Origin: a virus | Length of the DNA: 64,000 nucleotides | Virus record (IMG/VR): IMGVR_UViG_3300044695_003767 | Strand: one strand, 5' to 3' | Part shown: piece after piece, positions 1-64,000 of the stretch | How the letters are laid out: every line of letters begins with the position of its first letter | Numbering within the stretch: the first letter of the stretch is position 1 | The notes under the pieces: generated by a model | What the model saw: only the letters and a program-made list of their open reading frames with translations | Told to the model about the DNA's origin: nothing | The model's database searches: none | Position numbers and translations under genes: made by a program

Positions 1-2
1 CA

Positions 3-971
3 ATTCTTTATATTGATGAAGCAAAAGTCACCTATGGTAGTGACACCGAAAGCCCAGAGCAAAGACGTGAAAGAGCAAAGGCAAAGGTTGGTGAAAAGAA
101 AGCAGCAGAACGTAAGGCAGCAGTAAAGACCGCTGTGGGACGTGCCAAAGCAAAGGTAACTGGTGCCGTAGCAGGAGCAGGAATCGCTGCTTCAATCGCT
201 AAGGACACTGCTAGAAGAGCAGCAAGAACTGCCGCCCATAAGGTCACCTACGGCGCTCAGAAGAAGAAAGAAGAAGTCAAGAGTGGCGTAAAGAGTCTGA
301 TCGGAAGAGGTCTCCGTAAGGCAGCAGGAGCGGTTGGCAAGGTCGCCAGCAAGGCAGCAGGTGCCGCTTCTAGACTTGGTGAAGAGGTTATTGGTGAAGC
401 AATTACCAGTGAAAAGGGTAAAGCAAAAGCAGCAGAAATGATTGCTGCTCGTTCTACTGCTTCTGGTAGAGCAAAGGCAGGTCAAGGTGCTAATGTTGCT
501 CAAATCAGACAAATTCGTGGTTCTGGTAGAGGTCGCTTTGATAGAGAAGGTCTGGGTGGAACTCCAATGACTCCAACCATGGCTAAAAATCCAATTAAGA
601 AACAGAACTATGATGGAACTGGAAACAAAGCAGCAAGAAGAGCAGCAGAACTTAAGAAGGAAGAATTTGATGTATTTGATTTAGTTCTTGAGTATCTTCT
701 TGAGACTGGTCACGCAGAAACAATCTCTGAAGCACAATACATTATGACTCAAATGGATTCTGAATCTATTGAAGCAATTGTTGAAACTCATATGGATCCA
801 AGAGGTCGTCCTGCTTCAGGTCCTATGAATGTTTATGCCAAGAACAAACCAAATACTGACCCTAAATTTCAAGCTGCTCTACAAGCTGTTAGAGATGCTG
901 ATGCTAAAAAAACTCCAGAGCAAAGAAAGGCAGAACTGGATGCTTATAAGGAAAGACAAGCAAACAGATAA
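3..971 (+). CDS. Hypothetical virion (probably internal head) protein, 5'-truncated by the window
   Basis: Frame is open from position 3 (ILYIDEAKVTYG...). Lys/Ala/Gly-rich tracts alternate with an acidic helix (EEFDVFDLVLEYLLETGHAETISEAQYIM), a pattern typical of T4-like cyanophage head-associated proteins. Confidence 0.55.
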   Translation: MLYIDEAKVTYGSDTESPEQRRERAKAKVGEKKAAERKAAVKTAVGRAKAKVTGAVAGAGIAASIAKDTARRAARTAAHKVTYGAQKKKEEVKSGVKSLIGRGLRKAAGAVGKVASKAAGAASRLGEEVIGEAITSEKGKAKAAEMIAARSTASGRAKAGQGANVAQIRQIRGSGRGRFDREGLGGTPMTPTMAKNPIKKQNYDGTGNKAARRAAELKKEEFDVFDLVLEYLLETGHAETISEAQYIMTQMDSESIEAIVETHMDPRGRPASGPMNVYAKNKPNTDPKFQAALQAVRDADAKKTPEQRKAELDAYKERQANR

Positions 972-991
972 TTGAATCCTAACATAACTTT

Positions 992-1020
992 AAGCACCTC
1001 TTGACAGGGGTGCTTTTTTA
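992..1020 (+). terminator. Intrinsic terminator whose loop carries a -35 hexamer
   Basis: AAGCACCTC-TTGACA-GGGGTGCTT followed by a T-run. TAGACT (-10-like) at 1025-1030 and a late TAAATA at 1051. Confidence 0.75.
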
Positions 1021-1078
1021 TTGCTAGACTAGGTTTGTCTCCGTTGAAGATAAATAATAGCTCATAAAGATTCTTAGT

Positions 1079-1528
1079 ATGAGTTATGAAAACCCTTGGA
1101 GATTCAATGGGGAAATTTTTGAGTCTTCTGATATTCAAGATTATTTTGGTTTTGTTTATCATATTCACTGCGGCACAACTGGTCGTAGTTACATTGGTAG
1201 AAAATATTTCTGGTCTTTCCGCACACCAAAGGGCAAATCTAGAAAAGTTAAATCAGAGTCAGATTGGAAAAATTATTATGGATCATGTCCCGAACTTAAA
1301 GCCGATATTAAACTTTGGGGCAAAACATCCTTTAACAGAGCAATACTTAGCCTCCATACAACAAAGGGGCAATGTAATTACGAAGAAACACGACAACTTT
1401 TCCTAAATAATGTGTTGACAGAGGCTCTTGACTCTGGTGATCCAGCGTACTACAATAGCAATATTCTAGGACGCTATATGCGAAAAGATTATGGTAACTT
1501 TGGAAGAGACTCTGCAAACAACACATGA
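1079..1528 (+). CDS. GIY-YIG family nuclease
   Basis: FGFVYHI...SYIGRK (GIY-YIG variant), YYGS, conserved E and a YYNxNI C-terminal motif. Confidence 0.75.
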   Translation: MSYENPWRFNGEIFESSDIQDYFGFVYHIHCGTTGRSYIGRKYFWSFRTPKGKSRKVKSESDWKNYYGSCPELKADIKLWGKTSFNRAILSLHTTKGQCNYEETRQLFLNNVLTEALDSGDPAYYNSNILGRYMRKDYGNFGRDSANNT

Positions 1529-1688
1529 TTGGGCAGTTGACCGCATTCATACTCTCTGTGAAGAAAATATTGAGAATGCCCATGCGATTCAATCTGAATT
1601 TAGTGAATGGTTGAATCCAGAAATTCTAGATCATGATATTTTCTCATTAGAATTCATAGGAGAGGAAGATGACATTAGATCTTCATAA
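1491..1688 (+). CDS. Hypothetical acidic protein
   Basis: 65-aa ORF overlapping both neighbours in an operon arrangement. Confidence 0.6.
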   Translation: MVTLEETLQTTHDWAVDRIHTLCEENIENAHAIQSEFSEWLNPEILDHDIFSLEFIGEEDDIRSS

Positions 1689-2340
1689 CTTTTTTAAGTT
1701 TTACGACGAAAAAAATTCAAATCATGTAGCAGCAGTTCAATGGTTAGAAGATAACCTTCCTGCTCAATTTATGGATGACTCAGAATCTGAATGGATTGGA
1801 ATTTTTAGAACAAAACCACCAACTCCAGCAGTTCTTGATGTTCCATACTTTAATCAAGTAGATAATTATAGAGATGCACAAAGAACTTGCAACTCTTCAT
1901 CGTGTGCTATGTGCCTTGCTTTCCTTAAACCAGGAAGTATCAAAGGTGATGATGAGTATGTTAAAAAAGTATTTGCGATTGGTGATACGACTGACCACGC
2001 AGTGCAGACTAAAGTTCTTCAAGGATATGGTATTAAATCACACTTTAGTTACAATTTAAGTTTTGTTGATATTGATAAGAGTCTCGATAGGGGAAAACCT
2101 GTTGTTATTGGTATTCTCCATCGTGGTTCTCTAACTTCTCCTACTGGTGGGCACATGTGTGTGGTCATTGGTAAGACTCCAGATGGCAAGGGATATTATA
2201 TTAATGATCCTTATGGTTCTCTCAATGACAATTATACTGGTCCTGTAACGAATGGTAAGAAAACCATTTACACCAAAGCAGTTCTTAAGCACCGTTGGTG
2301 TCCAGGGGGCAATGATGGATGGGGCAGAATCTTCGATTAA
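1669..2340 (+). CDS. Endolysin-like protein with a C39-like (papain-fold) peptidase domain
   Basis: LDVPYFNQVDN...TCNSSSCAM (catalytic Cys), GGHMCVVIG (His), INDPYG (Asp). N-terminal ~45 aa shared with the 2439 protein. Confidence 0.8.
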   Translation: MTLDLHNFFKFYDEKNSNHVAAVQWLEDNLPAQFMDDSESEWIGIFRTKPPTPAVLDVPYFNQVDNYRDAQRTCNSSSCAMCLAFLKPGSIKGDDEYVKKVFAIGDTTDHAVQTKVLQGYGIKSHFSYNLSFVDIDKSLDRGKPVVIGILHRGSLTSPTGGHMCVVIGKTPDGKGYYINDPYGSLNDNYTGPVTNGKKTIYTKAVLKHRWCPGGNDGWGRIFD

Positions 2341-2452
2341 TTTTAAAAGAAAGATACTTAAAGTAATTAAGGATCTTACAAATAGCGGAAAACATAGGGA
2401 AGCAAACGACCTTTATCAAAAGTATTTCGGAGGACCAAATGGCAAGGATTGA
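2312..2452 (+). CDS. Small hypothetical protein between the two lysins
   Basis: MMDGAESSINFKRKILKVIKDL... fills the gap and overlaps both neighbours. Start uncertain. Confidence 0.4.
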   Translation: MMDGAESSINFKRKILKVIKDLTNSGKHREANDLYQKYFGGPNGKD

Positions 2453-3110
2453 TTTACATAACTTCTTCAAGTTCTATGACGAGAAGAATCCTAATCACGT
2501 AAAGGCAATACAATGGTTAGAGGATAATCTACCAGTTAAGTATCTTGAAGATACTGTAGATTGGGCAGAGATTTATAGGGGAAAAAAGGGTAATGCGGCA
2601 CCAGCATCAGCACCATCTGCTGCCGCTCCTGTAGTTGGTGGTGACGATATGCCTATGATGGGCCTTAAATTAATCAAAGAATTTGAAGGGTGTCATTTAA
2701 AGGCATATCCAGATCCTCTCACAGGTGGACTTCCAATCACAATCGGTTGGGGTTCAACTCGTAAGAAAGATGGATCTGCATTCCATATGGGTGATACTCT
2801 CACTCAAGCAGAAGCAGATGAACTTTTGATTGAACAATGTAAGAGAGAGTTTCTTCCTGCACTTCGTAAAATTCCACACTGGAATGAAATGTCTGACGGC
2901 AAAAGAGGTGCTCTACTTTCTTTTGCTTATAATCTCGGTGCTGGTTTTTACGGTTCTGGTGATTTCAATACTATCACTAAGAGACTGAAAAATAAAGAAT
3001 GGGACTTAGTTCCCGATGCTTTATATCTCTACAGAAATCCTGGATCCAATGTAGAAGCAGGACTTGCTCGTAGAAGAAAAGCAGAAGGTGAATCTTGGAA
3101 AAAAGGTTAA
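2439..3110 (+). CDS. Endolysin, GH24 phage lysozyme
   Basis: IKEFEGCHLKAYPDP...TIGWG (E-D-T triad), ALLSFAYNLG, GLARRRKAE. Ala/Pro linker after the shared N-terminal domain. Confidence 0.9.
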   Translation: MARIDLHNFFKFYDEKNPNHVKAIQWLEDNLPVKYLEDTVDWAEIYRGKKGNAAPASAPSAAAPVVGGDDMPMMGLKLIKEFEGCHLKAYPDPLTGGLPITIGWGSTRKKDGSAFHMGDTLTQAEADELLIEQCKREFLPALRKIPHWNEMSDGKRGALLSFAYNLGAGFYGSGDFNTITKRLKNKEWDLVPDALYLYRNPGSNVEAGLARRRKAEGESWKKG

Positions 3111-3128
3111 CCCTATTCACAAAGGAAA

Positions 3129-3494
3129 ATGGCTACTAAGAAAAACGAAAATGCTATGGGACAATTAATTCGTATATGTATCTTGGGTTGGTCTGCTGCT
3201 CTTCTCACTGCAAGTTATGCTGGTACTCTATCTAAGATGGATCCCACATTTATTGCGACTGTTTTCACTGCTTCTGCTGCCACTTTTGGCATCAATACAA
3301 TGAAGAAAGGTGGTGATGATGAAGATGAAAAGAAAGATCAACCAAAGAGAGAGGAGTTTGTAGAAACTCCACCAGAACCACCTTCCCCTGAAGTACCTGA
3401 ATCGTCACCAGAAACTCTTGAAGCAAGAGTTGAAGCACTTGAAACTAAAGTAGAAGATGGTGAAGGATTCGTTCAACCACGCACAGGAGCATAA
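3129..3494 (+). CDS. Two-TM membrane protein, holin candidate
   Basis: Two hydrophobic segments then an acidic/Pro-rich tail. Lies directly after the endolysins. Holin role is inference. Confidence 0.45.
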   Translation: MATKKNENAMGQLIRICILGWSAALLTASYAGTLSKMDPTFIATVFTASAATFGINTMKKGGDDEDEKKDQPKREEFVETPPEPPSPEVPESSPETLEARVEALETKVEDGEGFVQPRTGA

Positions 3495-3601
3495 TGGCAA
3501 AATCAGCAAACAAAGGTAAGAAGGGTTCTGCAAATAATAAAAAGCAGAACTCTGGTAATGCTACTGCTAAAAAAGCAAAGAACGGTGGCAAGAAAAAATG
3601 A
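3494..3601 (+). CDS. 35-aa highly basic peptide (not in ORF track)
   Basis: MAKSANKGKKGSANNKKQNSGNATAKKAKNGGKKK. TAATG stop/start overlap and an AGGAG RBS. Confidence 0.6.
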   Translation: MAKSANKGKKGSANNKKQNSGNATAKKAKNGGKKK

Positions 3602-3614
3602 TTTATGAGGTATT

Positions 3615-3809
3615 ATGCCACGCGAATGGAATACTCCAATTCGACAACCTTGGAATCCTGTAATTAAAAAGTGCCTTGATGCTGTCGATGAGCACATCAA
3701 GGCATATATTAAAACAGGAGATGACTGGCACTTATCACAAGCAGAAATATTAAGAAAATATGTAAAAGATTTGAAGGTCTGGATACATAAACAAGAGGGG
3801 AGAGAATGA
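3615..3809 (+). CDS. Hypothetical protein
   Basis: GAGG RBS, 64 aa, coupled to the next gene. Confidence 0.65.
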   Translation: MPREWNTPIRQPWNPVIKKCLDAVDEHIKAYIKTGDDWHLSQAEILRKYVKDLKVWIHKQEGRE

Positions 3810-4552
3810 AGAAACTCTTTGCGGCATTTGGGTTATCATTAACTCTGGCATTTCCCGCATTTGCTAGTTCATTAGAAAAGAAGCAACCAACAGTCCCAGC
3901 ATACAGCCTTGCGTCGATGGGTTGTATGATACTCAGAGAATGTACAGAAGGAGTCGAACAACTTACACCAGATTCCACTACACTTTCTGATCCATCTTTT
4001 GATCCATTTAGAGAAGAGATCAAAAGTATTTTAACTGCTCTAAACAAAGTTAACGTTTCAGTATATATTGGGGAAAGTAGATACTTTACACCAAGAACAG
4101 TGGGGTTATATAAACCAAACTACAATCGTTTCTTTGTTAATGAAACTCTTCTTAAAGATCCAAGAGAGTTTCTAGGAACAATGAGACACGAAGGGTGGCA
4201 TGTTGTTCAGGATTGTATGGGTGGTGGAATAGAAACTTCTTTTATGGCACAGGTTCATCAAGATAATGAAATTCCATCCTGGGTAATGAAGACCACACGA
4301 CTTGCTTATGAATCTATGGGTCAGAGTCGTGCGGTTCCTTGGGAAGCCGATGCTAACTGGGCAGAAGAACAATCCAATGTAACTGCACAAAAGTTAGAAA
4401 TGTGTGCTAAAGGTCCATTATGGGAACAGATTCGACCAACACCAATGACAATGGAATGGTTGATTGGTTGTGGATGGATGAAATCACAAGAAGGTTATAA
4501 GGAATATACTCCAAATAAGAAATCGGAGTATTGTGTAGAAGGTAAATACTGA
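3806..4552 (+). CDS. Exported zincin-like metallopeptidase
   Basis: Sec signal peptide (MKKLFAAFGLSLTLAFPAFA). RHEGWHVVQD is an HExxH motif, with downstream WEADA. Confidence 0.7.
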   Translation: MKKLFAAFGLSLTLAFPAFASSLEKKQPTVPAYSLASMGCMILRECTEGVEQLTPDSTTLSDPSFDPFREEIKSILTALNKVNVSVYIGESRYFTPRTVGLYKPNYNRFFVNETLLKDPREFLGTMRHEGWHVVQDCMGGGIETSFMAQVHQDNEIPSWVMKTTRLAYESMGQSRAVPWEADANWAEEQSNVTAQKLEMCAKGPLWEQIRPTPMTMEWLIGCGWMKSQEGYKEYTPNKKSEYCVEGKY

Positions 4553-4704
4553 TGTCTGAGTTTCCGTGGGGAGTATTAATTATACTTGGATGTGGACTCA
4601 CTTTTGTAGCATATATCATTTACTACATATTAAGGTTAGCAGCATTGGAGATGAAAGATGAAAAACCTAGCAATCATTCTGTCAGCGACAAGTCTGGCGA
4701 TTAG
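4552..4704 (+). CDS. Small single-TM protein (not in ORF track)
   Basis: MSEFPWGVLIILGCGLTFVAYIIYYILRLAALEMKDEK..., TGATG overlap. Confidence 0.55.
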   Translation: MSEFPWGVLIILGCGLTFVAYIIYYILRLAALEMKDEKPSNHSVSDKSGD

Positions 4705-4870
4705 TGGAGCACTTTGTTATGGTGCTTATGTGACTTATCAAAAAGCACAAAAAATTCTGGACAACCCAGAAGAGTTTGTTGGTGCTGTTGTAGAGAAACA
4801 AGTTAACAAAGCATTTGAAAAACTACCTATTCCCAAACTAAATACTGGGAGTATTAAGTTTCCTTTCTGA
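4658..4870 (+). CDS. Small membrane-anchored hypothetical protein
   Basis: N-terminal hydrophobic helix; coupled to the next gene. Confidence 0.6.
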   Translation: MKNLAIILSATSLAISGALCYGAYVTYQKAQKILDNPEEFVGAVVEKQVNKAFEKLPIPKLNTGSIKFPF

Positions 4871-5283
4871 TGTCAAACCAAGACCCATACATATATCGTA
4901 TTCGAGAAATCCATAAAGTAGTCGATGGGGACACTATTGACGCTGATATTGATTTGGGGTTCGATATATCTCTTACTAAACGGATTCGCCTTGCTGGTAT
5001 TGATACCCCAGAAAGTCGCACGACAGATACGAACGAAAAGAAATATGGACTTGAATCAAAAGATTGGTTGAAGAAGCGTTGTGAGAACGCAAAGGATATT
5101 CTTATCAAGACTGAACTTCCAGACTCTACAGAGAAGTATGGTCGCATCATCGGACATTTGTTTATCAATGGTGAAGAGACTTCACTGAATAACCAGATGA
5201 TTGCTGAAGGTTATGCCTGGAATTATGATGGTGGAACGAAGAAAAAGAACTTTGCTGAACTGGATGCAAAGCGTAAGAAGTGA
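4870..5283 (+). CDS. Staphylococcal nuclease (SNase/thermonuclease) family protein
   Basis: KVVDGDTI, RIRLAGIDTPE, KYGRIIG, LNNQMIAEGYA. Confidence 0.9.
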   Translation: MSNQDPYIYRIREIHKVVDGDTIDADIDLGFDISLTKRIRLAGIDTPESRTTDTNEKKYGLESKDWLKKRCENAKDILIKTELPDSTEKYGRIIGHLFINGEETSLNNQMIAEGYAWNYDGGTKKKNFAELDAKRKK

Positions 5284-5495
5284 TTTATTTTAATATCGTA
5301 AGATTATTCCTTATTATTTGGAGTGCTCTAATGATTTCTGCTGTAGAATCTGTTGCGATTCGTACAGAAGGACAAGTAGAACTTGATAATGCTAGTAGAG
5401 ATTCTTATTCTAAAGTTCTTATACTTGCTGTTGGTTCTTTTCTAGGTGATGCTGCGTTTAAACTAAAGAAGAAAAATGAAACTAGCAATTCTTGA
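5280..5495 (+). CDS. Small membrane hypothetical protein
   Basis: Two hydrophobic stretches; GTGA overlap with the upstream stop. Confidence 0.5.
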   Translation: MIYFNIVRLFLIIWSALMISAVESVAIRTEGQVELDNASRDSYSKVLILAVGSFLGDAAFKLKKKNETSNS

Positions 5496-5685
5496 TTTCT
5501 TAATAATTTTAAGATTATTGACGAATGATGGAATAATGCTTGAAAATAGAAGACCTATTCCTAAGCGACAACCACCAGAAGTAATTCGTTTTGTTAGGAG
5601 ACCCGCACGAAGAGGACGTAAAAAATCTTTATATTATGATACAATTTTGTTAAATAGTAAAGATTACTTTAAGGTGTTGGAATGA
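5476..5685 (+). CDS. Hypothetical protein
   Basis: 69 aa, hydrophobic N-terminus then Arg-rich. Confidence 0.4.
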   Translation: MKLAILDFLIILRLLTNDGIMLENRRPIPKRQPPEVIRFVRRPARRGRKKSLYYDTILLNSKDYFKVLE

Positions 5686-5819
5686 CTCAAGCACCAGTAA
5701 AAGATAAAGAAGAAAAAAGGGAAAAAGATAATATTTTTCTCGAAATACTTTATAATCTTTTAGTTCAATTACCAGCAATGGTTGTTGTGTGGATTATTTC
5801 TAAATTTACTTCAGATTGA
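5682..5819 (+). CDS. Small membrane hypothetical protein (not in ORF track)
   Basis: MTQAPVKDKEEKREKDNIFLEILYNLLVQLPAMVVVWIISKFTSD. ATGA overlap, TAAATA at 5651. Confidence 0.45.
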   Translation: MTQAPVKDKEEKREKDNIFLEILYNLLVQLPAMVVVWIISKFTSD

Positions 5820-6674
5820 GAACTTAGCAGATAATTTTTTAGCAATTTTTTTAGCAGGGGCAAAGAGAGACTTAAATCTTTCTTTGCCTTCTTTTGTAAA
5901 CTTATCTTTTATTACATCATCGATAATAATTTTATTATCAATTTCATAGAGAGTATTGATTTCAACTTGGTCACGAATGTATTGTTCTACATTAGTTACT
6001 TGCTCTACTAAACGAGTTCCTTCAGCAGAGTATTCAAAAACATCTACGTGACCACCTTCTGCTAGAACGTAATGTAGAACAGGTTTGACTTGTTTTATTT
6101 TAATTTTAAATTTATTTTTTGTTGCTTCTTTGATTAGTGGTTCTGCTGCATTTTTGAGAGCATTGAGAGCTGTTGTAGATGCTATTGTCGCAGCAGTGGT
6201 CACTACTGCGACAGCACCAGCCGTAGCAACAAGAGAAGGGTCAGGTAAATTAATATCGATTCCACCGACAGTAAAGGTTGGGGTAGTTGGTTTATCTGCT
6301 GGTATTTCAGCAATCGGTACTTGAGGAGGGGGGGTTTGAGCAACCTGAGGCAGTTGAGGTGGGGAGGTATCGGGCAATCCCCTCTCCTTTGGTTTTTCTT
6401 CCTGTTGTTGCTTTTCACGTTCTGCTTTTACGGCAGCATCAAACTCTGCTTGTGTTGGAACATTAATGATTGGATATTTGATTGAAGTATCTGGCATTTC
6501 AAATACTGGAAGTGCCATTCCACGAACAACTGGAACCTCTACACTACGAAGTACTGGTGGTTCTATTGTTGAAATAACATTAGGACCATTAATGCCAACC
6601 TTTGGTATTTGATTGGCATTGTTCTTTATATTGGCAATTCCGTTGGCATTATTTATTTGCTGTATTGGTTCCAT
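5811..6674 (-). CDS. Pro-rich single-TM protein, last gene of the minus-strand module
   Basis: Pro/Gln-rich N-half, hydrophobic segment SLVATAGAVAVVTTAATIA, basic C-terminal domain. Confidence 0.75.
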   Translation of the reverse strand: MEPIQQINNANGIANIKNNANQIPKVGINGPNVISTIEPPVLRSVEVPVVRGMALPVFEMPDTSIKYPIINVPTQAEFDAAVKAEREKQQQEEKPKERGLPDTSPPQLPQVAQTPPPQVPIAEIPADKPTTPTFTVGGIDINLPDPSLVATAGAVAVVTTAATIASTTALNALKNAAEPLIKEATKNKFKIKIKQVKPVLHYVLAEGGHVDVFEYSAEGTRLVEQVTNVEQYIRDQVEINTLYEIDNKIIIDDVIKDKFTKEGKERFKSLFAPAKKIAKKLSAKFSI

Positions 6675-7221
6675 TTGGATACCTCACAACTACGTCAGCG
6701 CAAATTTTATAATATGGACTTTCTGGATGAAATGAAAGACCCGATTTATATGCTTCACCACACTTCAGCAATCTAACTAATTCAAAATCTAATCTTGCCT
6801 TATCAGTTTCTGCTTGTTGTCTTTTGATTTCTGTTCGTGCTCTTTCTTTACATAATTCAGTTAAACTTCCATCCAAAGGAAAGTTGAATCCCATACTGAT
6901 ACCTGCATTACCATTATGTGTTTGAAATGCTTCTGGATCAGCACTACCATTCATATTTCCCAATACAAATGGCGATATACTCATTGTTGGACCTTGACAA
7001 GATACTCCACCACCATAGGTATTCATAGCATAAGGACCTTGTAATACCTGAACTGCCTGATTGGTTACATTACCAGTAGCAGATGCCGAAGGACCTGCAA
7101 TATTTGTATTACTTGGTGCTTGTTGTGCCCTACCTGATGCAGTTAATAAGAGAATTATTATTGGGTAAATACAGAAACCGAGTTTGTGGTAGATTGTTGT
7201 TCTGTTGTTCTGTCTATCCAT
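6649..7221 (-). CDS. Exported protein with beta-rich core and C-terminal coiled coil
   Basis: Signal-like IIILLLTASGRA-QQ, amphipathic strands (GNAGISMGFNFPL), then a Cys-flanked helix (LCKERARTEIKRQQ...LLKCGE). Confidence 0.75.
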   Translation of the reverse strand: MDRQNNRTTIYHKLGFCIYPIIILLLTASGRAQQAPSNTNIAGPSASATGNVTNQAVQVLQGPYAMNTYGGGVSCQGPTMSISPFVLGNMNGSADPEAFQTHNGNAGISMGFNFPLDGSLTELCKERARTEIKRQQAETDKARLDFELVRLLKCGEAYKSGLSFHPESPYYKICADVVVRYPNGTNTANK

Positions 7222-7523
7222 GTTTCTTTGGCCACTCCAGTGCCTAGTATTGTCTCACTAAACTGGAAGGGAGCACCTTGATCCATAATAGTATAATTTG
7301 CTCCTTGTTGTGGAGTGCCAGGAATCTTAATATTAGTTCCAGTCACAGTATATGATGTGCCAGTTGTATATTCAACTTGCCGAATAGTTTCTACAATCTT
7401 TGTAGTTGTTTCTGTTGTCGCATTAATAGTACCCCTAGTAAAATTGGGAACTACTTGTTCAGCATAAACGGGAGTACAAATGACTCCCGTTGCTAAAAGC
7501 AAAACGGGAGTTATGTATCTCAT
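7158..7523 (-). CDS. Exported Thr-rich beta protein, paralog of 7520..7981
   Basis: Signal peptide ending VYA. Shares SYxxxGTNI, GxxFxFSE and C-terminal SVF with the upstream gene. Confidence 0.75.
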   Translation of the reverse strand: MRYITPVLLLATGVICTPVYAEQVVPNFTRGTINATTETTTKIVETIRQVEYTTGTSYTVTGTNIKIPGTPQQGANYTIMDQGAPFQFSETILGTGVAKETWIDRTTEQQSTTNSVSVFTQ

Positions 7524-7981
7524 TTGAATACGCTCAGTTCAATACTACGTTGTGCAGTTGCTGTGGTTCCAGGACCACCAGCAGTGACTGTAGGAACACC
7601 AGTAGGTGATAATGTACCAGCGAGAGAACCCTTGTCTCCTGCTAACTGAGTAACACTATCCCCATAAAGGTTGGGAGAAGCAATAACTCCACCACTGACC
7701 GACTGAGTGGTGACTGGTGTATCAGCAGCATTAAAGCTTTCTGAGAAACTGAATGCTTGACCTGCTGTATTAACGTCATAAGTCCCAGCACCATTCACTC
7801 CACCAAAGGAGGTTGATTGAATATTTGTACCTGAAGCAGAATATGATGCTCCAATTCTAGTTGATTGTACCGCAGCACCCTGAACACCAAGTTGAACAGA
7901 ATCAGTAATTTTTGATGTAATTTCAGCAGCACTTACAGGAGTAATGAAGAATAACGAAGAGATTAGAAGTAATCTTTTCAT
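7520..7981 (-). CDS. Exported Ser/Thr/Gly-rich beta protein (putative major fibre subunit)
   Basis: Signal peptide MKRLLLISSLFFITPVSA. Minus-strand late promoter CTAAATA at 8016-8010. Confidence 0.75.
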   Translation of the reverse strand: MKRLLLISSLFFITPVSAAEITSKITDSVQLGVQGAAVQSTRIGASYSASGTNIQSTSFGGVNGAGTYDVNTAGQAFSFSESFNAADTPVTTQSVSGGVIASPNLYGDSVTQLAGDKGSLAGTLSPTGVPTVTAGGPGTTATAQRSIELSVFK

Positions 7982-8008
7982 TTTCTTATTTTGTGATAAA
8001 CACTACTG

Positions 8009-8072
8009 ATATTTAGGTTTAATACTCTTTCAAATTCTATTTCTTGACAAAACCTAAATATTAACTTATTAT
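8009..8072. promoter_or_regulatory. Divergent late promoters plus a sigma70 promoter
   Basis: ATATTTAGGTTT (8009-8020) and AAACCTAAATAT (8050-8061) are a 12-bp inverted repeat, each copy containing CTAAATA. TTGACA(8044)-N17-TATTAT(8067) on the + strand. Confidence 0.65.
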
Positions 8073-8124
8073 GAATAAACCCGACACTAGTGTCGGGTTT
8101 CACATTATGAGTCTTTGATGTGAC

Positions 8125-8196
8125 AATTAGAGCCGTGGAAGGTGCCTCCCGAGAGGGTTGGTATACCCCCCTTCTATACGGATGTAGAGTTCAATT
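8125..8196 (+). ncRNA. Candidate structured 5' leader RNA, family not recognised
   Basis: GC-rich nested stems: AATT-GAGC/GTTC-AATT, CCGTG/TACGG, GAAGG/CCTTC, TGCC/GGTA, and CCC-GAGA-GGG with a GNRA tetraloop. Ends just before ATG 8204. Confidence 0.45.
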
Positions 8197-8203
8197 AAAA
8201 TTA

Positions 8204-8836
8204 ATGCAACAATTCTTTACTGTAGCCCTGCCCCTTCTGGCATCGGTTACAACCAATATGGCAACACTGCCGATATTTCCTCCTTTGACGACACCACCGG
8301 TGCCGTTTTCTGTTATTAAGGAGTTTGAAACTACGACAGCGACCAAAGAGGTTGCTCCCGAAAAGCCAAAAGAGAAAAGGCTAATTTGTAAAGGGTGTTC
8401 AGAATATGAATCGCTTGCCTTGGAATTTTTCCAAGATCAAGGAATTAAAGACAGAAACGCCCTTGCTACTATCCTGGGCAATATTAAGCAAGAATCTATG
8501 TTCGTGCCTAATATTTGTGAAGGTGGTAGTAGGACTCAGTACCATCACTGCGGTCGTGGTTATGGTCTGATCCAATGGACATCTGCCGATCGTTATTATG
8601 GATTGGGTGAATTTGCTAAGAAGTTTGGTGGTTCTCCATCAGCACTTCCAACGCAACTTCGTTATCTGACGAATGAAGTTCAATGGAAACGAATCGAAGA
8701 CCGAATGAAAACTCCTGGTAAGTCTATCGATCGCTACATGAACTATGCGTACAGTTGGATTGGTTGGGGCATTCATGGTGCTCGTACATCTTATGCTCAT
8801 GAATATGCCAACCGACTGATCACGGTAGAGGTTTGA
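8204..8836 (+). CDS. Phage tail lysozyme (Phage_lysozyme2-like) muralytic enzyme with N-terminal signal/anchor
   Basis: ALATILGNIKQES, GYGLIQWT, QLRYL. ATG 8204 preferred over GTG 8120, which lies in the RNA structure. Confidence 0.8.
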   Translation: MQQFFTVALPLLASVTTNMATLPIFPPLTTPPVPFSVIKEFETTTATKEVAPEKPKEKRLICKGCSEYESLALEFFQDQGIKDRNALATILGNIKQESMFVPNICEGGSRTQYHHCGRGYGLIQWTSADRYYGLGEFAKKFGGSPSALPTQLRYLTNEVQWKRIEDRMKTPGKSIDRYMNYAYSWIGWGIHGARTSYAHEYANRLITVEV

Positions 8837-8901
8837 TACAATAGAATAACTGGGAGAGTACTTATCTCTCCCTACTAAATAAACCAGATTTACTGAAATT
8901 T

Positions 8902-9090
8902 ATGACTGAACAACAGCAACATCTTGCAAATCTTTTGCAACAAAGATCTGATCTAGACAAAGCAATTGCACAAAATAGAGAACTTTTTTGGAAAGTTCAG
9001 GGTGCAATTGAGTATCTTACCCAAATTGGAGTAACTCTTCCTGAATCAGAATCCACTGAAGAAACGGAAGAAAACTCATCTGAAGGATAA
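8902..9090 (+). CDS. Small coiled-coil hypothetical protein
   Basis: Late promoter CTAAATA at ~8875; KVQGAIEYL helix. Confidence 0.65.
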   Translation: MTEQQQHLANLLQQRSDLDKAIAQNRELFWKVQGAIEYLTQIGVTLPESESTEETEENSSEG

Positions 9091-9115
9091 TACATAGTAA
9101 GAGTGCTGTGCTCTT

Positions 9116-9520
9116 ATGATTAACTTTAATTTTGGTAAAAAGAAACCAGATAAAAAGCAACTTATAATACTCAGCGTTGTATTATCTTCTATTATCGCAG
9201 CACTCTCACAATGTACAGGAGTATCTGAAAATGGACTTTGGGATTTACTGGATGAAGTTCAAAGAAAATATTTCTCACAAACTATTCTCAATGAGATTTT
9301 TATTCAAGATCCTGACAAAGTAGAACGCAGAGTCAAACGAGATATAGATCGAGCACTTGATGAAGCGATTCCAGAATATAATCGCATCATTGAAGAAGCA
9401 GATAAACGTTATAAACCAAGATATTCTGAGAAACCACCAGATGGTAGTGAAGCACAAAGACTGCTTGGTGGGGAAATGAGAATCTGTGCTCCCTGGGTTG
9501 ACGACTGCCCTAAAGAGTAG
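9116..9520 (+). CDS. Membrane-anchored hypothetical protein
   Basis: N-terminal TM helix, charged helical body. Confidence 0.7.
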   Translation: MINFNFGKKKPDKKQLIILSVVLSSIIAALSQCTGVSENGLWDLLDEVQRKYFSQTILNEIFIQDPDKVERRVKRDIDRALDEAIPEYNRIIEEADKRYKPRYSEKPPDGSEAQRLLGGEMRICAPWVDDCPKE

Positions 9521-9526
9521 TATAAT
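9498..9526 (+). promoter_or_regulatory. Sigma70 promoter of the tRNA operon
   Basis: TTGACG-N17-TATAAT. Confidence 0.8.
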
Positions 9527-9532
9527 ATCAGA

Positions 9533-9597
9533 GTTGAGAGATCAACTGCGGCACTCCCCTTCGGTAGGTTCAGGAGTGGCGGCTATAGGAACCTACT
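9533..9597 (+). ncRNA. Candidate small pseudoknotted RNA
   Basis: GTTGA-GAGA-TCAAC hairpin, then an H-type pseudoknot CACTCC/GGAGTG with GTAGGTTC/GAACCTAC. Confidence 0.5.
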
Positions 9598-9601
9598 TTA
9601 T

Positions 9602-9675
9602 GGGTTAGTAGCTCAGATGGATAGAGCAATTCACTTCTAATGAATTGGTCGGGGGTTCGAGTCCCTCCTAACCCG
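9602..9675 (+). tRNA. tRNA-Arg(TCT)
   Basis: Cloverleaf; AATTCA-CTTCTAA-TGAATT; GGTTCGAGTCC. Confidence 0.95.
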
Positions 9676-9712
9676 TTGGAGATTTATTCTCCAATTTTAA
9701 CTGAATAAACAA

Positions 9713-9784
9713 TGGGGTGTAGCACAACGGCAGTGCGTCGAGCTGTTAACTCGCAGGTTACTGGTTCGAATCCAGTCACCCCAG
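9713..9784 (+). tRNA. tRNA-Asn(GTT)
   Basis: CGAG-CTGTTAA-CTCG; GGTTCGAATCC. Confidence 0.95.
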
Positions 9785-9785
9785 T

Positions 9786-9893
9786 TGGAAGGTCTGGAAA
9801 TGTTCGGGTCTTCCATACGAGTCGGGATCATCATATCCGACTCACTAAATCCTAAGTTTTCTTAGGTCGGGGACTTGATCACCCCCGCTCGTT
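9786..9893 (+). ncRNA. Structured spacer RNA, partly tRNA-like
   Basis: Hairpins TGGAAGG/TCTTCCA, GAGTCGG/CCGACTC, CCTAAG-TTTT-CTTAGG, GGGG-ACTTGATCA-CCCC, and ACGAG/CTCGT (alternative to the GAGTCGG stem). Confidence 0.4.
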
Positions 9894-9967
9894 GCCTTCG
9901 TAGCTCAGTTGGATAGAGCAGGGCTTTTGTAAAGCTCAGGTCGCAAGTTCAAGTCTTGTCGGGGGCT
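9894..9967 (+). tRNA. tRNA-Thr(TGT)
   Basis: GGGCT-TTTGTAA-AGCTC; GTTCAAGTC T-loop; two G-U pairs in the acceptor stem. Confidence 0.9.
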
Positions 9968-9968
9968 C

Positions 9969-9997
9969 TTGACGAAACTCAAATTTCGTCATATACT
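9969..9997 (+). promoter_or_regulatory. Sigma70 promoter with an embedded inverted repeat
   Basis: TTGACG-N17-TATACT; TGACGAAA-N6-TTTCGTCA. Confidence 0.7.
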
Positions 9998-10045
9998 TTA
10001 CAAGTCCGTGTGAAGTGAAGTGCTGGGAGAGAAATCTCCCACATT

Positions 10046-10117
10046 GCGGAGTTAGTTCAGTGGTAGAACGCTATCCTTCCAAGTTAGATGTCGTCGGTTC
10101 GAATCCGATACTCCGCT
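10046..10117 (+). tRNA. tRNA-Gly(TCC)
   Basis: Anticodon loop CTTCCAA; GCGGAGT/ACTCCGC acceptor stem. Confidence 0.95.
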
Positions 10118-10118
10118 T

Positions 10119-10192
10119 CTTAACCAAACCTTAGTTGACTTAAGATCTAAAGTACTCTATAATACTGTCCAATCTTAAGGTTTGCTTAAGAC
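10119..10192 (+). promoter_or_regulatory. Porin promoter with Pho-box-like direct repeats
   Basis: TTGACT(10135)-N17-TATAAT(10158). CTTAACCA/CTTAGTTG at 10119/10130 and CTTAAGGT/CTTAAGAC at 10174/10185, each pair 11 bp apart. Confidence 0.5.
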
Positions 10193-10260
10193 TCCTAAAT
10201 AACGAAGATTTGCCTTGTTGTAAATCTTTACATTGTCGTTTAGTACACAAAAACATTTTT

Positions 10261-11748
10261 ATGAAACTCAAACAACTGATGCTTGCACCTGTTGCTCTGG
10301 GAATGGTTGCTCCTGTTGCTGCGAATGCCGCAGACCTTAATATGGCAGCAGTCAACCAATATTCCACTTCGGAACAAGTCACAAGCATTACTCAACTGTC
10401 TGATGTCCAACCCTCGGATTGGGCGTATCAGGCCCTCAGCAACCTTGTGGATCGTTATGGTTGCGTGGCAGGATATCCTAACGGAACCTTTGGTGGTGGT
10501 AAGGCAATGACCCGTTATGAGGCAGCAGCACTTCTGAATGCTTGCTTGGATCGTGTAACCGAAGTGACTGATGAACTTCAACGTCTTTCAAAAGAGTTTT
10601 CTGAAGAACTTCTAGTTATTCGTGGTCGTGTTGATAAACTAGAAGCACAAGTTGGTCAACTTCAAGCAACTCAGTTCTCCACTACATCTAAACTTCGTGG
10701 TGAAGCAACCTTCGTTCTTGGTGGTGTAGAAGGTGCTCGTCTTGCTAACGGAACTAACGTTGGTAACACCGCTTTCAACTATGATGTTCGTCTGAACTTT
10801 GATACTTCTTTCACTGGTAAGGATTTGCTGAAGACTCGTCTGCGTTCTGGTAATTTCTCCAGTCAACCCTTTGGTTCTTCCTCGTCTCTGTTCAAACTGG
10901 ATAAGGCAGAAAGCACTTCCAATCAAGTGCAACTTGACCGTCTGTACTACCAGTTCCCTGCTCTCACTAAAGGTCTTAATCTGACTGCTGGTGCTTTGGT
11001 TCGTAACACTGAGATGTCATGGATTCCTACTGCATATAAGTCTGACATTCTCGACTTCTTTGCTGTTGCTGGTGCTCCTGGTGTCTATAACAAGGCAACT
11101 GGTTCTGGTTTCGGTGCTCAATGGGCACAACCTACTAAGAAAGGTAAGGGTGGTTTCGTTGCTGGTGTCAACTATGTGGCACAGAACGGTTCTGATTCCA
11201 CCAAAGGTGAATTTGATGCTGCTGGTGCTCTGAATACTCTGGCACAGATCGGTTATCGTGCTCCTCAGTACGGTATTGCATTCGGTTATCGTAATGGTAC
11301 TGAAGGAACTCGTATTCGTACCTTTAATGGTGTTGCTGGTAATGGTGGTACTCTTGCTGCTAATCAAACCTCCAACGGTTATGCTCTGAATGCTTACTGG
11401 CAACCCAAGAAGTCTGGTATCATTCCTTCTGTGAGTGGTGCTTATGGGTGGAACACTGTAGAAGGTCCTGCTACTCCCAAGGCTGCTACTAAGTCCGAGA
11501 CTTGGTTTGCTGGTCTTCAATGGGCAGATGTATTTGCCAAGGGTAATGCTGCTGGTTTCGCTATCGGTGCCCCTGGTAATGCTGCTTCCCTCACTAAGGA
11601 TGCTCTGATGTGGGAAACCTTCTATCGTTATCGTGTGAGTGACAACATTAGTATCACTCCTGCTGTGTTCTATGTGTCCAACAACCAAGGTCTGAAGAAT
11701 GCTTCTTCTAACTACGGCGGTGTGATTCAGACAACCTTCCGTTTCTGA
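10261..11748 (+). CDS. Cyanobacterial outer-membrane porin (SLH domain + OprB-type barrel; Som family)
   Basis: Signal peptide; SLH motif LSDVQPSDWAYQALSNLVDRYGCVAGYPNGTF...TRYEAAA; coiled coil; FSTTSKLRGE; C-terminal GVIQTTFRF. Confidence 0.92.
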   Translation: MKLKQLMLAPVALGMVAPVAANAADLNMAAVNQYSTSEQVTSITQLSDVQPSDWAYQALSNLVDRYGCVAGYPNGTFGGGKAMTRYEAAALLNACLDRVTEVTDELQRLSKEFSEELLVIRGRVDKLEAQVGQLQATQFSTTSKLRGEATFVLGGVEGARLANGTNVGNTAFNYDVRLNFDTSFTGKDLLKTRLRSGNFSSQPFGSSSSLFKLDKAESTSNQVQLDRLYYQFPALTKGLNLTAGALVRNTEMSWIPTAYKSDILDFFAVAGAPGVYNKATGSGFGAQWAQPTKKGKGGFVAGVNYVAQNGSDSTKGEFDAAGALNTLAQIGYRAPQYGIAFGYRNGTEGTRIRTFNGVAGNGGTLAANQTSNGYALNAYWQPKKSGIIPSVSGAYGWNTVEGPATPKAATKSETWFAGLQWADVFAKGNAAGFAIGAPGNAASLTKDALMWETFYRYRVSDNISITPAVFYVSNNQGLKNASSNYGGVIQTTFRF

Positions 11749-11751
11749 TAA

Positions 11752-12141
11752 ATGATGAAAAAACTCTTCAAGCATTGGAAAAATAGACCAAGAACCCGTC
11801 AAGGGTGGATTGATTTGTATGTTTCATACTTGAAGAGGATACCAGAGAGGCAATACTTTCCAATCTTTGTATTGCTCTCTCTGTATTTCGTAGTTCCATA
11901 TAGTGAGTTTGTAGTCACTGCACTCATACCACTATACTTTATCTTTGAGAAACAAGTTCGTTGGTTTTTCAGTAAAATTCCACTACCAGACTATATAAGA
12001 ATAGGTGGGTCTGTCATATTCTTTTTGGTTATGATTGATGATTACTTATTCTATTTTGCTCTTATGGCACTCGTTGCTTGGAGTGCTAAGCAAGTAAAAA
12101 AAACAAAAAAGGAGGAGGTTGACAAACAATCCTCTTTCTAG
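11752..12141 (+). CDS. Multi-TM membrane protein
   Basis: Several hydrophobic segments with basic termini. Confidence 0.65.
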   Translation: MMKKLFKHWKNRPRTRQGWIDLYVSYLKRIPERQYFPIFVLLSLYFVVPYSEFVVTALIPLYFIFEKQVRWFFSKIPLPDYIRIGGSVIFFLVMIDDYLFYFALMALVAWSAKQVKKTKKEEVDKQSSF

Positions 12142-12168
12142 TATGATAGGTAACGAGTTAGGAGGTTT

Positions 12169-12363
12169 ATGTCTCTTATTTCCCAACGTGATAGAGAAGT
12201 TGCTATTGAAGCACTTGAGCACTATAAGACTACAATTCCTTTGACTATTAGTATTGGGGAACTTCCCTCAGATACTATTATTAAACAAGATGAACAAAAG
12301 ATGATGGAAGTAAATGCTCTTCTAAATTGGATTAAACTGGAATATTTTAAGAATGAAAATTAA
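12169..12363 (+). CDS. Hypothetical protein
   Basis: AGGAGG RBS; upstream TTGACA(12119)...TATGAT promoter. Confidence 0.7.
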   Translation: MSLISQRDREVAIEALEHYKTTIPLTISIGELPSDTIIKQDEQKMMEVNALLNWIKLEYFKNEN

Positions 12364-12517
12364 TCTTTGGTATTGCAATGATATGAAACAGTGGCGTTGG
12401 ACATTAACTGATGATCATCGTCCGATTGTAAAACAGGAATCAGGTCAAAGAGAAAATCTTCGAGATGCTATGAATGATGTGGCAAATACAGTCGAATATC
12501 TTATGAGTCAGTCTTGA
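12353..12517 (+). CDS. Small hypothetical protein (not in ORF track)
   Basis: MKINLWYCNDMKQWRWTLTDD...VEYLMSQS, 54 aa, overlaps the upstream gene. Confidence 0.6.
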   Translation: MKINLWYCNDMKQWRWTLTDDHRPIVKQESGQRENLRDAMNDVANTVEYLMSQS

Positions 12518-12525
12518 CTTTTTAT

Positions 12526-12597
12526 GGGCGATTGGCGCAGCGGTAGCGCAGCTGCTTTACACGCAGACGGTCATTGGTTCGAATCCGATATTGCCCA
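12526..12597 (+). tRNA. tRNA-Val(TAC)
   Basis: CTGC-TTTACAC-GCAG; GGTTCGAATCC. Confidence 0.95.
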
Positions 12598-12643
12598 TTA
12601 TAAATATTCAAAAAAGATTGAAGAAGTATAACTGATTATAACA

Positions 12644-12901
12644 ATGGAAAATTTAAGAATCAGATGTCGATCCTGTGGTAAGGAGTTAGAGGGACATCCT
12701 ACGAAAACTATAACTTGTGGTTGTCCAAATATGGCAACAATTCGTGGAGGAGTTATTTCAGCTGTTGACTTATCCTCTGTTGTTATGCTAAACTCTGTAA
12801 ATAATAAATCAAAGTCTGGTGTTCTCACTAACGAAGATCTTGCTTTTCAAGAGGCAAGAAGACAACGTAAGGTAAGACGTTTAGATTTTGAAGTCCGCTG
12901 A
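12644..12901 (+). CDS. Small Zn-ribbon-like hypothetical protein
   Basis: CRSC...CGC; late promoter TATAAATA at 12599-12606. Confidence 0.7.
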   Translation: MENLRIRCRSCGKELEGHPTKTITCGCPNMATIRGGVISAVDLSSVVMLNSVNNKSKSGVLTNEDLAFQEARRQRKVRRLDFEVR

Positions 12902-12912
12902 GGACTTTTATC

Positions 12913-12998
12913 GGAAGATTGGCCGAGTGGTTGATGGCGATAGTCTTGAAAACTATTAACGTTAGTAGCGTTCCAGGGTTCGAATCCCTGATCTTCCT
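12913..12998 (+). tRNA. tRNA-Ser(TGA)
   Basis: ATAGT-CTTGAAA-ACTAT with a long variable arm. Confidence 0.95.
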
Positions 12999-13112
12999 TG
13001 TTACAAATATTACAAATTTTTAGATTTTCTTAATCTATATTTTTGTATCAACACAAACTTGACAAAGTAAAAGTACTCACTAGCATAACTAGTAGTATTC
13101 AACCTAAACCCT

Positions 13113-13262
13113 ATGGATCAGCACACCTACGATAATTGGGTGAAGATCAAGGAGACCTTCGAGCAGTCTGGTAATACGGACAATATGTTCTATAAGAGAG
13201 CAGTTGAAATAGTCAAAACTGGAAGAGATCCTTTGGCAAAGTTTTTTGGTGATGAAAAATGA
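13113..13262 (+). CDS. Small hypothetical protein (not in ORF track)
   Basis: MDQHTYDNWVKIKETFEQSGNTDNMFYKRAVEIVKTGRDPL..., 49 aa, downstream of TTGACA at 13059. Confidence 0.7.
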   Translation: MDQHTYDNWVKIKETFEQSGNTDNMFYKRAVEIVKTGRDPLAKFFGDEK

Positions 13263-13465
13263 TGGAACCTTTTGATGATGATTATGTAACTCGCACAGAA
13301 GTTCAGGAGATGATCGATGCTGCTATACGAAGACACAACCGTAATGCTTCTATCATTAGTATGTGCGTCGGTTGGGTGGTTCTTTCTCTATTTGCTGAGG
13401 GACTTTTAAGGTTGATTGGAGTTATTCCACCATTACTTCCATTTCTTAAAATTACTTTAAACTAA
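13259..13465 (+). CDS. Small membrane protein
   Basis: Acidic N-terminus, HNRNA, TM helix; ATGA overlap. Confidence 0.7.
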   Translation: MMEPFDDDYVTRTEVQEMIDAAIRRHNRNASIISMCVGWVVLSLFAEGLLRLIGVIPPLLPFLKITLN

Positions 13466-13578
13466 TGAGGACAATTACCGAAAAAGATTTACAAGAACTT
13501 CAACAAAGAGTTTTACAACAAAAGATAGATGAATTGTTTGAAGAACCTTCAACTTATGAGGACGAAGACAATGAGTAA
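13465..13578 (+). CDS. Small acidic peptide (not in ORF track)
   Basis: MRTITEKDLQELQQRVLQQKIDELFEEPSTYEDEDNE; TAATG overlap. Confidence 0.55.
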   Translation: MRTITEKDLQELQQRVLQQKIDELFEEPSTYEDEDNE

Positions 13579-13666
13579 TCTTTTTATATCTTCATTTTTA
13601 CTTTTTGGTTCCATTGCATTATTCATTTATTGGGGACTTACACACGCATATTCAGGAGTTGTATGA
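13571..13666 (+). CDS. NdhQ-like single-TM micro-protein (not in ORF track)
   Basis: MSNLFISSFLLFGSIALFIYWGLTHAYSGVV fits the IS-xx-L-xx-G-x-IA-xx-I-x-W-[AG]-L-xx-AY pattern of the NdhQ TM helix as I recall it. It lacks the NdhQ N-terminus. ATGA-coupled to gnd. Confidence 0.55.
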   Translation: MSNLFISSFLLFGSIALFIYWGLTHAYSGVV

Positions 13667-14706
13667 GAGTAGGATTAATCGGATTAGGTCGGATGGGAGA
13701 AGGAATGTCCCGTCGTATGATGAAGGCAGGAATTGAAGTCTGGGGTTATAGAAGAAATTATGAGAAAGCACAAGAAGCATATGAGAAGGGATATGTGAAC
13801 GGTGTCACAACTTCTATACAAACCCTTACTCAAGTGGTAAAACATACTCAGAGTGGAGTATCAGACAAATATGGTCCAGGCATCTTTATGATGGTTGTAC
13901 CTGCAGAAACAGTAGAGGAGACAATCAATGAGTTACTACGATATTGTAGTGAAGGAGATATTATTATTGATCATGGCAATAGCAATTTTAAGGACAGTCG
14001 GAAGAGAGCAGAACGTCTGGCAAAACTTGGTATCCAATATATTGATTGTGGCACTAGCGGTGGTGTTTATGGTTTGGATCGTGGATACTGTCTTATGGTT
14101 GGAGGTGGAAATACTGCAGTCGCCACTTGTGCAAAGATTTTTGATGCACTCTCCCCAGGTCTCGCAGCTGCCACCAGGACTCAATTTAACTCAGACGTAA
14201 CATCTGCTGAGTTTGGTTGGTTGCATTGTGGTGGTCCAGGTGCAGGACACTTTGTAAAGATGGTTCACAATGGAATTGAGTATGGTATAATGCAGGCATA
14301 CGCAGAAGGATTTAATATCATTAAGAACGCCAATGCAGGTGCTCAGTATGTCAGAGAAGGAGATGCGGAAATTGCCCCAATGGGAGATCCCGAAAGTTAT
14401 TGTTATGATATTGATGTTGCTGAGGTTGCTGAGTTATGGCGTCGTGGTAGTGTGGTTGGGTCTTGGTTACTTGACCTTACTGCTGATGTGCTACGCAGGG
14501 ATGGTGAGCTTAAACAGTTCTCTGGAGGTGTATCCGACAGTGGTGAGGGTCGTTGGACTGTTTCTGCCGCTGTGGATCTGGGGGTTCCCGCTCCTGTCAT
14601 TACTACTGCGTTATTTGAAAGATTTAACTCACGCAATCTCGGATCGTTCGGAGCAAAAATCTTAAACGGAATGCGTTACATGTTTGGTGGTCATCACGTA
14701 AGATAA
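13663..14706 (+). CDS. gnd: 6-phosphogluconate dehydrogenase (short form)
   Basis: GLIGLGRMG, IIDHGNS, DCGTSGG, GHFVKMVHNGIEY, DSGEGRWT, MRYMFGGH. Confidence 0.95.
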   Translation: MRVGLIGLGRMGEGMSRRMMKAGIEVWGYRRNYEKAQEAYEKGYVNGVTTSIQTLTQVVKHTQSGVSDKYGPGIFMMVVPAETVEETINELLRYCSEGDIIIDHGNSNFKDSRKRAERLAKLGIQYIDCGTSGGVYGLDRGYCLMVGGGNTAVATCAKIFDALSPGLAAATRTQFNSDVTSAEFGWLHCGGPGAGHFVKMVHNGIEYGIMQAYAEGFNIIKNANAGAQYVREGDAEIAPMGDPESYCYDIDVAEVAELWRRGSVVGSWLLDLTADVLRRDGELKQFSGGVSDSGEGRWTVSAAVDLGVPAPVITTALFERFNSRNLGSFGAKILNGMRYMFGGHHVR

Positions 14707-14717
14707 AGGAGTTATTA

Positions 14718-14885
14718 ATGGGAAGATTTAATGGATTATCGGAATACGAACTGAAACTTTTAGCAGATGCAGTCTGGTCAAGACAAAGGCATTTCGTTGC
14801 TGGAGATATAAAATTTAAAGAGTATGGAGCACTTCTAGATGAGATTCAGAAGTTGGTAGATTATAGACCAGGTGTATTTTTATAA
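14718..14885 (+). CDS. Small hypothetical protein (not in ORF track)
   Basis: AAGGAG RBS; MGRFNGLSEYELKLLADAVWSRQRHFVAGD..., 55 aa. Confidence 0.6.
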   Translation: MGRFNGLSEYELKLLADAVWSRQRHFVAGDIKFKEYGALLDEIQKLVDYRPGVFL

Positions 14886-14890
14886 CAATT

Positions 14891-15013
14891 ATGTTATTGT
14901 CAAAAGCACTTTTATTTCTTTCAATTCCTTTCGTATTATCAACACTCTACTTCGGAACACGAGGAGGATACTATGATACAAAAGATTACAACGGGAATGG
15001 AACCGCACATTAA
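14891..15013 (+). CDS. ndhP: NDH-1L complex small subunit NdhP homolog (not in ORF track)
   Basis: MLLSKALLFLSIPFVLSTLYFGTRGGYYDTKDYNGNGTAH: a TM helix plus the FGT[RK]xG[FY]YDTxxYxGNG[ST]AH C-terminus characteristic of cyanobacterial NdhP. Confidence 0.85.
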   Translation: MLLSKALLFLSIPFVLSTLYFGTRGGYYDTKDYNGNGTAH

Positions 15014-15191
15014 ACAGAGATATCAATTTGCCGCATCAGCATTTGTAAGAATGTGGGGGCACAGTTCATTACACGATCGTCGTATTATAGAATTTTGTGA
15101 AGTATGGGCTCATAGAACTGAAAATGCCCCACTGGGCAATACTGTTGATCAATATTTTTATTATGAGTTTAAAACTTGGAGGGGATATTGA
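14973..15191 (+). CDS. Hypothetical protein
   Basis: ORF overlapping the ndhP 3' end; the start may be at ATG 14997. Confidence 0.6.
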   Translation: MIQKITTGMEPHIKQRYQFAASAFVRMWGHSSLHDRRIIEFCEVWAHRTENAPLGNTVDQYFYYEFKTWRGY

Positions 15192-15304
15192 TGTTTCATT
15201 TGGTAGAAGTGCTGGCAGCAAGTCCAGTTTGGTTGGGTCTTTGTGGAGCAGGATTGACAGTTGCTCCGATTATGGGTATAATGCTTATACACCGAAATAA
15301 ATAA
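15191..15304 (+). CDS. Small single-TM protein (not in ORF track)
   Basis: MFHLVEVLAASPVWLGLCGAGLTVAPIMGIMLIHRNK; TGATG overlap. Confidence 0.55.
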   Translation: MFHLVEVLAASPVWLGLCGAGLTVAPIMGIMLIHRNK

Positions 15305-15312
15305 CGGTGTAA

Positions 15313-15386
15313 CGGAATGTAGCTCAGTTTGGTAGAGCACTCGCTTTGGGAGCGAGAAGTCGCAGGTTCGAATCCTGTCATTCCGA
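15313..15386 (+). tRNA. tRNA-Pro(TGG)
   Basis: CTCGC-TTTGGGA-GCGAG; GGTTCGAATCC. Confidence 0.95.
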
Positions 15387-15410
15387 TGGCCAGTTACTTC
15401 ACTGGCACAC

Positions 15411-15439
15411 TTGACATACAAGTCTAAACCACTTATAAT
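15411..15439 (+). promoter_or_regulatory. Consensus sigma70 (early) promoter
   Basis: Perfect TTGACA-N17-TATAAT. Confidence 0.9.
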
Positions 15440-15461
15440 AACTAGGTCAACAAACAAAACA

Positions 15462-15677
15462 ATGTCTCTGATCCAAAAATTCAAGAAAGATGTTAGCACT
15501 CTTCGTTCTGCTGCTAACGGGGAATTCTACCTTGATGTAAAGAGTCCGAAACTTTATAAAAAGGTCCGTCGTTTTTATGAAAACGAAGGAGTAGTATTTT
15601 CTGGTGACCCCCTTGACGACTACGAAATGCTTATGGAGTATGTCGCTAGTGATCTTGAAACCGTTGAGGTTGCCTGA
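15462..15677 (+). CDS. Hypothetical protein
   Basis: ATG 15462 lies downstream of the promoter; LYKKVRRFYENEGVVFSGDPLDDY. Confidence 0.75.
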   Translation: MSLIQKFKKDVSTLRSAANGEFYLDVKSPKLYKKVRRFYENEGVVFSGDPLDDYEMLMEYVASDLETVEVA

Positions 15678-15940
15678 TGAAAGTGGTTAAAAAACCAACT
15701 GTTCTTCTTGAACGTTTTCCTTATCGATATGTTCAAGTTGGCATTCTTGAAATTAATGGTAACCCTGACTATCGTATTCAAAAAGTAGATTCCTACACTG
15801 GACGATATCGGGACATGTATCTTCTAGATAATGAAATGCAACTTATGACTGCTATGGAAGATCATAACTACACTTGCTGGTTAGATCCTGATACAGTTCC
15901 TGCTTATGTGAAAGAAGATGAAGACACGGATGGTCTATAA
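15677..15940 (+). CDS. Hypothetical protein
   Basis: TGATG overlap; 87 aa. Confidence 0.75.
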   Translation: MKVVKKPTVLLERFPYRYVQVGILEINGNPDYRIQKVDSYTGRYRDMYLLDNEMQLMTAMEDHNYTCWLDPDTVPAYVKEDEDTDGL

Positions 15941-15969
15941 CAGCACTGGTCGGTGATGAAATCCCCCTT

Positions 15970-16197
15970 ATGTCTAAAACAAGTGTCCTAAGATATCTTG
16001 GGAACCTTCTTCTCATAATTGGTTATCAAACTATGTTATGGGGAGATTTTAAATATGGTTTGATAATTAAAGTTATTGGAGGTCTTCTTACAGTTCCTTT
16101 TGCTATCAAACTTAAACTCTGGGATGTACTATTCTTATGTGCATTCTTTGGTATCTCCGAAATATCAAAGTTAACCCAACTTTTCTTGGTTTTCTAA
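15970..16197 (+). CDS. Small multi-TM membrane protein
   Basis: Three hydrophobic segments; sits between two RNA-motif segments. Confidence 0.65.
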   Translation: MSKTSVLRYLGNLLLIIGYQTMLWGDFKYGLIIKVIGGLLTVPFAIKLKLWDVLFLCAFFGISEISKLTQLFLVF

Positions 16198-16326
16198 AAC
16201 CAAGTGGTGGAGTCAAAATGACCCCTTATGAGTTTCTTGCTTCTCTCAAGAGCAAGTGGTGCGGATGGGGAATTCTTTCTCCGCCTGGTTTCCAATTTCC
16301 AGTTAAAGAATTGGTGGCGAGCCTGA
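16185..16326 (+). ncRNA. wcaG-type cyanophage RNA motif with extra tandem units (possibly manA-related)
   Basis: UGGYG at 16205, 16257 and 16315. Pseudoknots GAG/CTC + CTTGCT/AGCAAG and CTGG/CCAG + CCAATT/AATTGG. Directly upstream of gmd-fcl. Confidence 0.7.
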
Positions 16327-16335
16327 GTTACCAGA

Positions 16336-16362
16336 GGTGGGTTGCATAAACCCACCTTTTTT
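16336..16362 (+). terminator. Intrinsic terminator between the wcaG-type RNA and gmd
   Basis: AGGTGGGTT-GCATA-AACCCACCT-TTTTT. Confidence 0.75.
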
Positions 16363-16389
16363 AGTATAATGACTAAAAGTATTTTCTTT

Positions 16390-17391
16390 ATGAAGGTAGC
16401 ATTAATTACTGGTATTACAGGACAAGATGGATCATATCTTGCTGAATTCCTTTTACAAAAAGGATATGAAGTTCATGGTATTGTGAGAAGATCTTCTCTC
16501 ATTACTACTCATCGTATTGATCACATCTATGATGAAATACATCTTCATTATGGAGATCTGACAGATTCAACTAATTTAGTTCGTATTATTCAATTAGTTC
16601 AACCCGATGAAATTTATAATCTTGGTGCTCAAAGTCATGTTAAAGTATCCTTTGAGATGCCTGAATACACTGCTGATGTGGATGGTATGGGAACTCTTCG
16701 TGTTCTTGAAGCAGTGCGTCTCTTGGGTATGGAAGACCGTGTACGCATCTACCAAGCATCTACAAGCGAACTTTACGGTCTTGTTCAGGAAACTCCTCAG
16801 TCAGAAACAACTCCGTTCTATCCTCGTTCCCCTTATGGTTGTGCCAAACTTTATGGATATTGGATAACTAAAAACTATCGTGAAGCATATGGAATGTATG
16901 CTTGCACTGGGATTCTGTTTAATCACGAATCACCAAGACGCGGTGAAACATTTGTAACTCGTAAGATTACCCGTGGTCTTTCTAAGATCTCTGTAGGACT
17001 TCAAGATGTTCTTGAACTAGGTAATCTAAATGCAAAACGTGACTGGGGACACGCTAAAGACTTTGTTGAAGCAATGTGGTTGATGCTTCAACAAGATGAA
17101 CCAGATGACTTTGTGATTGCAACTGGTGTTCAGTATTCAGTAAAGCAGTTTGTAGAAGAAGCAGCACCTTACTTTGGGATTAAGATTTTATGGGAGGGTG
17201 ATGGTCTTGATGAAGTTGGTATTGATAGAAATACTGGTAGAACGATCATTAAAGTCAATCCTAAATATTTTCGACCTGCTGAAGTAGAGACTTTATTAGG
17301 TGATGCCACTAAGGCAAAGGAAAAACTAGGTTGGGAACCTAAGATTTCCTTTAAACAACTTGTTGAGGATATGTGCATTTATGGACAGTGA
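16390..17391 (+). CDS. gmd: GDP-mannose 4,6-dehydratase
   Basis: [58 protein letters not shown]. Confidence 0.97.
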
Positions 17392-18334
17392 TTCTAGAGT
17401 ATTAGTTGCTGGTGCCAACGGAATGGTTGGATCGGCAATTGTTAGAAACCTTGAAAGTAAAGGTTATACTAATATCATCAAAGGAACTCGTGATGATGTA
17501 GATTTCACGAATCAAGATGAAACCGAAAGGTATTTTTGCTCAGAAGAACCAGAGTACGTGTTTGTTGCTGCTGCTAAAGTTGGTGGTATTATGGCAAACA
17601 ACAACTATAAGGCAGACTTTCTGACTGAGAATCTCCAAATTCAAACCAATCTGATTCAGCAGTCTTACAACTTTGGTGTCAAGAAACTTCTATTTCTTGG
17701 TTCATCCTGCATTTATCCTAAGTTTGCAACTCAACCTATTACCGAAGATCAGTTGATGACTGGTGCTCTGGAGCCAACTAATGATGCTTATGCGATTGCA
17801 AAGATTGCTGGTATTATGATGTGCCAGGCATATCGCCAGCAGCACGGGTTTAATGCCATCTCTCTGATGCCTACGAACCTTTATGGTCCCAATGACAATT
17901 TTGATTTGGAGACATCTCACGTTCTTCCTGCGATGATTGCTAAGTTTCATTATATGAAGGAGAATGGATATACAATTGATATGGGTGGACCTTGGTATGG
18001 TACTGTGAAACTCTGGGGTGATGGTTCTGCTATGAGAGAGTTTCTGCACGTTGATGATCTTGCAGAAGCGTGTTATGTTTGTATGCAGAACTATGATGGA
18101 GCAGAGCACATTAATGTTGGAACTGGTGAGGACGTAACAATTAAAGAACTCGCACACACAATTTCTGATGTTGTTCATTTTCCTGGAGACATTGAGTGGG
18201 ACATTACAAAACCAAATGGCACTCCCCGTAAAGTTTTGAACGTGGATAAGATCAAGGCACTTGGATGGAAACCAAAAATTGGTCTCCGTGAAGGTATTGA
18301 AAAAACTTATAATTGGTATAGGAATAATCTATGA
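17381..18334 (+). CDS. fcl: GDP-L-fucose synthase (WcaG)
   Basis: [51 protein letters not shown]. Confidence 0.95.
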
Positions 18335-19002
18335 AATTTCTAACTTTTTTAAACTCTGGATGTCTTGATATTTGTCTGAATATGTTGAAGTCTGCTGAAA
18401 AAGTAGGCATTAATATGGATGACTTTATGATTGCTTGTATGGATGGGGAGGTTTATAACTCCCTTTCTAACAATGAATATAAGGGTGCCTTTCTTTATAT
18501 GAATCAACAACTGAAAGAATATCAAGACTGGACTTTTAATCAAAACAGTGGATTTAGAAATATCGTAAGACATAAGTGGAAGATTATTGATCAGGTTCAT
18601 AAAGAACATCCTAATCTGATGTGGGTTGATACTGATATTGTTTTTAAGCAAAATCCTGTTGAGATTCTTACAGGGCACGAAGAGGTATTGTTTCAGACTG
18701 ATGCTCCTGGTTCCACAATCTGTACCGGGTTTATGGTCTTTAATGAAACTCCAGAGTGCCGTCAATTGGTTGCAGAATGTGGTGCAGATGAAACAGATGA
18801 TGATCAATTGATTATGAATAGAATTGCATTAAGTAAATACAATGATCATATCGCACTTTTATCAGAAGATTTATTTCCAAATGGTAATGTCTATTATCAA
18901 CAGGGTAAAAAAGAAAATGCAATGATTGTTCATAATAATTGGATGGTTGGAGTCGAAACTAAGATTAATAAGTTTAAGGAGGAAGGACTGTGGCACTTAT
19001 AA
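18331..19002 (+). CDS. Nucleotide-diphospho-sugar transferase (GT77-like, GT-A)
   Basis: WVDTDIVF (DxD), CTGF, DDQLIMN, LFPNG, VHNNW...K. Confidence 0.8.
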   Translation: MKFLTFLNSGCLDICLNMLKSAEKVGINMDDFMIACMDGEVYNSLSNNEYKGAFLYMNQQLKEYQDWTFNQNSGFRNIVRHKWKIIDQVHKEHPNLMWVDTDIVFKQNPVEILTGHEEVLFQTDAPGSTICTGFMVFNETPECRQLVAECGADETDDDQLIMNRIALSKYNDHIALLSEDLFPNGNVYYQQGKKENAMIVHNNWMVGVETKINKFKEEGLWHL

Positions 19003-19853
19003 AAAATGATGGATTGAGACCTAAACCAATATCACCAACTTATCCACCATATCATAATGGAGAGTATCTTGAAGAGTATTTCTTTAAGAGGTGGAATGAA
19101 GAAAGTGTTAAAACTGATAGGGAATATATTGATATTTTTTGGACAAATAATTTTTGCAATTCTATGTTTGCTGGATTGCAGTATCCAAATATTCAAGAAG
19201 AAATTGATAATAACTTAAATCCTAATGGAAAGTATTTTACAGTATCGCAATTTGATGACGGACCTTTTGAAAAATTTCCTGAAGATACATTAATTTTTTC
19301 TGCTGGTGGTAATCGTGAAGGTGAGAATATTGTCCCTATACCATTGATTTGTAGTTCTATTCCTAAAGATTTAATACCTAATAAAGAGAAAACTATTTTT
19401 GCATCTTTTGTTGGTTCCAGAAATACACATCCTATTCGTATGGATATGTGCAATCATTTGTCGGAAAAAGATGGATATGAAATTTCTGCAGGAAACTGGT
19501 CTACGACAGTTCCTATAGATAACTTTAAAAGATTTATTGATATTACTTGTGCCAGTAAATTTGGACTTGCACCAAGGGGATATGGTAAGAGTAGTTTTAG
19601 ACTTTATGAAATTCTTCAATTGGGAACTGTTCCAGTTTACATATCGGATATTCATTATCTACCTTGGATGGATGAATTGGATTGGAATGATTTTTGTGTT
19701 CCCATTAATGAAGATGAAATAGATCAAATTGATGATATACTTAAATCAATTTCTGATGTAGAATATAATAAACTCCTTGAGAATGGTAAAAAAATTTATA
19801 GCAAATATTTTTCCCTTGAAGGAATGTTCCAAAACATTATCAAAAGAATTTAA
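18990..19853 (+). CDS. Exostosin-like glycosyltransferase (GT47)
   Basis: FASFVGS, SKFGLAPRGYGKSSFRLYEILQLGTVPVYISD, LPW. Confidence 0.85.
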   Translation: MALIKNDGLRPKPISPTYPPYHNGEYLEEYFFKRWNEESVKTDREYIDIFWTNNFCNSMFAGLQYPNIQEEIDNNLNPNGKYFTVSQFDDGPFEKFPEDTLIFSAGGNREGENIVPIPLICSSIPKDLIPNKEKTIFASFVGSRNTHPIRMDMCNHLSEKDGYEISAGNWSTTVPIDNFKRFIDITCASKFGLAPRGYGKSSFRLYEILQLGTVPVYISDIHYLPWMDELDWNDFCVPINEDEIDQIDDILKSISDVEYNKLLENGKKIYSKYFSLEGMFQNIIKRI

Positions 19854-19868
19854 AACCTGTAAAAAATT

Positions 19869-20630
19869 ATGACAACATATTACGACAAATTAAAAGAATT
19901 ACTTACACCATATGATCTTGGATTTACCAAGATGAGAATAGGACCTCCTTGTGATGGTGGATATGTGATTTATCAGGAACCTTTGTTAAAAACTAATAGT
20001 GTTTATTCTCTCGGAATAGGTCCAGTTTGTGGTTCTGATTTTCAATTAGCCCAAATGGGAAAGATTGTTCATATGTATGATGCAGAACCATTTGCACATA
20101 ATAATCATCCAAATTATCGATTCAAGCAAATTTATGTGACTTCAGAAGTTATCGATAATGAACTTGAATCTATCGATGATAATAATCTTCTTATGTGTAT
20201 GGATATAGAAGGTGGTGAATATGAAATTTTGTCTAATATGAAAGAAGAAAACCTTTTAAAGTTTTCTCAGATTTCTATTGAGATTCACTGGATTGGTGGT
20301 GAAAATCGTATTGTGGAAGGAGTACCTCAGAATGGTGGTAGGGCACTTAATGATAATGGTGAGTCCGTCATTAGAATGTTTGAAAAATTAAATAAACATT
20401 TCTATCTGTATCATATTCACGTTAATAATGGTGCCAACCCATTTGAAGATTTTCCTGATGTAATTGAATGTTCTTATCTAAGAAAAGATATGTGTATTCA
20501 TACTGATAAGGGAAATTATGTTACTATACATAAGGAGACTAAACCATATCCTTTAGTTGGGTTGGATTATCCAAATTACACAGGTCCAAGTAATTTGGCA
20601 GTAAATGATAAACTTGATTGGTGGTTATGA
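19869..20630 (+). CDS. FkbM-like SAM-dependent (sugar O-)methyltransferase
   Basis: RIGPPCDGGY, VYSLGIG, MCMDIEGGEY, QISIEIH, HIHVNN. Confidence 0.7.
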   Translation: MTTYYDKLKELLTPYDLGFTKMRIGPPCDGGYVIYQEPLLKTNSVYSLGIGPVCGSDFQLAQMGKIVHMYDAEPFAHNNHPNYRFKQIYVTSEVIDNELESIDDNNLLMCMDIEGGEYEILSNMKEENLLKFSQISIEIHWIGGENRIVEGVPQNGGRALNDNGESVIRMFEKLNKHFYLYHIHVNNGANPFEDFPDVIECSYLRKDMCIHTDKGNYVTIHKETKPYPLVGLDYPNYTGPSNLAVNDKLDWWL

Positions 20631-22009
20631 TACCTAAAAATATATTTCAGTCTTGGATAACTAAAGATCTTCATCCAGAAATACAAAAAAAGGTTAATTT
20701 AACAAAACAGTTAAATCCTGAATACAATTATCAACTTTATACTGATTCAGAAATTGATGAATTTGTAAATACTTTTTATCCAGGAGAAGTATCGGAATGT
20801 TTTAATAGATTAAATGTTCCTGTAGCAAAGGTTGATTTTTGGAGATATCTGGTTCTTTACAAATATGGTGGAATATATGTTGACTTGGATTCATCTATCA
20901 ATACTTCATTAGATAGTTTTATAAAGGAAGATGATACTGCTATTATTACAGCAGAAACTAATCCAAATACTTTCGTTCAATGGGCTTTGATATTTGATAA
21001 AGAACATCCAATTCTAAACAAAGTTATTGAATTGGTTCTTGATAATATTCAACATAATTCATATCCAAATGATATATTAAGAATGACCGGACCTCAGGTT
21101 TATTCTAGAGCAATAATGGATGTTCACTTTGATTTGTTTAATGAAAGGTTGGATTTTGAAAGTATAGATCAAAAAACTGATACTACTTTTTCTAAAAATT
21201 CTGTTTCTTATAGAATTTATGGAGTTGACTATAATGAAAACTTTACTTTTAAATTTCCAGAAAGTACATACCTCTATATTGAAAAGGAACCTTGGAGAGA
21301 TGAATTAAAGAAAAAAGAATTGCTATGCCCAAAGTTAAATGTTGATAACATTTATATCTGTCATTACAACAAATTAAAAGAGAGAAAACAATCTCTTTTA
21401 GATCAATTCAAAGAGGAAAGAATTTACACATATCAGTTTGTAGAAAATTTTGATAAAAATGAATGGGTGATATCTGAAATAGAAAAAGAATATCCAAGAG
21501 TGTTTAGTGAATGGAAAAAAGGAATCGATTCTTATGATGATAATGCTCAGAATTCTGAAAGATCATTAGCATTAAAACACGCATCTATACTGAAGGATAT
21601 TTTTAAAAAACAATATGAGACTTCATTGATATTGGAAGATGACGTTACTTTATGTGATAATTTTGTAGAATATTGCAATCTTTTTATGGAGCAACTTCCT
21701 AAAGATTGGGATATTGCTTGGGTTGGTTCTTGTTTAAATTTGCACGAACCAGAAGTTGATGGTAAGTATGTATATAAAACAAATAGAGGTTCTAGATGCA
21801 CTCACGCTTTTTTGGTTAGTAAATCTATGGTGAATAAAGTAATAGATTATATTTCTGATATTAATTTACCATCTGATCATTTTTATAATTATCTGATCAA
21901 GGAATTCAATCTAAATAATTATTGGTTCGAACCATCATTAGCCATACAAAGCTTAGATTTTCGTTCTGCTATTTCCGGTAATTATTGGAACCAAAGTAAT
22001 ATCAATTGA
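20627..22009 (+). CDS. Fused glycosyltransferase: GT32 (Och1-like) N-half + GT25-like C-half
   Basis: IPKNIFQSW...DFWRYLVLYKYGGIYVDLD...TGP, then IYICH...ERK...SLALKH...LILEDD...CTHAFLVS. Confidence 0.85.
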   Translation: MIPKNIFQSWITKDLHPEIQKKVNLTKQLNPEYNYQLYTDSEIDEFVNTFYPGEVSECFNRLNVPVAKVDFWRYLVLYKYGGIYVDLDSSINTSLDSFIKEDDTAIITAETNPNTFVQWALIFDKEHPILNKVIELVLDNIQHNSYPNDILRMTGPQVYSRAIMDVHFDLFNERLDFESIDQKTDTTFSKNSVSYRIYGVDYNENFTFKFPESTYLYIEKEPWRDELKKKELLCPKLNVDNIYICHYNKLKERKQSLLDQFKEERIYTYQFVENFDKNEWVISEIEKEYPRVFSEWKKGIDSYDDNAQNSERSLALKHASILKDIFKKQYETSLILEDDVTLCDNFVEYCNLFMEQLPKDWDIAWVGSCLNLHEPEVDGKYVYKTNRGSRCTHAFLVSKSMVNKVIDYISDINLPSDHFYNYLIKEFNLNNYWFEPSLAIQSLDFRSAISGNYWNQSNIN

Positions 22010-22018
22010 TTTTTAATT

Positions 22019-22864
22019 ATGAAAGTATGCTTCTCTGATTTTTGGACACCTTTTGATCCAAATAATAATTTTTTCATTCACACTTTAAGAGAATTATTTG
22101 AAGATATTCAAATAGTAAATCCAGAAGACGCTGATGTAATGTTTTTCAGTGTCTTTGGGAATGAAAATAAATTGTATAAAAATTGTAAAAAAATATTTTT
22201 TACTGGAGAAAATATAAGACCAAATTTTAAAACGTGTGATTATTCCTTAACTTTTGATTTTGAAAGTTATGATGGTAAAAATTTTAGACTGCCTCTTTGG
22301 TATTTTTATATTGACTGGTTTAAAGTAAAAACCTATGATAATCCTCAATGGTTAATTCCTGAGGATTATCTTTACGGTAAAAATGAATATTCACTAAAAG
22401 AAAAAAATAAGTTTTGTTCTATTGTTTATGGGAAACAAGTTGATTCTAGAATCAATGCAATTCAAAATATTTCCAGATATAAAGAAGTAGATATTTTTGG
22501 AAAAGCAAATCCAAATTATAATTTGCCAGATGGAGAAAAATATAAATTAGATTTGATTTCAAATTATAAGTTTTCTCTTTGTTATGAAAATTCTATAACT
22601 CCGGGATACCATACTGAAAAACTTTTACACGGAAAAGTTGCTGGAAATATTCCAATTTACTATGGTGATAGTACAATCAAAGATGATTTTAATGCCGATT
22701 GCTTTATAAATGCAGCAGAATTATCCGATGATGAGTTGGTTGAATTGATCAAGCAAATAGATTCGGATGAAAATTTATATAAAAAAATCTTTGATGAACC
22801 AATATTTAAACAAAAAATATCATTAGAACCAGTTATAAAATTTTTTAATGAGGTATGTAAATGA
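22019..22864 (+). CDS. Alpha-1,3/4-fucosyltransferase (GT10)
   Basis: KIFFTGEN, YKFSLCYENSITPGYHTEK, IPIYYG. Confidence 0.9.
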   Translation: MKVCFSDFWTPFDPNNNFFIHTLRELFEDIQIVNPEDADVMFFSVFGNENKLYKNCKKIFFTGENIRPNFKTCDYSLTFDFESYDGKNFRLPLWYFYIDWFKVKTYDNPQWLIPEDYLYGKNEYSLKEKNKFCSIVYGKQVDSRINAIQNISRYKEVDIFGKANPNYNLPDGEKYKLDLISNYKFSLCYENSITPGYHTEKLLHGKVAGNIPIYYGDSTIKDDFNADCFINAAELSDDELVELIKQIDSDENLYKKIFDEPIFKQKISLEPVIKFFNEVCK

Positions 22865-23589
22865 ATTTACATCTAATCTCATTTGCTTCTCCAGAAGAAA
22901 AGTACTCTTTTACGATGAATAGGTTTTATAATGAAGCAGTAAATATGGAAGTATTTAAATCCATTAATTTATTCTCTGAAAAAAATTGTTTCGAATACTG
23001 TGAAGAATTATTAGAACATAAACATTTTATGGAGTCCACAAAAGCATATGGTTTTTGGATTTGGAAAATGTTTTTAATATCTGAGTTGATGAAATCAATA
23101 CCAGAAAATGATGTTATTTGTTACGCTGATGTTGGGTGTACTTTTAATAGAGATGGAAGAGAAAGAATGTGTGAATATTATTCCTCTGTGATGGAAAGGG
23201 GTTCATTATGTTTTGATATTTTTCATCCAGAAAAAGAATATACAAAATTTGATACTTACTTTAGAATATTTCCATACGATAAAAGTTATTTTGATAGTGG
23301 ACAAAGATGTGCAACAACTTACTTTTTAAAAAATAACGAAACAAATAGAAAAATTGTAGATGAATTTAAATCAATAAGTGTAGAAAATAATTATCATTAT
23401 ATTGATGACTCCCAATCTTTAATACCAAATTGCAAAACTTTTAGAGGAGAACATAGATTTGATCAATCTATCTTTTCATTATTGAGTAAAAAATATAGTT
23501 TTTACTGCATACCTGATGAAACTTATTGGCATCCAAATTGGGCAGTAAATGGAAAAAAATATCCCATATGGGCAACAAGAATAAAATAG
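22861..23589 (+). CDS. Putative GT-A glycosyltransferase
   Basis: YGFWIWK, YADVG (DxG), EHRFDQSIFSLL. Confidence 0.65.
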   Translation: MNLHLISFASPEEKYSFTMNRFYNEAVNMEVFKSINLFSEKNCFEYCEELLEHKHFMESTKAYGFWIWKMFLISELMKSIPENDVICYADVGCTFNRDGRERMCEYYSSVMERGSLCFDIFHPEKEYTKFDTYFRIFPYDKSYFDSGQRCATTYFLKNNETNRKIVDEFKSISVENNYHYIDDSQSLIPNCKTFRGEHRFDQSIFSLLSKKYSFYCIPDETYWHPNWAVNGKKYPIWATRIK

Positions 23590-23599
23590 GATTAATATT

Positions 23600-24388
23600 A
23601 TGATTTATGTAACTGGTTCTAATGGGTTAATTGGAAAAAGATTTTTGGAATTATTTGATGGTCCAATTACCAAAGTTTCTTATAGAGACAATCCTCAAGA
23701 TGTTTTTGAATCTCATAAAAACTCTTGTTTAATTCATTTTGCTTGGAGTTCCAATACAAGGAATACATATGAAGAGTTTGAAAAATTTGTAAAAAGTGAT
23801 GTAATTAACAGTAAAAAAATATTTGATTTTTATTCTAAAAAGAATCCAAATGGAAAAATAATTTTCATTTCGAGTGCTGGTGGACTTTATACTGATTATG
23901 AAAGAACCGTTGATGAAAATACAAAAGTAAATTCAAAGACTCTTTATGGTGATCTTAAATTACAAGTTGAAAGTATCCTAAAAACTATTGATTGCAATAG
24001 TATTGTGTTGAGAGTTTCTAATGTATGGGGTGGAAAAATAGTATCTTCGGATAGAATTAACGGATTGATTGATAAACTTTTTAATATACTTAATACTGAA
24101 AATACAATTGAACTGTATACAAATTTAGATACTAGAATTGATATAATACACGTTGATGATCTCATCAATTTAATTCAGAAATGTATAGAAACAGATTTAT
24201 ACATTAAACACGATATGTTTGTTGTTGGATCCCAAAGTTTGACGATTAAAGAAATTTTAGATAAAATTACTTCTGCTGGATATTTAAATATTAAATTGAG
24301 TAGGAAAGAATCTAAGTCTTATTTGCACGTAGAAAATAGTAGGGTATCAACGACATTTGATTGGAAACCTAAGTACAAATTGATATGA
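23600..24388 (+). CDS. NAD-dependent epimerase/reductase (extended SDR)
   Basis: TGSNGLIG, ISSAG, YGDLK, LRVSNVWG, IHVDDL. Confidence 0.85.
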   Translation: MIYVTGSNGLIGKRFLELFDGPITKVSYRDNPQDVFESHKNSCLIHFAWSSNTRNTYEEFEKFVKSDVINSKKIFDFYSKKNPNGKIIFISSAGGLYTDYERTVDENTKVNSKTLYGDLKLQVESILKTIDCNSIVLRVSNVWGGKIVSSDRINGLIDKLFNILNTENTIELYTNLDTRIDIIHVDDLINLIQKCIETDLYIKHDMFVVGSQSLTIKEILDKITSAGYLNIKLSRKESKSYLHVENSRVSTTFDWKPKYKLI

Positions 24389-25179
24389 AAGTAGCTCTTT
24401 TAGTTTGCGGTCAGATGAGAACATTTGACCATCCAAAAGTAATAAATTATTTAAATCAATTCATTCAAAAATTTAATTGTGATGTTTTTTTATCAACTTG
24501 GAATAATAGAGGAGTTTCTGTTTGGAGTGAACACGCATTAAAAAACCAATTAGAAATTCAAGAAAAAGAAAAAAATAAAATTATTACAAGTAATGATATT
24601 GAATTAATCAAAAATATTAAAAAATTTAAAATAGAAGACTATGAAGATTTTTTAATAAATCAATGTGATTTTGAAATGAGTTCTTTATTAACTCAATCTT
24701 CTGATAATTTATATTTCTCAAAAGCAACGAGTATTCCATCACTGTATAAACTGTATTCTTCTTTTCAATTACTGGAAGAGTATGTAAATGAAAAACAAAT
24801 TAAATATGATATAATTATAAAAACAAGACCAGATTTTCTACACGTCCATACTGATGTGGAAAAATATTTTGAAAGATCTAATGATACTCTTTTTCATATT
24901 AATACGGGAATAACATATTGTCCTGATAGAGTTTATGAAATGTTCTTATTATCTTCACCAAAAATTATGAAAACAGTTTGTGAGTCTTGGTTAAACTATA
25001 AAGAATTATTGGAAACCAATTACTCATTGCATATGTCTAAATTTGATGCCTGTAGGTTAGTATATTCTCAGTGCATATTAAATAATATTAAAATTGAGTC
25101 ATTTGATAAAGTTCTTGGTGATGTCTTAAGAGTTGAAAATTATGATGATTATCAGTCGTTTGAAAACTTATTTTTGTAA
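24385..25179 (+). CDS. Putative glycosyltransferase of unassigned family (paralog 1)
   Basis: MKVALLVCGQMR...DVFLSTW...YDIIIKTRPD. Confidence 0.6.
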   Translation: MKVALLVCGQMRTFDHPKVINYLNQFIQKFNCDVFLSTWNNRGVSVWSEHALKNQLEIQEKEKNKIITSNDIELIKNIKKFKIEDYEDFLINQCDFEMSSLLTQSSDNLYFSKATSIPSLYKLYSSFQLLEEYVNEKQIKYDIIIKTRPDFLHVHTDVEKYFERSNDTLFHINTGITYCPDRVYEMFLLSSPKIMKTVCESWLNYKELLETNYSLHMSKFDACRLVYSQCILNNIKIESFDKVLGDVLRVENYDDYQSFENLFL

Positions 25180-25181
25180 AT

Positions 25182-26288
25182 ATGAAAAATAGAGATTTTT
25201 GTATATTGGATAATAAAAGTCCAATTAAAGAATTAGTAACGTTTAAAAATTTTCCTGTTTATATGGGATGTGTAACCACTCCTGTTGAGGAGGATTTATT
25301 TTTTGATCAGGTTTGGGGTTGTTCCAATAACGAGATTGTACAATTAAAAAATTTAATTGATCCAAATATCCTATATGAAAATTCTCATACACCAGGAAGT
25401 GTGGGGAAAATTTGGCAACTCCATCATCAAAGGTTCTTTAATTTTATTAAAGAAAATTCTTTTGGTGTTGAAAATTACTTGGAAATAGGTGGAGCATCTG
25501 GAAATTTATGGAATAATTTTTCCACACTAGAAAACAAATTTACTTATTCAATCATTGAACCATCGGATCAAGTATCAACCGATAGTAGGTTAAAATATAT
25601 TAAAGGTTTTTATGAAGATCAAGTATTTGATAAAAAATATAAATGTATAATTCACTCTCATCTATTTGAACACGTTTATAATCCTATTAATTTTTTAAAC
25701 AAAATATGCAATGATTTAACCGAAGATGGAGTTCAGTTTATTTCAATTCCAAATATGAGGTTTTGGTTAAAAAAAGGATATACCAATACAATCAATTTTG
25801 AACATACTTTTTATATTGATGAGTTTGTTTTAGAATATCTTTTAAACAAGTGTGGATTTGTGGTTGAAAATAAAGTAGTTGATAACCATTCAATATTCAT
25901 TAAAGCATCGAAATCGTCAAATATTGAAAAGGTTGAATTTAATTTTTCTTATGTTAAAGATTTATTTTTAGATTATGTTAATTTTTTAACTACTGATGTT
26001 ATTGATATTAAAGAAAAGATTGTAGAAAATAAAACCTATCTTTTTGGAGCACACATTTTTTCACAAACATTGTTGAATTTTGGTCTCGATGAAAATTTAG
26101 TTGTTTCAATTTTGGATAATGATCCAAGTAAACAAAATAAAAGATTGTATGGCACAAAACTTTTTATCAATTCTCCAGAAGTTTTAAAAAATATTCCATC
26201 ACCAGTGGTAATATTAAGAGCAGGCGTTTATAATGAAGAGATAAAATTGCAACTTCTGAATATTAATTCCTCTATCATTTTCATATAA
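25182..26288 (+). CDS. Class I SAM methyltransferase, NDP-sugar C-methyltransferase-like
   Basis: FPVYMG, LEIGGASG, SHLFEH, FEHTFY, FGAH, LDNDPSKQNKRLYGT. Confidence 0.7.
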   Translation: MKNRDFCILDNKSPIKELVTFKNFPVYMGCVTTPVEEDLFFDQVWGCSNNEIVQLKNLIDPNILYENSHTPGSVGKIWQLHHQRFFNFIKENSFGVENYLEIGGASGNLWNNFSTLENKFTYSIIEPSDQVSTDSRLKYIKGFYEDQVFDKKYKCIIHSHLFEHVYNPINFLNKICNDLTEDGVQFISIPNMRFWLKKGYTNTINFEHTFYIDEFVLEYLLNKCGFVVENKVVDNHSIFIKASKSSNIEKVEFNFSYVKDLFLDYVNFLTTDVIDIKEKIVENKTYLFGAHIFSQTLLNFGLDENLVVSILDNDPSKQNKRLYGTKLFINSPEVLKNIPSPVVILRAGVYNEEIKLQLLNINSSIIFI

Positions 26289-26289
26289 A

Positions 26290-27018
26290 ATGAAAATAGC
26301 ATTACTTTTAATTGGTAGATTAGATAGTTTTGTTGATGACTATCCTTCTTTAAAGGAGTTTGTTCTGGATGATTATTCTCCAGATATTTTCTTTTCTGGA
26401 CATCCAAATAAAATGGGATTAGAATTTTGTGAGAAAAAAATTCAAGATCTTTGGAAACCAAAAAAATATATTTTAAGGGAGTATACTGAAAAAGTTAGAA
26501 AAGAAGTTCATCCAAACGATGAAAAATTTAATCAATTTAAAAGATCAGAAACCACACCAAACACTTGGTTGTCTGGAATGTATAATCTTAAATTGGTAAA
26601 CGATTTGAAAAAAGAATATGAAAAAGAAAATAATTTTACATATGATGTTTGTATAAAGGCAAGAACAGATGTCATATGGCACAGTCATATAACAAATGAA
26701 CAAATTATGTTATCTAATATCGATAACAATATTTTGATTCCAACTGCTTGGGACTTTAAATCTGTAAGTCCATATGGAGTATCAGATACTTCAGCTATTT
26801 GTAATTCAAGGAGTATGGATTTATATTCATCATTTATCAATTATGTCGATGCATATTTTGATGAAGGCAACATTTTTCATCCAGAAACCTTGAATGGAAT
26901 CCATATAGATAGAATGGGATTGCTTAGAATCCCGGTAAACACTGGGATTGATCCATTCACAAAGGAACCAAATAAATCTGGATGGTTTGTAATGAATCCT
27001 AATAGACGTTTTTATTGA
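26290..27018 (+). CDS. Putative glycosyltransferase of unassigned family (paralog 2)
   Basis: MKIALLLIGRL...DIFFS...YDVCIKARTD...D...HPE. Confidence 0.6.
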   Translation: MKIALLLIGRLDSFVDDYPSLKEFVLDDYSPDIFFSGHPNKMGLEFCEKKIQDLWKPKKYILREYTEKVRKEVHPNDEKFNQFKRSETTPNTWLSGMYNLKLVNDLKKEYEKENNFTYDVCIKARTDVIWHSHITNEQIMLSNIDNNILIPTAWDFKSVSPYGVSDTSAICNSRSMDLYSSFINYVDAYFDEGNIFHPETLNGIHIDRMGLLRIPVNTGIDPFTKEPNKSGWFVMNPNRRFY

Positions 27019-27022
27019 ATTT

Positions 27023-27694
27023 ATGAAATTAGCTATTTGTTTTTTTGGTTATCCAAGATTTTATGATATGTGGCGGGAGAAGTTTGGTAATTTTTATTCT
27101 GGATGTGAAGTAGACTTTTATGCTCATTTTTGGGAAGATGATAATTTAGATAAAGAAAGATTAATATCTGAATTTAATTTCAAAGATGTAATCATAGAAC
27201 AACAGAAAACAGATTTTTTAGAACTTCCAGAAGAAGTAGATTTATCCAAGATTAGTAAAAATATATTTGAAACTCTTTCTCCTCTTTATTCATTAAAAAG
27301 AGTTGGTGAATTGGTAAGAAAGTTTGATTCGGAATATGATTTTGTTATTATCACAAGAACTGACATTGGTTGTATGACTGATGAAAGTTTGATTGATTAT
27401 GAATTTAATAAAGATGAACTTTATTTTTCATATGTGTTAGGTGATGAATGGTTAAACACTCATCTTGATGCTAAGTGGTTTTGTGCCTCTGCAGATAAAC
27501 TTTTAAACATATGTGACGTATATGATAATTTGACAAAATATTTGGTTGATGATAAAATATCTTTATGCCACCATAGATTATTTTTTCATAGTTTAAGAGA
27601 TTATCGTGATAAAATGAATATGGTTTGTGTAAATTCAACTAACACTAACGGTGGTTGGTTTTTTATAAGAAACGGAACACTCTCAGAAATTTAA
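27023..27694 (+). CDS. Putative glycosyltransferase of unassigned family (paralog 3)
   Basis: MKLAICFFGYPR...DFYAHFW...YDFVIITRTD. Confidence 0.6.
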   Translation: MKLAICFFGYPRFYDMWREKFGNFYSGCEVDFYAHFWEDDNLDKERLISEFNFKDVIIEQQKTDFLELPEEVDLSKISKNIFETLSPLYSLKRVGELVRKFDSEYDFVIITRTDIGCMTDESLIDYEFNKDELYFSYVLGDEWLNTHLDAKWFCASADKLLNICDVYDNLTKYLVDDKISLCHHRLFFHSLRDYRDKMNMVCVNSTNTNGGWFFIRNGTLSEI

Positions 27695-27706
27695 GTAGAT
27701 TAAAGT

Positions 27707-29134
27707 ATGAACATTTTATTTCCTATTGCTGGTCTTGGTACTAGATTTAAAAATAACGGATATATTGATCCCAAACCATTCGTAAAGTTTAAGGGAAAAC
27801 CACTGATTGAGTGGGCTATTTCATCTTTGAAACTTACTGGTAAGTATTATGTTATTGTGAATGGTTTAGAGAAAGAATATATTAAAGTTCTCAATACAAT
27901 TAAAGAAAAATATTATCTTGATCTTGAGATTGTTGATATTGGAAAATCAACTCTTGGTCAAGCAGAGACTTGTCTCTTAGGTATTCAGAAGGCTAATATT
28001 GATCCTTCTGAGCAATTGATCATTACTAATTGTGATCAGTATACTCCTTGGAACTCTAATAAGTTTTTGAGTTTCATTCGTGACAATAATCCTGATGGAG
28101 TTGTAAGCACCTACGATCATCCCAATATTCAGATTGGATCTGAAAGTCCTTATAGTCATATTGAACTTGACGATAGTGGATATGCAACTCGACTTGCTGA
28201 AAAAGTTGCCATCTCATCTCTTGCTCTCAATGGAATTTTTTATTGGAAAGAGGGTAACTATTTCATTGATAGCACTCAAAGATTAATGAATGATGATAGT
28301 GATGCTGGTTGGTCTACTGGTAAAATGTCTTGTGTCAAAGAAAAGTATGTCTCTTTGACTTACAACTATTTGATTTCTGAAGGTAAAAAGATTATGAATT
28401 ATCATATGCAAGATGATGAGTTTGTATCACTGGGAAGTCCAAATGATATTATGTTGCATATTAAGAGACAGAATGTGATGCAGGCTGTTGAAGATCTTCG
28501 TAACGGTAAACCAATCGTTATGGTTGATGATTATGATCGTGAGTTTGAAGGTGATATTGTTCTTGCTGCAGAGAAGGCAACTGAAGAAAATCTTCTTTTT
28601 GCAATGCGCCACGCAAGAGGTTTGATGTGTCTTCCCTGCACTCAAGAAAAACTTGATCAGTTTGGTATTCCTATGATGCATACAAATGGATGTGATGCAT
28701 TTGGAACTCCTTTTGCAACCAGTATTGATGCGGTTGAAGGAGCAACCACTGGTATGTCTGTTAGTGATCGTGTCGCAACTATTAGTACTTTTATTTCCGA
28801 CACTTCTAAACCATCTTCTCTTGCTCAACCTGGACATTTGTTCCCTCTTCGTGCCCGTCCTGGTCTTCTTACCGAACGTCGTGGTCATACTGAAGGATGT
28901 GTTGAGATTCTTAAACTTGCAGGTCTCAAGCAAGTCGGTGTTATCATCGAGATTATGGATGAGTATGGTAAGATGATTAAGGGTGATGCACTTAAGCAAT
29001 TTGCTGATATCTACAATCTCACTTTTGTTTCTATTGAAGAACTATATGATGAGGTTTACAATAAGGAATCTACTGGTAGTGTTCCCCTGTCTGCTGTAGA
29101 TGAAAAAACTCTTGAGTCTATGGCAAAAATTTAA
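27707..29134 (+). CDS. Fusion: sugar-phosphate nucleotidyltransferase (N) + 3,4-dihydroxy-2-butanone-4-phosphate synthase RibB (C)
   Basis: N-part: PIAGLGTRF...PKPF...GQAET...NCDQ...AEK...LGSP. C-part from ~28475: DDYDREFEGD, GLMCLP, TGMSVSDR, PGHLFPL, RRGHTEG, IEIM. One continuous frame. Confidence 0.9.
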   Translation: MNILFPIAGLGTRFKNNGYIDPKPFVKFKGKPLIEWAISSLKLTGKYYVIVNGLEKEYIKVLNTIKEKYYLDLEIVDIGKSTLGQAETCLLGIQKANIDPSEQLIITNCDQYTPWNSNKFLSFIRDNNPDGVVSTYDHPNIQIGSESPYSHIELDDSGYATRLAEKVAISSLALNGIFYWKEGNYFIDSTQRLMNDDSDAGWSTGKMSCVKEKYVSLTYNYLISEGKKIMNYHMQDDEFVSLGSPNDIMLHIKRQNVMQAVEDLRNGKPIVMVDDYDREFEGDIVLAAEKATEENLLFAMRHARGLMCLPCTQEKLDQFGIPMMHTNGCDAFGTPFATSIDAVEGATTGMSVSDRVATISTFISDTSKPSSLAQPGHLFPLRARPGLLTERRGHTEGCVEILKLAGLKQVGVIIEIMDEYGKMIKGDALKQFADIYNLTFVSIEELYDEVYNKESTGSVPLSAVDEKTLESMAKI

Positions 29135-30096
29135 TGAAGTTTACCACTAGAGCATATAATAGTTTTGCCTTAAATCCTAAAACAAAGGCAAGTATTATTA
29201 AAACTAGTGAAGAAGAAAGACTGAAGGGAGAAGCAGAATACTATCTGGATCTCCCCGATGATCTTAAAGTCTTCTTTCCTAGAATGATTAATTGTGATCT
29301 TACTCCACCATATACTATGGAACTGGAGTATTATGCTTACAATAATCTTGGAAATGTTATGGTTTCCCCTGATTATGATGATGGTTTTTGGGAAAAGACT
29401 TTTGACTTTCTCCTAGGATATATCAATGCTTACAAACAGTCAGAATCAATTCCTGCCAATAGGAAAGACTCTCTTTTAATGTTCGTAGACAAAACGGAAA
29501 AAGAGTATGTTAAGTTGATGCACGAATTTGACTTTTTTACATCTTTAAGAGTTCAGGAGGAATTTGTTTTAAATGGAAAACCCCTCAAGTCTTTTAATTT
29601 AATCTGGGGAAAACTCAAAGAGTTTATTGAAACAAAATTGATTGAAGATAATTTTTATTTCATTCACGGTGATCTTTGCTTCAGTAATATCCTTTATGGT
29701 ATTAATCCAATTACAGATGATTTAATTCTTAAGATGATTGATCCTAGAGGAGTATTTGGTGAGACGAAATACTTTGGGGATCCTTACTATGATCTGGCAA
29801 AAATTTCACACTCTTGTAATGGTGGATATGAATACTTTATCTACGATCAGTTTAAAGTAGACGTTGATTCAAATCAGTTTTTTCTTGATTTTAAAAACGA
29901 GTCTAACAAAGATAAAATTAATTCTAAGTTCATAAGTCTTGTTAAAAAATTTGACTTTGATTATCAGAAGATTAAACTTATTGAAGGATGTATCTTTGTT
30001 GGTATGTGTGCCAGACACTATGATAGTTTGGAAAGACAAAAGGCTATGTTTATCACTGGTCTTAAAATACTAAATGAAATTTATGAAACACTATAG
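29134..30096 (+). CDS. Aminoglycoside-phosphotransferase-fold (sugar) kinase
   Basis: TRAYNS, HGDLCFSNI, IDPRG, GDPYYDLAKISHS; TAATG-coupled to the fusion gene. Confidence 0.8.
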   Translation: MKFTTRAYNSFALNPKTKASIIKTSEEERLKGEAEYYLDLPDDLKVFFPRMINCDLTPPYTMELEYYAYNNLGNVMVSPDYDDGFWEKTFDFLLGYINAYKQSESIPANRKDSLLMFVDKTEKEYVKLMHEFDFFTSLRVQEEFVLNGKPLKSFNLIWGKLKEFIETKLIEDNFYFIHGDLCFSNILYGINPITDDLILKMIDPRGVFGETKYFGDPYYDLAKISHSCNGGYEYFIYDQFKVDVDSNQFFLDFKNESNKDKINSKFISLVKKFDFDYQKIKLIEGCIFVGMCARHYDSLERQKAMFITGLKILNEIYETL

Positions 30097-30439
30097 ATTT
30101 TGTTTTGATCTTGATGGAACTTTGTGTTACACAAGAAAGGAAAATGAACATTACAGTGAAGTAAAACCAATTCCTGGAGCAGTAGAAACCCTTCAGAGGT
30201 TAAAATCTGAAGGTCATTATATTATTATTATGACTGCAAGAAATATGGTTACTCATAATAATAATATTGGTAAAATTATTGCCAAACAATCACCTATTGT
30301 GGTAGAATGGTTAAATAAGCACGGTATTCCTTACGATGAACTTCACTTTGGAAAACCACTTGCAGATTTTTATGTTGATGATAAAGCAGTCAAATTAGAA
30401 GACTGGAATACTTTTAATAAATCTTTGGAGCAATTATGA
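30083..30439 (+). CDS. HAD-family (capsule-biosynthesis type) phosphatase
   Basis: FDLDGTL, MTAR, GKP, YVDDKA. Confidence 0.85.
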   Translation: MKHYRFCFDLDGTLCYTRKENEHYSEVKPIPGAVETLQRLKSEGHYIIIMTARNMVTHNNNIGKIIAKQSPIVVEWLNKHGIPYDELHFGKPLADFYVDDKAVKLEDWNTFNKSLEQL

Positions 30440-31260
30440 GAGATTTTTTCTTTGATACAGCCAATGTAGACTTTATAAAATCTACTATGGAAAAATATGG
30501 ATCTGATATTGATCCTAAATTGGTTCGTGGTGTAACTACAAATCCTAATGCATTTAGTAAAGTTGATAAGTATCATCTTGATGAGTGGTTGAATCATGCT
30601 GTTGTAATGGGTAAACTTGTTTCCGAAATTCGTGGAGACAATGAAGGTGAAATTCATATTCAAGCACCATATTCCTATCTTGACCCAAAAGTTATTCTGG
30701 AATATGCAAAAATAATCACTGATGCAACTCAGGGAACTTGTAAAGTTGGTATGAAAATTCCTCCATACCAAAAAGTTCTTGAGTATGTCGATCAGTATAA
30801 TGAATATGTAATTACCAATGTAACTGGTCTTGCAGATTCATCAACCGCTCTTAAGTGTTGTACTTATGATGTTGGTTATATCAGTATTATTCCTGGTCGT
30901 ATGGAAGAAGTTGGTATTGATGCTCAATCAGCAATTGCATTTGTAAATCAATGTAATTTTGGAAATACTCAAATTATTACTGGAAGTCAAAGGACAACTG
31001 AACAAATCATTTATTCTTTCTACTTGGATACCGTTCCTACAATTGGTGAAAAGTGCTGGGCAGATATCTTCCAAGGTGATAACTTTCAACGTATTCTGAA
31101 TATTGAATATGGTTATGAACCTGTTGGTCAATTTAGTCCAACAATTTCACAAGATAATATTAATCTTTCCCTTGCTTTCTTTGAACAAATGGATGGGTTA
31201 GGTGATACTGCTCGTAAAGATTTAGAGGAAAGGCTTTCTAATGAAAATAGCATTTCATGA
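30436..31260 (+). CDS. Divergent transaldolase / fructose-6-phosphate aldolase family protein
   Basis: FFDTAN, GVTTNP, GMKIP (Schiff-base Lys), NVT, PGRM, GSQR. Non-canonical at the positions that distinguish TAL from FSA. Confidence 0.8.
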   Translation: MRDFFFDTANVDFIKSTMEKYGSDIDPKLVRGVTTNPNAFSKVDKYHLDEWLNHAVVMGKLVSEIRGDNEGEIHIQAPYSYLDPKVILEYAKIITDATQGTCKVGMKIPPYQKVLEYVDQYNEYVITNVTGLADSSTALKCCTYDVGYISIIPGRMEEVGIDAQSAIAFVNQCNFGNTQIITGSQRTTEQIIYSFYLDTVPTIGEKCWADIFQGDNFQRILNIEYGYEPVGQFSPTISQDNINLSLAFFEQMDGLGDTARKDLEERLSNENSIS

Positions 31261-32194
31261 TAATTCTCTTTGTTTGAGAGGTACAACAGTAGCAATTTAT
31301 GATTGGGCTTATTGGACTCGTCATTATCTTAATGTCGATCCAATAATTATGTTCAATTTAAATAATTCAGTAAATGATGCTGGTGTAATTAAAAAATTTG
31401 AAAATGAATTTCCAGTGTTTGGGTATTCTAGCACTGCAGAAATAGATTCTATTTTGAGTCAAAACAAATGTGATGCTTTTTTGATGGAAAAGGGTGGATC
31501 ACCAGATGGAGTAATTTCTTCCGTATCCAAAAATCTAGTTAATGCCATTTCTGGTTGGTGGAAACCTGACTGGGTTCATGGTGATGTCTATGCAATGGGA
31601 TCCAAATGGTTATCTAAACTAACAAATTATACAATTCCATATGTACCTTATATGGTTCATCTTCCTGAGATTGATAGTGATCTCAGGAAAGATCTTAGTA
31701 TTCCAAAAGATGCACTAGTAATAGGAAGAAATGGTGGTTGGGACACTTTTGATATTGACTTTGTAAAAAAAGCAATTAATCAAGTTCTAGAAGAAAGAAA
31801 TGATATTTGGTTTCTTTTTCAATTTACCGAACCTTTTATTCAACATGAAAGAGTAATATATCTTCCTGGTAGTGCTGATTTAAAAACTAAGGTTGAATTT
31901 ATTAACACTTGTGATGCAATGCTTCACGCAAGATATATTGGTGAATCTTTTGGATTGTCTTGTGCAGAATTTTCATTAAGAAATAAACCAGTTATTACTT
32001 TTCATAATTCTCCTGAAAGAAATCATATAGATACCTTGGATGAAAAGGGAATTTATTATGAAAGTTATTCTGACATCCTTCACATCCTCAAAAATTTAGA
32101 TAAAAATGAAATAAACTCTTTAGAGTGGAATTGTTATCAAGAATATTCTCCAGAGAAAGTAGTACAAAAATTTAAAGAAGTTTACTTAAACTGA
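31241..32194 (+). CDS. GT-B glycosyltransferase (GT4-like)
   Basis: RGTTVAIYD, GRNGG, CDAMLHARYIGESFGLSCAEF, KPVIT. Confidence 0.8.
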   Translation: MKIAFHDNSLCLRGTTVAIYDWAYWTRHYLNVDPIIMFNLNNSVNDAGVIKKFENEFPVFGYSSTAEIDSILSQNKCDAFLMEKGGSPDGVISSVSKNLVNAISGWWKPDWVHGDVYAMGSKWLSKLTNYTIPYVPYMVHLPEIDSDLRKDLSIPKDALVIGRNGGWDTFDIDFVKKAINQVLEERNDIWFLFQFTEPFIQHERVIYLPGSADLKTKVEFINTCDAMLHARYIGESFGLSCAEFSLRNKPVITFHNSPERNHIDTLDEKGIYYESYSDILHILKNLDKNEINSLEWNCYQEYSPEKVVQKFKEVYLN

Positions 32195-32195
32195 T

Positions 32196-33089
32196 ATGAA
32201 ATCATTAGTAACTGGTGGTGCAGGTTTTATTGGATCGCACATTGTAGATAGATTGATTGAATTGGGTCATGAAGTAGTCGTGATTGATAATGAAAGTGCT
32301 GAATCGAATGAACAATTTTATTGGAATGATAAAGCACAAAACTATAAGTATGATATTCGTGACTATGAAAATACACGTCCTCTTTATGAAGAAGTAGATT
32401 ATGTTTTTCATCTTGCTGCTGAGGCACGTATTCAACCAGCAATTTTGAATCCGATTGAAGCAGTAAGTACTAATTGTGTTGGTACAGTTACTGTTCTTCA
32501 ATGTTCTCGTGAGGCGGGAGTTAAGAAGGTAATTTATTCTTCAACATCTTCTGGGTATGGATTAAATCAACCACCAAATCACGAAAATCATCCAGACGAT
32601 TGTTTAAATCCATATTCTGTATCTAAAGTTTCTGGTGAAAAACTTTGTAAAATGTATACCAAACTTTTTGGTTTAAAAACGGTTATTTTTAGATACTTTA
32701 ATGTCTATGGTGAACGTCAACCTCTCCGTGGACAATATGCACCTGTAATTGGAATTTTTCTTCGTCAACGATCTTCTAAAGAACCCCTCACAATTGTTGG
32801 AGATGGAGAACAAAGGAGAGACTTTACACACGTTTCTGATGTAGTACAAGCAAATATTGTTGCAGCAACTAAAGATGTGGATGATGAATTTTATGGGCAA
32901 CTTTATAATGTTGGTAGTGGTGTAAATTATTCAATTAATCAAATTGCAGATTCTATTTCTGATGAGCAAATAAACATTCCGCCAAGAATCGGAGAATCAA
33001 GAGATACTCTTGCTAATAATGGAAAACTCAGAGTTATTTTTGGTTGGAGACCACAGGTAAATTTAATGGATTGGATTGCTAAACAATGA
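32196..33089 (+). CDS. NDP-sugar 4-epimerase/dehydratase (extended SDR)
   Basis: VTGGAGFIGSH, FHLAA, YSVSK, RYFNVYG, GDGEQRRDFTHVSDV. Confidence 0.9.
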   Translation: MKSLVTGGAGFIGSHIVDRLIELGHEVVVIDNESAESNEQFYWNDKAQNYKYDIRDYENTRPLYEEVDYVFHLAAEARIQPAILNPIEAVSTNCVGTVTVLQCSREAGVKKVIYSSTSSGYGLNQPPNHENHPDDCLNPYSVSKVSGEKLCKMYTKLFGLKTVIFRYFNVYGERQPLRGQYAPVIGIFLRQRSSKEPLTIVGDGEQRRDFTHVSDVVQANIVAATKDVDDEFYGQLYNVGSGVNYSINQIADSISDEQINIPPRIGESRDTLANNGKLRVIFGWRPQVNLMDWIAKQ

Positions 33090-33790
33090 ATCTTTTAATT
33101 GAATATTTTAATTCTTTGAATCATATGAGAAATGGAGAATATCTCTATTGTCTTCACCAAAATCTTGGTAATGATTACATAGAAAATGTCTATGTCTTTA
33201 TGGATGAAGATGCAGAATTGAACTTCAATTCTGATAAAATTAAAAGAGTAATAAGAAAAGAAAGACCATCTTATAAAGATCTTTTTGATTTTTGTAATGA
33301 AAACTTAAAAGATCAGATTTGTATAGTTGCAAATGCTGATATTATTTTTGATGATACTCTCAGGCATTTTAATAAAATTGATATGTCTAATACTTTCTAT
33401 GCACTGAGTCGATGGGAGATATCCACTGGTGATGGTAAAAATTGGGAAATAGAACCGTTTGAAAATGCAGCATCTCAAGATTCTTGGATTTTTAAAACAC
33501 CAATTAAAGTTTCTGATGATATGAATTATACAATGGGTAAACCAGGATGCGATAATAAAATTACATATCATATGAGAGAACTTGGATACACTTGTAGAAA
33601 TCCTGGTAAAAAAGTTATTACCATTCATTTTCATCCTACACAATTTAGGACTTATGATTGGAAAGATGACAGAGTTCCTGGTCCTTATCTATTAATTTCA
33701 CCTGTCGATAATTTTACTGGAGAACCTCATTACATTGATATTGATGGATTTAATGAAAATGGTCAACCATTTAAAGTAGTAAATCAGTAA
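33086..33790 (+). CDS. Putative GT-A glycosyltransferase-like protein
   Basis: IVANADIIFD, ALSRW, SQDSWIF, MGKPGCDN, IHFH. Confidence 0.6.
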   Translation: MNLLIEYFNSLNHMRNGEYLYCLHQNLGNDYIENVYVFMDEDAELNFNSDKIKRVIRKERPSYKDLFDFCNENLKDQICIVANADIIFDDTLRHFNKIDMSNTFYALSRWEISTGDGKNWEIEPFENAASQDSWIFKTPIKVSDDMNYTMGKPGCDNKITYHMRELGYTCRNPGKKVITIHFHPTQFRTYDWKDDRVPGPYLLISPVDNFTGEPHYIDIDGFNENGQPFKVVNQ

Positions 33791-33823
33791 GCATTTATAC
33801 TTATTTTGTTAGAGTATTCGAAC

Positions 33824-33862
33824 AGAAAGGGGCTTGACGCCCCTTTCTTTTTGCTATATAAT
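33824..33862 (+). terminator. Terminator overlapping the sigma70 promoter of the hli operon
   Basis: AGAAAGGGGC-TTGAC-GCCCCTTTCT-TTT; TTGACG(33834)-N17-TATAAT(33857). Confidence 0.8.
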
Positions 33863-33889
33863 TGTGTAACAATTCTTAATGAATTTACA

Positions 33890-34084
33890 ATGACTGTAAC
33901 AACTAATGAATATGGGCAACAGAATATGTTTGCCAAAGAGCCAACCATGTATTATGAGAACTATGGTATGCTTTCACCTAATCAAGTAAAGGAGCGCACC
34001 AATGGACGCTGGGCAATGGTCGGTTTTGTTGCTGGCATCATTTCTTATGTTAGCACTGGCAACTTCTTCTTCGGTATCTTCTGA
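33890..34084 (+). CDS. hli: High-light inducible protein
   Basis: GQQNMFAKEP N-terminus; ERTNGRWAMVGF chlorophyll-binding helix. Confidence 0.9.
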   Translation: MTVTTNEYGQQNMFAKEPTMYYENYGMLSPNQVKERTNGRWAMVGFVAGIISYVSTGNFFFGIF

Positions 34085-34170
34085 TGACTGAAACTATTTT
34101 TACCATTACCTCAGTTGCCTTTTTTGTGCTTCTGTGTTATGCTGTAGAGAAAGTTGCGGAAACTTATTGA
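34084..34170 (+). CDS. 28-aa single-TM peptide (not in ORF track)
   Basis: [28 protein letters not shown]; TGATG overlap; exactly fills the hli-petF gap. Confidence 0.55.
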
Positions 34171-34171
34171 A

Positions 34172-34462
34172 ATGACATTCAACGTTACACTTCAAACCCC
34201 TGACGGCACCGAAACCATTATTCAGTGTGCCGAAGATCAATATATTCTTGAAGCAGCAGAAGATGCGGGAGTGGACCTTCCTTATTCTTGTAAGGCAGGT
34301 GCTTGTTCTTCTTGTGCTGGTAAAGTTGTCTCTGGTGAGATTGATAATGAAGAACAATCTTTCCTTGATGATGATCAGATGGCAGAAGGATTTGCACTTC
34401 TCTGTGTTGCTTATCCTAAGTCTGACTGTGTGATCCTGACCGAACAGGAAGAAAACCTGTGA
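34172..34462 (+). CDS. petF: Plant-type [2Fe-2S] ferredoxin
   Basis: YILEAAE...[16 protein letters not shown]...QSFLDDDQ...LLCVAYP. Confidence 0.97.
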
Positions 34463-34737
34463 GAAGTGCTGACTGGTTGGGACAACTTTCTATTGCCCTT
34501 CAAGAACTTAAATGGACTGGAGAAGATGAAATTGTGGTTGAAATTGGTGGTGTAGCAGTAACTGGAACTGCAACTCACCCAGATGCAAATGTAAAGTGGG
34601 CAAAACCATTTGGAACCGTATCCTATCAGAACGATGCTTTTATCGTAATCAAAAATAAAACAAGAAGTCCTATGGTCTTCTCCCAACCCAATCCAGAACT
34701 TAAACAACAACACTCTTACAAAGGAGAAAAACAATGA
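34459..34737 (+). CDS. Hypothetical protein
   Basis: GTGA overlap with the petF stop; 92 aa. Confidence 0.65.
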
Positions 34738-34853
34738 ACAAAATTTTTACTGAAAAAGCAGAACGTATTAACGGTTGGGCTGCGATGATTGGATTCGTTG
34801 CTGCTGCTGGTTCGTACCTTGTAACTGGTCAAATTATTCCTGGCGTATTCTGA
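34734..34853 (+). CDS. hli: High-light inducible protein (not in ORF track)
   Basis: [39 protein letters not shown] (AERxNG, TGQIIPG). Confidence 0.9.
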   Translation: MNKIFTEKAERINGWAAMIGFVAAAGSYLVTGQIIPGVF

Positions 34854-34864
34854 TGGAGGTTAAA

Positions 34865-35392
34865 ATGCGTAGTGAAGGATATACTGTTCCTGAAGTTCAA
34901 TTTCAGTTTCGTGAGAATGGTGAGTTTGTAAACCGTACAACTTCAGAACTCTTCAATGGAAAGCGTGTGGTCATTTTTAGTCTGCCTGGTGCTTTCACTC
35001 CTACTTGCAGTGCCTATCAGCTTCCTGGATTCGAAGAGAGATACGATGACTTTATTAGTCTTGGCATCGACAATATTTACTGCATCTCTGTTAATGATGG
35101 GTTTGTGATGAATGCCTGGGCACAGGACCAGAACATTGATAAGGTCAAACTCATTCCAGACGGCAATGCTTATTTCACACGTTCTATGGGAATGCTTGTC
35201 AATAAGTCTAACCTTGGTTTCGGCGATCGCTCTTGGCGTTATGCTGCGGTCGTGGATAACGGAATCATCGAAAAACTATTCGTTGAAGAGGGGAGACGGG
35301 ACAATGCCGACACCGACCCTTATGAGCAAACTACTCCGGAAAATGTTCTAGAGTATGTGTCAGCAAATGTAAAAGTCGGCACTACAGTTTGA
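34865..35392 (+). CDS. Type II (Prx5-like) peroxiredoxin
   Basis: LPGAFTPTCS, SVNDGFVMNAW, PDGN, RSWRYA; GGAGG RBS. Confidence 0.92.
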   Translation: MRSEGYTVPEVQFQFRENGEFVNRTTSELFNGKRVVIFSLPGAFTPTCSAYQLPGFEERYDDFISLGIDNIYCISVNDGFVMNAWAQDQNIDKVKLIPDGNAYFTRSMGMLVNKSNLGFGDRSWRYAAVVDNGIIEKLFVEEGRRDNADTDPYEQTTPENVLEYVSANVKVGTTV

Positions 35393-35413
35393 CATAAGAC
35401 TTTATAATAATTG

Positions 35414-35445
35414 ACTCTGTTGCTAAATAAGCAGCAGAGTTTTTT
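35414..35445 (+). terminator. Terminator with a late promoter across its loop
   Basis: ACTCTGTTGCT-AAATA-AGCAGCAGAGT-TTTTT; CTAAATA spans the stem end and loop. Confidence 0.7.
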
Positions 35446-35451
35446 AGTATT

Positions 35452-35616
35452 ATGCCAAGAGGACATTTGACGAAGGATATTGTTAAGTGTGAGGTCCTTA
35501 AACTTAAGAAGGATTTGGATAATGAATGGATGAATAAATCTGGATATGATCCAAAGTGGTTGGCACATCATTACCTTAATAAGATCCTGGACAAAATCGA
35601 AGAATACAGGGCTTGA
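35452..35616 (+). CDS. Small hypothetical protein (not in ORF track)
   Basis: MPRGHLTKDIVKCEVLKLK...KWLAHHYLNKILDKIEEYRA, 54 aa. Confidence 0.7.
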   Translation: MPRGHLTKDIVKCEVLKLKKDLDNEWMNKSGYDPKWLAHHYLNKILDKIEEYRA

Positions 35617-35702
35617 CACGGATGGGAAACCGTAGTATGATAAATAGGTAAACAAATGTTACGAAATACTCATATTTCTTAACATTGTCAAACACCCCAC
35701 AA

Positions 35703-35800
35703 ACCGAGACCTCTAGGGTGTATAAATTACGTCTCTCATACCCAGTCTGAGGGTGACTGGGGAATAGTATCACCACCATTTCCCTGATGGTCTTACTACT
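35703..35800 (+). ncRNA. PhotoRC-II-like structured leader of psbA
   Basis: GAGAC/GTCTC stem, CCCAGTC/GACTGGG stem, ACCAT/ATGGT stem and TAGTA/TACTA, immediately 5' of psbA. Promoter TTGACA(35613)-N17-TATGAT upstream. Confidence 0.75.
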
Positions 35801-35811
35801 CTTTTAAACAA

Positions 35812-36894
35812 ATGACTGCTTCAATTGCTTCACGTCAACAACAATCGAATATTTGGGAACAGTTTTGCAACTGGGTTACTTCAACCGACAACCGCATCTA
35901 TGTGGGGTGGTTTGGTGTATTGATGGTGCCTTGCCTACTTGCTGCTACAACTTGTTTCATCATCGCATTCATCGGTGCTCCTCCTGTGGACATTGATGGT
36001 ATTCGTGAACCCGTTGCTGGTTCACTCATGTACGGAAACAACATCATCTCTGGTGCTGTGATTCCTTCGTCCAATGCTATTGGACTGCACTTTTATCCTA
36101 TCTGGGAAGCTGCTTCCCTAGATGAGTGGCTTTATAACGGTGGTCCCTTTCAACTAGTTGTGTTCCACTTCCTGATTGGTATCTACGCCTACATGGGTCG
36201 TGAGTGGGAACTCTCTTATCGTCTGGGTATGCGTCCTTGGATCTGTGTTGCTTACAGTGCTCCTGTCGCTGCTGCGAGTGCAGTGTTCCTGGTCTATCCT
36301 TTCGGTCAAGGTTCTTTCTCTGATGCGATGCCTCTGGGTATTTCTGGTACGTTCAACTACATGCTTGTGTTCCAGGCAGAGCACAACATCCTGATGCACC
36401 CCTTCCATATGCTTGGAGTTGCTGGTGTGTTCGGTGGTTCTCTGTTCAGTGCTATGCACGGTTCTCTGGTTACTTCCTCGCTGGTTCGTGAAACCACTGA
36501 GAACGAGTCACAGAACTATGGTTATAAGTTCGGTCAAGAAGAAGAAACCTACAACATTGTAGCTGCTCACGGTTATTTTGGTCGCCTTATCTTCCAATAT
36601 GCTTCCTTCAATAACTCACGTTCGCTGCACTTCTTCCTTGCTGCTTGGCCTGTAGTTGGCATCTGGTTCACTGCTCTTGGTGTAAGCACCATGGCATTTA
36701 ACCTTAACGGATTTAATTACAACCAAAGTATTCTTGACTCCCAAGGTCATGTAATTAACTCCTGGGCTGATGTTCTTAACCGTGCTAATCTTGGTTTTGA
36801 GGTGATGCATGAGAGAAACGCCCATAACTTTCCTCTGGACCTTGCTGCTGCAAGCAACATTCCTGTTGCTCTTACCGCACCTGCAATCGGTTGA
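35812..36894 (+). CDS. psbA: Photosystem II D1 protein, intronless, Glu130 (high-light-type) form
   Basis: Full-length D1: [37 protein letters not shown] plus C-terminal extension. Confidence 0.99.
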
Positions 36895-36918
36895 TGATAA
36901 GTTGGAGTTTTCTAACGG

Positions 36919-36942
36919 AGACCCCGAAAGGGGTCTTTTTTA
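36919..36942 (+). terminator. psbA terminator
   Basis: AGACCCC-GAAA-GGGGTCT-TTTTT. Confidence 0.9.
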
Positions 36943-36993
36943 TTGCTAAATACTTAAAGTTATGCTACAATAACTTTAACAACTAAACCAACT

Positions 36994-37437
36994 ATGAAAA
37001 CTTGTAAAATCTGCAGTCAACCAAAACCACTTACGGAGTTTTATCAAACTGTAAGGAATGGAAAACCGTATGGGTATCACGGAAAGTGTAAAGAGTGTTA
37101 TATTAAAAAACAGCAAGAGAACTATGACCCATTAAAACAAAGAGATGAAAATCTTAAACAAAGATATGGTAAGAATTTTGGACTATTAGAGTATAATGCT
37201 TTGTTGGAAAAACAAGGACATAAGTGTGCTATTTGTGCCTCTACCGATCCAAAAGGTAGAAAATCTGGAAGAGGTGGGGCAGTAGACGTTTTCTATGTTG
37301 ACCACAATCATAAAACTGGTGAGGTTCGTGGACTTCTTTGCAATGTTTGTAATAGAACAATTGGTTATGTTAATGAAGATATTGAATTGATTAGAAATAT
37401 GATTGATTATGTTAAACGGCATAGAGGTGAGCACTAA
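36994..37437 (+). mobile_element. Free-standing endonuclease VII-family homing endonuclease gene (F-CphI-like)
   Basis: CKIC...CKEC, QGHKCAIC, VDHNHKTGEVRGLLCNVCNRTIG; located between psbA and psbD. Confidence 0.8.
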
Positions 37438-37443
37438 TACTCA

Positions 37444-37477
37444 TTGACCTCTTTTGTAAAGTATTGTAAACTAAATA
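37444..37477 (+). promoter_or_regulatory. psbD promoter with an HLR1 (RpaB) site and a late promoter
   Basis: TTGACC-N17-TAAACT. 37453-37470 reads TTTACAAT-AC-TTTACAAA on the minus strand (HLR1 consensus). CTAAATA at 37471. Confidence 0.7.
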
Positions 37478-37498
37478 TGAGAAATGACAATGGAGACT

Positions 37499-38560
37499 AT
37501 GGTTTCTTCTACACTTTCACAACCAATTTCACAGAGAGGATGGTTTGATGTCTTGGATGACTGGCTTAAACGAGATCGCTTTGTCTTTGTGGGTTGGTCT
37601 GGACTACTTCTTTTTCCCACTGCTTATCTTGCGCTTGGTGGCTGGCTTACTGGCACAACGTTTGCTACAAGTTGGTACACCCACGGGATTGCGTCTTCTT
37701 ACCTTGAAGGCTGCAATTTTCTTACAGCAGCAGTGTCAACTCCTGCTGACGCTATGGGTCATTCTCTTCTTCTACTTTGGGGTCCTGAGTCTCAGGGAGA
37801 TTTCGTCCGCTGGGTCCAACTTGGGGGACTCTGGCCTTTTGTGGCACTCCACGGTGCCTTTGCTCTCATAGGTTTCATGCTTCGTCAGTTTGAAATTGCA
37901 CGTTTAGTAGGAATTAGACCGTACAATGCTATTGCGTTTTCTGGGCCTATCGCTGTTTTTGTCAGTGTGTTTCTCATGTATCCACTCGGACAGTCATCTT
38001 GGTTCTTTGCGCCGTCGTTTGGTGTTGCTGCGATTTTTAGGTTCCTCCTATTCTTACAAGGTTTCCATAACTGGACGCTCAACCCCTTTCATATGATGGG
38101 AGTTGCTGGTATACTGGGAGGAGCACTACTCTGTGCGATTCATGGAGCAACAGTAGAAAACACTCTATTTGAGGACAGTGAGCAAGCAAATACATTCAAA
38201 GCATTTGAACCTACGCAAGAGGAAGAGACTTACTCAATGGTTACTGCGAACAGATTCTGGTCACAGATTTTTGGTATCGCTTTTAGTAATAAGCGTTGGT
38301 TGCATTTCTTTATGCTTTTCGTTCCCGTTATGGGTCTTTGGACTTCTTCTATCGGCATCATCGGTCTTGCTCTTAACCTCCGTGCTTACGACTTTGTATC
38401 TCAGGAAATTAGAGCAGCAGAAGACCCCGAGTTTGAAACCTTTTACACCAAGAACATTCTTCTAAATGAAGGACTTCGTGCTTGGATGGCTCCTGTAGAC
38501 CAACCTCATGAGCAGTTTGTATTTCCAGAGGAAGTTTTACCTCGGGGCAACGCACTCTAA
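37499..38560 (+). CDS. psbD: Photosystem II D2 protein
   Basis: [23 protein letters not shown]...[10 protein letters not shown]. Confidence 0.99.
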
Positions 38561-38569
38561 AATAAATAG

Positions 38570-38595
38570 AAGGAGTTCTCTGAACTCCTTTTTTT
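38570..38595 (+). terminator. psbD terminator
   Basis: AAGGAGTTC-TCT-GAACTCCTT-TTTTT. Confidence 0.8.
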
Positions 38596-38672
38596 ATGGC
38601 ATTTCTCTTCATCCTCTTACTTTTCCAACTCTTTGGAATTATTATGTTTATATTGTCAGTTATGCAAGATTT

Positions 38673-38795
38673 ATGATTACATCCACAACTCCATACAAAC
38701 TCGCAGAAATTATCAGAGATACTTGGCCAGGTCTTTACAGAAAACCAGAACCATCTTATAATGAAAAAAAGGAAACAGAAGATGAAAAAGTATAA
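38673..38795 (+). CDS. Small hypothetical protein
   Basis: MITSTTPYKLAEIIRDTWPGLYRKP... Confidence 0.55.
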   Translation: MITSTTPYKLAEIIRDTWPGLYRKPEPSYNEKKETEDEKV

Positions 38796-39087
38796 CGAAG
38801 AATATTTTTCAGTTATTGAGACCAAGACTGGAAGAAAGATCGCTGATTGTGGTGATGAAATGGATGCACTGGCAATGGTTGCTTTTGATCCACAGAATAG
38901 AACAATTACACGAAATAAGTTTTTAATGGGTCCTGTTGTGGATGTTGAAATTCCAAAGGCACTTCCCACTAATGCAATTGATGTTTCCTCTTATAAAGAA
39001 CATCAAGAAAATTGGATGGTAGAAAAACTCAATGAACTACCACAAATCAAACTGCCACAAGGTCAAGGAGAACCTGTGGTGGTATGA
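38782..39087 (+). CDS. Hypothetical protein
   Basis: 101 aa, overlaps both neighbours. Confidence 0.65.
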   Translation: MKKYNEEYFSVIETKTGRKIADCGDEMDALAMVAFDPQNRTITRNKFLMGPVVDVEIPKALPTNAIDVSSYKEHQENWMVEKLNELPQIKLPQGQGEPVVV

Positions 39088-39290
39088 ATCACCGTAAGAG
39101 AAAACAGGTAGAGAATCAAAAAAAGAAAAGGATGTACACACCTGATGGATACGTTGGAGATCCCCCAGATGCTAAATGTCCACACTGCGGGGAATCTGGA
39201 AAGTCTTGTTCTTATGTAAATAGTTTAAGTCGTGCTTGGGCAAGGAGTGCTTGTGAGAAGAACATAATAAATAATCACAAGTCGCAGTAA
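39084..39290 (+). CDS. Small basic Cys-containing hypothetical protein
   Basis: CPHC...C...C; ATGA overlap. Confidence 0.55.
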   Translation: MNHRKRKQVENQKKKRMYTPDGYVGDPPDAKCPHCGESGKSCSYVNSLSRAWARSACEKNIINNHKSQ

Positions 39291-39293
39291 CTT

Positions 39294-39665
39294 ATGGGAC
39301 CTCTACACTCTCCAAAAGAATACTTGTTTAATTTACATACAACAAGTTCTGGGGAGGCGAAACGAATGTGGAGGCAAAACATAAAAGAAGAATGGGGACA
39401 TAGATGTGCCTATTGTGGATCAGAAGAAAACCTAACGATAGATCATATTATTCCACAATCAAAAGGTGGATTAGATGTTACAAAAAATGTAGTTTGTTGT
39501 TGCCACGATTGTAACCAGTCAAAGGGACACGATCACTGGAAGTTGTGGTATGTTCAGCAAGACTTTTATAGTGAAGAGCAATTTAATAAAATAGAAGAAT
39601 GGATGAAACCTGATCCACCAACGAACTTATTTTCTTATCGACCAAGACGCAACAATGCCTCTTGA
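39294..39665 (+). CDS. HNH endonuclease
   Basis: CAYCG...LTIDHIIPQSKGG...NVVCCCHDCNQSKG; late promoter ATAAATA ~39268. Confidence 0.9.
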   Translation: MGPLHSPKEYLFNLHTTSSGEAKRMWRQNIKEEWGHRCAYCGSEENLTIDHIIPQSKGGLDVTKNVVCCCHDCNQSKGHDHWKLWYVQQDFYSEEQFNKIEEWMKPDPPTNLFSYRPRRNNAS

Positions 39666-39727
39666 GGTTTTATAAATAAATCAAAGGCAGTAAATACTGT
39701 TTTTGTGGTATATACCGAATGCGATAA

Positions 39728-41581
39728 ATGTCAACTCCGATCAGGATTAAACGCTCTGCTGTTCCTGGTAAAAGACCTACAGCAGATCAATTATTAAGTG
39801 CAGAACTAGCTTACAACACTTATGATGGTGAACTGGTTGCTAAGAGAGAGCGTCCTGGAATTGGCACAGACATTATTCGCATCGGTGCTGGTGCAACAGT
39901 TACAAATGTTATCTATGTCACAAAAGACGGAAGCGACACAAACACAGGACTCAAACTCGGAGACGCAAAAGGAACCATCGCAGGAGCAGTTGCAATCTCA
40001 ACAGCAGGTTCCGTTATTAGAGTTAGTGCTGGATCTTATGTAGAAAATAATCCAATTGCACTACCAAATCAAGTCAGTATTGTTGGTGATAGTTTAAGAG
40101 AGGTCTCCGTCACTCCACAGAATCAAGGAGACCTCTTTTATGTTGGGAATGGGAACTATATTGCTGAAATGGCATTTGTAGGATCTGCAAACACAGGTGC
40201 TATTTTTGCATTCAATCCTAACAAACCAGTTTATAACAATCAGTCACCTTATATTCAAAACTGCACTAACTTTATTCCAAACAGCATTGGAATGAAGATT
40301 GACGGTAAGCATTCGATTGGACCAACCAAGTCAATGGTTCTTGACTCTTATACTCAATACAATCAAGGTGGTATAGGAGTTTCAATTACCAACGAAGGAT
40401 ATGCTCAGTTGGTTTCACTCTTCACAATTTGCCCAGATACTGCAGTCTTTTGTGGAAGTGGTGCTGCTTGTGATCTTACAAACTCTAATGCTTCTTTTGG
40501 CAACTATGGTCTTGTAGCAGATGGTGTAGGACCAAGAAAGTATACGGGTATTGTAACAGTTGCGGCAGATGCAAATAGTGATAGATTTGTTTTAGATTTA
40601 AATACGACAACTTATAATGTATCAAATGCTGTTTATGATAACGTAAGTGGTGTTACGACAATCACTACTTCTGGTAATCATAACTTTTCTGTTGGAATGG
40701 GAGTCACGATTGCTGGACTTGGTTTTACTTGCCCATCTGGACCAGGAATTGTTACATACCCAAGTGGTAATTATGGTTATGTTTTTGAAATTCAATCGGT
40801 TCCTGCCGCAAATCAATTAGTAGTTAATGTTGGTACTTCAACTCTACCTCATACATATGTTTCTGGTGGAGCAGTAGCAATTAATGTTGTAAGACCTTTC
40901 GATGGGCAGGTTGTTTATTTTGATAACTTATATTATACGGTGAATAAAATTAGAGTGAGTGATGGTGGATCTGGATATGATTCGAGTCCAGTTGTTACAA
41001 TTTCTGCACCTTCAAGTTCTTGGGGAGTTCAGGCAACAGCAGTCGCAGAAGTGACGAATGGAAATGTGACTGCAATTGAGATTGTTTCAAGTGGAAGAGG
41101 TTATACAACGGCACCAACAATTACAATTGCTGGTCCCAATGTTGGGATAAATACAGCAACAGCAACTTTAGAATTACTACCTACTTATTATTCTATTCTA
41201 AGTTCAACTCCAGTTTCTGCTGGTATTTGTACAATTACCGTAAGTGATAATGTTCCTTATGCAGTTGGTGTTGGTTCGACTGTTCCATTCTTTAAGCAAA
41301 GCAGAGTATTAGCATCTGGACATTCTTTTGAATATATTGGTTCTGGTACAAATATTAATGGTGCTCTTCCAGCACAAGGTGGTGTTCCAATTCAAGATAA
41401 TGAGGTTGATATGAGAAATGGTGGTCTAGTTGTTTATACCAGTACCGATCAATCTGGAAATTTCAGAATTGGTGAGGGTGTTGCAATTAACCAATTGACA
41501 GGAACTATTTCTGGTCGTTTTTATTCGAAGAGTTTGTTCTCTACAATGACACCATTTATTCTAGCATTAGGAGGAGAATAA
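39728..41581 (+). CDS. Virion structural / tail-fibre-associated protein
   Basis: Late promoter TATAAATA 39671. IRIKRSAVPGKRP...ELAYNTYDG fibre N-terminus, beta-helix-like region, GGSGY/GRGY repeats, ASGHSFEYIGSG. Confidence 0.8.
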   Translation: MSTPIRIKRSAVPGKRPTADQLLSAELAYNTYDGELVAKRERPGIGTDIIRIGAGATVTNVIYVTKDGSDTNTGLKLGDAKGTIAGAVAISTAGSVIRVSAGSYVENNPIALPNQVSIVGDSLREVSVTPQNQGDLFYVGNGNYIAEMAFVGSANTGAIFAFNPNKPVYNNQSPYIQNCTNFIPNSIGMKIDGKHSIGPTKSMVLDSYTQYNQGGIGVSITNEGYAQLVSLFTICPDTAVFCGSGAACDLTNSNASFGNYGLVADGVGPRKYTGIVTVAADANSDRFVLDLNTTTYNVSNAVYDNVSGVTTITTSGNHNFSVGMGVTIAGLGFTCPSGPGIVTYPSGNYGYVFEIQSVPAANQLVVNVGTSTLPHTYVSGGAVAINVVRPFDGQVVYFDNLYYTVNKIRVSDGGSGYDSSPVVTISAPSSSWGVQATAVAEVTNGNVTAIEIVSSGRGYTTAPTITIAGPNVGINTATATLELLPTYYSILSSTPVSAGICTITVSDNVPYAVGVGSTVPFFKQSRVLASGHSFEYIGSGTNINGALPAQGGVPIQDNEVDMRNGGLVVYTSTDQSGNFRIGEGVAINQLTGTISGRFYSKSLFSTMTPFILALGGE

Positions 41582-41585
41582 AAGA

Positions 41586-41927
41586 ATGGCATTACCATTA
41601 AATGTATTTAAAACAGTTACAAAAGTTGCAACAACAAATCCAGTAGGAATTTATACGGCACCGGTTGGATATACAGGGGTTGTTCTTTTAGCACAGGCAG
41701 CAAATGTTGGTGGTGGAACTCAAACAGTTTCTTTTTCACATCAAAGAACAACTGCTGGAATTGCAGTTACTACAGAAATATTAAAGAGTTTTCCAATTTC
41801 TTCAAGTGATACTGCAAATCTTCTTGTAGGAAAACTTGTTCTTGAATCTGGTGATGTTCTTGTTTTGTCCGCAAGTAATGGAACTGATGTTAAATTTCTT
41901 GGCAGCATCTTAGAAACACTTAACTAA
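41586..41927 (+). CDS. Small virion structural / fibre connector protein
   Basis: Beta-rich; KLVLESGDVL; lies within the late fibre operon. Confidence 0.7.
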   Translation: MALPLNVFKTVTKVATTNPVGIYTAPVGYTGVVLLAQAANVGGGTQTVSFSHQRTTAGIAVTTEILKSFPISSSDTANLLVGKLVLESGDVLVLSASNGTDVKFLGSILETLN

Positions 41928-41942
41928 TAAAGTATCAATCAA

Positions 41943-44900
41943 ATGGCAAAGTACACCAGTGGTAGACAGAAGAATCTAAAAGTTGGTATCGTATCATATA
42001 GTGAAAATCTTACTTCACTTGAGGTAGTTGGTAAGGTTGGTATTGGTACAACTAATGCTGGTGGGGGAAGTTTATATGTTGTTGGTGATAGTTATATAAC
42101 TGGAATTTTAACTGCAAATAGAATTTTTAGTAATGTTTATGGTGAGGCAATTGGTGGTAATACTATTGTAGGTACTTCATTAAGTATTTCTGGTATAAGC
42201 ACTCTTGGAGTCACTAGTGCTACTAACCTAACAGCACAACAACTTAATGTTTCTGGTATTAGTACTTTAGGTGTTACTAGTGCTACTAACCTAACAGCAC
42301 AACAACTTAATGTTTCTGGTATTACAACGACCAACAACCTGAATGTAACTGGTGTTGGAACCTTCTTATCTGGAAATTTAAATATAAGAAACCCAGCAAA
42401 TACTTTTGGTTATACGATTGCTGGTGGTGCAATTACTGCTGATAGAATTCTTACATTACCAGTCGTCACATCAAATACTGGTATTGCAGTAACTGGTTTA
42501 AACCAAACATTCACTGGAACTCAAACATTTTCGGGTCTTACTGTAACTGGTACATTTAACCATACTGGAGGAACTGGAACTCTTGCTAATAATGGGGCCG
42601 CAGCAGCAACAGCAAATATTGCTACTGGAGCACTTGCATCTGGAATATCAAAAACAATCAACTTTGGTACTGGTGGTGCTTCTGGTTCCTTTACTCAAAT
42701 CAATATTGGACCAATTTCTGGTGTTGGTACTGTTTTAGTTAATACTGGAACCAATTTGGGTATTGGTTCTGCAACACCAACATCAAAACTTGATGTAGTT
42801 GGTGATGCAAGAGTTTCTGGTATCGTTACAGCAACTACTTTTGTTGGTGCTCTAACTGGAATAGCAGCATCTGCAACTCAACTTGTAACACCAAGAACTT
42901 TTGAAATCACTGGTGACGTTGTTGCTTCCGCCATTAGTTTTGATGGAACTGGTAGTGTATCATTAGCAGCTACCATTCAACCTAATAGTGTTGGTTTAGG
43001 AACTGATACTACTGGAGATTATGTTCAGACAGTTTCCGGAACCTCTAATCAAATCACCGTAACTGGTGGAACAGGTGAAAGTTCAACACCAACATTAAGT
43101 CTTCCCACAAACTTAATTGCTCCTGAAGATTTAACGGTTACAAGAGATCTTCAAGTTAATCGTAATTTAAATGTAAATGGAAATATTACGATTGGTGGAT
43201 CAACAGCGTTTGTCAATGTTCAAGAATTAGTTGTTACTGACCCTGATATTATTCTTGGATATAGAACTGATGCATTTGGTAATGATGTTTCTAACGATAA
43301 TACTGCGAATCATGGTGGTGTTGCTCTTGCTTCAACAGAAGGAAATCCATTAGTTAATCTTGTTGTTGCTGGTATTGAAACAGCACCTGCCACATATAAG
43401 AAAATTATGTGGTTTAAGGAAGGCACCTTTGCCGGACTTGGTACTGATGCTTGGTTAATTAACTATGCGGTTGGCATTGGATCAACACAGTTCCCTAATG
43501 GAACAAGACTTGCTGCTGGTAATGTTCAATTTACTCAAAATGATTTAGCAGTTGTAAGAAACATTAATGCGAGTGGTGTTGGTACTATTGCAAGACTGAA
43601 TAGTACCAATGCCACTTTAACAAATATTAATTCAACTGGTGTCTCAACACTTGGAATTACTACATTCACAGGTGCCGTAAGTTTTGGAACTTCTGCTTAC
43701 TTTGGTGATGGTAATAGATTATATTTTGGAAACACTCCATCTTTGGATATTTATCATTCATCTGGTGAATCTTACATTAGGGATATTGGTGCTGGTAATT
43801 TAAGATTAGAAACTAATGGTGCTGCAGTTGTTATTGCGACCACTTCAGGTGAATCTATGGGTTCGTTCATAAGGAATGGATCAGTAGAACTCTATTACGA
43901 CAATGTAAAAGAATTTGAAACCACTGGATATGGTGCAACGGTCTTTGGTATTCTTCAATCACAAGGACTTCAAGTTTCTGGTGTTTCAACATTAGGTATT
44001 ACAACTACTACTAATCTAACAACCCAAAACATTAATAACTCTGGTGTTACAACTACCAACTCTTTGAACATTGGTGCTACACAAGTCATTAGTTCTTCAA
44101 GAGAACTTCAAAATATTATTTCACTTGATGCCACAACAACATCGACAATTGAAGCAGCAATTGCTAATGGACCTAATACTTTTACTGATTTAAGTGTTAC
44201 TGGTGTTTCAACACTTGGAGTTACCAGTGCTACTAATTTAACAGCACAAACTTTAAATGTTTCTGGTGTTTCTACACTTGGAATAACTACATTTACTGAT
44301 TCTGTAAATTTTGGTTCTAATGCATTTTTTGGTGATAATGATAATTTAAATTTTGGTGATGGTAATGATTTACAAATTTACCACAATGGGGATAATAGTT
44401 ATATTGATGATGTTGGAACAGGTAATTTATACATAAGATCTAATCAAACTGAAATACAAAAATATACTGGAGAAACAATAGCCCAATTCATAGCAGATGG
44501 TGCAGTAGGACTTTATTATGATAATGTAAAAGAATTTGAAACTACTGGGTATGGTGCTACTGTTTATGGAGTTTTACAATCTCAGGGACTTCAAGTTTCT
44601 GGTATCTCAACACTTGGAGTTACATCAACCACTAACTTAATAACACAACAACTGAATGTATCTGGTGTTGGAACCTTCCAATCTTCTGGATTAAAGATAG
44701 TTGGACAATCAACTTCTTTCCAATATTCCATTGTTGGTTCTGCGATTGCTGCAAACAGAAACCTTACATTACCTTTAATTACTAGTGATGATACTGTTGC
44801 GGTTCTTGGTACATCTCAATCATTTACTGCAGCACAAACATTCTCTGCAGGAATAACTGCCACTTCTACTCTTACATTAAGTGGTTCAACTACAGGAACT

Positions 44901-47759
44901 CATGTATTTGGTAGCAACCAGACATCAGGAACTATAACATTAGGTGGAACTGGTGGTACTGGTACAATTACTTTTGGTCGTTCTACTGCTTCCCAGACTA
45001 CTAACATTCAATCAGGTGCATCTGGTGTAGGAACAACCAAGACAATCAACTTTGGTACTGGTGGTGCTTCTGGTTCCTTTACTCAAATAAATATTGGACC
45101 AACTGCTGGAGTTGGTACTGTTGTTATTAACTCAGGAACTAGACTTGGTATTGGATCTGCAATTCCAACAGCAGCACTTGATATTGCAGGAGACGCAAGA
45201 GTTTCTGGTGTTACAACTACCAACTCTCTGAACATTGGTGCTACTCAAGTCATTAGTTCTGCAAGACAACTTCAGAACATTTCTTCACTTGATGCTACAA
45301 CAACGGCAACAATTGAATCTGCAATTGCTAATGCTCCTAATACCTTTACAGACCTTCGAGTAACTGGAATCTCAACCTTTACTAATGGACCTGTATTAAT
45401 AGGAACCGCAACAACAACAGGCACTGCATCACAACCACTTCAAGTAACTGGTGGTGCTTATATTTCTGGTAATACCGGTATAGGAACCACAACACCAACA
45501 TCAACACTTACAGTTCAGGGTGATGCAAGAGTTTCTGGTGTTACAACTACCAACTCTCTGAACATTGGTGCTACTCAAGTTATTAGTTCAGCAAGACAAC
45601 TTCAGAATATTGCTTCACTTGATGCTACGACAACGGCAACAATTGAATCTGCAATCGCTAATGCTCCTAATACTTTTGCCGATCTAAATGTTACAGGCAT
45701 CACTACTCTTGGAATCACTAGTGCCACTAACTTAACAGCACAACAACTGAATGTTTCTGGTGTTTCGACAATATCAGTCAATAGTTCTATTGACGCATTA
45801 AGAATTACTCAACTTGGAACTGGAAATGCTCTGGTAGTTGAAGATTCTACAAATCCTGATGTAACTCCTTTTGTTGTAACTAGCTCTGGTTCTGTTGGCA
45901 TTGGAACTACAGATCCAACTGATAAGTTAGAGGTGGTTGGTAGGGTTAAAATTGGTGCAGTTGGACTAAACAACGCATTTAATATAAGAAGACCAACTGA
46001 TGGTGCAGATGGGATAACAATTGGATTTGCTGCGACTGATAGTAGTAGTGAGGCAAGTTTTAAACACGGTAGTGGAAGTGGTTATTATACTATTCAGTTA
46101 AATGGAACTGGTGGAGAACAAGGTAATGGATTTAATGAGAAGTTTAGATTTACAAGTGCCGCACGACTGGGTATTGGTAAATCAAATCCTTCTGCTGAAC
46201 TTGATGTTTTTGGTGGTGCTAATTTTACCAACAGAGTATTAATAGGTTCTGCAACCTCTACTGGAACTGCATCACAAGCACTTCAAGTTACTGGTGGTGC
46301 TTATGTTTCTGGTAATCTTGGAGTTGGTGTTACAAATCCAGCATCAAATACACAAGTTGCAATTGCTGGAACATTAGGTATTAGTGAAGTCGGAGTTAAT
46401 GGAACCAGAACATTATTCACATCAAGTGGTGGTGGATTTGTATTAAATCATAACGATAATAGCAATATTAATATTCAATCACAAGGTTCAAATAGACTTG
46501 CTTATCAATTCTCAAATAATAGTTGGACTATTCCTGCTAATGGAACTGCATTGCTTATAGGAGCAGGTGCCACAACAGGAACAGCAAACCAATTACTTCG
46601 TGTAGAAGGTGGTGCTTATGTTTCTGGTAATCTTGGAGTAGGATCTACAAATCCAACATCAGCACTTACAGTTCAGGGTGATATAAGAGTTTCTGGTGTC
46701 ATAACTGCATCGCAGTTCATTAGATCTGGTGGAACCTCATCACAATTCCTTAAAGCTGATGGTTCTGTTGATTCCTCGACATATTTAACTGCAGAGTCTG
46801 ACACTTTAAATACCGTTACAAACAGAGGTAATAGTACTACTAATGGTATTTCCGTTGGAGTATTGACTGCAACTGGTATTCAAGGTATTGGAATTTATTC
46901 TGGGGGGAATCTAGTAACATCTGGTGTTATTACGGCACTGAATTTTGTTGGAACAGGTAATACGTTTGCAGTTGTTGGAAACAGAATTGATATCAGCATT
47001 TCTAGCAGTAATGCTACGAGTGGATATGCTTCAACTGCTGGTATAGCAACCTATGCAACATCAGCAGGTGTTTCAACAAATCTCAAGGGTGGTCTTGCTG
47101 GTAATATTCCTTATCAGTCTGCAGCAGATACCACAGTATTCTTAACAAACGGTGCTTCTGGAACAATACTTCAATCTAATGGAGTTGGTAATGCTCCTAC
47201 TTGGGTTCCTGCTGCTCCTGCTAATGCTATTACTGGATTGACAATAAGAGATGAAGGAACTCTTGTTGGAGGTGCAAACAGTGTTTCTCAATTAAACTTT
47301 GTTGGTAATATTGTTTCTGTTGCATCTACGGCAGGTATTGCTACAATTACATTTGTTTCACCTGGAGTTACAAGAAATGTAAGTACACACACAGCAACCG
47401 CAGGTCAAACATCATTCTCTGCAACTTATGAAGTTGGTTATGTTGATGTTTATCTTAATGGTGCTAAACTCAGTGGAACACAATATACTGCAACAAATGG
47501 AACAACAATTGAGTTAATTGAAAGTGCTTCATTAGATGATATTGTAGAAATTATTGGATTAAGTAATATTAATATTGTTGGACCTGGAGTTGGAATAGCA
47601 ACAGCAGGTGGAACTGTAGGAACTGGAGTAACTTTATTTGATTTCAGAGGATCAGGAATTTCTACAGTTGCAGTTACTTCAGGTGTAGCAACAATAAATA
47701 TAACAGGTGGAAGTTCTACTCCAGATATAAGTCCAGTAATGATGTCTATGATTTTCTAA
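41943..47759 (+). CDS. Long modular tail-fibre protein (1938 aa)
   Basis: G/S/T-rich; repeated VSGISTLG, VGIGTTxP, LQVTGGAYVSG modules; DVYLNG C-terminal domain. Confidence 0.85.
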   Translation: MAKYTSGRQKNLKVGIVSYSENLTSLEVVGKVGIGTTNAGGGSLYVVGDSYITGILTANRIFSNVYGEAIGGNTIVGTSLSISGISTLGVTSATNLTAQQLNVSGISTLGVTSATNLTAQQLNVSGITTTNNLNVTGVGTFLSGNLNIRNPANTFGYTIAGGAITADRILTLPVVTSNTGIAVTGLNQTFTGTQTFSGLTVTGTFNHTGGTGTLANNGAAAATANIATGALASGISKTINFGTGGASGSFTQINIGPISGVGTVLVNTGTNLGIGSATPTSKLDVVGDARVSGIVTATTFVGALTGIAASATQLVTPRTFEITGDVVASAISFDGTGSVSLAATIQPNSVGLGTDTTGDYVQTVSGTSNQITVTGGTGESSTPTLSLPTNLIAPEDLTVTRDLQVNRNLNVNGNITIGGSTAFVNVQELVVTDPDIILGYRTDAFGNDVSNDNTANHGGVALASTEGNPLVNLVVAGIETAPATYKKIMWFKEGTFAGLGTDAWLINYAVGIGSTQFPNGTRLAAGNVQFTQNDLAVVRNINASGVGTIARLNSTNATLTNINSTGVSTLGITTFTGAVSFGTSAYFGDGNRLYFGNTPSLDIYHSSGESYIRDIGAGNLRLETNGAAVVIATTSGESMGSFIRNGSVELYYDNVKEFETTGYGATVFGILQSQGLQVSGVSTLGITTTTNLTTQNINNSGVTTTNSLNIGATQVISSSRELQNIISLDATTTSTIEAAIANGPNTFTDLSVTGVSTLGVTSATNLTAQTLNVSGVSTLGITTFTDSVNFGSNAFFGDNDNLNFGDGNDLQIYHNGDNSYIDDVGTGNLYIRSNQTEIQKYTGETIAQFIADGAVGLYYDNVKEFETTGYGATVYGVLQSQGLQVSGISTLGVTSTTNLITQQLNVSGVGTFQSSGLKIVGQSTSFQYSIVGSAIAANRNLTLPLITSDDTVAVLGTSQSFTAAQTFSAGITATSTLTLSGSTTGTHVFGSNQTSGTITLGGTGGTGTITFGRSTASQTTNIQSGASGVGTTKTINFGTGGASGSFTQINIGPTAGVGTVVINSGTRLGIGSAIPTAALDIAGDARVSGVTTTNSLNIGATQVISSARQLQNISSLDATTTATIESAIANAPNTFTDLRVTGISTFTNGPVLIGTATTTGTASQPLQVTGGAYISGNTGIGTTTPTSTLTVQGDARVSGVTTTNSLNIGATQVISSARQLQNIASLDATTTATIESAIANAPNTFADLNVTGITTLGITSATNLTAQQLNVSGVSTISVNSSIDALRITQLGTGNALVVEDSTNPDVTPFVVTSSGSVGIGTTDPTDKLEVVGRVKIGAVGLNNAFNIRRPTDGADGITIGFAATDSSSEASFKHGSGSGYYTIQLNGTGGEQGNGFNEKFRFTSAARLGIGKSNPSAELDVFGGANFTNRVLIGSATSTGTASQALQVTGGAYVSGNLGVGVTNPASNTQVAIAGTLGISEVGVNGTRTLFTSSGGGFVLNHNDNSNINIQSQGSNRLAYQFSNNSWTIPANGTALLIGAGATTGTANQLLRVEGGAYVSGNLGVGSTNPTSALTVQGDIRVSGVITASQFIRSGGTSSQFLKADGSVDSSTYLTAESDTLNTVTNRGNSTTNGISVGVLTATGIQGIGIYSGGNLVTSGVITALNFVGTGNTFAVVGNRIDISISSSNATSGYASTAGIATYATSAGVSTNLKGGLAGNIPYQSAADTTVFLTNGASGTILQSNGVGNAPTWVPAAPANAITGLTIRDEGTLVGGANSVSQLNFVGNIVSVASTAGIATITFVSPGVTRNVSTHTATAGQTSFSATYEVGYVDVYLNGAKLSGTQYTATNGTTIELIESASLDDIVEIIGLSNINIVGPGVGIATAGGTVGTGVTLFDFRGSGISTVAVTSGVATINITGGSSTPDISPVMMSMIF

Positions 47760-47760
47760 A

Positions 47761-48123
47761 ATGGCAGCACCAAATCTTAAAAATCCAAATACAATCACCG
47801 GTATTACTTCAAGTGTAAGTATTAATACTGCATCAATTACTGGTATTCTCACTAATACTGCGAATAGTAATAAAGTCTTCAAAATTAATACTATTTTTGC
47901 CGCAAATGTAGGGACGACAACTGCTACTAATGTAAGTATCAGTGTTTTGAGAGGTGGAACTGATGTGTATCTTGCAAAATCAATATCAGTCCCTGTCGGA
48001 ACAACTCAAATAATATCAACGAAAGAGACATATTTTTATCTTGAAGAAAACGTTGGAATTAGGGGGCAGGCATCTTCTGCTAATACCATTGATGTGACAA
48101 TTTCTTATGAGGAGATTTCATAA
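47761..48123 (+). CDS. Small fibre adaptor/structural protein
   Basis: MAAPNL...KINTIFAANV...YLEE...ISYEEIS. Confidence 0.7.
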   Translation: MAAPNLKNPNTITGITSSVSINTASITGILTNTANSNKVFKINTIFAANVGTTTATNVSISVLRGGTDVYLAKSISVPVGTTQIISTKETYFYLEENVGIRGQASSANTIDVTISYEEIS

Positions 48124-51100
48124 TGGTTAGAAAACTGATAGGAAATGCTAATCAAATATCAGGTATCTATGAACTTGATGATAGTGCTTCTTTATCCAAT
48201 AAATTAGATAATTTAAGTAGGTATGTTTATGATAACAAATCAACTCCTCTTATTCCGGGAAACATAGGTAATATTACTGATTTATACATTTCACCAGACG
48301 AAACAAAACTTTATGTAATAGATTCATCTGCTGATACAATTTATCAAAATTCTCTTTCTGATGGTTATATATTTTCAGATTATAATAATCTAAAATCATT
48401 TTTGTTGTCTGGTCAAGACGGATCACCACAAGGGGTCTATATTGGTGCTGCTGGAACGGCAATGTATATCGTTGGAAACACAAATGATACAATCTATCAG
48501 TACACCTTAAGTACTGCATATGATGTTTCTACGATATCTTATTCGGGCATATCATCACTTATATCGGCAAGAGAAACGAATCCAACAGATATAACTTTTA
48601 GTGATGATGGCACTAAGGTTTATGTTGTAGGTCAAACTGCTGCTGGCGCTGGATTGATTTCTTTGGGAGAATATGTTCATCAATTTAACTTAACCACTGC
48701 CTGGAATGTTGGTACTGCTGGATACTCTACAAGTTTTTATGTAAATCCCCAAACTTCTACAGCACCAAATGGTCTTACTATTGGTGCTGGTGGTACTGCA
48801 ATGTACGTGAATAACTCCACCACTGTGTACCAATATACCTTAGGAACTGCTTGGCAAGTCAATACTGCTTCTTATACGAATAAGTCTCTTCTTGTAAGTG
48901 GTCAAGACACAACCCAGTCATCAATTTATTTTAAAGATGATGGTACTAAGCTTTATACTGTAGGTGCAATTAATGACAACGTATATGAATATTCTCTAGG
49001 TATTCCGTGGGACATTAGTACCGCATCTTATGATACTGAGTTCTTTTATGTCGGTGCTCAGGATGCAACATCAACAGGACTTTATATTGCCCCCGATGGA
49101 AAAAACGTTTATGTTACGGGATCTACTAGCAGTAGAGTTAATCAATATCCTTTGAGAACTGCGTGGGATCTTAAAACGGTTGATGTTACACCATCTCTTT
49201 TTATAGGATTTTTGGAAGGTACTGCACAATCACTTTATTTCAAACCTGATGGCACTTCAGTTTATATTTTAGGATCCGTTGGAGATAGAATTTATCAAAT
49301 TCCATTAAATACTCCTTGGGACCTTAGAACTTCTGGAATATCATCTATAAGTGCCTATCCTGTTGCTGCTCAAGACATAACATCAGTAGGAGTTTACATT
49401 GGTGCTGCTGGAACTGCTATGTATATCGTTGGATCCACAAGTGACACGATTTATCAATATACCTTAGGAACTGCATATGATGTTTCTACAGCATCTTATT
49501 CTGGTATATCATCTGTTATATCTGCAAGAGAAACGGATCCAACAGATATAACTTTTAGTGATGATGGCACTAAGGTTTATGTTGTGGGTCAAACTGGTGT
49601 TGGTTTACCCGTTGCTTCAGGAGAATATGTTCACCAATTTAACTTAAGCACTGCCTGGAATGTTGGTACTGCAGGTTACTCAACAAGTTTTAATGTCAGT
49701 CAAGAATCAGCACCAACAGGAGTTTATATTGGTGCTGCGGGCACAGCAATGTATGTAGTTGGAACCGCAAATGATACAGTATATCAATACACATTGGGGA
49801 CTGCCTGGCAAGTCAATACTGCTTCTTATACAAATGTAAGTTTTTCTATAAATACTCAAGATGCTGGCCCACAATCAATTTATTTTAAAGATGATGGGAC
49901 CAAGATGTATATGTTGGGATCTACCAATGATGCCATACATCAATATTCTCTAAGCACTGCTTGGAATGTTAGCACTGCATCTTATGAGAATAAGAGTCTT
50001 TATGTTGGAGCACACGAAGGAACATCAAATGGACTTTATTTCAGTCCTGATGGTACAAGTATTTATATAGTTGGATCTGGCAATGATAGGGTTGTTAGAT
50101 ATCCACTTTCTACTGCTTGGGATATTTCTACTTGGGTTCAATCGTTTTATGTTGGAACTCAAGAAACAGTACCAAATGCAATTTACTTTAAACCTGATGG
50201 AACTATAGTTTATATATTGGGAACTTCTCAAGATACAATTTTTCAATATTCTTTAACCACACCTTGGGATCTTACTACAGCATCTTATACTAACAAGAGT
50301 TTTTCTATCACACTTTTTGAGGTAACACCAACAGGTCTTCATTTTAGCAGTGATGGAACTAGAGTTTATGTTGTGGGTAATACTAATGATAGAGTTCATT
50401 TATTTAAATTAGCAACTGCGTGGGATATTAGTACTGCATTTAATCCTTACAATATTAAGAGTTTTTCTGTTAATTCTCAAGACACTTCACCACAAGGGGT
50501 CTATATTGGTGCTGATGGCACGGCAATGTACATAATGGGAGATACTAATAATACAATCTATCAGTACACCTTAGGTACTGCATATGATGTTTCTACAGCA
50601 TCTTATTCGGGAATATCTTCTAATATAACCACAAGAGAAACTGTTCCACAAGATCTAACTTTTAGTGATGATGGCACTAAGGTTTATGTTGTAGGTCAAG
50701 CTGCTGCTGGCGCTGGACTAATTGCGGGTGCCGAATATGTTCATCAATTTAATTTAACCACTGCCTGGAATGTTGGTACTGCTGGATACTCTACAAGTTT
50801 TTATGTGACTACTCAAACTAGTTCAACACCAGCTGGTCTTACTATTGGTGCTGGTGGTACTGCAATGTATGTCAATAATAGCTCTAACGTTTATCAATAT
50901 ACCTTAGGAACTGCTTGGGAAGTCAATACTTCTTCTTATACAAGTAAGACTTTTGTTATAAGTACTCAAGATGCTGGCCCACAATCAATTTATTTTAAAG
51001 ATAATGGAACCAAGATGTATATGTTGGGATCTATCAATGATGCTATATATCAATATTCTCTAAGTACTCCGTGGGACATTAGTACCACATCTTCTGATAC

Positions 51101-51368
51101 TAAATTATTTAATGTCGGAGGTCAAGAGACAAATGCAAATGGACTTTATTTCAAACCCGATGGCAAAACTGTTTATATAGTTGGATCTACTGGTGATGCT
51201 GTGGTTTCTTATGACTTAGATATTCCTTGGGAGATATCATCTTTTAGTAAGTCTTTGAATGTTGCTACACAAGAGGTTGGTTCTACAGGAGTTAGGTTAA
51301 CTGAGGATCTATCAAAATTATACATTGTTGGATCTGCAAGATTGAATTCTTATGATTTTCTTACTTAA
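48123..51368 (+). CDS. Multi-beta-propeller repeat protein (probable receptor-binding/structural)
   Basis: About 20 repeats of ~50 aa: F[KS]xDGTxxYxxG...YQYxLxTAWD[IV]STA. Confidence 0.8.
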   Translation: MVRKLIGNANQISGIYELDDSASLSNKLDNLSRYVYDNKSTPLIPGNIGNITDLYISPDETKLYVIDSSADTIYQNSLSDGYIFSDYNNLKSFLLSGQDGSPQGVYIGAAGTAMYIVGNTNDTIYQYTLSTAYDVSTISYSGISSLISARETNPTDITFSDDGTKVYVVGQTAAGAGLISLGEYVHQFNLTTAWNVGTAGYSTSFYVNPQTSTAPNGLTIGAGGTAMYVNNSTTVYQYTLGTAWQVNTASYTNKSLLVSGQDTTQSSIYFKDDGTKLYTVGAINDNVYEYSLGIPWDISTASYDTEFFYVGAQDATSTGLYIAPDGKNVYVTGSTSSRVNQYPLRTAWDLKTVDVTPSLFIGFLEGTAQSLYFKPDGTSVYILGSVGDRIYQIPLNTPWDLRTSGISSISAYPVAAQDITSVGVYIGAAGTAMYIVGSTSDTIYQYTLGTAYDVSTASYSGISSVISARETDPTDITFSDDGTKVYVVGQTGVGLPVASGEYVHQFNLSTAWNVGTAGYSTSFNVSQESAPTGVYIGAAGTAMYVVGTANDTVYQYTLGTAWQVNTASYTNVSFSINTQDAGPQSIYFKDDGTKMYMLGSTNDAIHQYSLSTAWNVSTASYENKSLYVGAHEGTSNGLYFSPDGTSIYIVGSGNDRVVRYPLSTAWDISTWVQSFYVGTQETVPNAIYFKPDGTIVYILGTSQDTIFQYSLTTPWDLTTASYTNKSFSITLFEVTPTGLHFSSDGTRVYVVGNTNDRVHLFKLATAWDISTAFNPYNIKSFSVNSQDTSPQGVYIGADGTAMYIMGDTNNTIYQYTLGTAYDVSTASYSGISSNITTRETVPQDLTFSDDGTKVYVVGQAAAGAGLIAGAEYVHQFNLTTAWNVGTAGYSTSFYVTTQTSSTPAGLTIGAGGTAMYVNNSSNVYQYTLGTAWEVNTSSYTSKTFVISTQDAGPQSIYFKDNGTKMYMLGSINDAIYQYSLSTPWDISTTSSDTKLFNVGGQETNANGLYFKPDGKTVYIVGSTGDAVVSYDLDIPWEISSFSKSLNVATQEVGSTGVRLTEDLSKLYIVGSARLNSYDFLT

Positions 51369-51399
51369 TCGTAATCAAATAAATATTTAAAAAATACCA

Positions 51400-54300
51400 A
51401 TGGCAGACAGAACAAGATATACTGCTAACTTAGTTTCTGATAATAATCTGTATGTAGATCCAACTACAGATAGGGTTGGTATAGGAACCACAAATCCAAC
51501 ATCAAAACTCTATGTTGTTGGTGATACTTATGTAACTGGAATTTTAACAGCAAATAGAATTTTCAGTAACGTTTATGGTGAATTTACGGGTGGATCAATA
51601 AGTGGTGCTGATATTGTTGGAACAGCATTAAGTATTTCAGGAATCTCCACCTTTACTAATGGACCTGTGTTCATTGGTTCTGGAACATCAACAGGAACAG
51701 CATCACAAAGACTTCAAGTAACTGGTGGTGCTTATGTTTCTGGTAATCTTGGTATAGGTCTTACAAATCCATCGCAATCTCTACACGTTCAAGGTAACGC
51801 CAGAGTTACTGGTGCGGTTTATGATTCTACAAATTCTGCAGGAACATCGGGTCAGGTTCTTCAATCAACTGTAACTGGGACACAGTGGGTTTCTGCCGCT
51901 CCTGCTGGTGCTGTTACTGGTTTAGTAATTAGAGATTCTAACAATAATATTGTTGGATCATCTGGTAGTATAACTCAATTAACTTTTGGTAGTGGATTTG
52001 GTGTAACTGGAACTACAGGTCCTGCTGGTATTGCTACCGTTACACTATCCAGTAATCTTGTAGGAACATCATTATCTATTTCTGGTATAAGTACTCTTGG
52101 TGTTACTAGTACCACTAACTTAACAGCACAGCAACTGAATGTTTCTGGTGTTGTTACTGCTACTTCATTCTATGGATCTGGTGCTAATTTAACAGGATTA
52201 ATTGCGAATACCGTAGCAACATCTTCTACAACGACACCGCAATTTATTGGATTCTTAACCACTAACTCTGGAATTAGTACTTCTATTTTAGCAAGTTCCA
52301 CTTTAACTTATATTCCTTCATCTGGAAATTTGGGTATAGGGACCACTGCACCAACATCAAAACTTGACGTAGTTGGTAATGTAAGAGTTTCTGGTATTTC
52401 TACCCTCGGTATTACTTCCACTACTAATCTAACAGCACAGCAACTTAATGTTTCTGGAATTTCTACATTCCAATCAAGTAACTTAAAGGTAAGAAACCCA
52501 ACAAACACTTTTGAGTATTCTATTGTTGGTTCTGCAATTGCAGCAAATAGAAATCTTACGATACCTTTACTTACTGGTGATGATACTATTGCAACTCTTG
52601 GTTTAGATCAAACTTTTACTGGTAATCAAACTTTCGGTGGAACATTATCTGCAACAGCAACAATTAGCTTAAGTGGTGCTGGTGCAGGCGCTCACTTGTT
52701 CGGTAGCAACCAAACAACAGGAAGTTTAACATTTGGTGGGACTTCTGGTACTGGCAATATTACTTTTGGTCGCGCTACAACATCTCAAACAACTAATATT
52801 CAAGCAGGTGTTACTGCTTCTGGAAACCAAAAAACAATCAACCTTGGTACTAGTGGTGCTTCTGGATCCTTTACTCAAATCAATATTGGTCCAGGTCCTT
52901 CTGCTGGTGTTGGTACTGTTTTAATTAATACCGGCACTAGACTCGGTATTGGTTCTGCAATTCCAAGAGCAGCACTTGATGTTGCAGGAGATGTAAGAGT
53001 TTCTGGTGTCGTCACAGCAACTACTTTTGTTGGTGCATTAACAGGTACTGCTACCACAGCAACAAAACTTGAAACCGCAAGAACGTTCCAAATCACTGGT
53101 GACGTTGTTGCTTCTGCTATTTCCTTTGATGGTACCGGTAATGTATCATTAGCAGCTACCATTCAACCCAATAGTGTTGGTTTAGGAACAGATACGACTG
53201 GTGATTATGTAACAAACATTACAGGAACTTCAAACCAAATCACAGTTACTTCTGGAACTGGAGAAGGTTCGACACCTACATTAAGTATTCCAAGTCAATT
53301 TACAGCACCACAAGATGTAACAGTTACTAGAGATCTACAAGTCAATCGTAACTTAAATGTCAATGGCAATATTACAATTGGTGGAACATCTGCAGCATTA
53401 TTTTCACAAACATTAAGTATATTTGACCCAGACATTGTTCTTGGTTATAGGACTGATGCATTTGGGAATGATGTTTCGAATGATAGTACTGCAAATCACG
53501 GTGGTGTTGCTCTTGCATCTACTGAAGGAACTCCACTGGTTGATCTTTTTATTGCTGGTATTGAAACTAATCCTTCCACATATAAGAAAATTATGTGGTT
53601 CAAGTCTGGTACTTTTAGTGGACTTGGAACTGATGCTTGGTTAATTAACTATGCTGTTGGTATTGGTTCCACTCAAGTACCCAATGAAGTAAGACTTGCT
53701 GCTGGTAATGTCCAATTCACCCAAAATGATTTAGCAGTCGTAAGAAACATTAATGCAAGTGGTGTTGTAACCGCAATATCATTTAGTGGTAATGCTTCAA
53801 GTGCTACTTACGCCACAACAGCAGGAGTATCTACATCAGTTATTGGTGGTATTGGTTCCATAACTCAATTAAGTGTTTCTGGTGTCTCAACAGTCGGTTT
53901 CTTAACGGCAACTGGTATTTGGAATGCTGGTATTACAACCTCTTCAAGAATTACCCTCAACGGAGCAAACAACACCGCAGACGGTGGAGGACAAATATAT
54001 CTCAACGGAGCAACAGGAAATCGTATTGACTTTAATACAAATGGTATTGCTACTCCTACGTTTACAACAAGAAGTGCAGGAACCAAGATAGTTTTATATC
54101 CAACTAGTACTCCTAGTACTTCTGTTGATTATGCATTTGGTATTGCTAGTAATATTTTATGGTCTTCTGTTAATGATTCCGGAGCATCATTTAGATGGTA
54201 TGCAGGAACCACACAACTCGCAGACCTCAAAGGAACTGGTGAGTTAGTTATTGGTTCTACAAGTCTCACTGGAACCGCATCACAAAGACTTCAAGTGACT

Positions 54301-55485
54301 GGTGGTGCTTATGTCAGTGGTTCTGTTGGAATTGCAACTACAAACCCAGTAGCATCTCTCCAAGTCAAAGATGCACTGGCATTTGAGACCACAAACACCA
54401 CAACCACAACTACCTCGCAAGTCGCAGTAGATACTTTCGCAACGGCAACATTCCGTTCTGCAAAATATCAGGCACAAATCACCTGTCCTGGTCAAATCTC
54501 AGTCTTGGGTGGCATCACAACTGGTGGAAGAGGATACACTGCTGGAACATTCAATGTGACCTTCACAACCTCTTCTGGTAATGGTTCAGCAGCACAAGGA
54601 ACTCTAGTAGTTTCAAATGGAACTGTAGGACAAATTAGTGTTTCTTCTGGTGGTTCTGGTTATACTGCTGGTGATGTTCTCACAGCATCAGGTGGTTCAG
54701 GACTTCAAGTTTCTGTCGGCACAACTTCAGGAACAGGTGCTATTCTCACTCTTGGTTCAATTACAAGTGCTGGTATTGGTTACACTGCTGGCGTTGGAGT
54801 TGGAACTACATCTCTTACATTCTTGGGTGGAACTGGAACTGGTGCCGTAGGACTTGCAACGATCTTTGATGGTGTAATTACAAGTTCTACATTACTCCAA
54901 CAACCAACTACAGGAACTGGTGGAACCACTTACTATTCTGGTTCTAACTATTCAACAGCATCAGTTCTTTCAGTCACTAGATCTGATTTGACAAATACCA
55001 TCACAACAATCACTGGTTCTGTCGGTGTTTCTACATTTACATCACTTACAACACACGGATTATTTGTAAATGATATTATTCGTTCTTCAAGTACATCTAA
55101 TGGATTAACTGCTGGTACTGATTATTATGTTGTGACCACTCCAACTACAACAACATTTACACTTGGAACTTCTCTTGGTGTTGGAATTACATTCACTGCA
55201 GGAACTTCACTTTCAATTGGTTTCTTCCGCAATAGTGCAAATGCTGGTGGACAAGTTGCTTATACAAATGCAATCACTGGAGTTTCGACAAATCATCAGG
55301 TCAGTGATTTGATGGTTCTTCAAAATGGAACTAATGCTGACTTTATTGAATATGCAACGATTGCAAATGATGATGTTCTTGGAACGTTTGCTGCTGATAT
55401 TTCTGGTGCGAATGCAAGATTATTATTCACGCCAACCTATCCAAACAATACCATTAAAGTCGCAAGACAGGCAATTACGGTATGA
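51400..55485 (+). CDS. Long modular tail-fibre protein (1361 aa)
   Basis: Late promoter ~51380; shares large modules with 41943..47759; FRSAKYQ...YATI C-terminal domain interrupted by an insertion. Confidence 0.85.
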   Translation: MADRTRYTANLVSDNNLYVDPTTDRVGIGTTNPTSKLYVVGDTYVTGILTANRIFSNVYGEFTGGSISGADIVGTALSISGISTFTNGPVFIGSGTSTGTASQRLQVTGGAYVSGNLGIGLTNPSQSLHVQGNARVTGAVYDSTNSAGTSGQVLQSTVTGTQWVSAAPAGAVTGLVIRDSNNNIVGSSGSITQLTFGSGFGVTGTTGPAGIATVTLSSNLVGTSLSISGISTLGVTSTTNLTAQQLNVSGVVTATSFYGSGANLTGLIANTVATSSTTTPQFIGFLTTNSGISTSILASSTLTYIPSSGNLGIGTTAPTSKLDVVGNVRVSGISTLGITSTTNLTAQQLNVSGISTFQSSNLKVRNPTNTFEYSIVGSAIAANRNLTIPLLTGDDTIATLGLDQTFTGNQTFGGTLSATATISLSGAGAGAHLFGSNQTTGSLTFGGTSGTGNITFGRATTSQTTNIQAGVTASGNQKTINLGTSGASGSFTQINIGPGPSAGVGTVLINTGTRLGIGSAIPRAALDVAGDVRVSGVVTATTFVGALTGTATTATKLETARTFQITGDVVASAISFDGTGNVSLAATIQPNSVGLGTDTTGDYVTNITGTSNQITVTSGTGEGSTPTLSIPSQFTAPQDVTVTRDLQVNRNLNVNGNITIGGTSAALFSQTLSIFDPDIVLGYRTDAFGNDVSNDSTANHGGVALASTEGTPLVDLFIAGIETNPSTYKKIMWFKSGTFSGLGTDAWLINYAVGIGSTQVPNEVRLAAGNVQFTQNDLAVVRNINASGVVTAISFSGNASSATYATTAGVSTSVIGGIGSITQLSVSGVSTVGFLTATGIWNAGITTSSRITLNGANNTADGGGQIYLNGATGNRIDFNTNGIATPTFTTRSAGTKIVLYPTSTPSTSVDYAFGIASNILWSSVNDSGASFRWYAGTTQLADLKGTGELVIGSTSLTGTASQRLQVTGGAYVSGSVGIATTNPVASLQVKDALAFETTNTTTTTTSQVAVDTFATATFRSAKYQAQITCPGQISVLGGITTGGRGYTAGTFNVTFTTSSGNGSAAQGTLVVSNGTVGQISVSSGGSGYTAGDVLTASGGSGLQVSVGTTSGTGAILTLGSITSAGIGYTAGVGVGTTSLTFLGGTGTGAVGLATIFDGVITSSTLLQQPTTGTGGTTYYSGSNYSTASVLSVTRSDLTNTITTITGSVGVSTFTSLTTHGLFVNDIIRSSSTSNGLTAGTDYYVVTTPTTTTFTLGTSLGVGITFTAGTSLSIGFFRNSANAGGQVAYTNAITGVSTNHQVSDLMVLQNGTNADFIEYATIANDDVLGTFAADISGANARLLFTPTYPNNTIKVARQAITV

Positions 55486-56903
55486 GTATTATAAGAAACG
55501 GAATATTAAGTGCTGATTTAGACGCACCTATAACAGCACCGACACTTAATTTAGACTTTGCAAACTCACAAAGTTTAGACCCACGTATTACATTCACTCG
55601 GGGTTCGATTGGAACTCGTGTGAATAAGAATGGATTGATTGAGATAGTACCAGCAAATCAACCAAGATTTGATTATGACCCTATCAGTGGTGAGTGTAAG
55701 GGTTTATTGATTGAGGAACAGAGAACTAATTTAGTTACGAACAGTACAAGTGCAACCTTTACTGGTCTTACTGGACTTTCAACCACAACTGATGGTTCAT
55801 TAGCACCAGATGGAAATCCTGCAATTGTTTATATTCCAACAACATCTGCAACTTATCACGCGAGTAATAGTGACTTTTGTACTCTCAATTTAGATACTGT
55901 TGGAATTGCAACAGGTTCTAGTTTGGATGTAACTTACTCTATGTGGATTAAAGATTATAATAGTAGTGATTTGGGAGTTTATTTTGTAACACAGGCAGAT
56001 ATTTCTGGAACATCTCCTTCTTATGCACTAAGAATTGCAAAACCAAAAGCACCAACTTGGATTGGTGGTACTTTAAATACTGGTTGGACAAGAAATTATG
56101 AAAAAATAGTACCATATCAAAATGGTTGGTATAGATTTATTCAGTCATACAGATATACAAGGCAGACAAGTTATAACAGATTGGCATTTTATATACAGAT
56201 TTATAATAATCGTAACGTACAAACTTATCGTGGTGATGGGACTTCTGGAATTTATATCTGGGGACCACAAGTAGAAACAGCAGTCTCACCATCACAAGCA
56301 CCCTTTGAGACTTCTTATATTCCAACATCAGGTTCTCAAGTTACAAGAAGTCCAGATTTGGCACGACTTCAAGAACCTTATTTTTCTCCAATCTTTAATA
56401 AGTATGAGGGAAGTGTATCAGTTAATTACAATATTGATAATCCTGTGGATACTGGAACTGTCTATGGATTGCAAAGGACCCAAACTTTATTTTACATTGG
56501 AGATAAAAATGATGTCACATATCAAGGATATGGAGTGAATATTAGTAGGTCAACTGCATTTGTGCATAGATTATCTGGTCAGGCATTTACTCAAACTGCT
56601 AATGCTTCAACTGGAAGTGTTTATGCATTAAATTCTCCAATCAATAATGGAAAATTTTGTTTTACATACGACCAAAATAAACTTAAAGTTTCTTGCGATG
56701 CTCTTAGTAATATAACTTCTTTAAATCGTTTAGGAACTTATAATCAACAACAATCTATTACTACACAAGTTTTCAATGAACTTACAATTGGGTGGGGAAA
56801 TAATTCTGGTTTTGGTAATAGATATATTACTGGAACCATCAAATCTCTTCAATATTATCCAAAAGCATTAAATGATGCTGAGATGTTATATCTAACGAGG
56901 TAA
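55482..56903 (+). CDS. Fibre/spike protein, paralog 1 (CBM-like + lectin-like domains)
   Basis: LNLDFA...DPRITFTRGS...PRFDYDP...GLLIEE; NGWYR; WGPQVE...TSYIPT; YYPKAL. Confidence 0.75.
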   Translation: MSIIRNGILSADLDAPITAPTLNLDFANSQSLDPRITFTRGSIGTRVNKNGLIEIVPANQPRFDYDPISGECKGLLIEEQRTNLVTNSTSATFTGLTGLSTTTDGSLAPDGNPAIVYIPTTSATYHASNSDFCTLNLDTVGIATGSSLDVTYSMWIKDYNSSDLGVYFVTQADISGTSPSYALRIAKPKAPTWIGGTLNTGWTRNYEKIVPYQNGWYRFIQSYRYTRQTSYNRLAFYIQIYNNRNVQTYRGDGTSGIYIWGPQVETAVSPSQAPFETSYIPTSGSQVTRSPDLARLQEPYFSPIFNKYEGSVSVNYNIDNPVDTGTVYGLQRTQTLFYIGDKNDVTYQGYGVNISRSTAFVHRLSGQAFTQTANASTGSVYALNSPINNGKFCFTYDQNKLKVSCDALSNITSLNRLGTYNQQQSITTQVFNELTIGWGNNSGFGNRYITGTIKSLQYYPKALNDAEMLYLTR

Positions 56904-56904
56904 T

Positions 56905-58206
56905 ATGTCTAAAATACTCATAGGTCGTGGTGATACTGATTTAAATTATCCAATCTGTCGTCCAAGTTTAGACTTGGATTTCACACAAGAAGAGTTAGAT
57001 CCTCGCATTACATTCACCAGAGGAAGTATTGGAACTCGTGTCAATCGTAATCGTTTGATTGAAACTGTTGATGCAAATCAACCAAGATTTGATTATGACC
57101 CTGTGACTGGTGAGTGTAAGGGTTTATTGATTGAGGAGAGTAGGCAGAACTTATTTACAAATAGTAACGACTTTACAGTTTGGACTAAACAAACAACAGG
57201 AACTGGTGTAGTTGGCATTACAACAAATTATACTACTTCTCCTGATGGAACAACAAATGCAACCAGATATTTTATTCAAAATGGTGGAGGAACATTTTAT
57301 TCCATTTTTAGAGGAGTATCTCCAATATCTGCAAATACTTCATATTCATATTCAATTTTTGTAAAAGCAAGCACAACTGTTCCAGTTCCAGCATCTTCAT
57401 TTACTTTGGTTGTCTTTGATGGATCTATTGCAAGTTTTGTTACTTATAATTTAAATACGGGAACTATTCAATCAACATTTGCGAATACCAATCTAACAAT
57501 CGGTTCTGGTTCCACCATTACAAATTATGGAAATGGTTGGTACAGATGTGTATTTGTGTTTTCGCATTCTGTTGGTGGAAGTGGATTTCAATTTAAAGCA
57601 GATATAGGTTCAACAAGACACAATCAAGAATTGTTTATTTACGGAGCACAATTAGAAGCAGGAGCATTTCCAACATCTTATATACCCACAACAGCATCCA
57701 CAGTCACTCGTTCTGCTGATACTGCTTCTATGACTGGAACTAACTTCTCAAGTTGGTATAATCAAAATGAAGGAACGATATATGTTAATAATAAGATACC
57801 TTATACACCATCATCAGTTTCTTTATATTTTTTAATTTTTGGAATTAATGCTGGAAATAGACATAGTATTGAACAAACAACAGCAAATGGATTGACTTAT
57901 ATTACTCAAAATAGTGGTGGAATACAATACTGGAGCACTTCTGGTTCTGGAGTATTACCCGCAAATACAAACAGAAAAACCACATATGCATATAGTTCTT
58001 CTAATATTAAAACTTTATTATCGGGAACTTCCAATCAAACTTATACATTTAGTGTGAAATCAACTACCGATGTTTATAAATCTATGACGACTATGTATAT
58101 TGGAAGATTTAGTGATAGTTTATATTTTTTAAACGGAACCATAAGTCGTCTCACTTATTACCCAAGAGCACTCAAACCAAATCAACTTCAACTCTTAACA
58201 CAGTAA
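56905..58206 (+). CDS. Fibre/spike protein, paralog 2
   Basis: Same conserved blocks; NGWYR; GAQLEAGAFPTSYIPT. Confidence 0.75.
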   Translation: MSKILIGRGDTDLNYPICRPSLDLDFTQEELDPRITFTRGSIGTRVNRNRLIETVDANQPRFDYDPVTGECKGLLIEESRQNLFTNSNDFTVWTKQTTGTGVVGITTNYTTSPDGTTNATRYFIQNGGGTFYSIFRGVSPISANTSYSYSIFVKASTTVPVPASSFTLVVFDGSIASFVTYNLNTGTIQSTFANTNLTIGSGSTITNYGNGWYRCVFVFSHSVGGSGFQFKADIGSTRHNQELFIYGAQLEAGAFPTSYIPTTASTVTRSADTASMTGTNFSSWYNQNEGTIYVNNKIPYTPSSVSLYFLIFGINAGNRHSIEQTTANGLTYITQNSGGIQYWSTSGSGVLPANTNRKTTYAYSSSNIKTLLSGTSNQTYTFSVKSTTDVYKSMTTMYIGRFSDSLYFLNGTISRLTYYPRALKPNQLQLLTQ

Positions 58207-58207
58207 G

Positions 58208-59419
58208 ATGTCTATACTTTCTCTTCAAAAACAATCACAAAACACAGACTTTCCAAATGTTCGCCCATCTTTGGATTTGAGATTTGCTCTTGCGAAAAAG
58301 TTAGACCCACGCATTACATTCACTCGTGGAAGCACTGGAACTTATTTTGGTCCTGATGGTCTTATGAGAACTGCTGATGTGAATGAACCAAGATTCGACC
58401 ACGATCCAATTTCAGGGCAAAGTTTGGGATTGTTGATTGAGGAGAGTAGAATTAATCAATTAGTAAGAGGTGATATTGAAGGAACTGTTGGAGCACAACC
58501 AACTGGGATGCAACTTTTTGGTCCAAGTAATGGGCAAACTGCTGTTGTATCAACTGATGTATTTTTAGGACCAAACGGACAATCTTGTAAACATACAAGA
58601 GGTACTTGGTCAGATAGTAATATTGGATACTTTGGTAGTGGAACAGTGACTGCTGGTTCCACTTATGTTTTTTCTGCTTATGTTTATATTCCTTCTTCGC
58701 AAGCAAAAAACTTTGAAGGGAAAACTGTAAGATTTTCTATGGAAAGTCCAAATACAGGTTCAACTCTTGCTTCTGCTGATGTAACAATTGTAGACAGATG
58801 GCAGAGAGTATGGGGAACTTGTGTTCCTTCTACGACTTCTGCTACTTGGGTTTTAAGAACAACTGCAAATACTGGTAGTTTCTTTTATACTGATTGCTGG
58901 CAATTAGAACTTGGTAGTCTTCCAACATCCTATATGCCTGCTTCTGGAGGTTCTCAATTCACAAGAAGTGCTGATACTGCTTCTATGACTGGAACTAATT
59001 TCTCAAGTTGGTATAATCAAAGTGAAGGAACTATTTCTGTAGATTGTGCAAGTCCTACACTATCTATTATTCCTGTTGCAATTTCTGATGGAACTGTAAG
59101 TAACAGATTTCAATTAGAGGTAGGTACAAATGCAAGAGGTGTTCGTGTTGTATTTAATGGAATACTTCAAACATCATATATTTCTTATACTTATAACACA
59201 AAACAAAAAATGATAATGAGTTATAGTTCAAGTTCTGTTAATTTTGTAAATGCTGGTGTTGTAGCAACTCTTATTAGACCACAAGGAATACCTAATGTAA
59301 ATATTTTGAGAATAGGAGCAAATGTTGCTAATGCTGGTCAAAATAATTTACCAATAAGTCGTCTCACATACTATCCAATCCAACTCACCAATCAACAACT
59401 TATAAATTTAACCAACTAA
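58208..59419 (+). CDS. Fibre/spike protein, paralog 3
   Basis: Same conserved blocks; WQRV; QLELGSLPTSYMP. Confidence 0.75.
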   Translation: MSILSLQKQSQNTDFPNVRPSLDLRFALAKKLDPRITFTRGSTGTYFGPDGLMRTADVNEPRFDHDPISGQSLGLLIEESRINQLVRGDIEGTVGAQPTGMQLFGPSNGQTAVVSTDVFLGPNGQSCKHTRGTWSDSNIGYFGSGTVTAGSTYVFSAYVYIPSSQAKNFEGKTVRFSMESPNTGSTLASADVTIVDRWQRVWGTCVPSTTSATWVLRTTANTGSFFYTDCWQLELGSLPTSYMPASGGSQFTRSADTASMTGTNFSSWYNQSEGTISVDCASPTLSIIPVAISDGTVSNRFQLEVGTNARGVRVVFNGILQTSYISYTYNTKQKMIMSYSSSSVNFVNAGVVATLIRPQGIPNVNILRIGANVANAGQNNLPISRLTYYPIQLTNQQLINLTN

Positions 59420-59437
59420 ATACTAATAAAACTCATT

Positions 59438-59758
59438 ATGATAGATTACTACCTAAAATTTACCACAGAAGAAGAAGCATTCCAAGCATTCAAGGAAGCA
59501 GGTTATACTTCACAAGATGAAGAAGGAAAAGAGTTTATCATTTCAGCAACTCACCAGTATTGTGTCGATGAGGTTGGAACCATTTACAAAGGTGGTAAGT
59601 GGGAACCAAATGAATCTGGTGAGATTGTACTGATTGAAGAACCTGTGAGACTTGATGGTTGGCATATTAATGTAAGAATATTAAGTGGTGATATTGCTGA
59701 AAACTTGAAGGACTTTGTGATTGATAATCCCAAGACACCTTATCGCATTTTCGGATAA
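59438..59758 (+). CDS. Small tail-fibre-associated protein
   Basis: DYYLKF...DEVGTIY...GWHINVR...PKTPYRIFG; late promoter CTAAATA 59416. Confidence 0.65.
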   Translation: MIDYYLKFTTEEEAFQAFKEAGYTSQDEEGKEFIISATHQYCVDEVGTIYKGGKWEPNESGEIVLIEEPVRLDGWHINVRILSGDIAENLKDFVIDNPKTPYRIFG

Positions 59759-59765
59759 TAAGTAG

Positions 59766-61280
59766 ATGGCAAACCTATTTGGCACAGGCATAAACCAAAT
59801 TCCAACAAATGGAATGTTGGGGAACCTTGCGTTCCAGGATAAGGCATATGTAAGTGTTGATAAGGTTGGTATAGGTTCTACATTTGTTGATAGTGGAACA
59901 GTAGGGCAGATATTACAGGTTTATGGTGGTGGTGCTTATATTGATGGTAGTGTTGGAGTAGGAACCACAAATCCAACAGTAAAATTGGATGTAGTTGGTG
60001 GTGCTAAGTTTACTGGTGTTGTAACAGCATCAAGTTTTATCGGTAATGCTTCAAGTGCATCATATGCTACAACCGCTGGTATAGCAACTTACTCCACTAC
60101 AGCAGGGATATCTACTTATGCAACCACTGCTGGTATTGCAACTTATGCAACCTCAAGTGGAATAGCAACTTATGCTACAACAGCAGGAGTATCCACAAGT
60201 GTCATAGGTGGTATAGGTTCAATTACACAACTTCAAGTAACTGGAATCTCAACCTTTACTAACGGACCAGTATTAATTGGAACGGCAACCTCAACAGGAA
60301 CAGCATCACAAAGACTTCAAGTTACTGGTGGTGCTTATGTTTCTGATAATGTTGGTATAGGAACCACAAATCCACAAACAAAACTTGAAGTTAATGGTAT
60401 TATTGGATTTACTGGAATTACTGATCCATTTTCTGAATTTAGAAATAATATAAGAATAGGTGATAGTAGTACAGGTTCTAATTTAACTCCAGGATCTCCA
60501 TCGAATTTCAGTGGTCTTGATAATATCCTTATTGGTCGTTCTGCTGGTACTGCTACTACTTCTGGATCTAAAAATATTTTTATAGGTCGTCTTGCTGGTC
60601 TTAGTAATACTAATGGGGACGTAAATATTTTTATTGGAGACGGTGCTGGACAATACAATACATCTGGAGTTGGTAATATTTTCCTAGGACAAACATCTGG
60701 TTCTAGTAATACTTCTGGAGGTATAAATAATTTTATTGGATATGATGCAGGTCTAGGAAATATAAGTGGAAGTGAAAATAACTTCTTTGGTAGAGGTGCT
60801 GGATATTATAATACCACAGGAGATTATAATAATTTTATTGGTCAATATTCTGCAGAAAATAATACTACTGGTTCTCAAAATAATTTCTTTGGAAGGTTTT
60901 CCGGATTTAATAATATTAGTGGATCCAAAAATACCTTTATAGGAAATTATACTGGCATATCAACAGCAGCGTCCAACAAAGTTATTATTGGTTTAGGTTT
61001 TAATTATTCATATCCTTTTGATTCCCCAAGTACCACTAAAGATACTCAATTTGCTGTAGGTGTAAGAACAGATTCTAATGCATCTAGATACTGGTTAGTT
61101 GGTGATGAGAACTTTAATGTTGGTATAGGAACTATATCACCATCATTCAAGGCAGACATTGCAGGTGACGCAAGAGTAACTTCCACAAACAAAATGAGAT
61201 TCGGTGGAACCGCAGGAACCACAAACTTCTATATACAGTACAACTCAACTACAAATAGTTTGGATTTTGTAGCAGGATAA
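59766..61280 (+). CDS. Tail-fibre protein with Asn/Gly-rich beta-helix repeats
   Basis: YATTAGIAT repeats; ~14-aa NxFIGxxAGxxNTxG repeats. Confidence 0.8.
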   Translation: MANLFGTGINQIPTNGMLGNLAFQDKAYVSVDKVGIGSTFVDSGTVGQILQVYGGGAYIDGSVGVGTTNPTVKLDVVGGAKFTGVVTASSFIGNASSASYATTAGIATYSTTAGISTYATTAGIATYATSSGIATYATTAGVSTSVIGGIGSITQLQVTGISTFTNGPVLIGTATSTGTASQRLQVTGGAYVSDNVGIGTTNPQTKLEVNGIIGFTGITDPFSEFRNNIRIGDSSTGSNLTPGSPSNFSGLDNILIGRSAGTATTSGSKNIFIGRLAGLSNTNGDVNIFIGDGAGQYNTSGVGNIFLGQTSGSSNTSGGINNFIGYDAGLGNISGSENNFFGRGAGYYNTTGDYNNFIGQYSAENNTTGSQNNFFGRFSGFNNISGSKNTFIGNYTGISTAASNKVIIGLGFNYSYPFDSPSTTKDTQFAVGVRTDSNASRYWLVGDENFNVGIGTISPSFKADIAGDARVTSTNKMRFGGTAGTTNFYIQYNSTTNSLDFVAG

Positions 61281-61284
61281 GATT

Positions 61285-61581
61285 ATGGGTGTTGTAGGAA
61301 GATTAGATCAATATGCATCGATGCTTGCTGGTGAGTTTGATGAGACCACAGCAAACAATCCAAGTATCACTGGACTTGGAACTTATTATGCTTCAGAGTT
61401 TTCTGAGAATGTTGGAATAACTACCACACTATCAGCAAATGTCTTTGCTCCTTATGACCCTGTATATGATGAGTTTGGTGGAACTCTATTTGGTGCAGGA
61501 CAAGGAAGGTATATGAGACATAATACTGATAAGACGGTGATTGTTTATAATGAAATTGATGAAGTCACAACTATTTACTAA
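61285..61581 (+). CDS. Small structural hypothetical protein
   Basis: GEFDE...NEIDEVT; within the late operon. Confidence 0.65.
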   Translation: MGVVGRLDQYASMLAGEFDETTANNPSITGLGTYYASEFSENVGITTTLSANVFAPYDPVYDEFGGTLFGAGQGRYMRHNTDKTVIVYNEIDEVTTIY

Positions 61582-61612
61582 CACATAAATATAACAAAGG
61601 TATTCATTAATT

Positions 61613-64000
61613 ATGGCAAGAAAGGCAATACTGGAAACTGGATATACATTCACTCCTTCCACAAATACTATCGTCATTCCTCGTGTCATACCGAGAGAAC
61701 GATTAATTCTGATTACCAATGTAACGACGAACACAGTAATTTATAATTTCTCTGACTCAAATCTAAAAGCAACTTCTTATACTGTTTCAACTTCTGGTGG
61801 TACGAATACAACCACAGTCGTATTGAATTATAGTACTGCTTCGATGAGTAGTACTGATAAACTTCAAATCATTGTAGATGAATATGATGAGAAGTTTACA
61901 CCTTCAGAAGCATATGTAGACCCTGTAAATAAATTTAGAGTTTCAACTCCACAAGCACTGATTGATACTGACTTTGAATATGGTAGTCAGATTACAAAGT
62001 GGGAAAATCTTGCGATGATTAATAATCGTCCTTTTGCTTATCCTTCTTCAGTTGGCATAACTGGAATCGGCACAATTACATTACCTACTAACTCAAGAAC
62101 AGTCACAGTTGTAGTTTCTGGTGGAGCTCCACCTGGAATTGGAACAGCAATTACGGTTCAAGATACTTATCTGAATATTGCGAATGGAAACTTTATTGTA
62201 GAATCTGTTGGTGCTGGTAATACAAACTTTACTTATACTGCAAGAGCAACAAATACAACAACAGTTACAAATATTTTTGACTCCAATAAGACTGGTATAT
62301 TTTCTGGAACCACATATACAAATGCTCAGATTGGTGGAACACCAACATTCTCTTGGACTTCTGGAACTGCAATTCCTGTAACAACTACAGTTCCTCATGG
62401 TCTTGCCATTGGTAATGAGGTTTCGGTTGTCGGAACATCGCAGGTAAATGCAAATGGTTCTTTTGTGGTTGCTACAATTACCAGTTCAACTGCATTTACT
62501 TATTATTCAACTACTGCACCAGCAGCAAACCCAACTGGTGGAAGAATCTTCGTAAGACCTCAAGGACAATTTTTGCACAGACCATTCGATGGTGGAATTA
62601 TTTTCACATCAAACTCAAATGGAAACTTTGAGCAAGCAATTCGCCAAACCAGAAGATATTTTCGTTATCAATCTGGTAAAGGTATTCAAGTCAGTTCTGG
62701 TACTATTTTAAAACCAAGTTTGCAGATTGATAGTTTAACTTCAACTGGATTGAGTATTGGAAGTACAATTAGAGTACAAACAAAAGAACAGCATAATATT
62801 CAGGCAGCAACACCAGGAACTCAAATTACACTTTCTGGTGTAAATGAATCTGGATATAATGGAACTTATACTGTAACTTCCGTAACTGGATATAATAGTT
62901 TTAATGTTACATCAACTTCTGGAATTGGTTCAACGGTTGCGTCTGGAACTTATAACTGTTCTGTTTCAAGTTGGTATGGATGTTCCAATCGTCTTGGAAG
63001 TTTTGATGCTCAAAATGGAATATTCTTTGAGTTTGATGGGCAAACACTTTCTGCGGTTCGTAGAAGTTCTACCTATCAACTTGCAGGAAAAGTTACTGCA
63101 ACAAATGGTTCAAATACTATTACTCAAACAAATGCAACATTCCCAACAGTATTTGCAAAACAACTAAACATTGGAGATTTTATTGTTCTTCGTGGTCAGT
63201 CATATCGTGTTGTTGATATTGCAAGTGATACTTCTATGACGATTTCTCCTTCGTATAGAGGAGCAACTGCCGATTATGTAATCATCTCAAAAACACAAGA
63301 TACAAAATATCCACAATCATCTTGGAACATTGACAAGTGTGATGGTACGGGTCCTTCTGGATATAATATTGATCTTACCAAGATGCAGATGTTCTATATG
63401 GACTACTCTTGGTATGGTGCTGGATTCATTCGTTGGGGATTCAGAGGTCCAGATGGCAATGTAATTTACTGCCATAAAATACCAAATAATAATGTCAATA
63501 CAGAAGCATATATGCGTTCTGGAAACTTACCAGCACGATATGAATCTGAAAGTCTTCCACCAACAACCAAAATTACTAGAAGTGTGGGAGCATCCGATAC
63601 ATTTGTTGGTATTGCAAGCACTGCAGGATTCCCAACTGCTGGTACAATCGTTGTTCGTAATGCAAATACTTATGAGTATATGAATTATGCTGGTATTGGA
63701 ACAACTGCATTTACTGGGGTCACAAGAGCAAGGTCTGGCAGTACTTCTCTTGCACTTACGGTTGCCTCTGGATCTAATGTGGCAACTGCAACCACCACAA
63801 ACCTACAAGTAGGTCAGAGAGTGATTGGTGGATTCCCAGAAGGAACCTACGTCAGTGCAATTGGTGTTGGAAATATTACATTAAGTCAGGCAGCAACCAC
63901 AGCAAACCCAACAGTAATTATTCCCCCAATGGGAGCATCATCGGGTCAATCATTTACTTTCTCTGCTACGGACCCAGTTGCTGTTGAACTTGCATTCCCA
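61613..64000 (+). CDS. Large virion structural protein, 3'-truncated (absent from ORF track)
   Basis: ATG 61613 after ATAAATA ~61586. MARKAILETGYTFTPSTNTIVIPRVIPRERLILITNVT...DPVNKFRVSTPQALIDTDFEYG...RQTRRYFRYQSGKG...MQMFYMDYSWYGAG; I saw no stop before the window end. Confidence 0.85.
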   Translation, partial: MARKAILETGYTFTPSTNTIVIPRVIPRERLILITNVTTNTVIYNFSDSNLKATSYTVSTSGGTNTTTVVLNYSTASMSSTDKLQIIVDEYDEKFTPSEAYVDPVNKFRVSTPQALIDTDFEYGSQITKWENLAMINNRPFAYPSSVGITGIGTITLPTNSRTVTVVVSGGAPPGIGTAITVQDTYLNIANGNFIVESVGAGNTNFTYTARATNTTTVTNIFDSNKTGIFSGTTYTNAQIGGTPTFSWTSGTAIPVTTTVPHGLAIGNEVSVVGTSQVNANGSFVVATITSSTAFTYYSTTAPAANPTGGRIFVRPQGQFLHRPFDGGIIFTSNSNGNFEQAIRQTRRYFRYQSGKGIQVSSGTILKPSLQIDSLTSTGLSIGSTIRVQTKEQHNIQAATPGTQITLSGVNESGYNGTYTVTSVTGYNSFNVTSTSGIGSTVASGTYNCSVSSWYGCSNRLGSFDAQNGIFFEFDGQTLSAVRRSSTYQLAGKVTATNGSNTITQTNATFPTVFAKQLNIGDFIVLRGQSYRVVDIASDTSMTISPSYRGATADYVIISKTQDTKYPQSSWNIDKCDGTGPSGYNIDLTKMQMFYMDYSWYGAGFIRWGFRGPDGNVIYCHKIPNNNVNTEAYMRSGNLPARYESESLPPTTKITRSVGASDTFVGIASTAGFPTAGTIVVRNANTYEYMNYAGIGTTAFTGVTRARSGSTSLALTVASGSNVATATTTNLQVGQRVIGGFPEGTYVSAIGVGNITLSQAATTANPTVIIPPMGASSGQSFTFSATDPVAVELAFP

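What the first reader, a model, noticed from the sequence alone, without database searches (positions are those of the whole stretch)
5811..7981. Candidate phage-encoded secreted fibre (pilus/curli-like) assembly system
Seen: the only minus-strand operon here, with four overlapping genes and its own late promoter. Genes 1 and 2 have Sec signal peptides and are hidden paralogs: GASYSASGTNI...YDVNTAGQAFSFSES...LSVFK versus GTSYTVTGTNI...YTIMDQGAPFQFSET...VSVFTQ. Both are S/T/G/Q-rich beta proteins. Gene 3 is exported, with amphipathic strands and a Cys-flanked coiled coil. Gene 4 is a Pro-rich membrane-anchored protein. Virion proteins assemble in the cytoplasm, so signal peptides point to action at the host envelope. 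Inference: major subunit, minor/nucleator subunit, oligomeric outer-membrane pore and inner-membrane anchor. This parallels the logic of curli (CsgA/B/F/G) or Fap without recognisable sequence similarity. It could aggregate infected cells with new hosts, deter grazers, or mask receptors.
Basis: partly seen in the sequence, partly recalled or inferred. Interest (0 to 1): 0.75.

Follow-up and report, generated by a model that had tools for sequence, protein, structure and literature searches.

The report
Cyanophage late exported envelope gene module
Four late genes of this freshwater T4-like cyanophage encode three exported proteins and a membrane anchor, a gene set shared by hundreds of phages of picocyanobacteria, and they more likely help break the host envelope at lysis than build a curli-like fibre, though nothing has been tested.

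Summary
Four overlapping minus-strand genes (g1 7520-7981, g2 7158-7523, g3 6649-7221, g4 5811-6674) follow a T4-type late-promoter motif. g1 and g2 are paralogs of Pfam DUF6322. g3 has four conserved cysteines and a long helix. g4 is Pro-rich with one hydrophobic segment.

The set is not new in print. It is T4-GC 237/236/235/234 (Syn9 gp167-164), which Sullivan et al. 2010 noted as a cluster of hypothetical proteins and for which their table marks no virion proteomic data. This scan has also reported the same cassette on other genomes.

In T7-like cyanophages the families lie as g4-like, DUF6450 (holin-like), one DUF6322, g3, directly before the terminase genes. In this window DUF6450 starts 19 nt after a lysozyme gene. 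I found no cellular homologs.

Nothing matched curli, Fap, pilus, spanin, TolC or defence families. The g2 model is a long beta-hairpin that weakly resembles the stems of oligomeric beta-barrels.

Best reading (about 0.4): an exported, envelope-spanning assembly that works with holin and endolysin to breach the envelope at lysis. The fibre reading is not excluded, but no test supports it. The complex prediction could not be run.

The parts
8010..8016 (-). T4-type late-promoter-like motif CTAAATA, 28 nt upstream of the g1 ATG
   Evidence: The sequence is. TAAATA lies at about -30 in 49 of 55 related loci. Sullivan 2010's supplement lists 'T4-like late promoter' motifs on the reverse strand just upstream of T4-GC237 in S-ShM2 and S-SSM7.
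7520..7981 (-). g1: exported DUF6322-family protein, 153 aa (phrog_564; T4-GC 237; Syn9 gp167 family)
7158..7523 (-). g2: exported DUF6322 protein, 121 aa (phrog_650; T4-GC 236; Syn9 gp166 family). The model is a long beta-hairpin sheet.
6649..7221 (-). g3: exported protein, 190 aa, with four conserved Cys, a TGxVTNQAVQ motif, a beta-hairpin and a 42-residue helix (phrog_848/1755; T4-GC 235; Syn9 gp165 family)
5811..6674 (-). g4: 287 aa, made of a conserved N-terminal part, a Pro-rich linker, one hydrophobic segment and a basic tail (phrog_9426/570; T4-GC 234; Syn9 gp164 family)
3129..3494 (+). Module associate outside the reported span: DUF6450 (PF20048; Syn9 gp161 family, T4-GC 218). It has two weakly hydrophobic segments and a charged tail, so it is holin-like by these features only.
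4658..4870 (+). Module associate: small protein with an N-terminal membrane segment (Syn9 gp162 family)
2439..3110 (+). Context: phage lysozyme (PF00959). It ends 19 nt before DUF6450.
1669..2340 (+). Context: Peptidase_C39_2-type enzyme (endolysin phrog_10051). It shares its N-terminal module with the lysozyme.

Best explanation
This is the freshwater copy of a module conserved across phages of picocyanobacteria (T4-GC 234-237 plus DUF6450/T4-GC 218).

Proposed mechanism. Only homology, gene linkage, the promoter motif and sequence features are shown; every step of the mechanism itself is inferred.
1. Late in infection, g1, g2 and g3 are exported through Sec.
2. The two DUF6322 proteins, built as long beta-hairpins, assemble with the disulfide-bonded helical g3 at or in the outer membrane.
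3. g4 sits in the inner membrane by its single hydrophobic segment and reaches them through its Pro-rich linker.
4. Once the holin-like DUF6450 protein and the endolysins have removed the wall, this envelope-spanning assembly breaches the outer membrane.

On this reading it does the job that spanins do in other phages of Gram-negative hosts, but with unrelated parts and without a lipoprotein.
For: Late promoter.
- The motif is conserved in 49 of 55 loci.
- The published motif scan also lists it upstream of T4-GC237.

Export and location.
- Export signals are conserved.
- Four Cys are present in 37 of the 38 g3 relatives in which my script found the motif, out of 45 aligned. This fits an extracytoplasmic, disulfide-bonded protein.
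- Sullivan 2010's table marks no virion proteomic data for T4-GC 234-237.

Distribution.
- g3 relatives occur in 461 phage records, all cyanophage or marine/uncultured by name.
- Only 11 loci turned up in one genome each of 185,579 species. The two I checked are phage DNA.

Linkage.
- In 68 of 82 T7-like loci the order is g4-like, DUF6450, DUF6322, g3, immediately before terS/terL and after tail-fibre genes. By recall, this is where T7 keeps holin gene 17.5 and spanin genes 18.5/18.7.
- DUF6450 lies within 4 kb of g3 in 68 of 80 myovirus-type loci.
- In this window DUF6450 starts 19 nt after a lysozyme gene, which itself follows a peptidase-type endolysin gene.

Age. On a quick tree, the g3 rows I labelled podovirus-type (by which scan fetched them) form one side of a branch (SH-aLRT 100). 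This suggests long residence in both lineages.

Structure. The g2 model consists of 24-25-residue strands. Its only structural neighbours are hairpin stems of oligomeric beta-barrels. All these matches are weak.
Against: - No sequence or profile similarity to any holin, spanin, disruptin or other lysis family.
- A lysozyme lies within 4 kb in only 15 of 80 myovirus-type loci. In Syn9 and P-SSM7 the neighbours are hsp20, regA and DNA polymerase.
- Late promoters also drive virion genes.
- 'Holin-like' rests on features only. The DUF6450 segments did not reach my hydropathy threshold.
- The g4 topology is awkward. By the positive-inside rule its roughly 150-residue N-terminal part should be periplasmic, yet it has no signal peptide.
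- I did not test whether this phage lacks ordinary spanins.
- No binding prediction and no experiment is available.
Confidence: 0.4

Rival explanations
1. One reading: a secreted surface fibre (curli-, Fap- or pilus-like). g1 and g2 would be the polymerising subunits, g3 the outer-membrane pore and g4 the anchor.
For: - g1 and g2 are exported, S/T/G/Q-rich beta-protein paralogs.
- The g2 model is a long beta-hairpin that could stack.
Against: - No match to the Curlin repeat, CsgF/G, Fap, fimbrial, usher, secretin or pilin families.
- No lipobox on g3.
- T7-like cyanophages keep only one DUF6322 gene.
- The genes are expressed late and are linked to a holin-like gene and to endolysins. A fibre would therefore be made shortly before the cell bursts.
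- No cellular relatives were found.
Confidence: 0.08
2. An outer-membrane channel or pore that acts before lysis, for example for nutrient uptake or export, as an auxiliary function like the phage-encoded porin elsewhere in the window.
For: - The hairpin of g2 resembles the stems of pore-forming proteins and ring proteins.
- The window also carries an SLH+OprB porin gene.
- pstS lies next to the module in P-SSM7 and S-SKS1.
Against: - The structural matches are weak.
- The strands of g2 are polar and Thr-rich rather than lipid-facing (read from the sequence).
- The late-promoter motif and the holin-like partner fit lysis better.
- Near-universal presence across three phage types suggests a core step of the life cycle rather than an auxiliary gene.
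Confidence: 0.12
3. Superinfection exclusion or receptor masking: exported proteins that alter the envelope so that further phages, or released progeny, do not adsorb to infected cells or debris.
For: The proteins are exported, phage-specific and directed at the envelope. They are conserved in phages that share hosts.
Against: - By recall, exclusion genes in T4 and T5 are expressed early, whereas this cassette carries a late-promoter motif.
- No PADLOC match for 7 of 7 proteins tested, although that library covers host defence systems rather than phage exclusion genes.
- A system of four or five components is elaborate for masking.
Confidence: 0.1
4. Virion or assembly proteins that happen to have hydrophobic N-termini.
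For: The genes carry the late-promoter motif, and in T7-like phages they lie between tail-fibre and terminase genes.
Against: - Sullivan 2010's table marks no proteomic data for T4-GC 234-237. That table draws on the S-SM1, S-PM2 and Syn9 virion proteomes.
- Signal-peptide-like N-termini and four conserved Cys point outside the cytoplasm.
Confidence: 0.05

Closest known systems
Cyanomyovirus cluster of hypothetical proteins T4-GC 218, 219, 234, 235, 237 (Sullivan et al. 2010, PMC3037559; Syn9 gp161-gp167)
   Same: These are the same gene families.
- g4, g3, g2 and g1 correspond to T4-GC 234, 235, 236 and 237. The mapping uses homology to Syn9 gp164-167, whose coordinates match the table after a shift of 661 nt. 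It also uses the P-SSM7 record notes.
- DUF6450 corresponds to T4-GC 218.
- The paper reports the cluster in all but one of 16 cyanomyoviruses and proposes that the genes are clustered for functional reasons (passage read).
   Different: - The paper assigns no function and does not mention export signals, paralogy or the T7-like cyanophage version in the passages I read.
- In this window g4 is co-directional with g3 and overlaps it. This holds in 31 of the 78 loci that have g4; in the other 47 it is on the opposite strand.
- T4-GC 219 is absent from the window.
Two-component spanins (lambda Rz/Rz1, T7 gp18.5/18.7, T4 PseT.3/PseT.2) and the unimolecular spanin of T1 (names recalled)
   Same: - The proposed role is the same: late-made envelope proteins that act after holin and endolysin.
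- g3 has a helical segment with conserved Cys, as i-spanins do.
- g4 has a C-terminal membrane segment, like a unimolecular spanin.
- The position in T7-like genomes is beside the terminase genes.
   Different: - No sequence similarity.
- No lipoprotein (no lipobox in g1, g2 or g3).
- No embedded or overlapped Rz/Rz1-type gene pair.
- Three or four components instead of one or two.
- The beta-hairpin proteins have no counterpart in spanins.
Curli (CsgA/B/F/G) and Fap amyloid systems
   Same: Sec-exported, S/T/G/Q/N-rich beta proteins that occur as a paralogous pair, alongside further exported proteins.
   Different: - No Curlin-repeat, CsgE/F/G or Fap family match.
- No lipoprotein channel.
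- Only one DUF6322 copy in T7-like cyanophages.
- Linked to lysis-type genes.
Beta-barrel stems of pore-forming toxins and of phage tail or collar tubes (lysenin, aerolysin, anthrax protective antigen pores; phi29, P68 and Andhra tails)
   Same: The g2 model shares the very long beta-hairpin that these proteins contribute to an oligomeric barrel.
TolC / outer-membrane factor family
   Same: The g3 model has a beta-hairpin followed by a long helix. The top Foldseek rows are TolC-type chains, but none is significant.
   Different: Foldseek gave E 0.2 and TM 0.14. A search that does not depend on Foldseek matched only the single helix. There is no Pfam OEP match. I do not file g3 as TolC-like.

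Membership tests
Pfam DUF6322 (PF19847) | Score above the curated cut-off of the family model | tested here: met
   g2 scores 45.3 bits against a cut-off of 30.6. g1 gave no match at E 0.1 in the local copy. However, all 120 listed close g1 homologs carry PF19847.5 precomputed, and the g1 and g2 families align at 96.4% probability.
T4-GC 234-237 cyanophage cluster (Sullivan 2010) | Homology to Syn9 gp164-gp167 in the same neighbourhood | tested here: met
   HMMs built from the window's four families hit Syn9 gp164, gp165, gp166 and gp167 with E values from 1e-34 to 1e-86. Those genes are rows T4-GC 234-237 of the paper's table.
Curli (Csg) system | Curlin repeat in the subunits (PF07012) and CsgG/CsgF families for the pore | tested here: not met
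   Pfam scan of g1-g4 at E 0.1 returned only DUF6322 (g2) and a sub-threshold DUF1367 (g4).
Curli (Csg) system | The outer-membrane channel is a lipoprotein (lipobox Cys at +1) | tested here: not met
   The g3 signal region ends ...TASGRA/QQ, with no Cys at the cleavage site (sequence).
Chaperone-usher or type IV pili | Usher, chaperone, pilin or secretin family members in the operon | tested here: not met
   No such Pfam, PHROG or NCBIfam match for g1-g4.
Two-component spanin | o-spanin: a small outer-membrane lipoprotein with a lipobox | tested here: not met
   Mature g1 and g2 contain no Cys. The single Cys of g2 lies inside the signal region in a non-lipobox context (GVIC) and is not conserved. 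g3 has no lipobox.
Two-component spanin | i-spanin: an N-terminal membrane segment plus a periplasmic coiled coil with Cys | tested here: inconclusive
   g3 has an N-terminal hydrophobic segment, a 42-residue helix and conserved Cys. However, the segment is followed by a signal-peptidase-type site, the heptad signal is unclear, and no spanin family matches.
Unimolecular spanin (T1 gp11 type) | An N-terminal lipoprotein signal and a C-terminal membrane segment in one chain | tested here: not met
   g4 has a hydrophobic segment at 147-166 of its 287 residues, near the C-terminus in the shorter marine forms, followed by a basic tail, but no N-terminal signal or lipobox.
Holin (for the linked DUF6450 gene) | A small protein with one or more membrane segments and a charged C-terminal tail, encoded beside an endolysin | tested here: inconclusive
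   The protein is 121 aa, with two weakly hydrophobic segments and a charged tail, and it starts 19 nt after the lysozyme gene. The segments fell below my hydropathy threshold. No holin family matched. Lethality and hole formation cannot be tested here.
TolC / outer-membrane factor | Match to the OEP family model, or a clear match of fold | tested here: inconclusive
Beta-barrel pore-forming proteins | Oligomer whose hairpins form a membrane-inserted barrel | not testable with these tools
   Only the monomer hairpin resemblance was seen. The multimer job was never accepted.

The most novel reading that the evidence does not exclude
Nearly all phages of Prochlorococcus and Synechococcus, both T4-like and T7-like, breach the host's outer membrane with a lipoprotein-free, multi-protein device. 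It would be built from long beta-hairpin proteins (DUF6322), a disulfide-bonded helical protein and a Pro-rich inner-membrane anchor, and triggered by a DUF6450 holin. That would be a further class of outer-membrane disruption in phage lysis, beside spanins and disruptin-type peptides, and it would operate in some of the most abundant virus-host pairs in the ocean.
Probability: 0.3. Interest if true: 0.85.

Novelty: new variant of a known kind. Interest (0 to 1): 0.6.

Why it matters
I found no paper that describes how cyanophages of Prochlorococcus and Synechococcus open the outer membrane of their hosts. These lysis events release a large share of marine fixed carbon.

The module is conserved, exported, late-expressed and phage-only. 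It is shared by three phage types and linked to a holin-like gene. That makes it a concrete, testable candidate for this step.

If the module does something else, such as forming a channel, a fibre or an exclusion system, it is still one of the most widespread uncharacterised envelope systems of marine viruses.

Tried and rejected
Complex prediction. There was no usable answer. Binding therefore has no result in either direction.

- The genome-contig scan with the g3 alignment failed because no stretch was conserved enough. I used the g2 alignment instead.

Searches with no useful hit.
- The g3 profile against PDB sequences gave 0 hits at E 10.
- NCBIfam gave only sub-threshold FliX noise for g4.
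- The ESM Atlas returned only viral hypothetical clusters for g3.
- In BFVD, the 5 matches at E 0.001 or better were all uncharacterised or unnamed proteins.
- PADLOC matched 0 of 7 proteins.
- tblastn with the single g2 and g4 proteins was insensitive, finding 43 and 4 records. The synteny counts therefore rest on HMMs built in scripts.

Literature.
- No paper mentions DUF6322 or T4-GC234-237 by those names.
- The searches for 'cyanophage' with 'spanin' or with 'holin' returned nothing on this cassette among the 15 and 12 listed titles and abstracts.
- The search for Syn9 gp165-167 found nothing relevant.
- In two transcriptome papers I only searched for terms, and found nothing on these genes.

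RNA. One metatranscriptome run held a single 186-nt contig inside g1 (7590-7775). This is too little to show expression.

Ideas dropped.
- I first thought g4 was not part of the conserved set, because DSL-LC03 has small ORFs downstream of g3. The HMM survey overturned that.
- The TolC-like idea for g3 was dropped as unsupported.
Full report
WHAT IS THERE

The window comes from a T4-like cyanophage of the freshwater type.
- The nearest cultured records are Synechococcus phages DSL-LC03 and DSL-LC02, at about 80-88% nucleotide identity over parts of the region.
- The rest of the window carries psbA/psbD-type genes, gnd, sugar genes and tail-fibre genes.

The four minus-strand ORFs are exactly as reported: g1 7520-7981 (153 aa), g2 7158-7523 (121 aa), g3 6649-7221 (190 aa) and g4 5811-6674 (287 aa). 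They overlap by 4, 64 and 26 nt.

Of 21 minus-strand ORFs of 100 aa or more, four are these genes. Six of the other 17 were scanned against PHROGs and none matched. The remaining 11 were not scanned.

PROMOTER

CTAAATA lies at 8016-8010, 28 nt upstream of the g1 start.
- In 55 related loci that had upstream sequence, TAAATA lay within 120 nt of the first DUF6322 ORF in 49, mostly at -29 to -35. Several of the six misses are ORFs whose start my script placed too far upstream.
- The T4 late-promoter consensus TATAAATA is recalled, not tested here.
- There is independent support. Sullivan et al. 2010's supplementary table lists 'T4-like late promoter' motifs on the reverse strand at S-ShM2 140293 and S-SSM7 182726. 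These lie 36 and 15 nt upstream of their T4-GC237 genes.

THE PROTEINS

g1 and g2.
- Both start with a basic residue, a hydrophobic core and an AxA-type site (read from the sequence; no SignalP).
- The hydrophobic core is present in 27 of 27 and 28 of 28 family members.
- They are paralogs. BLASTP gives E 8e-5. hhalign of the family alignments gives 96.4% probability and E 1.2e-9.
- g2 passes Pfam DUF6322. All 120 listed close g1 homologs carry it precomputed.

The g2 model.
- It has pLDDT 78 and pTM 0.34, and consists of very long strands: 30-53, 57-63, 87-93 and 96-120.
- Foldseek gave one PDB match at E 0.001 or better, the phage Andhra upper tail (8.5e-4, TM 0.24). After it came the phi29 and P68 tails, then the anthrax protective antigen, lysenin, aerolysin, CDTb and iota pores, then flagellar ring collars.
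- These scores are too low to claim a relationship. They say only that g2 looks like a hairpin that normally builds an oligomeric barrel, ring or stack.

g3.
- Relatives: 1366 by the word-based search. Among cluster representatives, 317 at E 0.001 or better.
- Across 45 aligned sequences, N54, C75, P115, R150, C154, G161 and C174 are invariant, and C124 is nearly so.
- Four Cys follow the TGxVTNQAVQ motif in 37 of the 38 sequences where my script found the motif.
- The model (pLDDT 67) has an N-terminal helix, a disordered conserved stretch at 28-62, a hairpin of two 13-residue strands, and a 42-residue helix.
- No structural or sequence match is significant. I therefore do not call g3 TolC-like.

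g4.
- It has a conserved N-terminal part, a Pro-rich linker, one hydrophobic segment and a basic tail.
- By the positive-inside rule the tail would be cytoplasmic and the N-terminal part periplasmic. That is awkward without a signal peptide, and it remains an open point.

DISTRIBUTION AND LINKAGE

g3 relatives occur in 461 phage records. By first word of the organism name they are Synechococcus 312, Cyanophage 80, Prochlorococcus 56, Marine 9, uncultured 3 and Tiamatvirus 1.

Myovirus-type loci. These are the best 80 of at least 600 matches.
- DUF6322 ORFs were found in 74 loci. The six without them have g3 at the edge of the locus.
- The g4 family was found in 78 loci. It is co-directional with g3 in 31 and on the opposite strand in 47, including all 35 marine-type loci, where it converges on g3 as Syn9 gp164 does.
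- I had first doubted that g4 belonged to the set. This survey reversed that.

T7-like cyanophages. These are the best 80 of at least 600 matches, plus KBS-P-1A and P-SSP6.
- 68 of the 82 loci show the order g4-like, DUF6450, one DUF6322, g3.
- terS follows in 74 of 80. Tail-fibre genes lie upstream where the contig reaches that far.
- Family counts: g4-like 67, DUF6450 68, DUF6322 76 and g3 80, each of 80.

Other observations.
- On a quick tree (the careful search did not finish), the podovirus-type g3 rows form one side of a branch with SH-aLRT 100. S-SKS1 nests among the marine myovirus rows. The group labels are mine and follow the scan that fetched each locus.
- One genome each of 185,579 species gave 11 loci, all from MAG or single-cell contigs. 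The two I checked are phage DNA.

NEIGHBOURS IN THIS WINDOW

The plus strand converges on the cassette and carries, in order:
- a Peptidase_C39_2-type enzyme (1669-2340);
- a phage lysozyme (2439-3110);
- DUF6450 (3129-3494), 19 nt after the lysozyme;
- an exported protein of phrog_591 (3806-4552);
- two small membrane proteins (4552-4704 and 4658-4870), the second of the Syn9 gp162 family;
- a staphylococcal-type nuclease.

DUF6450 is the Syn9 gp161 / T4-GC 218 family. It lies within 4 kb of g3 in 68 of 80 myovirus-type loci. The lysozyme does so in only 15 of 80.

DUF6450 has two weakly hydrophobic segments and a charged tail. That fits a holin, but it is not a test of one.

WHAT IS IN PRINT

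I read passages and supplementary table rows of Sullivan et al. 2010 (PMC3037559).
- The rows for T4-GC 234-237 have an empty 'Existence of Proteomic Data?' column and no entry for the ten non-cyanophage T4-likes.
- That column draws on the S-SM1, S-PM2 and Syn9 virion proteomes.
- An empty cell is negative evidence only.

My searches for DUF6322, for the T4-GC names, and for cyanophage with spanin or holin found nothing on the function.

This scan has reported the same cassette on several other genomes, with the same tentative lysis reading. One of those reports, which named TolC as the closest known family, partly failed a later check.

READING

Four things are shown:
- a conserved set of exported and membrane proteins found only in phages;
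- a late-promoter motif in front of it;
- its linkage to DUF6450;
- in this window, its position next to endolysin-type genes.

The mechanism is inferred. On that inference the products assemble across the envelope and breach the outer membrane after holin and endolysin have acted. I put this at about 0.4.

The fibre reading (0.08), a channel that acts before lysis (0.12), exclusion or masking (0.10) and a virion role (0.05) remain open. The rest of the probability is for functions I have not thought of.

The most useful missing computation is the multimer prediction, which the tool never accepted.

Noticed in passing
window 10210-11748 (+): A phage-encoded outer-membrane porin of the cyanobacterial type: an SLH domain (PF00395, E 2e-8) followed by an OprB porin domain (PF04966, E 3e-14). 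DSL-LC03 has an ORF annotated 'autotransporter outer membrane beta-barrel' in its own lysis-gene neighbourhood; I did not test whether the two are related.
   Followed up: no
window 1669-2340 and 2439-3110 (+): Two adjacent wall-enzyme genes, a Peptidase_C39_2 type and a phage lysozyme. Both begin with a similar 57-58-residue N-terminal stretch whose first ~30 residues are nearly identical (local alignment score 180). They match the two halves of one PHROG (phrog_3617 positions 1-232 and 245-404). This looks like a fused two-enzyme endolysin split into two genes, each of which kept the N-terminal module.
   Followed up: partly
window 3129-3494 (+): DUF6450 (PF20048) starts 19 nt after the lysozyme stop. 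The same family sits inside the module in T7-like cyanophages, in 68 of 80 loci. It is holin-like by features only.
   Followed up: partly
window 8077-8100 and 8044-8072: A perfect palindromic hairpin (AAACCCGACAC..GTGTCGGGTTT) lies just upstream of the cassette's promoter motif. A near-consensus sigma-70-type promoter (TTGACA-17-TATTAT, 11 of 12) points the other way, towards the PF18013 'phage tail lysozyme' gene at 8120-8836.
   Followed up: no
window 3806-4552 (+): A 248-aa protein with a clear signal peptide and many Cys (phrog_591, function unknown) lies between DUF6450 and the small membrane proteins. Relatives lie near g3 in 34 of 80 myovirus-type loci.
   Followed up: no
L005 (Synechococcus phage S-SKS1) 2842-3690: S-SKS1's record files it under Llyrvirus, outside the myovirus and podovirus families of the other records. 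Its g3 nests inside the marine myovirus g3 clade, next to L068 and L072 (SH-aLRT 100 on a quick tree). This suggests transfer of the module between phage types.
   Followed up: partly
L093 and L094 (single-cell genome contigs labelled Prochlorococcus and Synechococcus): The 'cellular' contigs that carry DUF6322 are phage DNA. L093 is 83% identical to Prochlorococcus phage MED4-213 over 52% of its length. L094 carries a T7-like terminase gene.
   Followed up: yes
window 1079-1528 (+): A SegE-type GIY-YIG homing endonuclease gene (PF19835, E 5.5e-52) lies just upstream of the wall-enzyme genes.
   Followed up: no

Follow-up and report, generated by a model that had tools for sequence, protein, structure and literature searches.

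By sequence homology, two micro-ORFs flanking the 6-phosphogluconate dehydrogenase gene (gnd) of a cyanophage code for a full-length NdhP and for an NdhQ shortened at its N-terminus, and host-derived copies of both NDH-1L-specific single-helix subunits are encoded in one run of early-looking genes. The DNA analysed, a stretch of 64,000 nucleotides referred to here as the window (IMG/VR record IMGVR_UViG_3300044695_003767), derives from a T4-like cyanomyovirus of the freshwater/estuarine Synechococcus/Cyanobium type. The window also holds psbA, psbD and petF, the last of which had been listed in an earlier note on this DNA and was located at positions 34154-34462. Both micro-ORFs described in that note (13571-13666 and 14891-15013) were confirmed at their coordinates, one on each side of gnd.

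The gene run around gnd

The features of the run, from the promoter candidate to the closing tRNA gene, are all on the plus strand. A sigma-70-like promoter candidate (13059-13086; TTGACA, 16 nt, TAGCAT), recognized by consensus match only (10/12 matches), is placed after a tRNA-Ser gene (12913-12998) and ahead of the gene run. The first gene of this conserved run codes for 49 aa (13113-13262) and precedes the NdhQ gene in the majority of related viral loci; it had no family match among the Pfam, NCBIfam and phrog profiles. It is followed by a 68-aa ORF that is hydrophobic towards its C-terminus (13259-13465; phrog_1096, E 1e-36) and by a 37-aa acidic ORF (13465-13578; weak phrog_2505 match), which in relatives, too, keeps its place immediately ahead of the NdhQ gene and whose last codons overlap the start of that gene. 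A GAGGA ribosome-binding site (13558-13562) is separated by 8 nt from the ATG at 13571, where the phage ndhQ begins (13571-13666), and the latter runs into gnd (13663-14706). Between gnd and ndhP (14891-15013) there is a 55-aa ORF (14718-14885; phrog_2064) that accompanies the slot genes in many relatives. Next comes a 72-aa ORF (14973-15191; phrog_593) that may in fact start with the ATG at 14997; in phage S-SRM01 it is found immediately after the NdhQ gene, and it anchors the variable slot described below on the downstream side. The run is completed by a 37-aa hydrophobic ORF conserved in related viral loci (15191-15304; weak phrog_1184 match, E 1.3e-3) and by a tRNA-Pro (TGG) gene (15313-15386), ahead of which a perfect TTGACA-17-TATAAT was detected at 15254-15282.

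The two neighbouring transmembrane micro-ORFs (13259-13465 and 15191-15304) belong to conserved phage families. They had been suggested as further thylakoid modulators, a proposal that gained nothing from the searches, as neither matched a photosynthetic subunit in PDB or Pfam. For the 68-aa ORF, the PDB search gave a chance-level match only (E 1.4), and of the 25 host-order genomes eight had homologues (E about 1e-10), each of these eight being 1.6-1.9 Mb in size. The 37-aa ORF had no PDB match and was not found in the 25 host-order genomes with that query.

The product of 14891-15013 had been called a clear NdhP, and by sequence comparison it is a full-length NdhP, whose orthologue is the one ndhP gene of the host. 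Residues 6-40 of the 40-aa product aligned to residues 10-44 of 6khi_P (E 3.2e-9), with 6hum_P matching at E 2.9e-8, and phrog_2173 matched the ORF over its full length (E 2e-19). Exactly one match was obtained in each of the 25 host-order genomes (E 1e-13 to 9e-7), with 47-74% identity to the host ndhP over approximately residues 3-40. No Shine-Dalgarno site was visible in the sequence ahead of ndhP. Phage NdhP is already known in the literature: copies were described when NdhP/Sml0013 was discovered, as that work is cited in PMC6596454 and PMC10452541, and ndhP is annotated in phage S-SCSM2R in a report that calls phage ndhP uncommon (PMC12801897), whereas our tblastn search detected it in 375 phage records, most of which leave it unannotated or name it 'hypothetical'. 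The window copy is typical of cyanophage NdhP and shows no material difference from it, being full-length, retaining the C-terminal motif F-G-T-R-x-G-x-Y-D-T-x-x-Y-x-G-N-G-x-A-H, and lying near gnd, as in many cyanomyoviruses.

Homology of the 31-aa peptide to NdhQ

Residues 4-23 of the 31-aa product form an unbroken hydrophobic run, a single helix that lined up residue by residue with the helix of host NdhQ and with that of chain Q of NDH-1L from T. elongatus (PDB 6KHI, 6L7O and 6HUM). With these proteins and the picocyanobacterial orthologues the peptide shares the helix of about 20 residues followed by a W-G-L-x-x-A-Y(-P) C-terminus, present here as W-G-L-T-H-A-Y at residues 21-27. The W-G-L-x-x-A-Y motif varied little or not at all among 35 phage copies and 29 host copies, and the T. 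elongatus version reads W-A-L-H-T-A-Y. When the peptide was compared with the PDB sequences, NdhQ was the sole match at E<=10 (residues 4-27 against 21-44), although this direct match to a structurally verified NdhQ was not significant on its own, either with the peptide (E 0.29) or with the phage profile (E 1.9). The link from the phage peptide to the solved NdhQ therefore rests on the host orthologues as intermediates.

These intermediates were reached with a search pattern built from phage copies only (F-[IV]-x-W-G-L-[TN]-[HN]-A-Y), which gave 162 matching stretches in 185,579 species genomes, 140 of them relatives; among the 80 loci listed of these 140, nearly all were from Cyanobium, Synechococcus or Prochlorococcaceae. 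In Cyanobium usitatum, ndhQ was located on contig C20 and ndhD1 on contig C4. The profile of the host family matched the three T. elongatus NdhQ sequences (E 3.9e-6, 2.7e-5 and 6.7e-4; next match, 0.2), and the alignment of the phage profile with the host profile by hhalign was highly significant (probability 98.9, E 1e-17, 59% identity over 27 columns). Pairwise identity reached 72% (18/25 residues) between the window peptide and its nearest host copies. The phage-only profile had one strong match (E 3e-6 to 9e-11) in 17 of the 25 host-order genomes, always the NdhQ ORF, and outside NdhQ-like ORFs in these 25 genomes its matches were at E>=0.05. A second, divergent NdhQ-like paralogue is present in marine Synechococcus genomes, but the phage peptide was closest to the orthologous host NdhQ. 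At E<=10, Pfam and NCBIfam had no match for either the 31-aa or the 40-aa peptide, a blank that is uninformative because no model there matched even the clear NdhP. Through this chain of significant matches via host NdhQ, the 31-aa peptide is, on sequence grounds, an NdhQ homologue with a shortened N-terminus, as had been proposed from the motif and the missing extension.

The shortening is a property of the phage family. The phage copies measure 31 aa here and 26-34 aa in other phages, in contrast to the 37-51 aa of the host NdhQ ORFs, and they are devoid of the acidic N-terminal extension of the host protein (10-20 residues). The conserved stretch of this extension, G-[SA]-[DE]-[NS]-P, occurs in the host copies and in T. 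elongatus NdhQ, but neither the window peptide nor any of the 42 distinct phage copies has it. Two alternative in-frame starts, at 13529 and 13556, were considered and discarded, since neither is kept across the family and the GAGGA site comes after 13556. Translation from these ATGs would extend the peptide by basic residues, unlike the acidic stretch of host NdhQ, and a homologous-protein search with the 45-aa upstream-extended frame yielded no candidate. The phage gene further differs from host ndhQ in being phage-borne, AT-rich and coupled to gnd, with a tail of four residues where gnd follows.

Coding evidence and the variable slot

Relatives of the 31-aa peptide are encoded by 245 IMG/VR contigs and also by marine phage isolates, and the start and stop of the gene are conserved across the family. 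For the 42 distinct phage sequences, dN/dS was about 0.24 and the entropy at codon positions 1, 2 and 3 was 0.63, 0.34 and 0.97, respectively. The gene was unannotated in every isolate genome inspected (S-SRM01, S-SCSM2R, S-CAM9, ACG-2014j and S-MbCM7). As proposed in the earlier note, the frame is by its sequence translationally coupled to gnd: the TGA of ndhQ (13664-13666) overlaps the ATG of gnd (13663-13665) in an ATGA arrangement spanning 13663-13666, which was also found in 39 related viral loci. The AGGAG site of gnd (13654-13658) lies inside the tail codons of ndhQ, and the four-residue tail, [PS]-[GE]-V-[VIL], was present only in phage copies followed by gnd.

The gnd product (347 aa) has both expected domains, NAD_binding_2 (PF03446, 4e-35) and 6PGD (PF00393, 8e-22), and at the nucleotide level the gene is approximately 77-80% identical to cyanophage genes annotated as gnd. 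The surroundings of the NdhQ gene were surveyed in the 62 related viral loci with enough flank, where it was followed by gnd and ndhP (n = 35), by ndhP only (n = 7), by gnd only (n = 3) or by neither (n = 17). In other relatives the same slot contained ptoX, talC-zwf-gnd or nothing, one viral contig carried two NdhQ-like copies around ptoX, and in S-SRM01, a phage cultured on Synechococcus sp. KCZYC6, the NdhQ gene was present without gnd or ndhP. The NdhQ-gnd-NdhP arrangement is one filling of a variable slot. The idea of a module, put forward in the earlier note, is weakened by this survey: the three genes do not form a fixed unit, and no shared function with gnd needs to be assumed.

Possible function in NDH-1L

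In the host complex, NdhD lies between NdhP and NdhQ, which also touch NdhF, lipids and carotenoids (PMC6992706, PMC7021789). When one of the two subunits is lost, about half of NDH-1L falls apart, and when both are lost almost all of it does; neither subunit is present in NDH-1MS (PMC11794437). By analogy with this published work, we infer that the phage proteins could be incorporated into NDH-1L and affect the ATP supply, which seems a reasonable expectation. The phage NdhQ and NdhP would insert into the thylakoid membrane and replace the host subunits on either side of NdhD1, sites at which the latter act as the 'molecular glue' joining the NdhD1/NdhF1 module to the NDH-1M core. NDH-1L would in this way stay assembled once host gene expression drops, and the shared core might shift towards NDH-1L; electron flow from ferredoxin to plastoquinone and proton pumping would go on making ATP, while the phage pentose-phosphate enzymes would provide NADPH and ribose-5-phosphate. 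We regard this replacement, keeping NDH-1L assembled and sustaining ATP during pentose phosphate flux, as the probable role of the two proteins.

The docking with NdhD1 envisaged in the earlier note was modelled for the phage NdhQ and Cyanobium NdhD1. The predicted fold passed with a score of 0.49 (best of three controls, 0.00), a range in which the pass is shared with mismatches, since at scores <=0.60 only 7 of the 80 solved complexes passed, together with both of the passing mismatched pairs (pass mark reached by 58/80 solved complexes and 2/110 mismatched pairs overall). At least 85% of the contacts agreed between runs, and the partner pLDDT was at least 75. The pass may reflect likeness to a known structure, because the NdhQ-NdhD1 complex has already been solved, and the model weakly suggests that phage NdhQ binds host NdhD1. 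Given that the G-S-D-N-P stretch is missing in every phage copy seen, the phage protein may bind or act differently from that of the host.

This missing stretch is the basis for a different reading, in which the shortened NdhQ would occupy the NdhQ site or free NdhD1 as a competitor of host NdhQ and weaken or re-tune NDH-1L, for example by freeing the NDH-1M core or altering respiration. Conservation of the loss over 245 contigs indicates that it was selected rather than accidental, and some relatives have the NdhQ gene without NdhP; however, 42 of the 62 relatives with enough flank also encode a full-length, host-like NdhP, a pairing that suggests supply rather than sabotage, the helix and C-terminal motif, in which host NdhQ is best conserved, are retained at 59-72% identity, and cyanophages usually maintain electron transport, as illustrated by psbA, psbD and petF in the window. 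We therefore consider a competitor improbable. It is quite improbable, too, that the peptide is an NdhQ-derived membrane micro-protein that now works outside NDH-1L, whether bound to another thylakoid complex or to a phage membrane protein, or as a small membrane anchor or chaperone for the slot products. The position of the NdhQ gene at the head of a slot with changing cargo, its duplication around ptoX, and the divergent paralogue of marine Synechococcus, which implies that the fold is not tied to one job, would all fit such a role, but the cargo proteins Gnd, TalC and Zwf are soluble and need no membrane partner, the peptide resembles the orthologous NdhQ more than the paralogue, and the gene co-occurs with that of NdhP.

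The coupling to gnd could also mean that the 31-codon frame is a mere translated leader, delivering ribosomes to gnd through the ATGA and yielding a functionless peptide. The recurrence of the overlap, the position of the gnd AGGAG site and the restriction of the tail to gnd-followed copies are what such a leader would predict; against it, the same helix and motif are kept in loci without gnd (among them S-SRM01 and the 17 of the 62 surveyed loci that lack both gnd and ndhP), dN/dS is 0.24, and a mere leader would not hold 72% identity to a host NdhQ. This explanation is largely refuted and has very little probability left. Returning to replacement of the host subunits, a more far-reaching form of it is that the two micro-proteins pull the shared NDH-1M core to NDH-1L and away from NDH-1MS, with NdhQ re-engineered by the loss of its N-terminus, which would couple the shutdown of carbon fixation to ATP production on pentose phosphate reductant; we consider this rather unlikely.

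Cyanophages carry a range of auxiliary genes that serve electron transport or the pentose phosphate pathway, including psbA, psbD, hli, petE, petF, ptoX, ndhI, ndhD, talC, zwf, gnd and cp12. Like the phage ndhQ, these are host-derived genes kept by phages, thought to sustain the light-driven supply of ATP and NADPH during infection, and they occupy the same genomic neighbourhood. The phage NdhQ differs from them in being a micro-protein below the usual gene-calling limits and a structural 'glue' subunit, neither catalytic nor pigment-binding. No paper reporting a phage NdhQ was found in the literature. While the photosynthesis auxiliary genes of phages are well known, micro-proteins of less than about 35 codons are routinely missed. 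Phage NdhQ and NdhP together would provide the two small subunits by which NDH-1L differs from NDH-1MS, and the pair points to a deliberate targeting of NDH-1L, and with it of respiration and cyclic electron flow, during infection; the phage form may also serve as a natural minimal NdhQ for asking what role the N-terminus of this subunit plays.

Gene layout around gnd

The earlier note had placed two micro-ORFs on either side of gnd, the upstream one coupled to it, and both were present in the window. The 31-codon ORF (ndhQ, 13571-13666), preceded by GAGGA 8 nt ahead of its ATG at 13571, runs into gnd (13663-14706, identity confirmed by Pfam), with its stop and the gnd ATG overlapping as ATGA and the gnd AGGAG site sitting within its final codons. 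A 55-codon ORF (14718-14885) lies 3' of gnd and is followed by the 40-codon ndhP (14891-15013). Consensus matches alone placed a promoter-like site (13059-13086) ahead of the gene run and a tRNA-Pro (15313-15386) after it. Two perfect TTGACA-17-TATAAT sites (12/12 matches each) were also observed, at 15254-15282, within the end of a 37-aa ORF and just 5' of the tRNA-Pro, and at 15411-15439, just after it.

The window derives from a T4-like cyanomyovirus. The nearest isolate was the freshwater Synechococcus phage S-SRM01 (~80% nucleotide identity across parts of 13000-15600), and the remaining nucleotide matches were to Synechococcus phages and cyanophages, except for seven Acinetobacter phage records. 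The window also carries petF (34154-34462), as previously noted, psbA (35812-36894) and psbD (37484-38560); a 205-aa Redoxin/AhpC-TSA (peroxiredoxin-like) ORF (34775-35392) adjoins petF upstream of psbA. A 512-aa ORF (10210-11748) combines SLH (PF00395, 2e-8) and OprB carbohydrate-selective porin (PF04966, 3e-14) domains, as cyanobacterial outer-membrane porins do, but is phage-borne in this case.

Two neighbouring TM micro-ORFs, earlier suggested to be thylakoid modulators, matched no solved photosynthetic subunit, leaving that suggestion unsupported. The ORF at 13259-13465 (68 aa, phrog_1096) is a gene common to phage and host, with homologues (E ~1e-10, 38-45% identity) in 8 of 25 host-order genomes searched, each 1.6-1.9 Mb in size; some host copies contain stop codons. 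The 37-aa ORF (15191-15304) had a single weak match, phrog_1184, and no counterpart in the searched host-order genomes.

Identity of the NdhP and NdhQ homologues

The 40-aa product matched T. elongatus NdhP (E 3.2e-9 to 6KHI chain P, 2.9e-8 to 6HUM chain P) in an alignment reaching the extreme C-terminus, as well as phrog_2173 (2e-19), and had exactly one counterpart in each of the 25 host-order genomes (47-74% identity), bearing out its reading as NdhP. A tblastn search detected NdhP in 375 phage records. It usually adjoins gnd and zwf or lies between them, and was mostly labelled 'hypothetical protein', unannotated, or hidden under the ends of gnd/zwf annotations. This part of the finding is known, since phage NdhP appears in two earlier papers (PMC6596454, PMC10452541) and in a 2025 paper that terms it uncommon (PMC12801897), in contrast with the 375 records found here.

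For the 31-aa peptide, T. elongatus NdhQ was the sole PDB match at E ≤ 10 (E 0.29, residues 4-27 against 21-44), a direct match that is not significant and is at most suggestive. Unannotated look-alikes were found in S-SRM01, S-SCSM2R and S-CAM9 and, among marine isolates, in ACG-2014j and S-MbCM7. A four-copy alignment used as query recovered a relative in 245 IMG/VR contigs, 80 of which were retrieved. The pattern F-[IV]-x-W-G-L-[TN]-[HN]-A-Y, built from phage copies alone and scanned against 185,579 species (one genome each), yielded 162 matching stretches, 140 of them relatives; among the 80 loci listed of these 140, nearly all were from Cyanobium, Synechococcus or Prochlorococcaceae, many lake-derived. 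These host ORFs (37-51 aa) have an acidic N-terminal extension, closed by G-S-D-N-P, and then a helix and W-G-L-T-H-A-Y-P. They are NdhQ, since their profile matched three T. elongatus NdhQ sequences (E 3.9e-6, 2.7e-5 and 6.7e-4; next match 0.2), and its N-terminal stretch aligned as well. Phage and host profiles matched each other by hhalign (probability 98.9, E 1e-17, 59% identity across 27 columns), and the window peptide was identical to its closest host copies at 18/25 residues. As a specificity control, the phage profile was run against the 25 whole host-order genomes and gave one strong match in each of 17 (E 3e-6 to 9e-11), every one the NdhQ ORF, while matches beyond NdhQ-like ORFs had E ≥ 0.05. 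On these profile comparisons the peptide is a shortened NdhQ which, as the earlier note had proposed, lacks the N-terminus present in the host protein.

No NdhQ ORF was matched by the phage profile in the other eight genomes (best E 0.05-0.97), namely G004, G009, G010, G012, G018, G021 and G022 (1.6-1.7 Mb) and G013 (3.0 Mb). NdhP was present in all eight, and their NdhQ may be too divergent or missing. A second, divergent NdhQ-like ORF (~42-44 aa), ending in W-G-V-x-S-A-Y-P or W-G-L-F-N-A-Y-P, was observed in addition to the orthologous NdhQ in genomes the size of those of marine Synechococcus (2.3-2.9 Mb), at five host loci (L221-L225, in G025, G016, G015, G023 and G008; phage profile E 2e-5 to 5e-3).

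ndhQ as the head of a variable island

The 31-codon ORF is a gene under selection. Its start M at 13571 and its stop are conserved family-wide, upstream in-frame ATGs are not, and over 42 distinct nucleotide versions dN/dS was 0.24, with the third codon position the most variable. The idea that the frame is a mere leader for gnd was rejected, because the frame persists in loci without gnd. The four-residue tail after A-Y was confined to the 39 loci whose ndhQ overlaps a following gnd as ATGA, and therefore looks like a by-product of accommodating the gnd ribosome site.

Most related viral loci shared the order 49-aa ORF, 68-aa ORF, 37-aa ORF, ndhQ, a variable slot, 72-aa ORF (14973-15191) and 37-aa ORF. 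Where 2 kb or more of downstream sequence was available (62 loci), the slot held gnd and ndhP (n = 35), ndhP only (n = 7), gnd only (n = 3) or neither (n = 17). One locus (L044) carried talC-zwf-gnd there, and in another (L027) two ndhQ-like genes (3001-3087 and 3630-3716) flanked an AOX/PTOX gene (PF01786, E 1e-12), with a 55-aa ORF and talC downstream. The ndhQ/gnd/ndhP module proposed earlier thus recurs, not as a fixed operon, but as one common state of a variable ndhQ-headed island.

Proposed role in NDH-1L

In published structures, NdhP and NdhQ lie on opposite sides of NdhD1 and touch NdhF1, lipids and carotenoids (PMC6992706, PMC7021789). When one of the two is deleted, about half of NDH-1L falls apart into NDH-1M, and when both are deleted, almost all of it does; NDH-1MS contains neither subunit (PMC11794437). 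The phage peptide and Cyanobium usitatum NdhD1 (L167:1108-2685; E 9e-243 to 6HUM chain D), each supplied as an alignment, were folded together and scored 0.49 against 0.00 for the best control, weakly supporting contact, in a range (≤ 0.60) where only 7 of 80 solved complexes reached the mark, plus both passing mismatches; overall it was reached by 58/80 solved complexes and 2/110 mismatched pairs. Runs agreed in at least 85% of contacts, with partner pLDDT of at least 75, although the pass may reflect likeness only, because the NdhQ-NdhD1 complex is already solved.

The missing N-terminus leaves room for phage NdhQ to act as a competitor of the host subunit, but we rate this reading lower, as ndhQ usually occurs together with a full-length NdhP. 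No description of phage NdhQ was found in the literature searched, the original NdhP/NdhQ discovery paper lying outside that search; phage ndhQ extends a known host family to phages and adds to a known class of cyanophage auxiliary genes. In the favoured, supportive role, the phage peptides would occupy the host NdhP and NdhQ places and hold NDH-1L together during infection, thereby aiding ferredoxin-driven proton pumping as Gnd provides NADPH.

Follow-up and report, generated by a model that had tools for sequence, protein, structure and literature searches.

A conserved viral gene set combining RibB, an aldolase and sugar-activation enzymes suggests that an unusual activated sugar is made by an undescribed route

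Gene block and glycan island

The window analyzed here, a 64,000-nucleotide stretch of viral DNA (IMG/VR record IMGVR_UViG_3300044695_003767), carries at 27707-31260 a block of four overlapping genes, which encode a fusion of a nucleotidyltransferase (NT) with a RibB domain, an APH-fold kinase, a small HAD phosphatase and an aldolase, TalX (Table 1). From the fusion onward, successive genes overlap by 1, 23, 4 and 20 nt, and these overlaps, together with the ORFs and domain searches, confirmed the four coupled genes described by an earlier sequence-only reading of this DNA. The island around the module contains GDP-fucose synthesis, a GT10 fucosyltransferase, GT25, GT47 and GT32-type domains and several methyltransferases, a gene mix typical of polysaccharide or glycoprotein synthesis. 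Gnd, also named in that reading, was found in the window by its Pfam matches and is a possible source of ribulose-5-P; since gnd is a common auxiliary gene of cyanophages, its place in the pathway is only presumed.

Table 1. Positions and predicted roles of the module genes and of associated genes in the window
Feature	Position (strand)	Length (aa)	Assignment
NT-RibB fusion	27707..29134 (+)	475	NT domain aa 1-255 (GxGTR motif); DHBP synthase domain aa 256-475
Kinase	29134..30096 (+)	320	APH/choline-kinase-fold small-molecule kinase; predicted anomeric sugar-phosphate kinase
HAD phosphatase	30074..30439 (+)	121	Small HAD phosphatase, DxDGT motif; predicted terminal-phosphate phosphatase of sugar bisphosphate
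TalX	30436..31260 (+)	274	Divergent class I (Schiff-base) aldolase, TAL/FSA superfamily
GT-A-fold (GT6-like) paralogue 1	27023..27694 (+)	223	Candidate transferase for the product; phrog_13607
GT-A-fold (GT6-like) paralogue 2	26290..27018 (+)	242	Clustering and phrog_13607; weak DUF7796 match
GT-A-fold (GT6-like) paralogue 3	24385..25179 (+)	264	Clustering and phrog_13607
Gnd	13630..14706 (+)		6-Phosphogluconate dehydrogenase; Pfam NAD_binding_2 and 6PGD

The fusion is a single uninterrupted ORF, and the whole protein matches phrog_3980 end to end. Residues 259-447 match Pfam DHBP_synthase (PF00926; E 6e-65, 218.7 bits against a cut-off of 26.4), and the domain scores above the NCBIfam ribB equivalog-domain cut-off (TIGR00506, 186.8 vs 177.45 bits). 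A gapless alignment of 192 residues with E. coli RibB (1G57), at about 45% identity, revealed the RE-x-EGD, Cys, TTGxSxxDR, PGH, RGHTE and late Glu elements, and the catalytic motifs were invariant in all eight module RibB sequences aligned. The ORF, profile matches and alignment thus agree with the earlier description of an in-frame fusion with its catalytic motifs kept, and judged by cut-off and motifs the RibB domain looks active. The N-to-F change noted in the same reading is visible in the alignment to E. coli RibB, but Phe is restricted to the clade of Synechococcus phage S-SKS1, with Asn or Gly in other module RibBs, and the change carries no wider significance. Phages seldom encode RibB; only 11 of 50,697 phage records match it.

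The RibB half had also been described as GC-rich and possibly captured. It is indeed richer in G+C than the N-terminal half (0.405 vs 0.328), but the difference lies wholly at codon positions 1 and 2, and the GC3 values of the halves are equal (0.241 vs 0.247), so the difference reflects amino-acid composition and not recent capture.

Residues 1-255 match Pfam NTP_transferase (PF00483) marginally, at 23.0 bits against a cut-off of 21.2, with the IAGLGTRF...KP motif of the N-terminal GxGTR(x)nK signature visible, and among solved structures 4EVW is its best relative (E 1.5e-9). The domain is related to GalU, ManC, HddC and MurU, and also to IspD and to LicC, a phospho-alcohol transferase; the matches to IspD, MobA-like NTs and LicC are weak. 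The NT family comprises 3540 representatives and includes NT-HAD fusions, and three NT-RibB fusion representatives were among the best 150 NT-domain matches in a search of 1.8 billion proteins. Domains fused together need not catalyze successive steps.

While the kinase itself had no Pfam match, its homologue in one related locus (L037) does match PF01636. The AF2 model of the kinase (pLDDT 92.9) matched maltokinase, glucosamine kinase, MTR kinase, NahK and APH in Foldseek (probability 1.0), and its HGDxxxxN and DPRG motifs are invariant in 30 homologues, as are H178, G179, D180, N185 and D203, in keeping with a bilobal kinase fold that has its catalytic loop and a metal-binding Asp further downstream. 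It shares 40% identity (E 7e-14) with AfhE's C-terminal domain (CTD) from phage HY126, in an alignment of just 82 catalytic-core residues. The window kinase is not fused to an NT, unlike AfhE, and given this and the partial core alignment we rejected it as an orthologue of the AfhE-type D-arabinose-5-P 1-kinase and treat it as a homologue only. The phosphatase matches Pfam HAD families, carries an FDLDGTL motif, and resembles both the EcbF-BcbF capsule phosphatase family (TIGR01689; E 1.5e-27, 96.1 bits, below the 162-bit cut-off) and HY126 AfhF (31% identity over 107 aa, E 3e-13). The label "phosphoheptose isomerase" on the HAD gene of S-SKS1 is a misannotation. Homology to AfhE-CTD and AfhF strengthens the kinase-phosphatase-NT activation logic (HddA/GmhB/HddC) that had been invoked from the sequence.

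TalX shares the TIM-barrel TAL_FSA fold signature with FSA/TalC types such as E. coli FSA, T. acidophilum TAL and cyanophage TalC (PF00923, 43.5 bits vs a cut-off of 27), but falls far under the equivalog cut-off of TIGR00875 (fsa_talC_mipB; 29.7 vs 245.95 bits) and has an additional conserved C-terminal extension of about 60 aa. Comparison of 19 module TalX sequences with T. acidophilum TAL indicated that the Schiff-base Lys, the Asp, Asn and Thr and two phosphate-binding Arg are retained. The active site has Gln in place of Glu and Ile in place of Phe/Tyr, Gln at the FSA Gln59 position, and the Ser that transaldolases using dihydroxyacetone typically have. Judged by these residues TalX seems to be a functional aldolase, and it forms a separate subfamily of TAL/FSA; as it has neither the TAL Glu nor the FSA Tyr, its chemistry may differ from both. 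At least 200 TalX cluster representatives are present in metagenomes, and S-SKS1 carries a separate canonical talC as well.

The GT-A (GT6-like) family upstream of the fusion is found in 16 of 19 non-redundant module loci. In Foldseek, the AF2 model of paralogue 1 (pLDDT 86.9) had ABO blood-group transferases, alpha-1,3-GalT and BoGT6a as best matches (E 5e-8), and the top 50 matches were all GT6, at TM-scores of ~0.5-0.6 and ~10% identity, a likeness of the Rossmann-like GT-A fold only.

Linkage of RibB and TalX across viruses and cells

The window is related to S-SKS1, which has the same block in the same gene order at 81.8% nucleotide identity, and the NT-RibB fusion is present in that isolate genome and in many independent contigs. 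One further locus (L002) combines the fusion with proteins of 321 and 119 aa and a TAL at 43% identity, and unfused NT/RibB/kinase/TAL/HAD sets occur in five others (L003-L007). NT and RibB thus form one protein in some loci but two in others, where their genes can lie kilobases from each other (L007, L022, L030, L039), and the linkage of NT, RibB, kinase, HAD and TAL is conserved, fused and unfused, down to 37-45% protein identity.

Searching with the kinase gave 38 IMG/VR loci. RibB and TalX occur together in 27, and 26 of these 27 also show NT and HAD; in L039 a single-sequence HAD query scored nothing. One locus is interrupted by a contig end, and the remaining 10, mostly with kinase identity of <=33%, have neither RibB nor TalX. 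None of the 38 has only one of the two. The five-function set was also seen in several metagenome contigs, and no module locus contained a homologue of arabinose-5-P isomerase when the HY126 enzyme was used as query. L025, L029 and L032-L036 have an additional NT from the family of the module NT. Among 80 cellular loci, kinase, NT and HAD occur in 61, and RibB in a single one (L054), where TalX is present too. Since kinase, NT and HAD function as a trio in L037 and most cellular loci, where RibB and TalX are missing, the latter two could serve another, linked purpose. The search for the fusion architecture and its synteny, which had been proposed as a check, found a recurrent module with conserved linkage, neither an artefact nor a one-off.

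The claim that the window holds no other riboflavin gene was borne out by a Pfam scan of 30 window ORFs, which found none. The proposed look for rib genes elsewhere gave the same picture, as the complete S-SKS1 genome had no match to lumazine synthase (PF00885) or GTP cyclohydrolase II (PF00925), searches whose positive controls fired in 14/14 and 10/14 genomes, respectively. No rib operon explains the RibB domain.

Proposed pathway and its known relatives

Phages are known to activate a ribulose-5-P-derived sugar. The UDP-D-arabinofuranose pathway of E. coli phage HY126, RB69 and DLP3 uses arabinose-5-P isomerase, the AfhE kinase/NT and the AfhF phosphatase (PMC13326640), and its steps Ara5P -> Araf-1,5-P2 -> Araf-1-P -> UDP-Araf were shown experimentally (He et al. 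2026, doi 10.1038/s41589-026-02150-z, as reported in PMC13326640). Like the module proposed here, it starts from ribulose-5-P, employs a homologous APH-fold kinase and small HAD, and has the NT last. The two differ in that the isomerase supplies the sugar phosphate there, whereas RibB and TalX would do so here; the NT is fused to the kinase in AfhE but to RibB in the module, and BLASTP found no match between the NT domains. In addition, the arabinofuranose goes on DNA, whereas our module sits in a glycan island.

The GDP-D-glycero-alpha-D-manno-heptose pathway (GmhA, HddA, GmhB, HddC) likewise shares the kinase/HAD/NT order and a sugar terminal-phosphate derived from the pentose phosphate pathway, but HddA is a GHMP kinase whereas the module kinase is APH-fold, and the heptose precursor is obtained from sedoheptulose-7-P via an isomerase, with no RibB or aldolase. 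In RibBA of riboflavin biosynthesis the fusion partner is GTP cyclohydrolase II, whereas the module RibB is fused to a sugar NT and, unlike its riboflavin counterpart, is obligately linked to an aldolase and the sugar-activation trio.

We consider it fairly probable that the module is a conserved viral nucleotide-sugar pathway that draws its carbon skeleton from the riboflavin intermediate 3,4-dihydroxy-2-butanone-4-P (DHBP). RibB would convert ribulose-5-P to DHBP and formate, and TalX, as an FSA-like Schiff-base aldolase, would condense DHBP with a partner of two or three carbons, yielding a sugar terminal-phosphate. The APH-fold kinase would then phosphorylate the anomeric hydroxyl to yield a 1,ω-bisphosphate, the HAD phosphatase would remove the terminal phosphate, and the NT domain would turn the resulting sugar-1-P into an NDP-sugar, which the adjoining GT-A (GT6-like) paralogues may move into a glycan within the fucose-containing glycan island of the phage. 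We infer the order of steps, the use of DHBP by TalX and the product, and in the best reading RibB and TalX would replace arabinose-5-P isomerase as supplier of the sugar phosphate. Past the identities of the domains, the argument is one of guilt by association throughout. The sequence-only reading had already proposed that DHBP is diverted to a glycan building block; gene context supports this, and of the refuting conditions it named, none that computation can address refuted it. It had also held that no such pathway is described, and we found no published description of a RibB-based sugar pathway in the literature.

Were DHBP to enter an aldol reaction directly, in whatever role, a branched or deoxy sugar would result. 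Because DHBP is a methyl-ketone counterpart of the usual TAL/FSA acceptor, glyceraldehyde-3-P, it might itself act as acceptor and yield a C-methyl-branched pentofuranose or hexulofuranose, a possible but on balance unlikely product. Several points weigh against the TalX step of the pathway: ketones are poor aldol acceptors, DHBP from RibB is the (S) isomer, opposite in configuration to D-glyceraldehyde-3-P, and we know of no TAL/FSA enzyme that uses DHBP.

Competing readings of the module

The part played by DHBP can be read differently. TalX alone could make a sugar phosphate, such as a pentose-5-P or a ketose phosphate, from central metabolites, while DHBP becomes a separate non-carbohydrate C4 substituent on the same glycan or RibB acts on another substrate. 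Common metabolites do serve FSA-type enzymes as precursors of arabinose-5-P and ketose phosphates, the TalX Ser fits dihydroxyacetone-using transaldolases, and the kinase and HAD resemble enzymes of the Ara5P pathway. We regard this as improbable: if TalX sufficed, TalX without RibB would be expected, and no such module was seen; no candidate enzyme to attach a DHBP-derived group is evident, and the canonical active site and equivalog score of RibB argue for ribulose-5-P as substrate. Quite improbable, too, is direct activation of DHBP by the NT to an NDP-dihydroxybutanone that is transferred as phospho-dihydroxybutanone, with TalX, kinase and HAD making or recycling a different sugar. DHBP is a phospho-alcohol like glycerol-3-P, ribitol-5-P and phosphocholine, and the model here is CDP-ribitol synthase (Bcs1/TarI-TarJ), in which an enzyme acting on ribulose-5-P is likewise fused or paired with an NT and the product is activated for a glycopolymer, although that enzyme is a reductase, not RibB, and kinase, phosphatase and aldolase are not needed. 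A RibB-NT fusion would suit consecutive steps, the weak IspD, MobA-like and LicC matches point the same way, and the second NT of some loci could serve the kinase/HAD branch. However, the window and S-SKS1 each have a single NT of the family, which would leave that branch without one, many loci encode NT and RibB separately, and the NT-HAD fusions of the family suggest that the NT acts after the HAD, on a sugar-1-P. The strict co-occurrence of RibB with TalX would also be left unexplained.

The destination of the sugar is a further point. The same chemistry could place it on phage DNA bases instead of a surface or virion glycan, and the only characterized relatives of the kinase and phosphatase do serve DNA hypermodification; arabinosyl-5-hydroxycytosine is a DNA base modification in RB69 and HY126. 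This seems very unlikely given the polysaccharide-type island, and no base-hydroxylating thymidylate-synthase homologue was seen adjoining the module in the neighborhood viewed. That RibB is an ordinary auxiliary gene boosting host flavin synthesis, placed and fused in a sugar cluster by accident, is scarcely credible, even though its domain is canonical, cyanophages carry many metabolic genes (gnd, talC, psbA) and the host would supply the remaining pathway (control genome Synechococcus elongatus). The linkage to kinase, TalX, HAD and NT is kept across lineages with 37-90% kinase identity, RibB is absent wherever TalX is, and RibB is otherwise almost unknown in phages, with S-SKS1 having no other rib gene.

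The module occurs in a cyanophage from the sea and in many marine viruses that are uncultured, and its conserved gene set suggests that an unusual sugar is made and activated by a route not yet described.

The fusion gene and its surroundings

The cyanophage S-SKS1 (NC_020851; 208 kb, isolated on WH7803) aligns to the 3.5-kb block end to end, with 81.8% nucleotide identity and identical gene order, and the window also carries psbA-type genes, gnd, lysozymes and large structural genes. By sequence comparison, this match and gene content identify the window phage as an S-SKS1-like cyanophage. The block is enclosed by an island of sugar genes of ~18 kb (16.3-33.8 kb), tightly packed on one strand, in agreement with an earlier sequence-only reading that had described four coupled genes within a glycosylation island; the gnd gene it had named was also found. 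A porin-type gene of the window shares its domain arrangement with the outer-membrane porins of cyanobacteria and is unusual as a phage auxiliary gene, two photosystem II reaction-centre genes lie near each other, and a peroxiredoxin-type gene is located just 3′ of the island.

Features of the window and of its sugar-gene island
Feature	Position	Strand	Remarks
Porin-type gene	10210-11748	+	512 aa; SLH and OprB carbohydrate-selective porin domains
Gnd	13630-14706		
GDP-mannose 4,6-dehydratase			Island
GDP-fucose-synthase-like SDR			Island
GT10 fucosyltransferase			Island
GT47-like, GT25 and GT32-type domains			Island
FkbM-type and other methyltransferases			Island
GT-A paralogue	24385-25179		Directly upstream of block
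Methyltransferase	25182-26288	+	368 aa; Methyltransf_23 and C-terminal domain of sugar C-methyltransferases
GT-A paralogue	26290-27018		Directly upstream of block
GT-A paralogue	27023-27694		Directly upstream of block
Nucleotidyltransferase (NT)-RibB fusion	27707-29134		475 aa, one ORF; N-terminal NTP_transferase, C-terminal DHBP synthase
Kinase			320 aa, no Pfam match; second gene of block
HAD phosphatase			121 aa; third gene of block
TalX (TAL_FSA protein)			274 aa; fourth gene of block
Redoxin gene	34775-35392	+	Peroxiredoxin type
Photo_RC gene	35812-36894	+	Photosystem II reaction centre
Photo_RC gene	37484-38560	+	Photosystem II reaction centre

Both domains of the fusion are encoded in a single ORF, confirming that RibB and the NT are joined in frame. 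The RibB part scores above the NCBIfam equivalog-domain cut-off and aligns to E. coli RibB over 192 residues with zero gaps, with all catalytic and phosphate-binding motifs present, so the motifs are as intact as had been claimed. An Asn-to-Phe change singled out earlier is real but restricted to the S-SKS1 clade, with Asn or Gly in more distant module RibBs, and as a clade-specific trait it was rejected as a mark of new function. Similarly, the RibB half is indeed richer in G+C, but the excess falls in codon positions 1 and 2 only, the two halves being alike in GC3 (0.241 versus 0.247); it is therefore an effect of amino-acid composition and no indication of the suggested recent capture, which was rejected. 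An assembly artefact or one-off fusion is ruled out by the S-SKS1 match and by recurrence in other loci.

An exhaustive profile search returned 3540 relatives of the NT domain, the majority of them stand-alone proteins of ~240 aa, and NT-RibB fusions made up 3 of the best 150 NT representatives (73%, 43% and 34% identity). Other architectures in the family are HAD phosphatase fusions of ~365 aa (proteins P0206-P0265; many clusters, some on T4-like marine phage contigs such as L010), GT61 glycosyltransferase fusions and NT-NT tandem duplicates of ~500 aa (variants including P0042, P0070, P0082 and P0020). The gene surroundings of the NT-HAD fusions on L010 and on a JGI contig gave no hint of the sugar. 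On the contig of P0112, a distant NT-RibB fusion, genes at 4071-6423 encode a canonical-size TAL_FSA protein, then a GHMP kinase, then a CTP_transf_like protein, so that this contig also holds an aldolase-kinase-nucleotidyltransferase set of another type.

Conservation of the module

In a search for the four-gene synteny, the fusion with 43% identity was found to precede genes for a 321-aa, a 119-aa and a TAL_FSA protein, in the same order as in the window. Other contigs carry the functions unfused (NT 242 aa, RibB 201 aa, kinase 329 aa, TAL 269 aa and a small 122-aa protein), in an order that varies from contig to contig. We retrieved 38 IMG/VR loci via the kinase and scored each for every function. 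RibB and TalX were both present in 27, with kinase identities from 37% to 90% and with NT and RibB fused or separate; NT and HAD were also present in 26 of these 27, and in one RibB-TalX locus (L039) the HAD query gave no score. Neither RibB nor TalX was present in 10 loci, 9 of which have distant kinases (≤33% identity), one locus was interrupted by the contig end, and RibB alone or TalX alone was seen in none of the 38. Among 80 cellular loci, drawn from at least 558 matches across many bacterial and archaeal phyla, 61 had kinase, NT and HAD, and a single one (L054, a Saprospiraceae MAG contig) had RibB, together with TalX. This joint presence or absence, along with the occurrence of the trio without them, indicates that RibB and TalX behave as a pair added onto a widespread kinase-NT-HAD trio, and the module is conserved rather than a chance neighbourhood.

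L054 is the sole cellular locus among these 80 with the complete set, and since its contig is only 7.2 kb, it may be prophage DNA or a piece of a virus binned in error. RibB is otherwise nearly absent from phages (matches in 11 of 50,697 phage records). A genome-wide check for riboflavin genes, with the complete S-SKS1 genome as proxy for the window phage, found no lumazine synthase and no GTP cyclohydrolase II, in line with the earlier separation of this RibB from flavin synthesis.

The trio lacking RibB and TalX is found in at least 558 loci (cellular loci L050-L129 were sampled), as well as in L037, and its taxa include Myxococcota, Bacteroidota, Planctomycetota, Firmicutes, Legionella, Variovorax, Paenibacillus, Xenorhabdus and Thaumarchaeota, among others; aside from the phage enzymes AfhE and AfhF, it seems uncharacterised. 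Clustering of the neighbours of cellular trios, in which a conserved fourth gene was sought, yielded a single large component. In four GROS21 metagenome contigs with the unfused module (L003-L006, region 2432-3484), a gene for a radical SAM protein and three genes of ~315 aa that lack annotation lie just 5′ of the NT gene and a DUF1796-annotated gene of 223 aa.

Proposed sugar activation, TalX and the candidate upstream transferases

The three genes downstream of the fusion each overlap their predecessor. The model of the 320-aa protein (pLDDT 92.9) has the fold of the APH/choline-kinase group, which takes in the anomeric sugar kinases maltokinase, NahK and methylthioribose kinase, and its HGDxxxxN loop and next Asp are unchanged across 30 homologues. 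Its catalytic core matches RB69-type phage proteins labelled 'GlmU' or 'hypothetical', with 40% identity to AfhE of the E. coli phage HY126 (E 7e-14), and the HAD phosphatase is 31% identical to HY126 AfhF over 107 residues (E 3e-13); BLASTP detected no similarity between the NT domain and that of AfhE. The small HAD phosphatase (S-SKS1 SWZG_00040, L001 14377-14733; phrog_1238) is named 'phosphoheptose isomerase' in RefSeq and PHROGs. As the protein lacks a SIS domain, this name appears to be an annotation error that has been passed on.

According to the work of He et al. (2026, Nat Chem Biol, doi 10.1038/s41589-026-02150-z), as summarised in PMC13326640, the RB69-type proteins belong to the UDP-D-arabinofuranose pathway, in which an arabinose-5-P isomerase converts Ru5P to Ara5P, AfhE (NT and kinase) adds a phosphate at C1, AfhF (HAD phosphatase) takes off the 5-phosphate, and the AfhE NT domain then forms UDP-Araf. 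The homology gives an experimentally grounded precedent for an order from sugar terminal-phosphate through 1,ω-bisphosphate and sugar-1-P to NDP-sugar. This activation logic is already known, and the kinase and phosphatase appear to be new members of AfhE/AfhF-type families. Whereas the UDP-Araf pathway obtains its sugar phosphate through the isomerase, a homologue of the HY126 isomerase is absent from every module locus, and by analogy RibB and TalX would fill this supply slot.

TalX represents a subfamily of its own within the TAL/FSA superfamily; it scores far under the fsa_talC equivalog cut-off and has a conserved C-terminal extension of ~60 residues. At least 200 metagenome cluster representatives were found, sharing long contigs with the kinase, and S-SKS1 has a separate normal talC elsewhere. 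TalX retains the Asp, Asn, Schiff-base Lys, Thr and both phosphate-binding Arg, along with a Ser typical of transaldolases; Gln replaces the transaldolase Glu, as in FSA, and Ile replaces the Phe of TAL or Tyr of FSA. With these residues, TalX looks to be a functional class I aldolase whose active site is altered and whose substrate is phosphorylated.

The family of the upstream GT-A paralogues was present in 16 of 19 non-redundant module loci and also adjoins the RibB-less trio in L037. A paralogue model (pLDDT 86.9) has a GT-A fold with GT6 enzymes nearest, making these proteins the likeliest candidate transferases for the pathway product. The 368-aa methyltransferase, encoded just 5′ of GT-A paralogues, has a homologue (Methyltransf_23 match) immediately 5′ of the NT gene in L007 and L008; its family occurs in 5 of the 19 module loci, and it may act on the same sugar.

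Proposed chemistry and its significance

To our knowledge, DHBP (3,4-dihydroxy-2-butanone-4-P) is otherwise known solely as the precursor of the flavin xylene ring. It corresponds to glyceraldehyde-3-P, which TAL/FSA enzymes normally take as acceptor, with a methyl ketone in place of the aldehyde. From the observed domain identities, intact active sites, co-occurrence, flavin-gene absence and AfhE/AfhF homology, we infer the use of DHBP by TalX, the order of steps and the product. As acceptor, DHBP would yield 3-C-methyl-pentose-5-P with a glycolaldehyde donor or 4-C-methyl-hexulose-6-P with a dihydroxyacetone donor, and either could close to a furanose with a terminal phosphate, the substrate type that an Ara5P-kinase-like enzyme would require. 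As donor via C3, it would give a product with a phosphooxymethyl branch, so in both cases the sugar would be branched or deoxy. We consider this specific aldol chemistry rather unlikely, as ketones are unusual acceptors in TAL/FSA enzymes, the configuration of RibB-made DHBP is opposite to that of D-G3P, and TalX is without either known acid/base residue.

Alternatively, the NT could nucleotidylate DHBP directly, which the NT-RibB fusion would fit, but the kinase/HAD branch would then be left without an NT in the window phage and the RibB-TalX pairing would be unexplained, and we regard this as quite improbable; that TalX makes the sugar by itself, with DHBP as a separate substituent, is improbable as well. 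The conserved linkage contradicts the idea that RibB is simply an auxiliary gene for riboflavin, which we consider highly improbable. Transfer of the sugar to DNA instead of a glycan, which bears on its destination and not its making, is very doubtful given the glycan-type island. Our most far-reaching reading is that DHBP is the carbon source of a new nucleotide-activated sugar, most likely C-methyl-branched or deoxy, made by aldol chemistry and not by SAM-dependent methylation; the pathway would be carried chiefly by abundant marine viruses, with a family of viral GT6-like transferases installing the sugar. We hold this reading tentatively, just short of an even chance.

Literature searches returned nothing relevant joining DHBP synthase to a nucleotidyltransferase or glycosyltransferase, ribB to cyanophage, or DHBP to an aldolase and a nucleotide sugar, and the S-SKS1 papers examined mention gnd and tal only. 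The sequence-only reading had called the pathway undescribed, and this holds for the new element, RibB with a dedicated aldolase supplying the skeleton, which was not found in the searchable literature. The module occurs widely among marine viruses, and its genes are mislabelled throughout; in S-SKS1 the four genes (SWZG_00042 to SWZG_00039) bear the annotations 'DHBP synthase', 'hypothetical', 'phosphoheptose isomerase' and 'transaldolase'.

As S-SKS1 and its host WH7803 are both cultured, the pathway is directly testable. If true, it would be the first use of DHBP outside flavin synthesis and a new means of assembling an uncommon sugar skeleton, one that is probably branched. It would also provide a function for hundreds of marine viral clusters labelled 'riboflavin synthesis', 'transaldolase', 'phosphoheptose isomerase' or 'hypothetical', and would mean that current labels lead to overcounting of pentose-phosphate and vitamin 'auxiliary metabolic genes' in viruses. 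Finally, it would draw attention to a kinase-phosphatase-nucleotidyltransferase trio, widespread among bacteria and archaea but uncharacterised, which may be a general activation route for furanose or ketose sugars.
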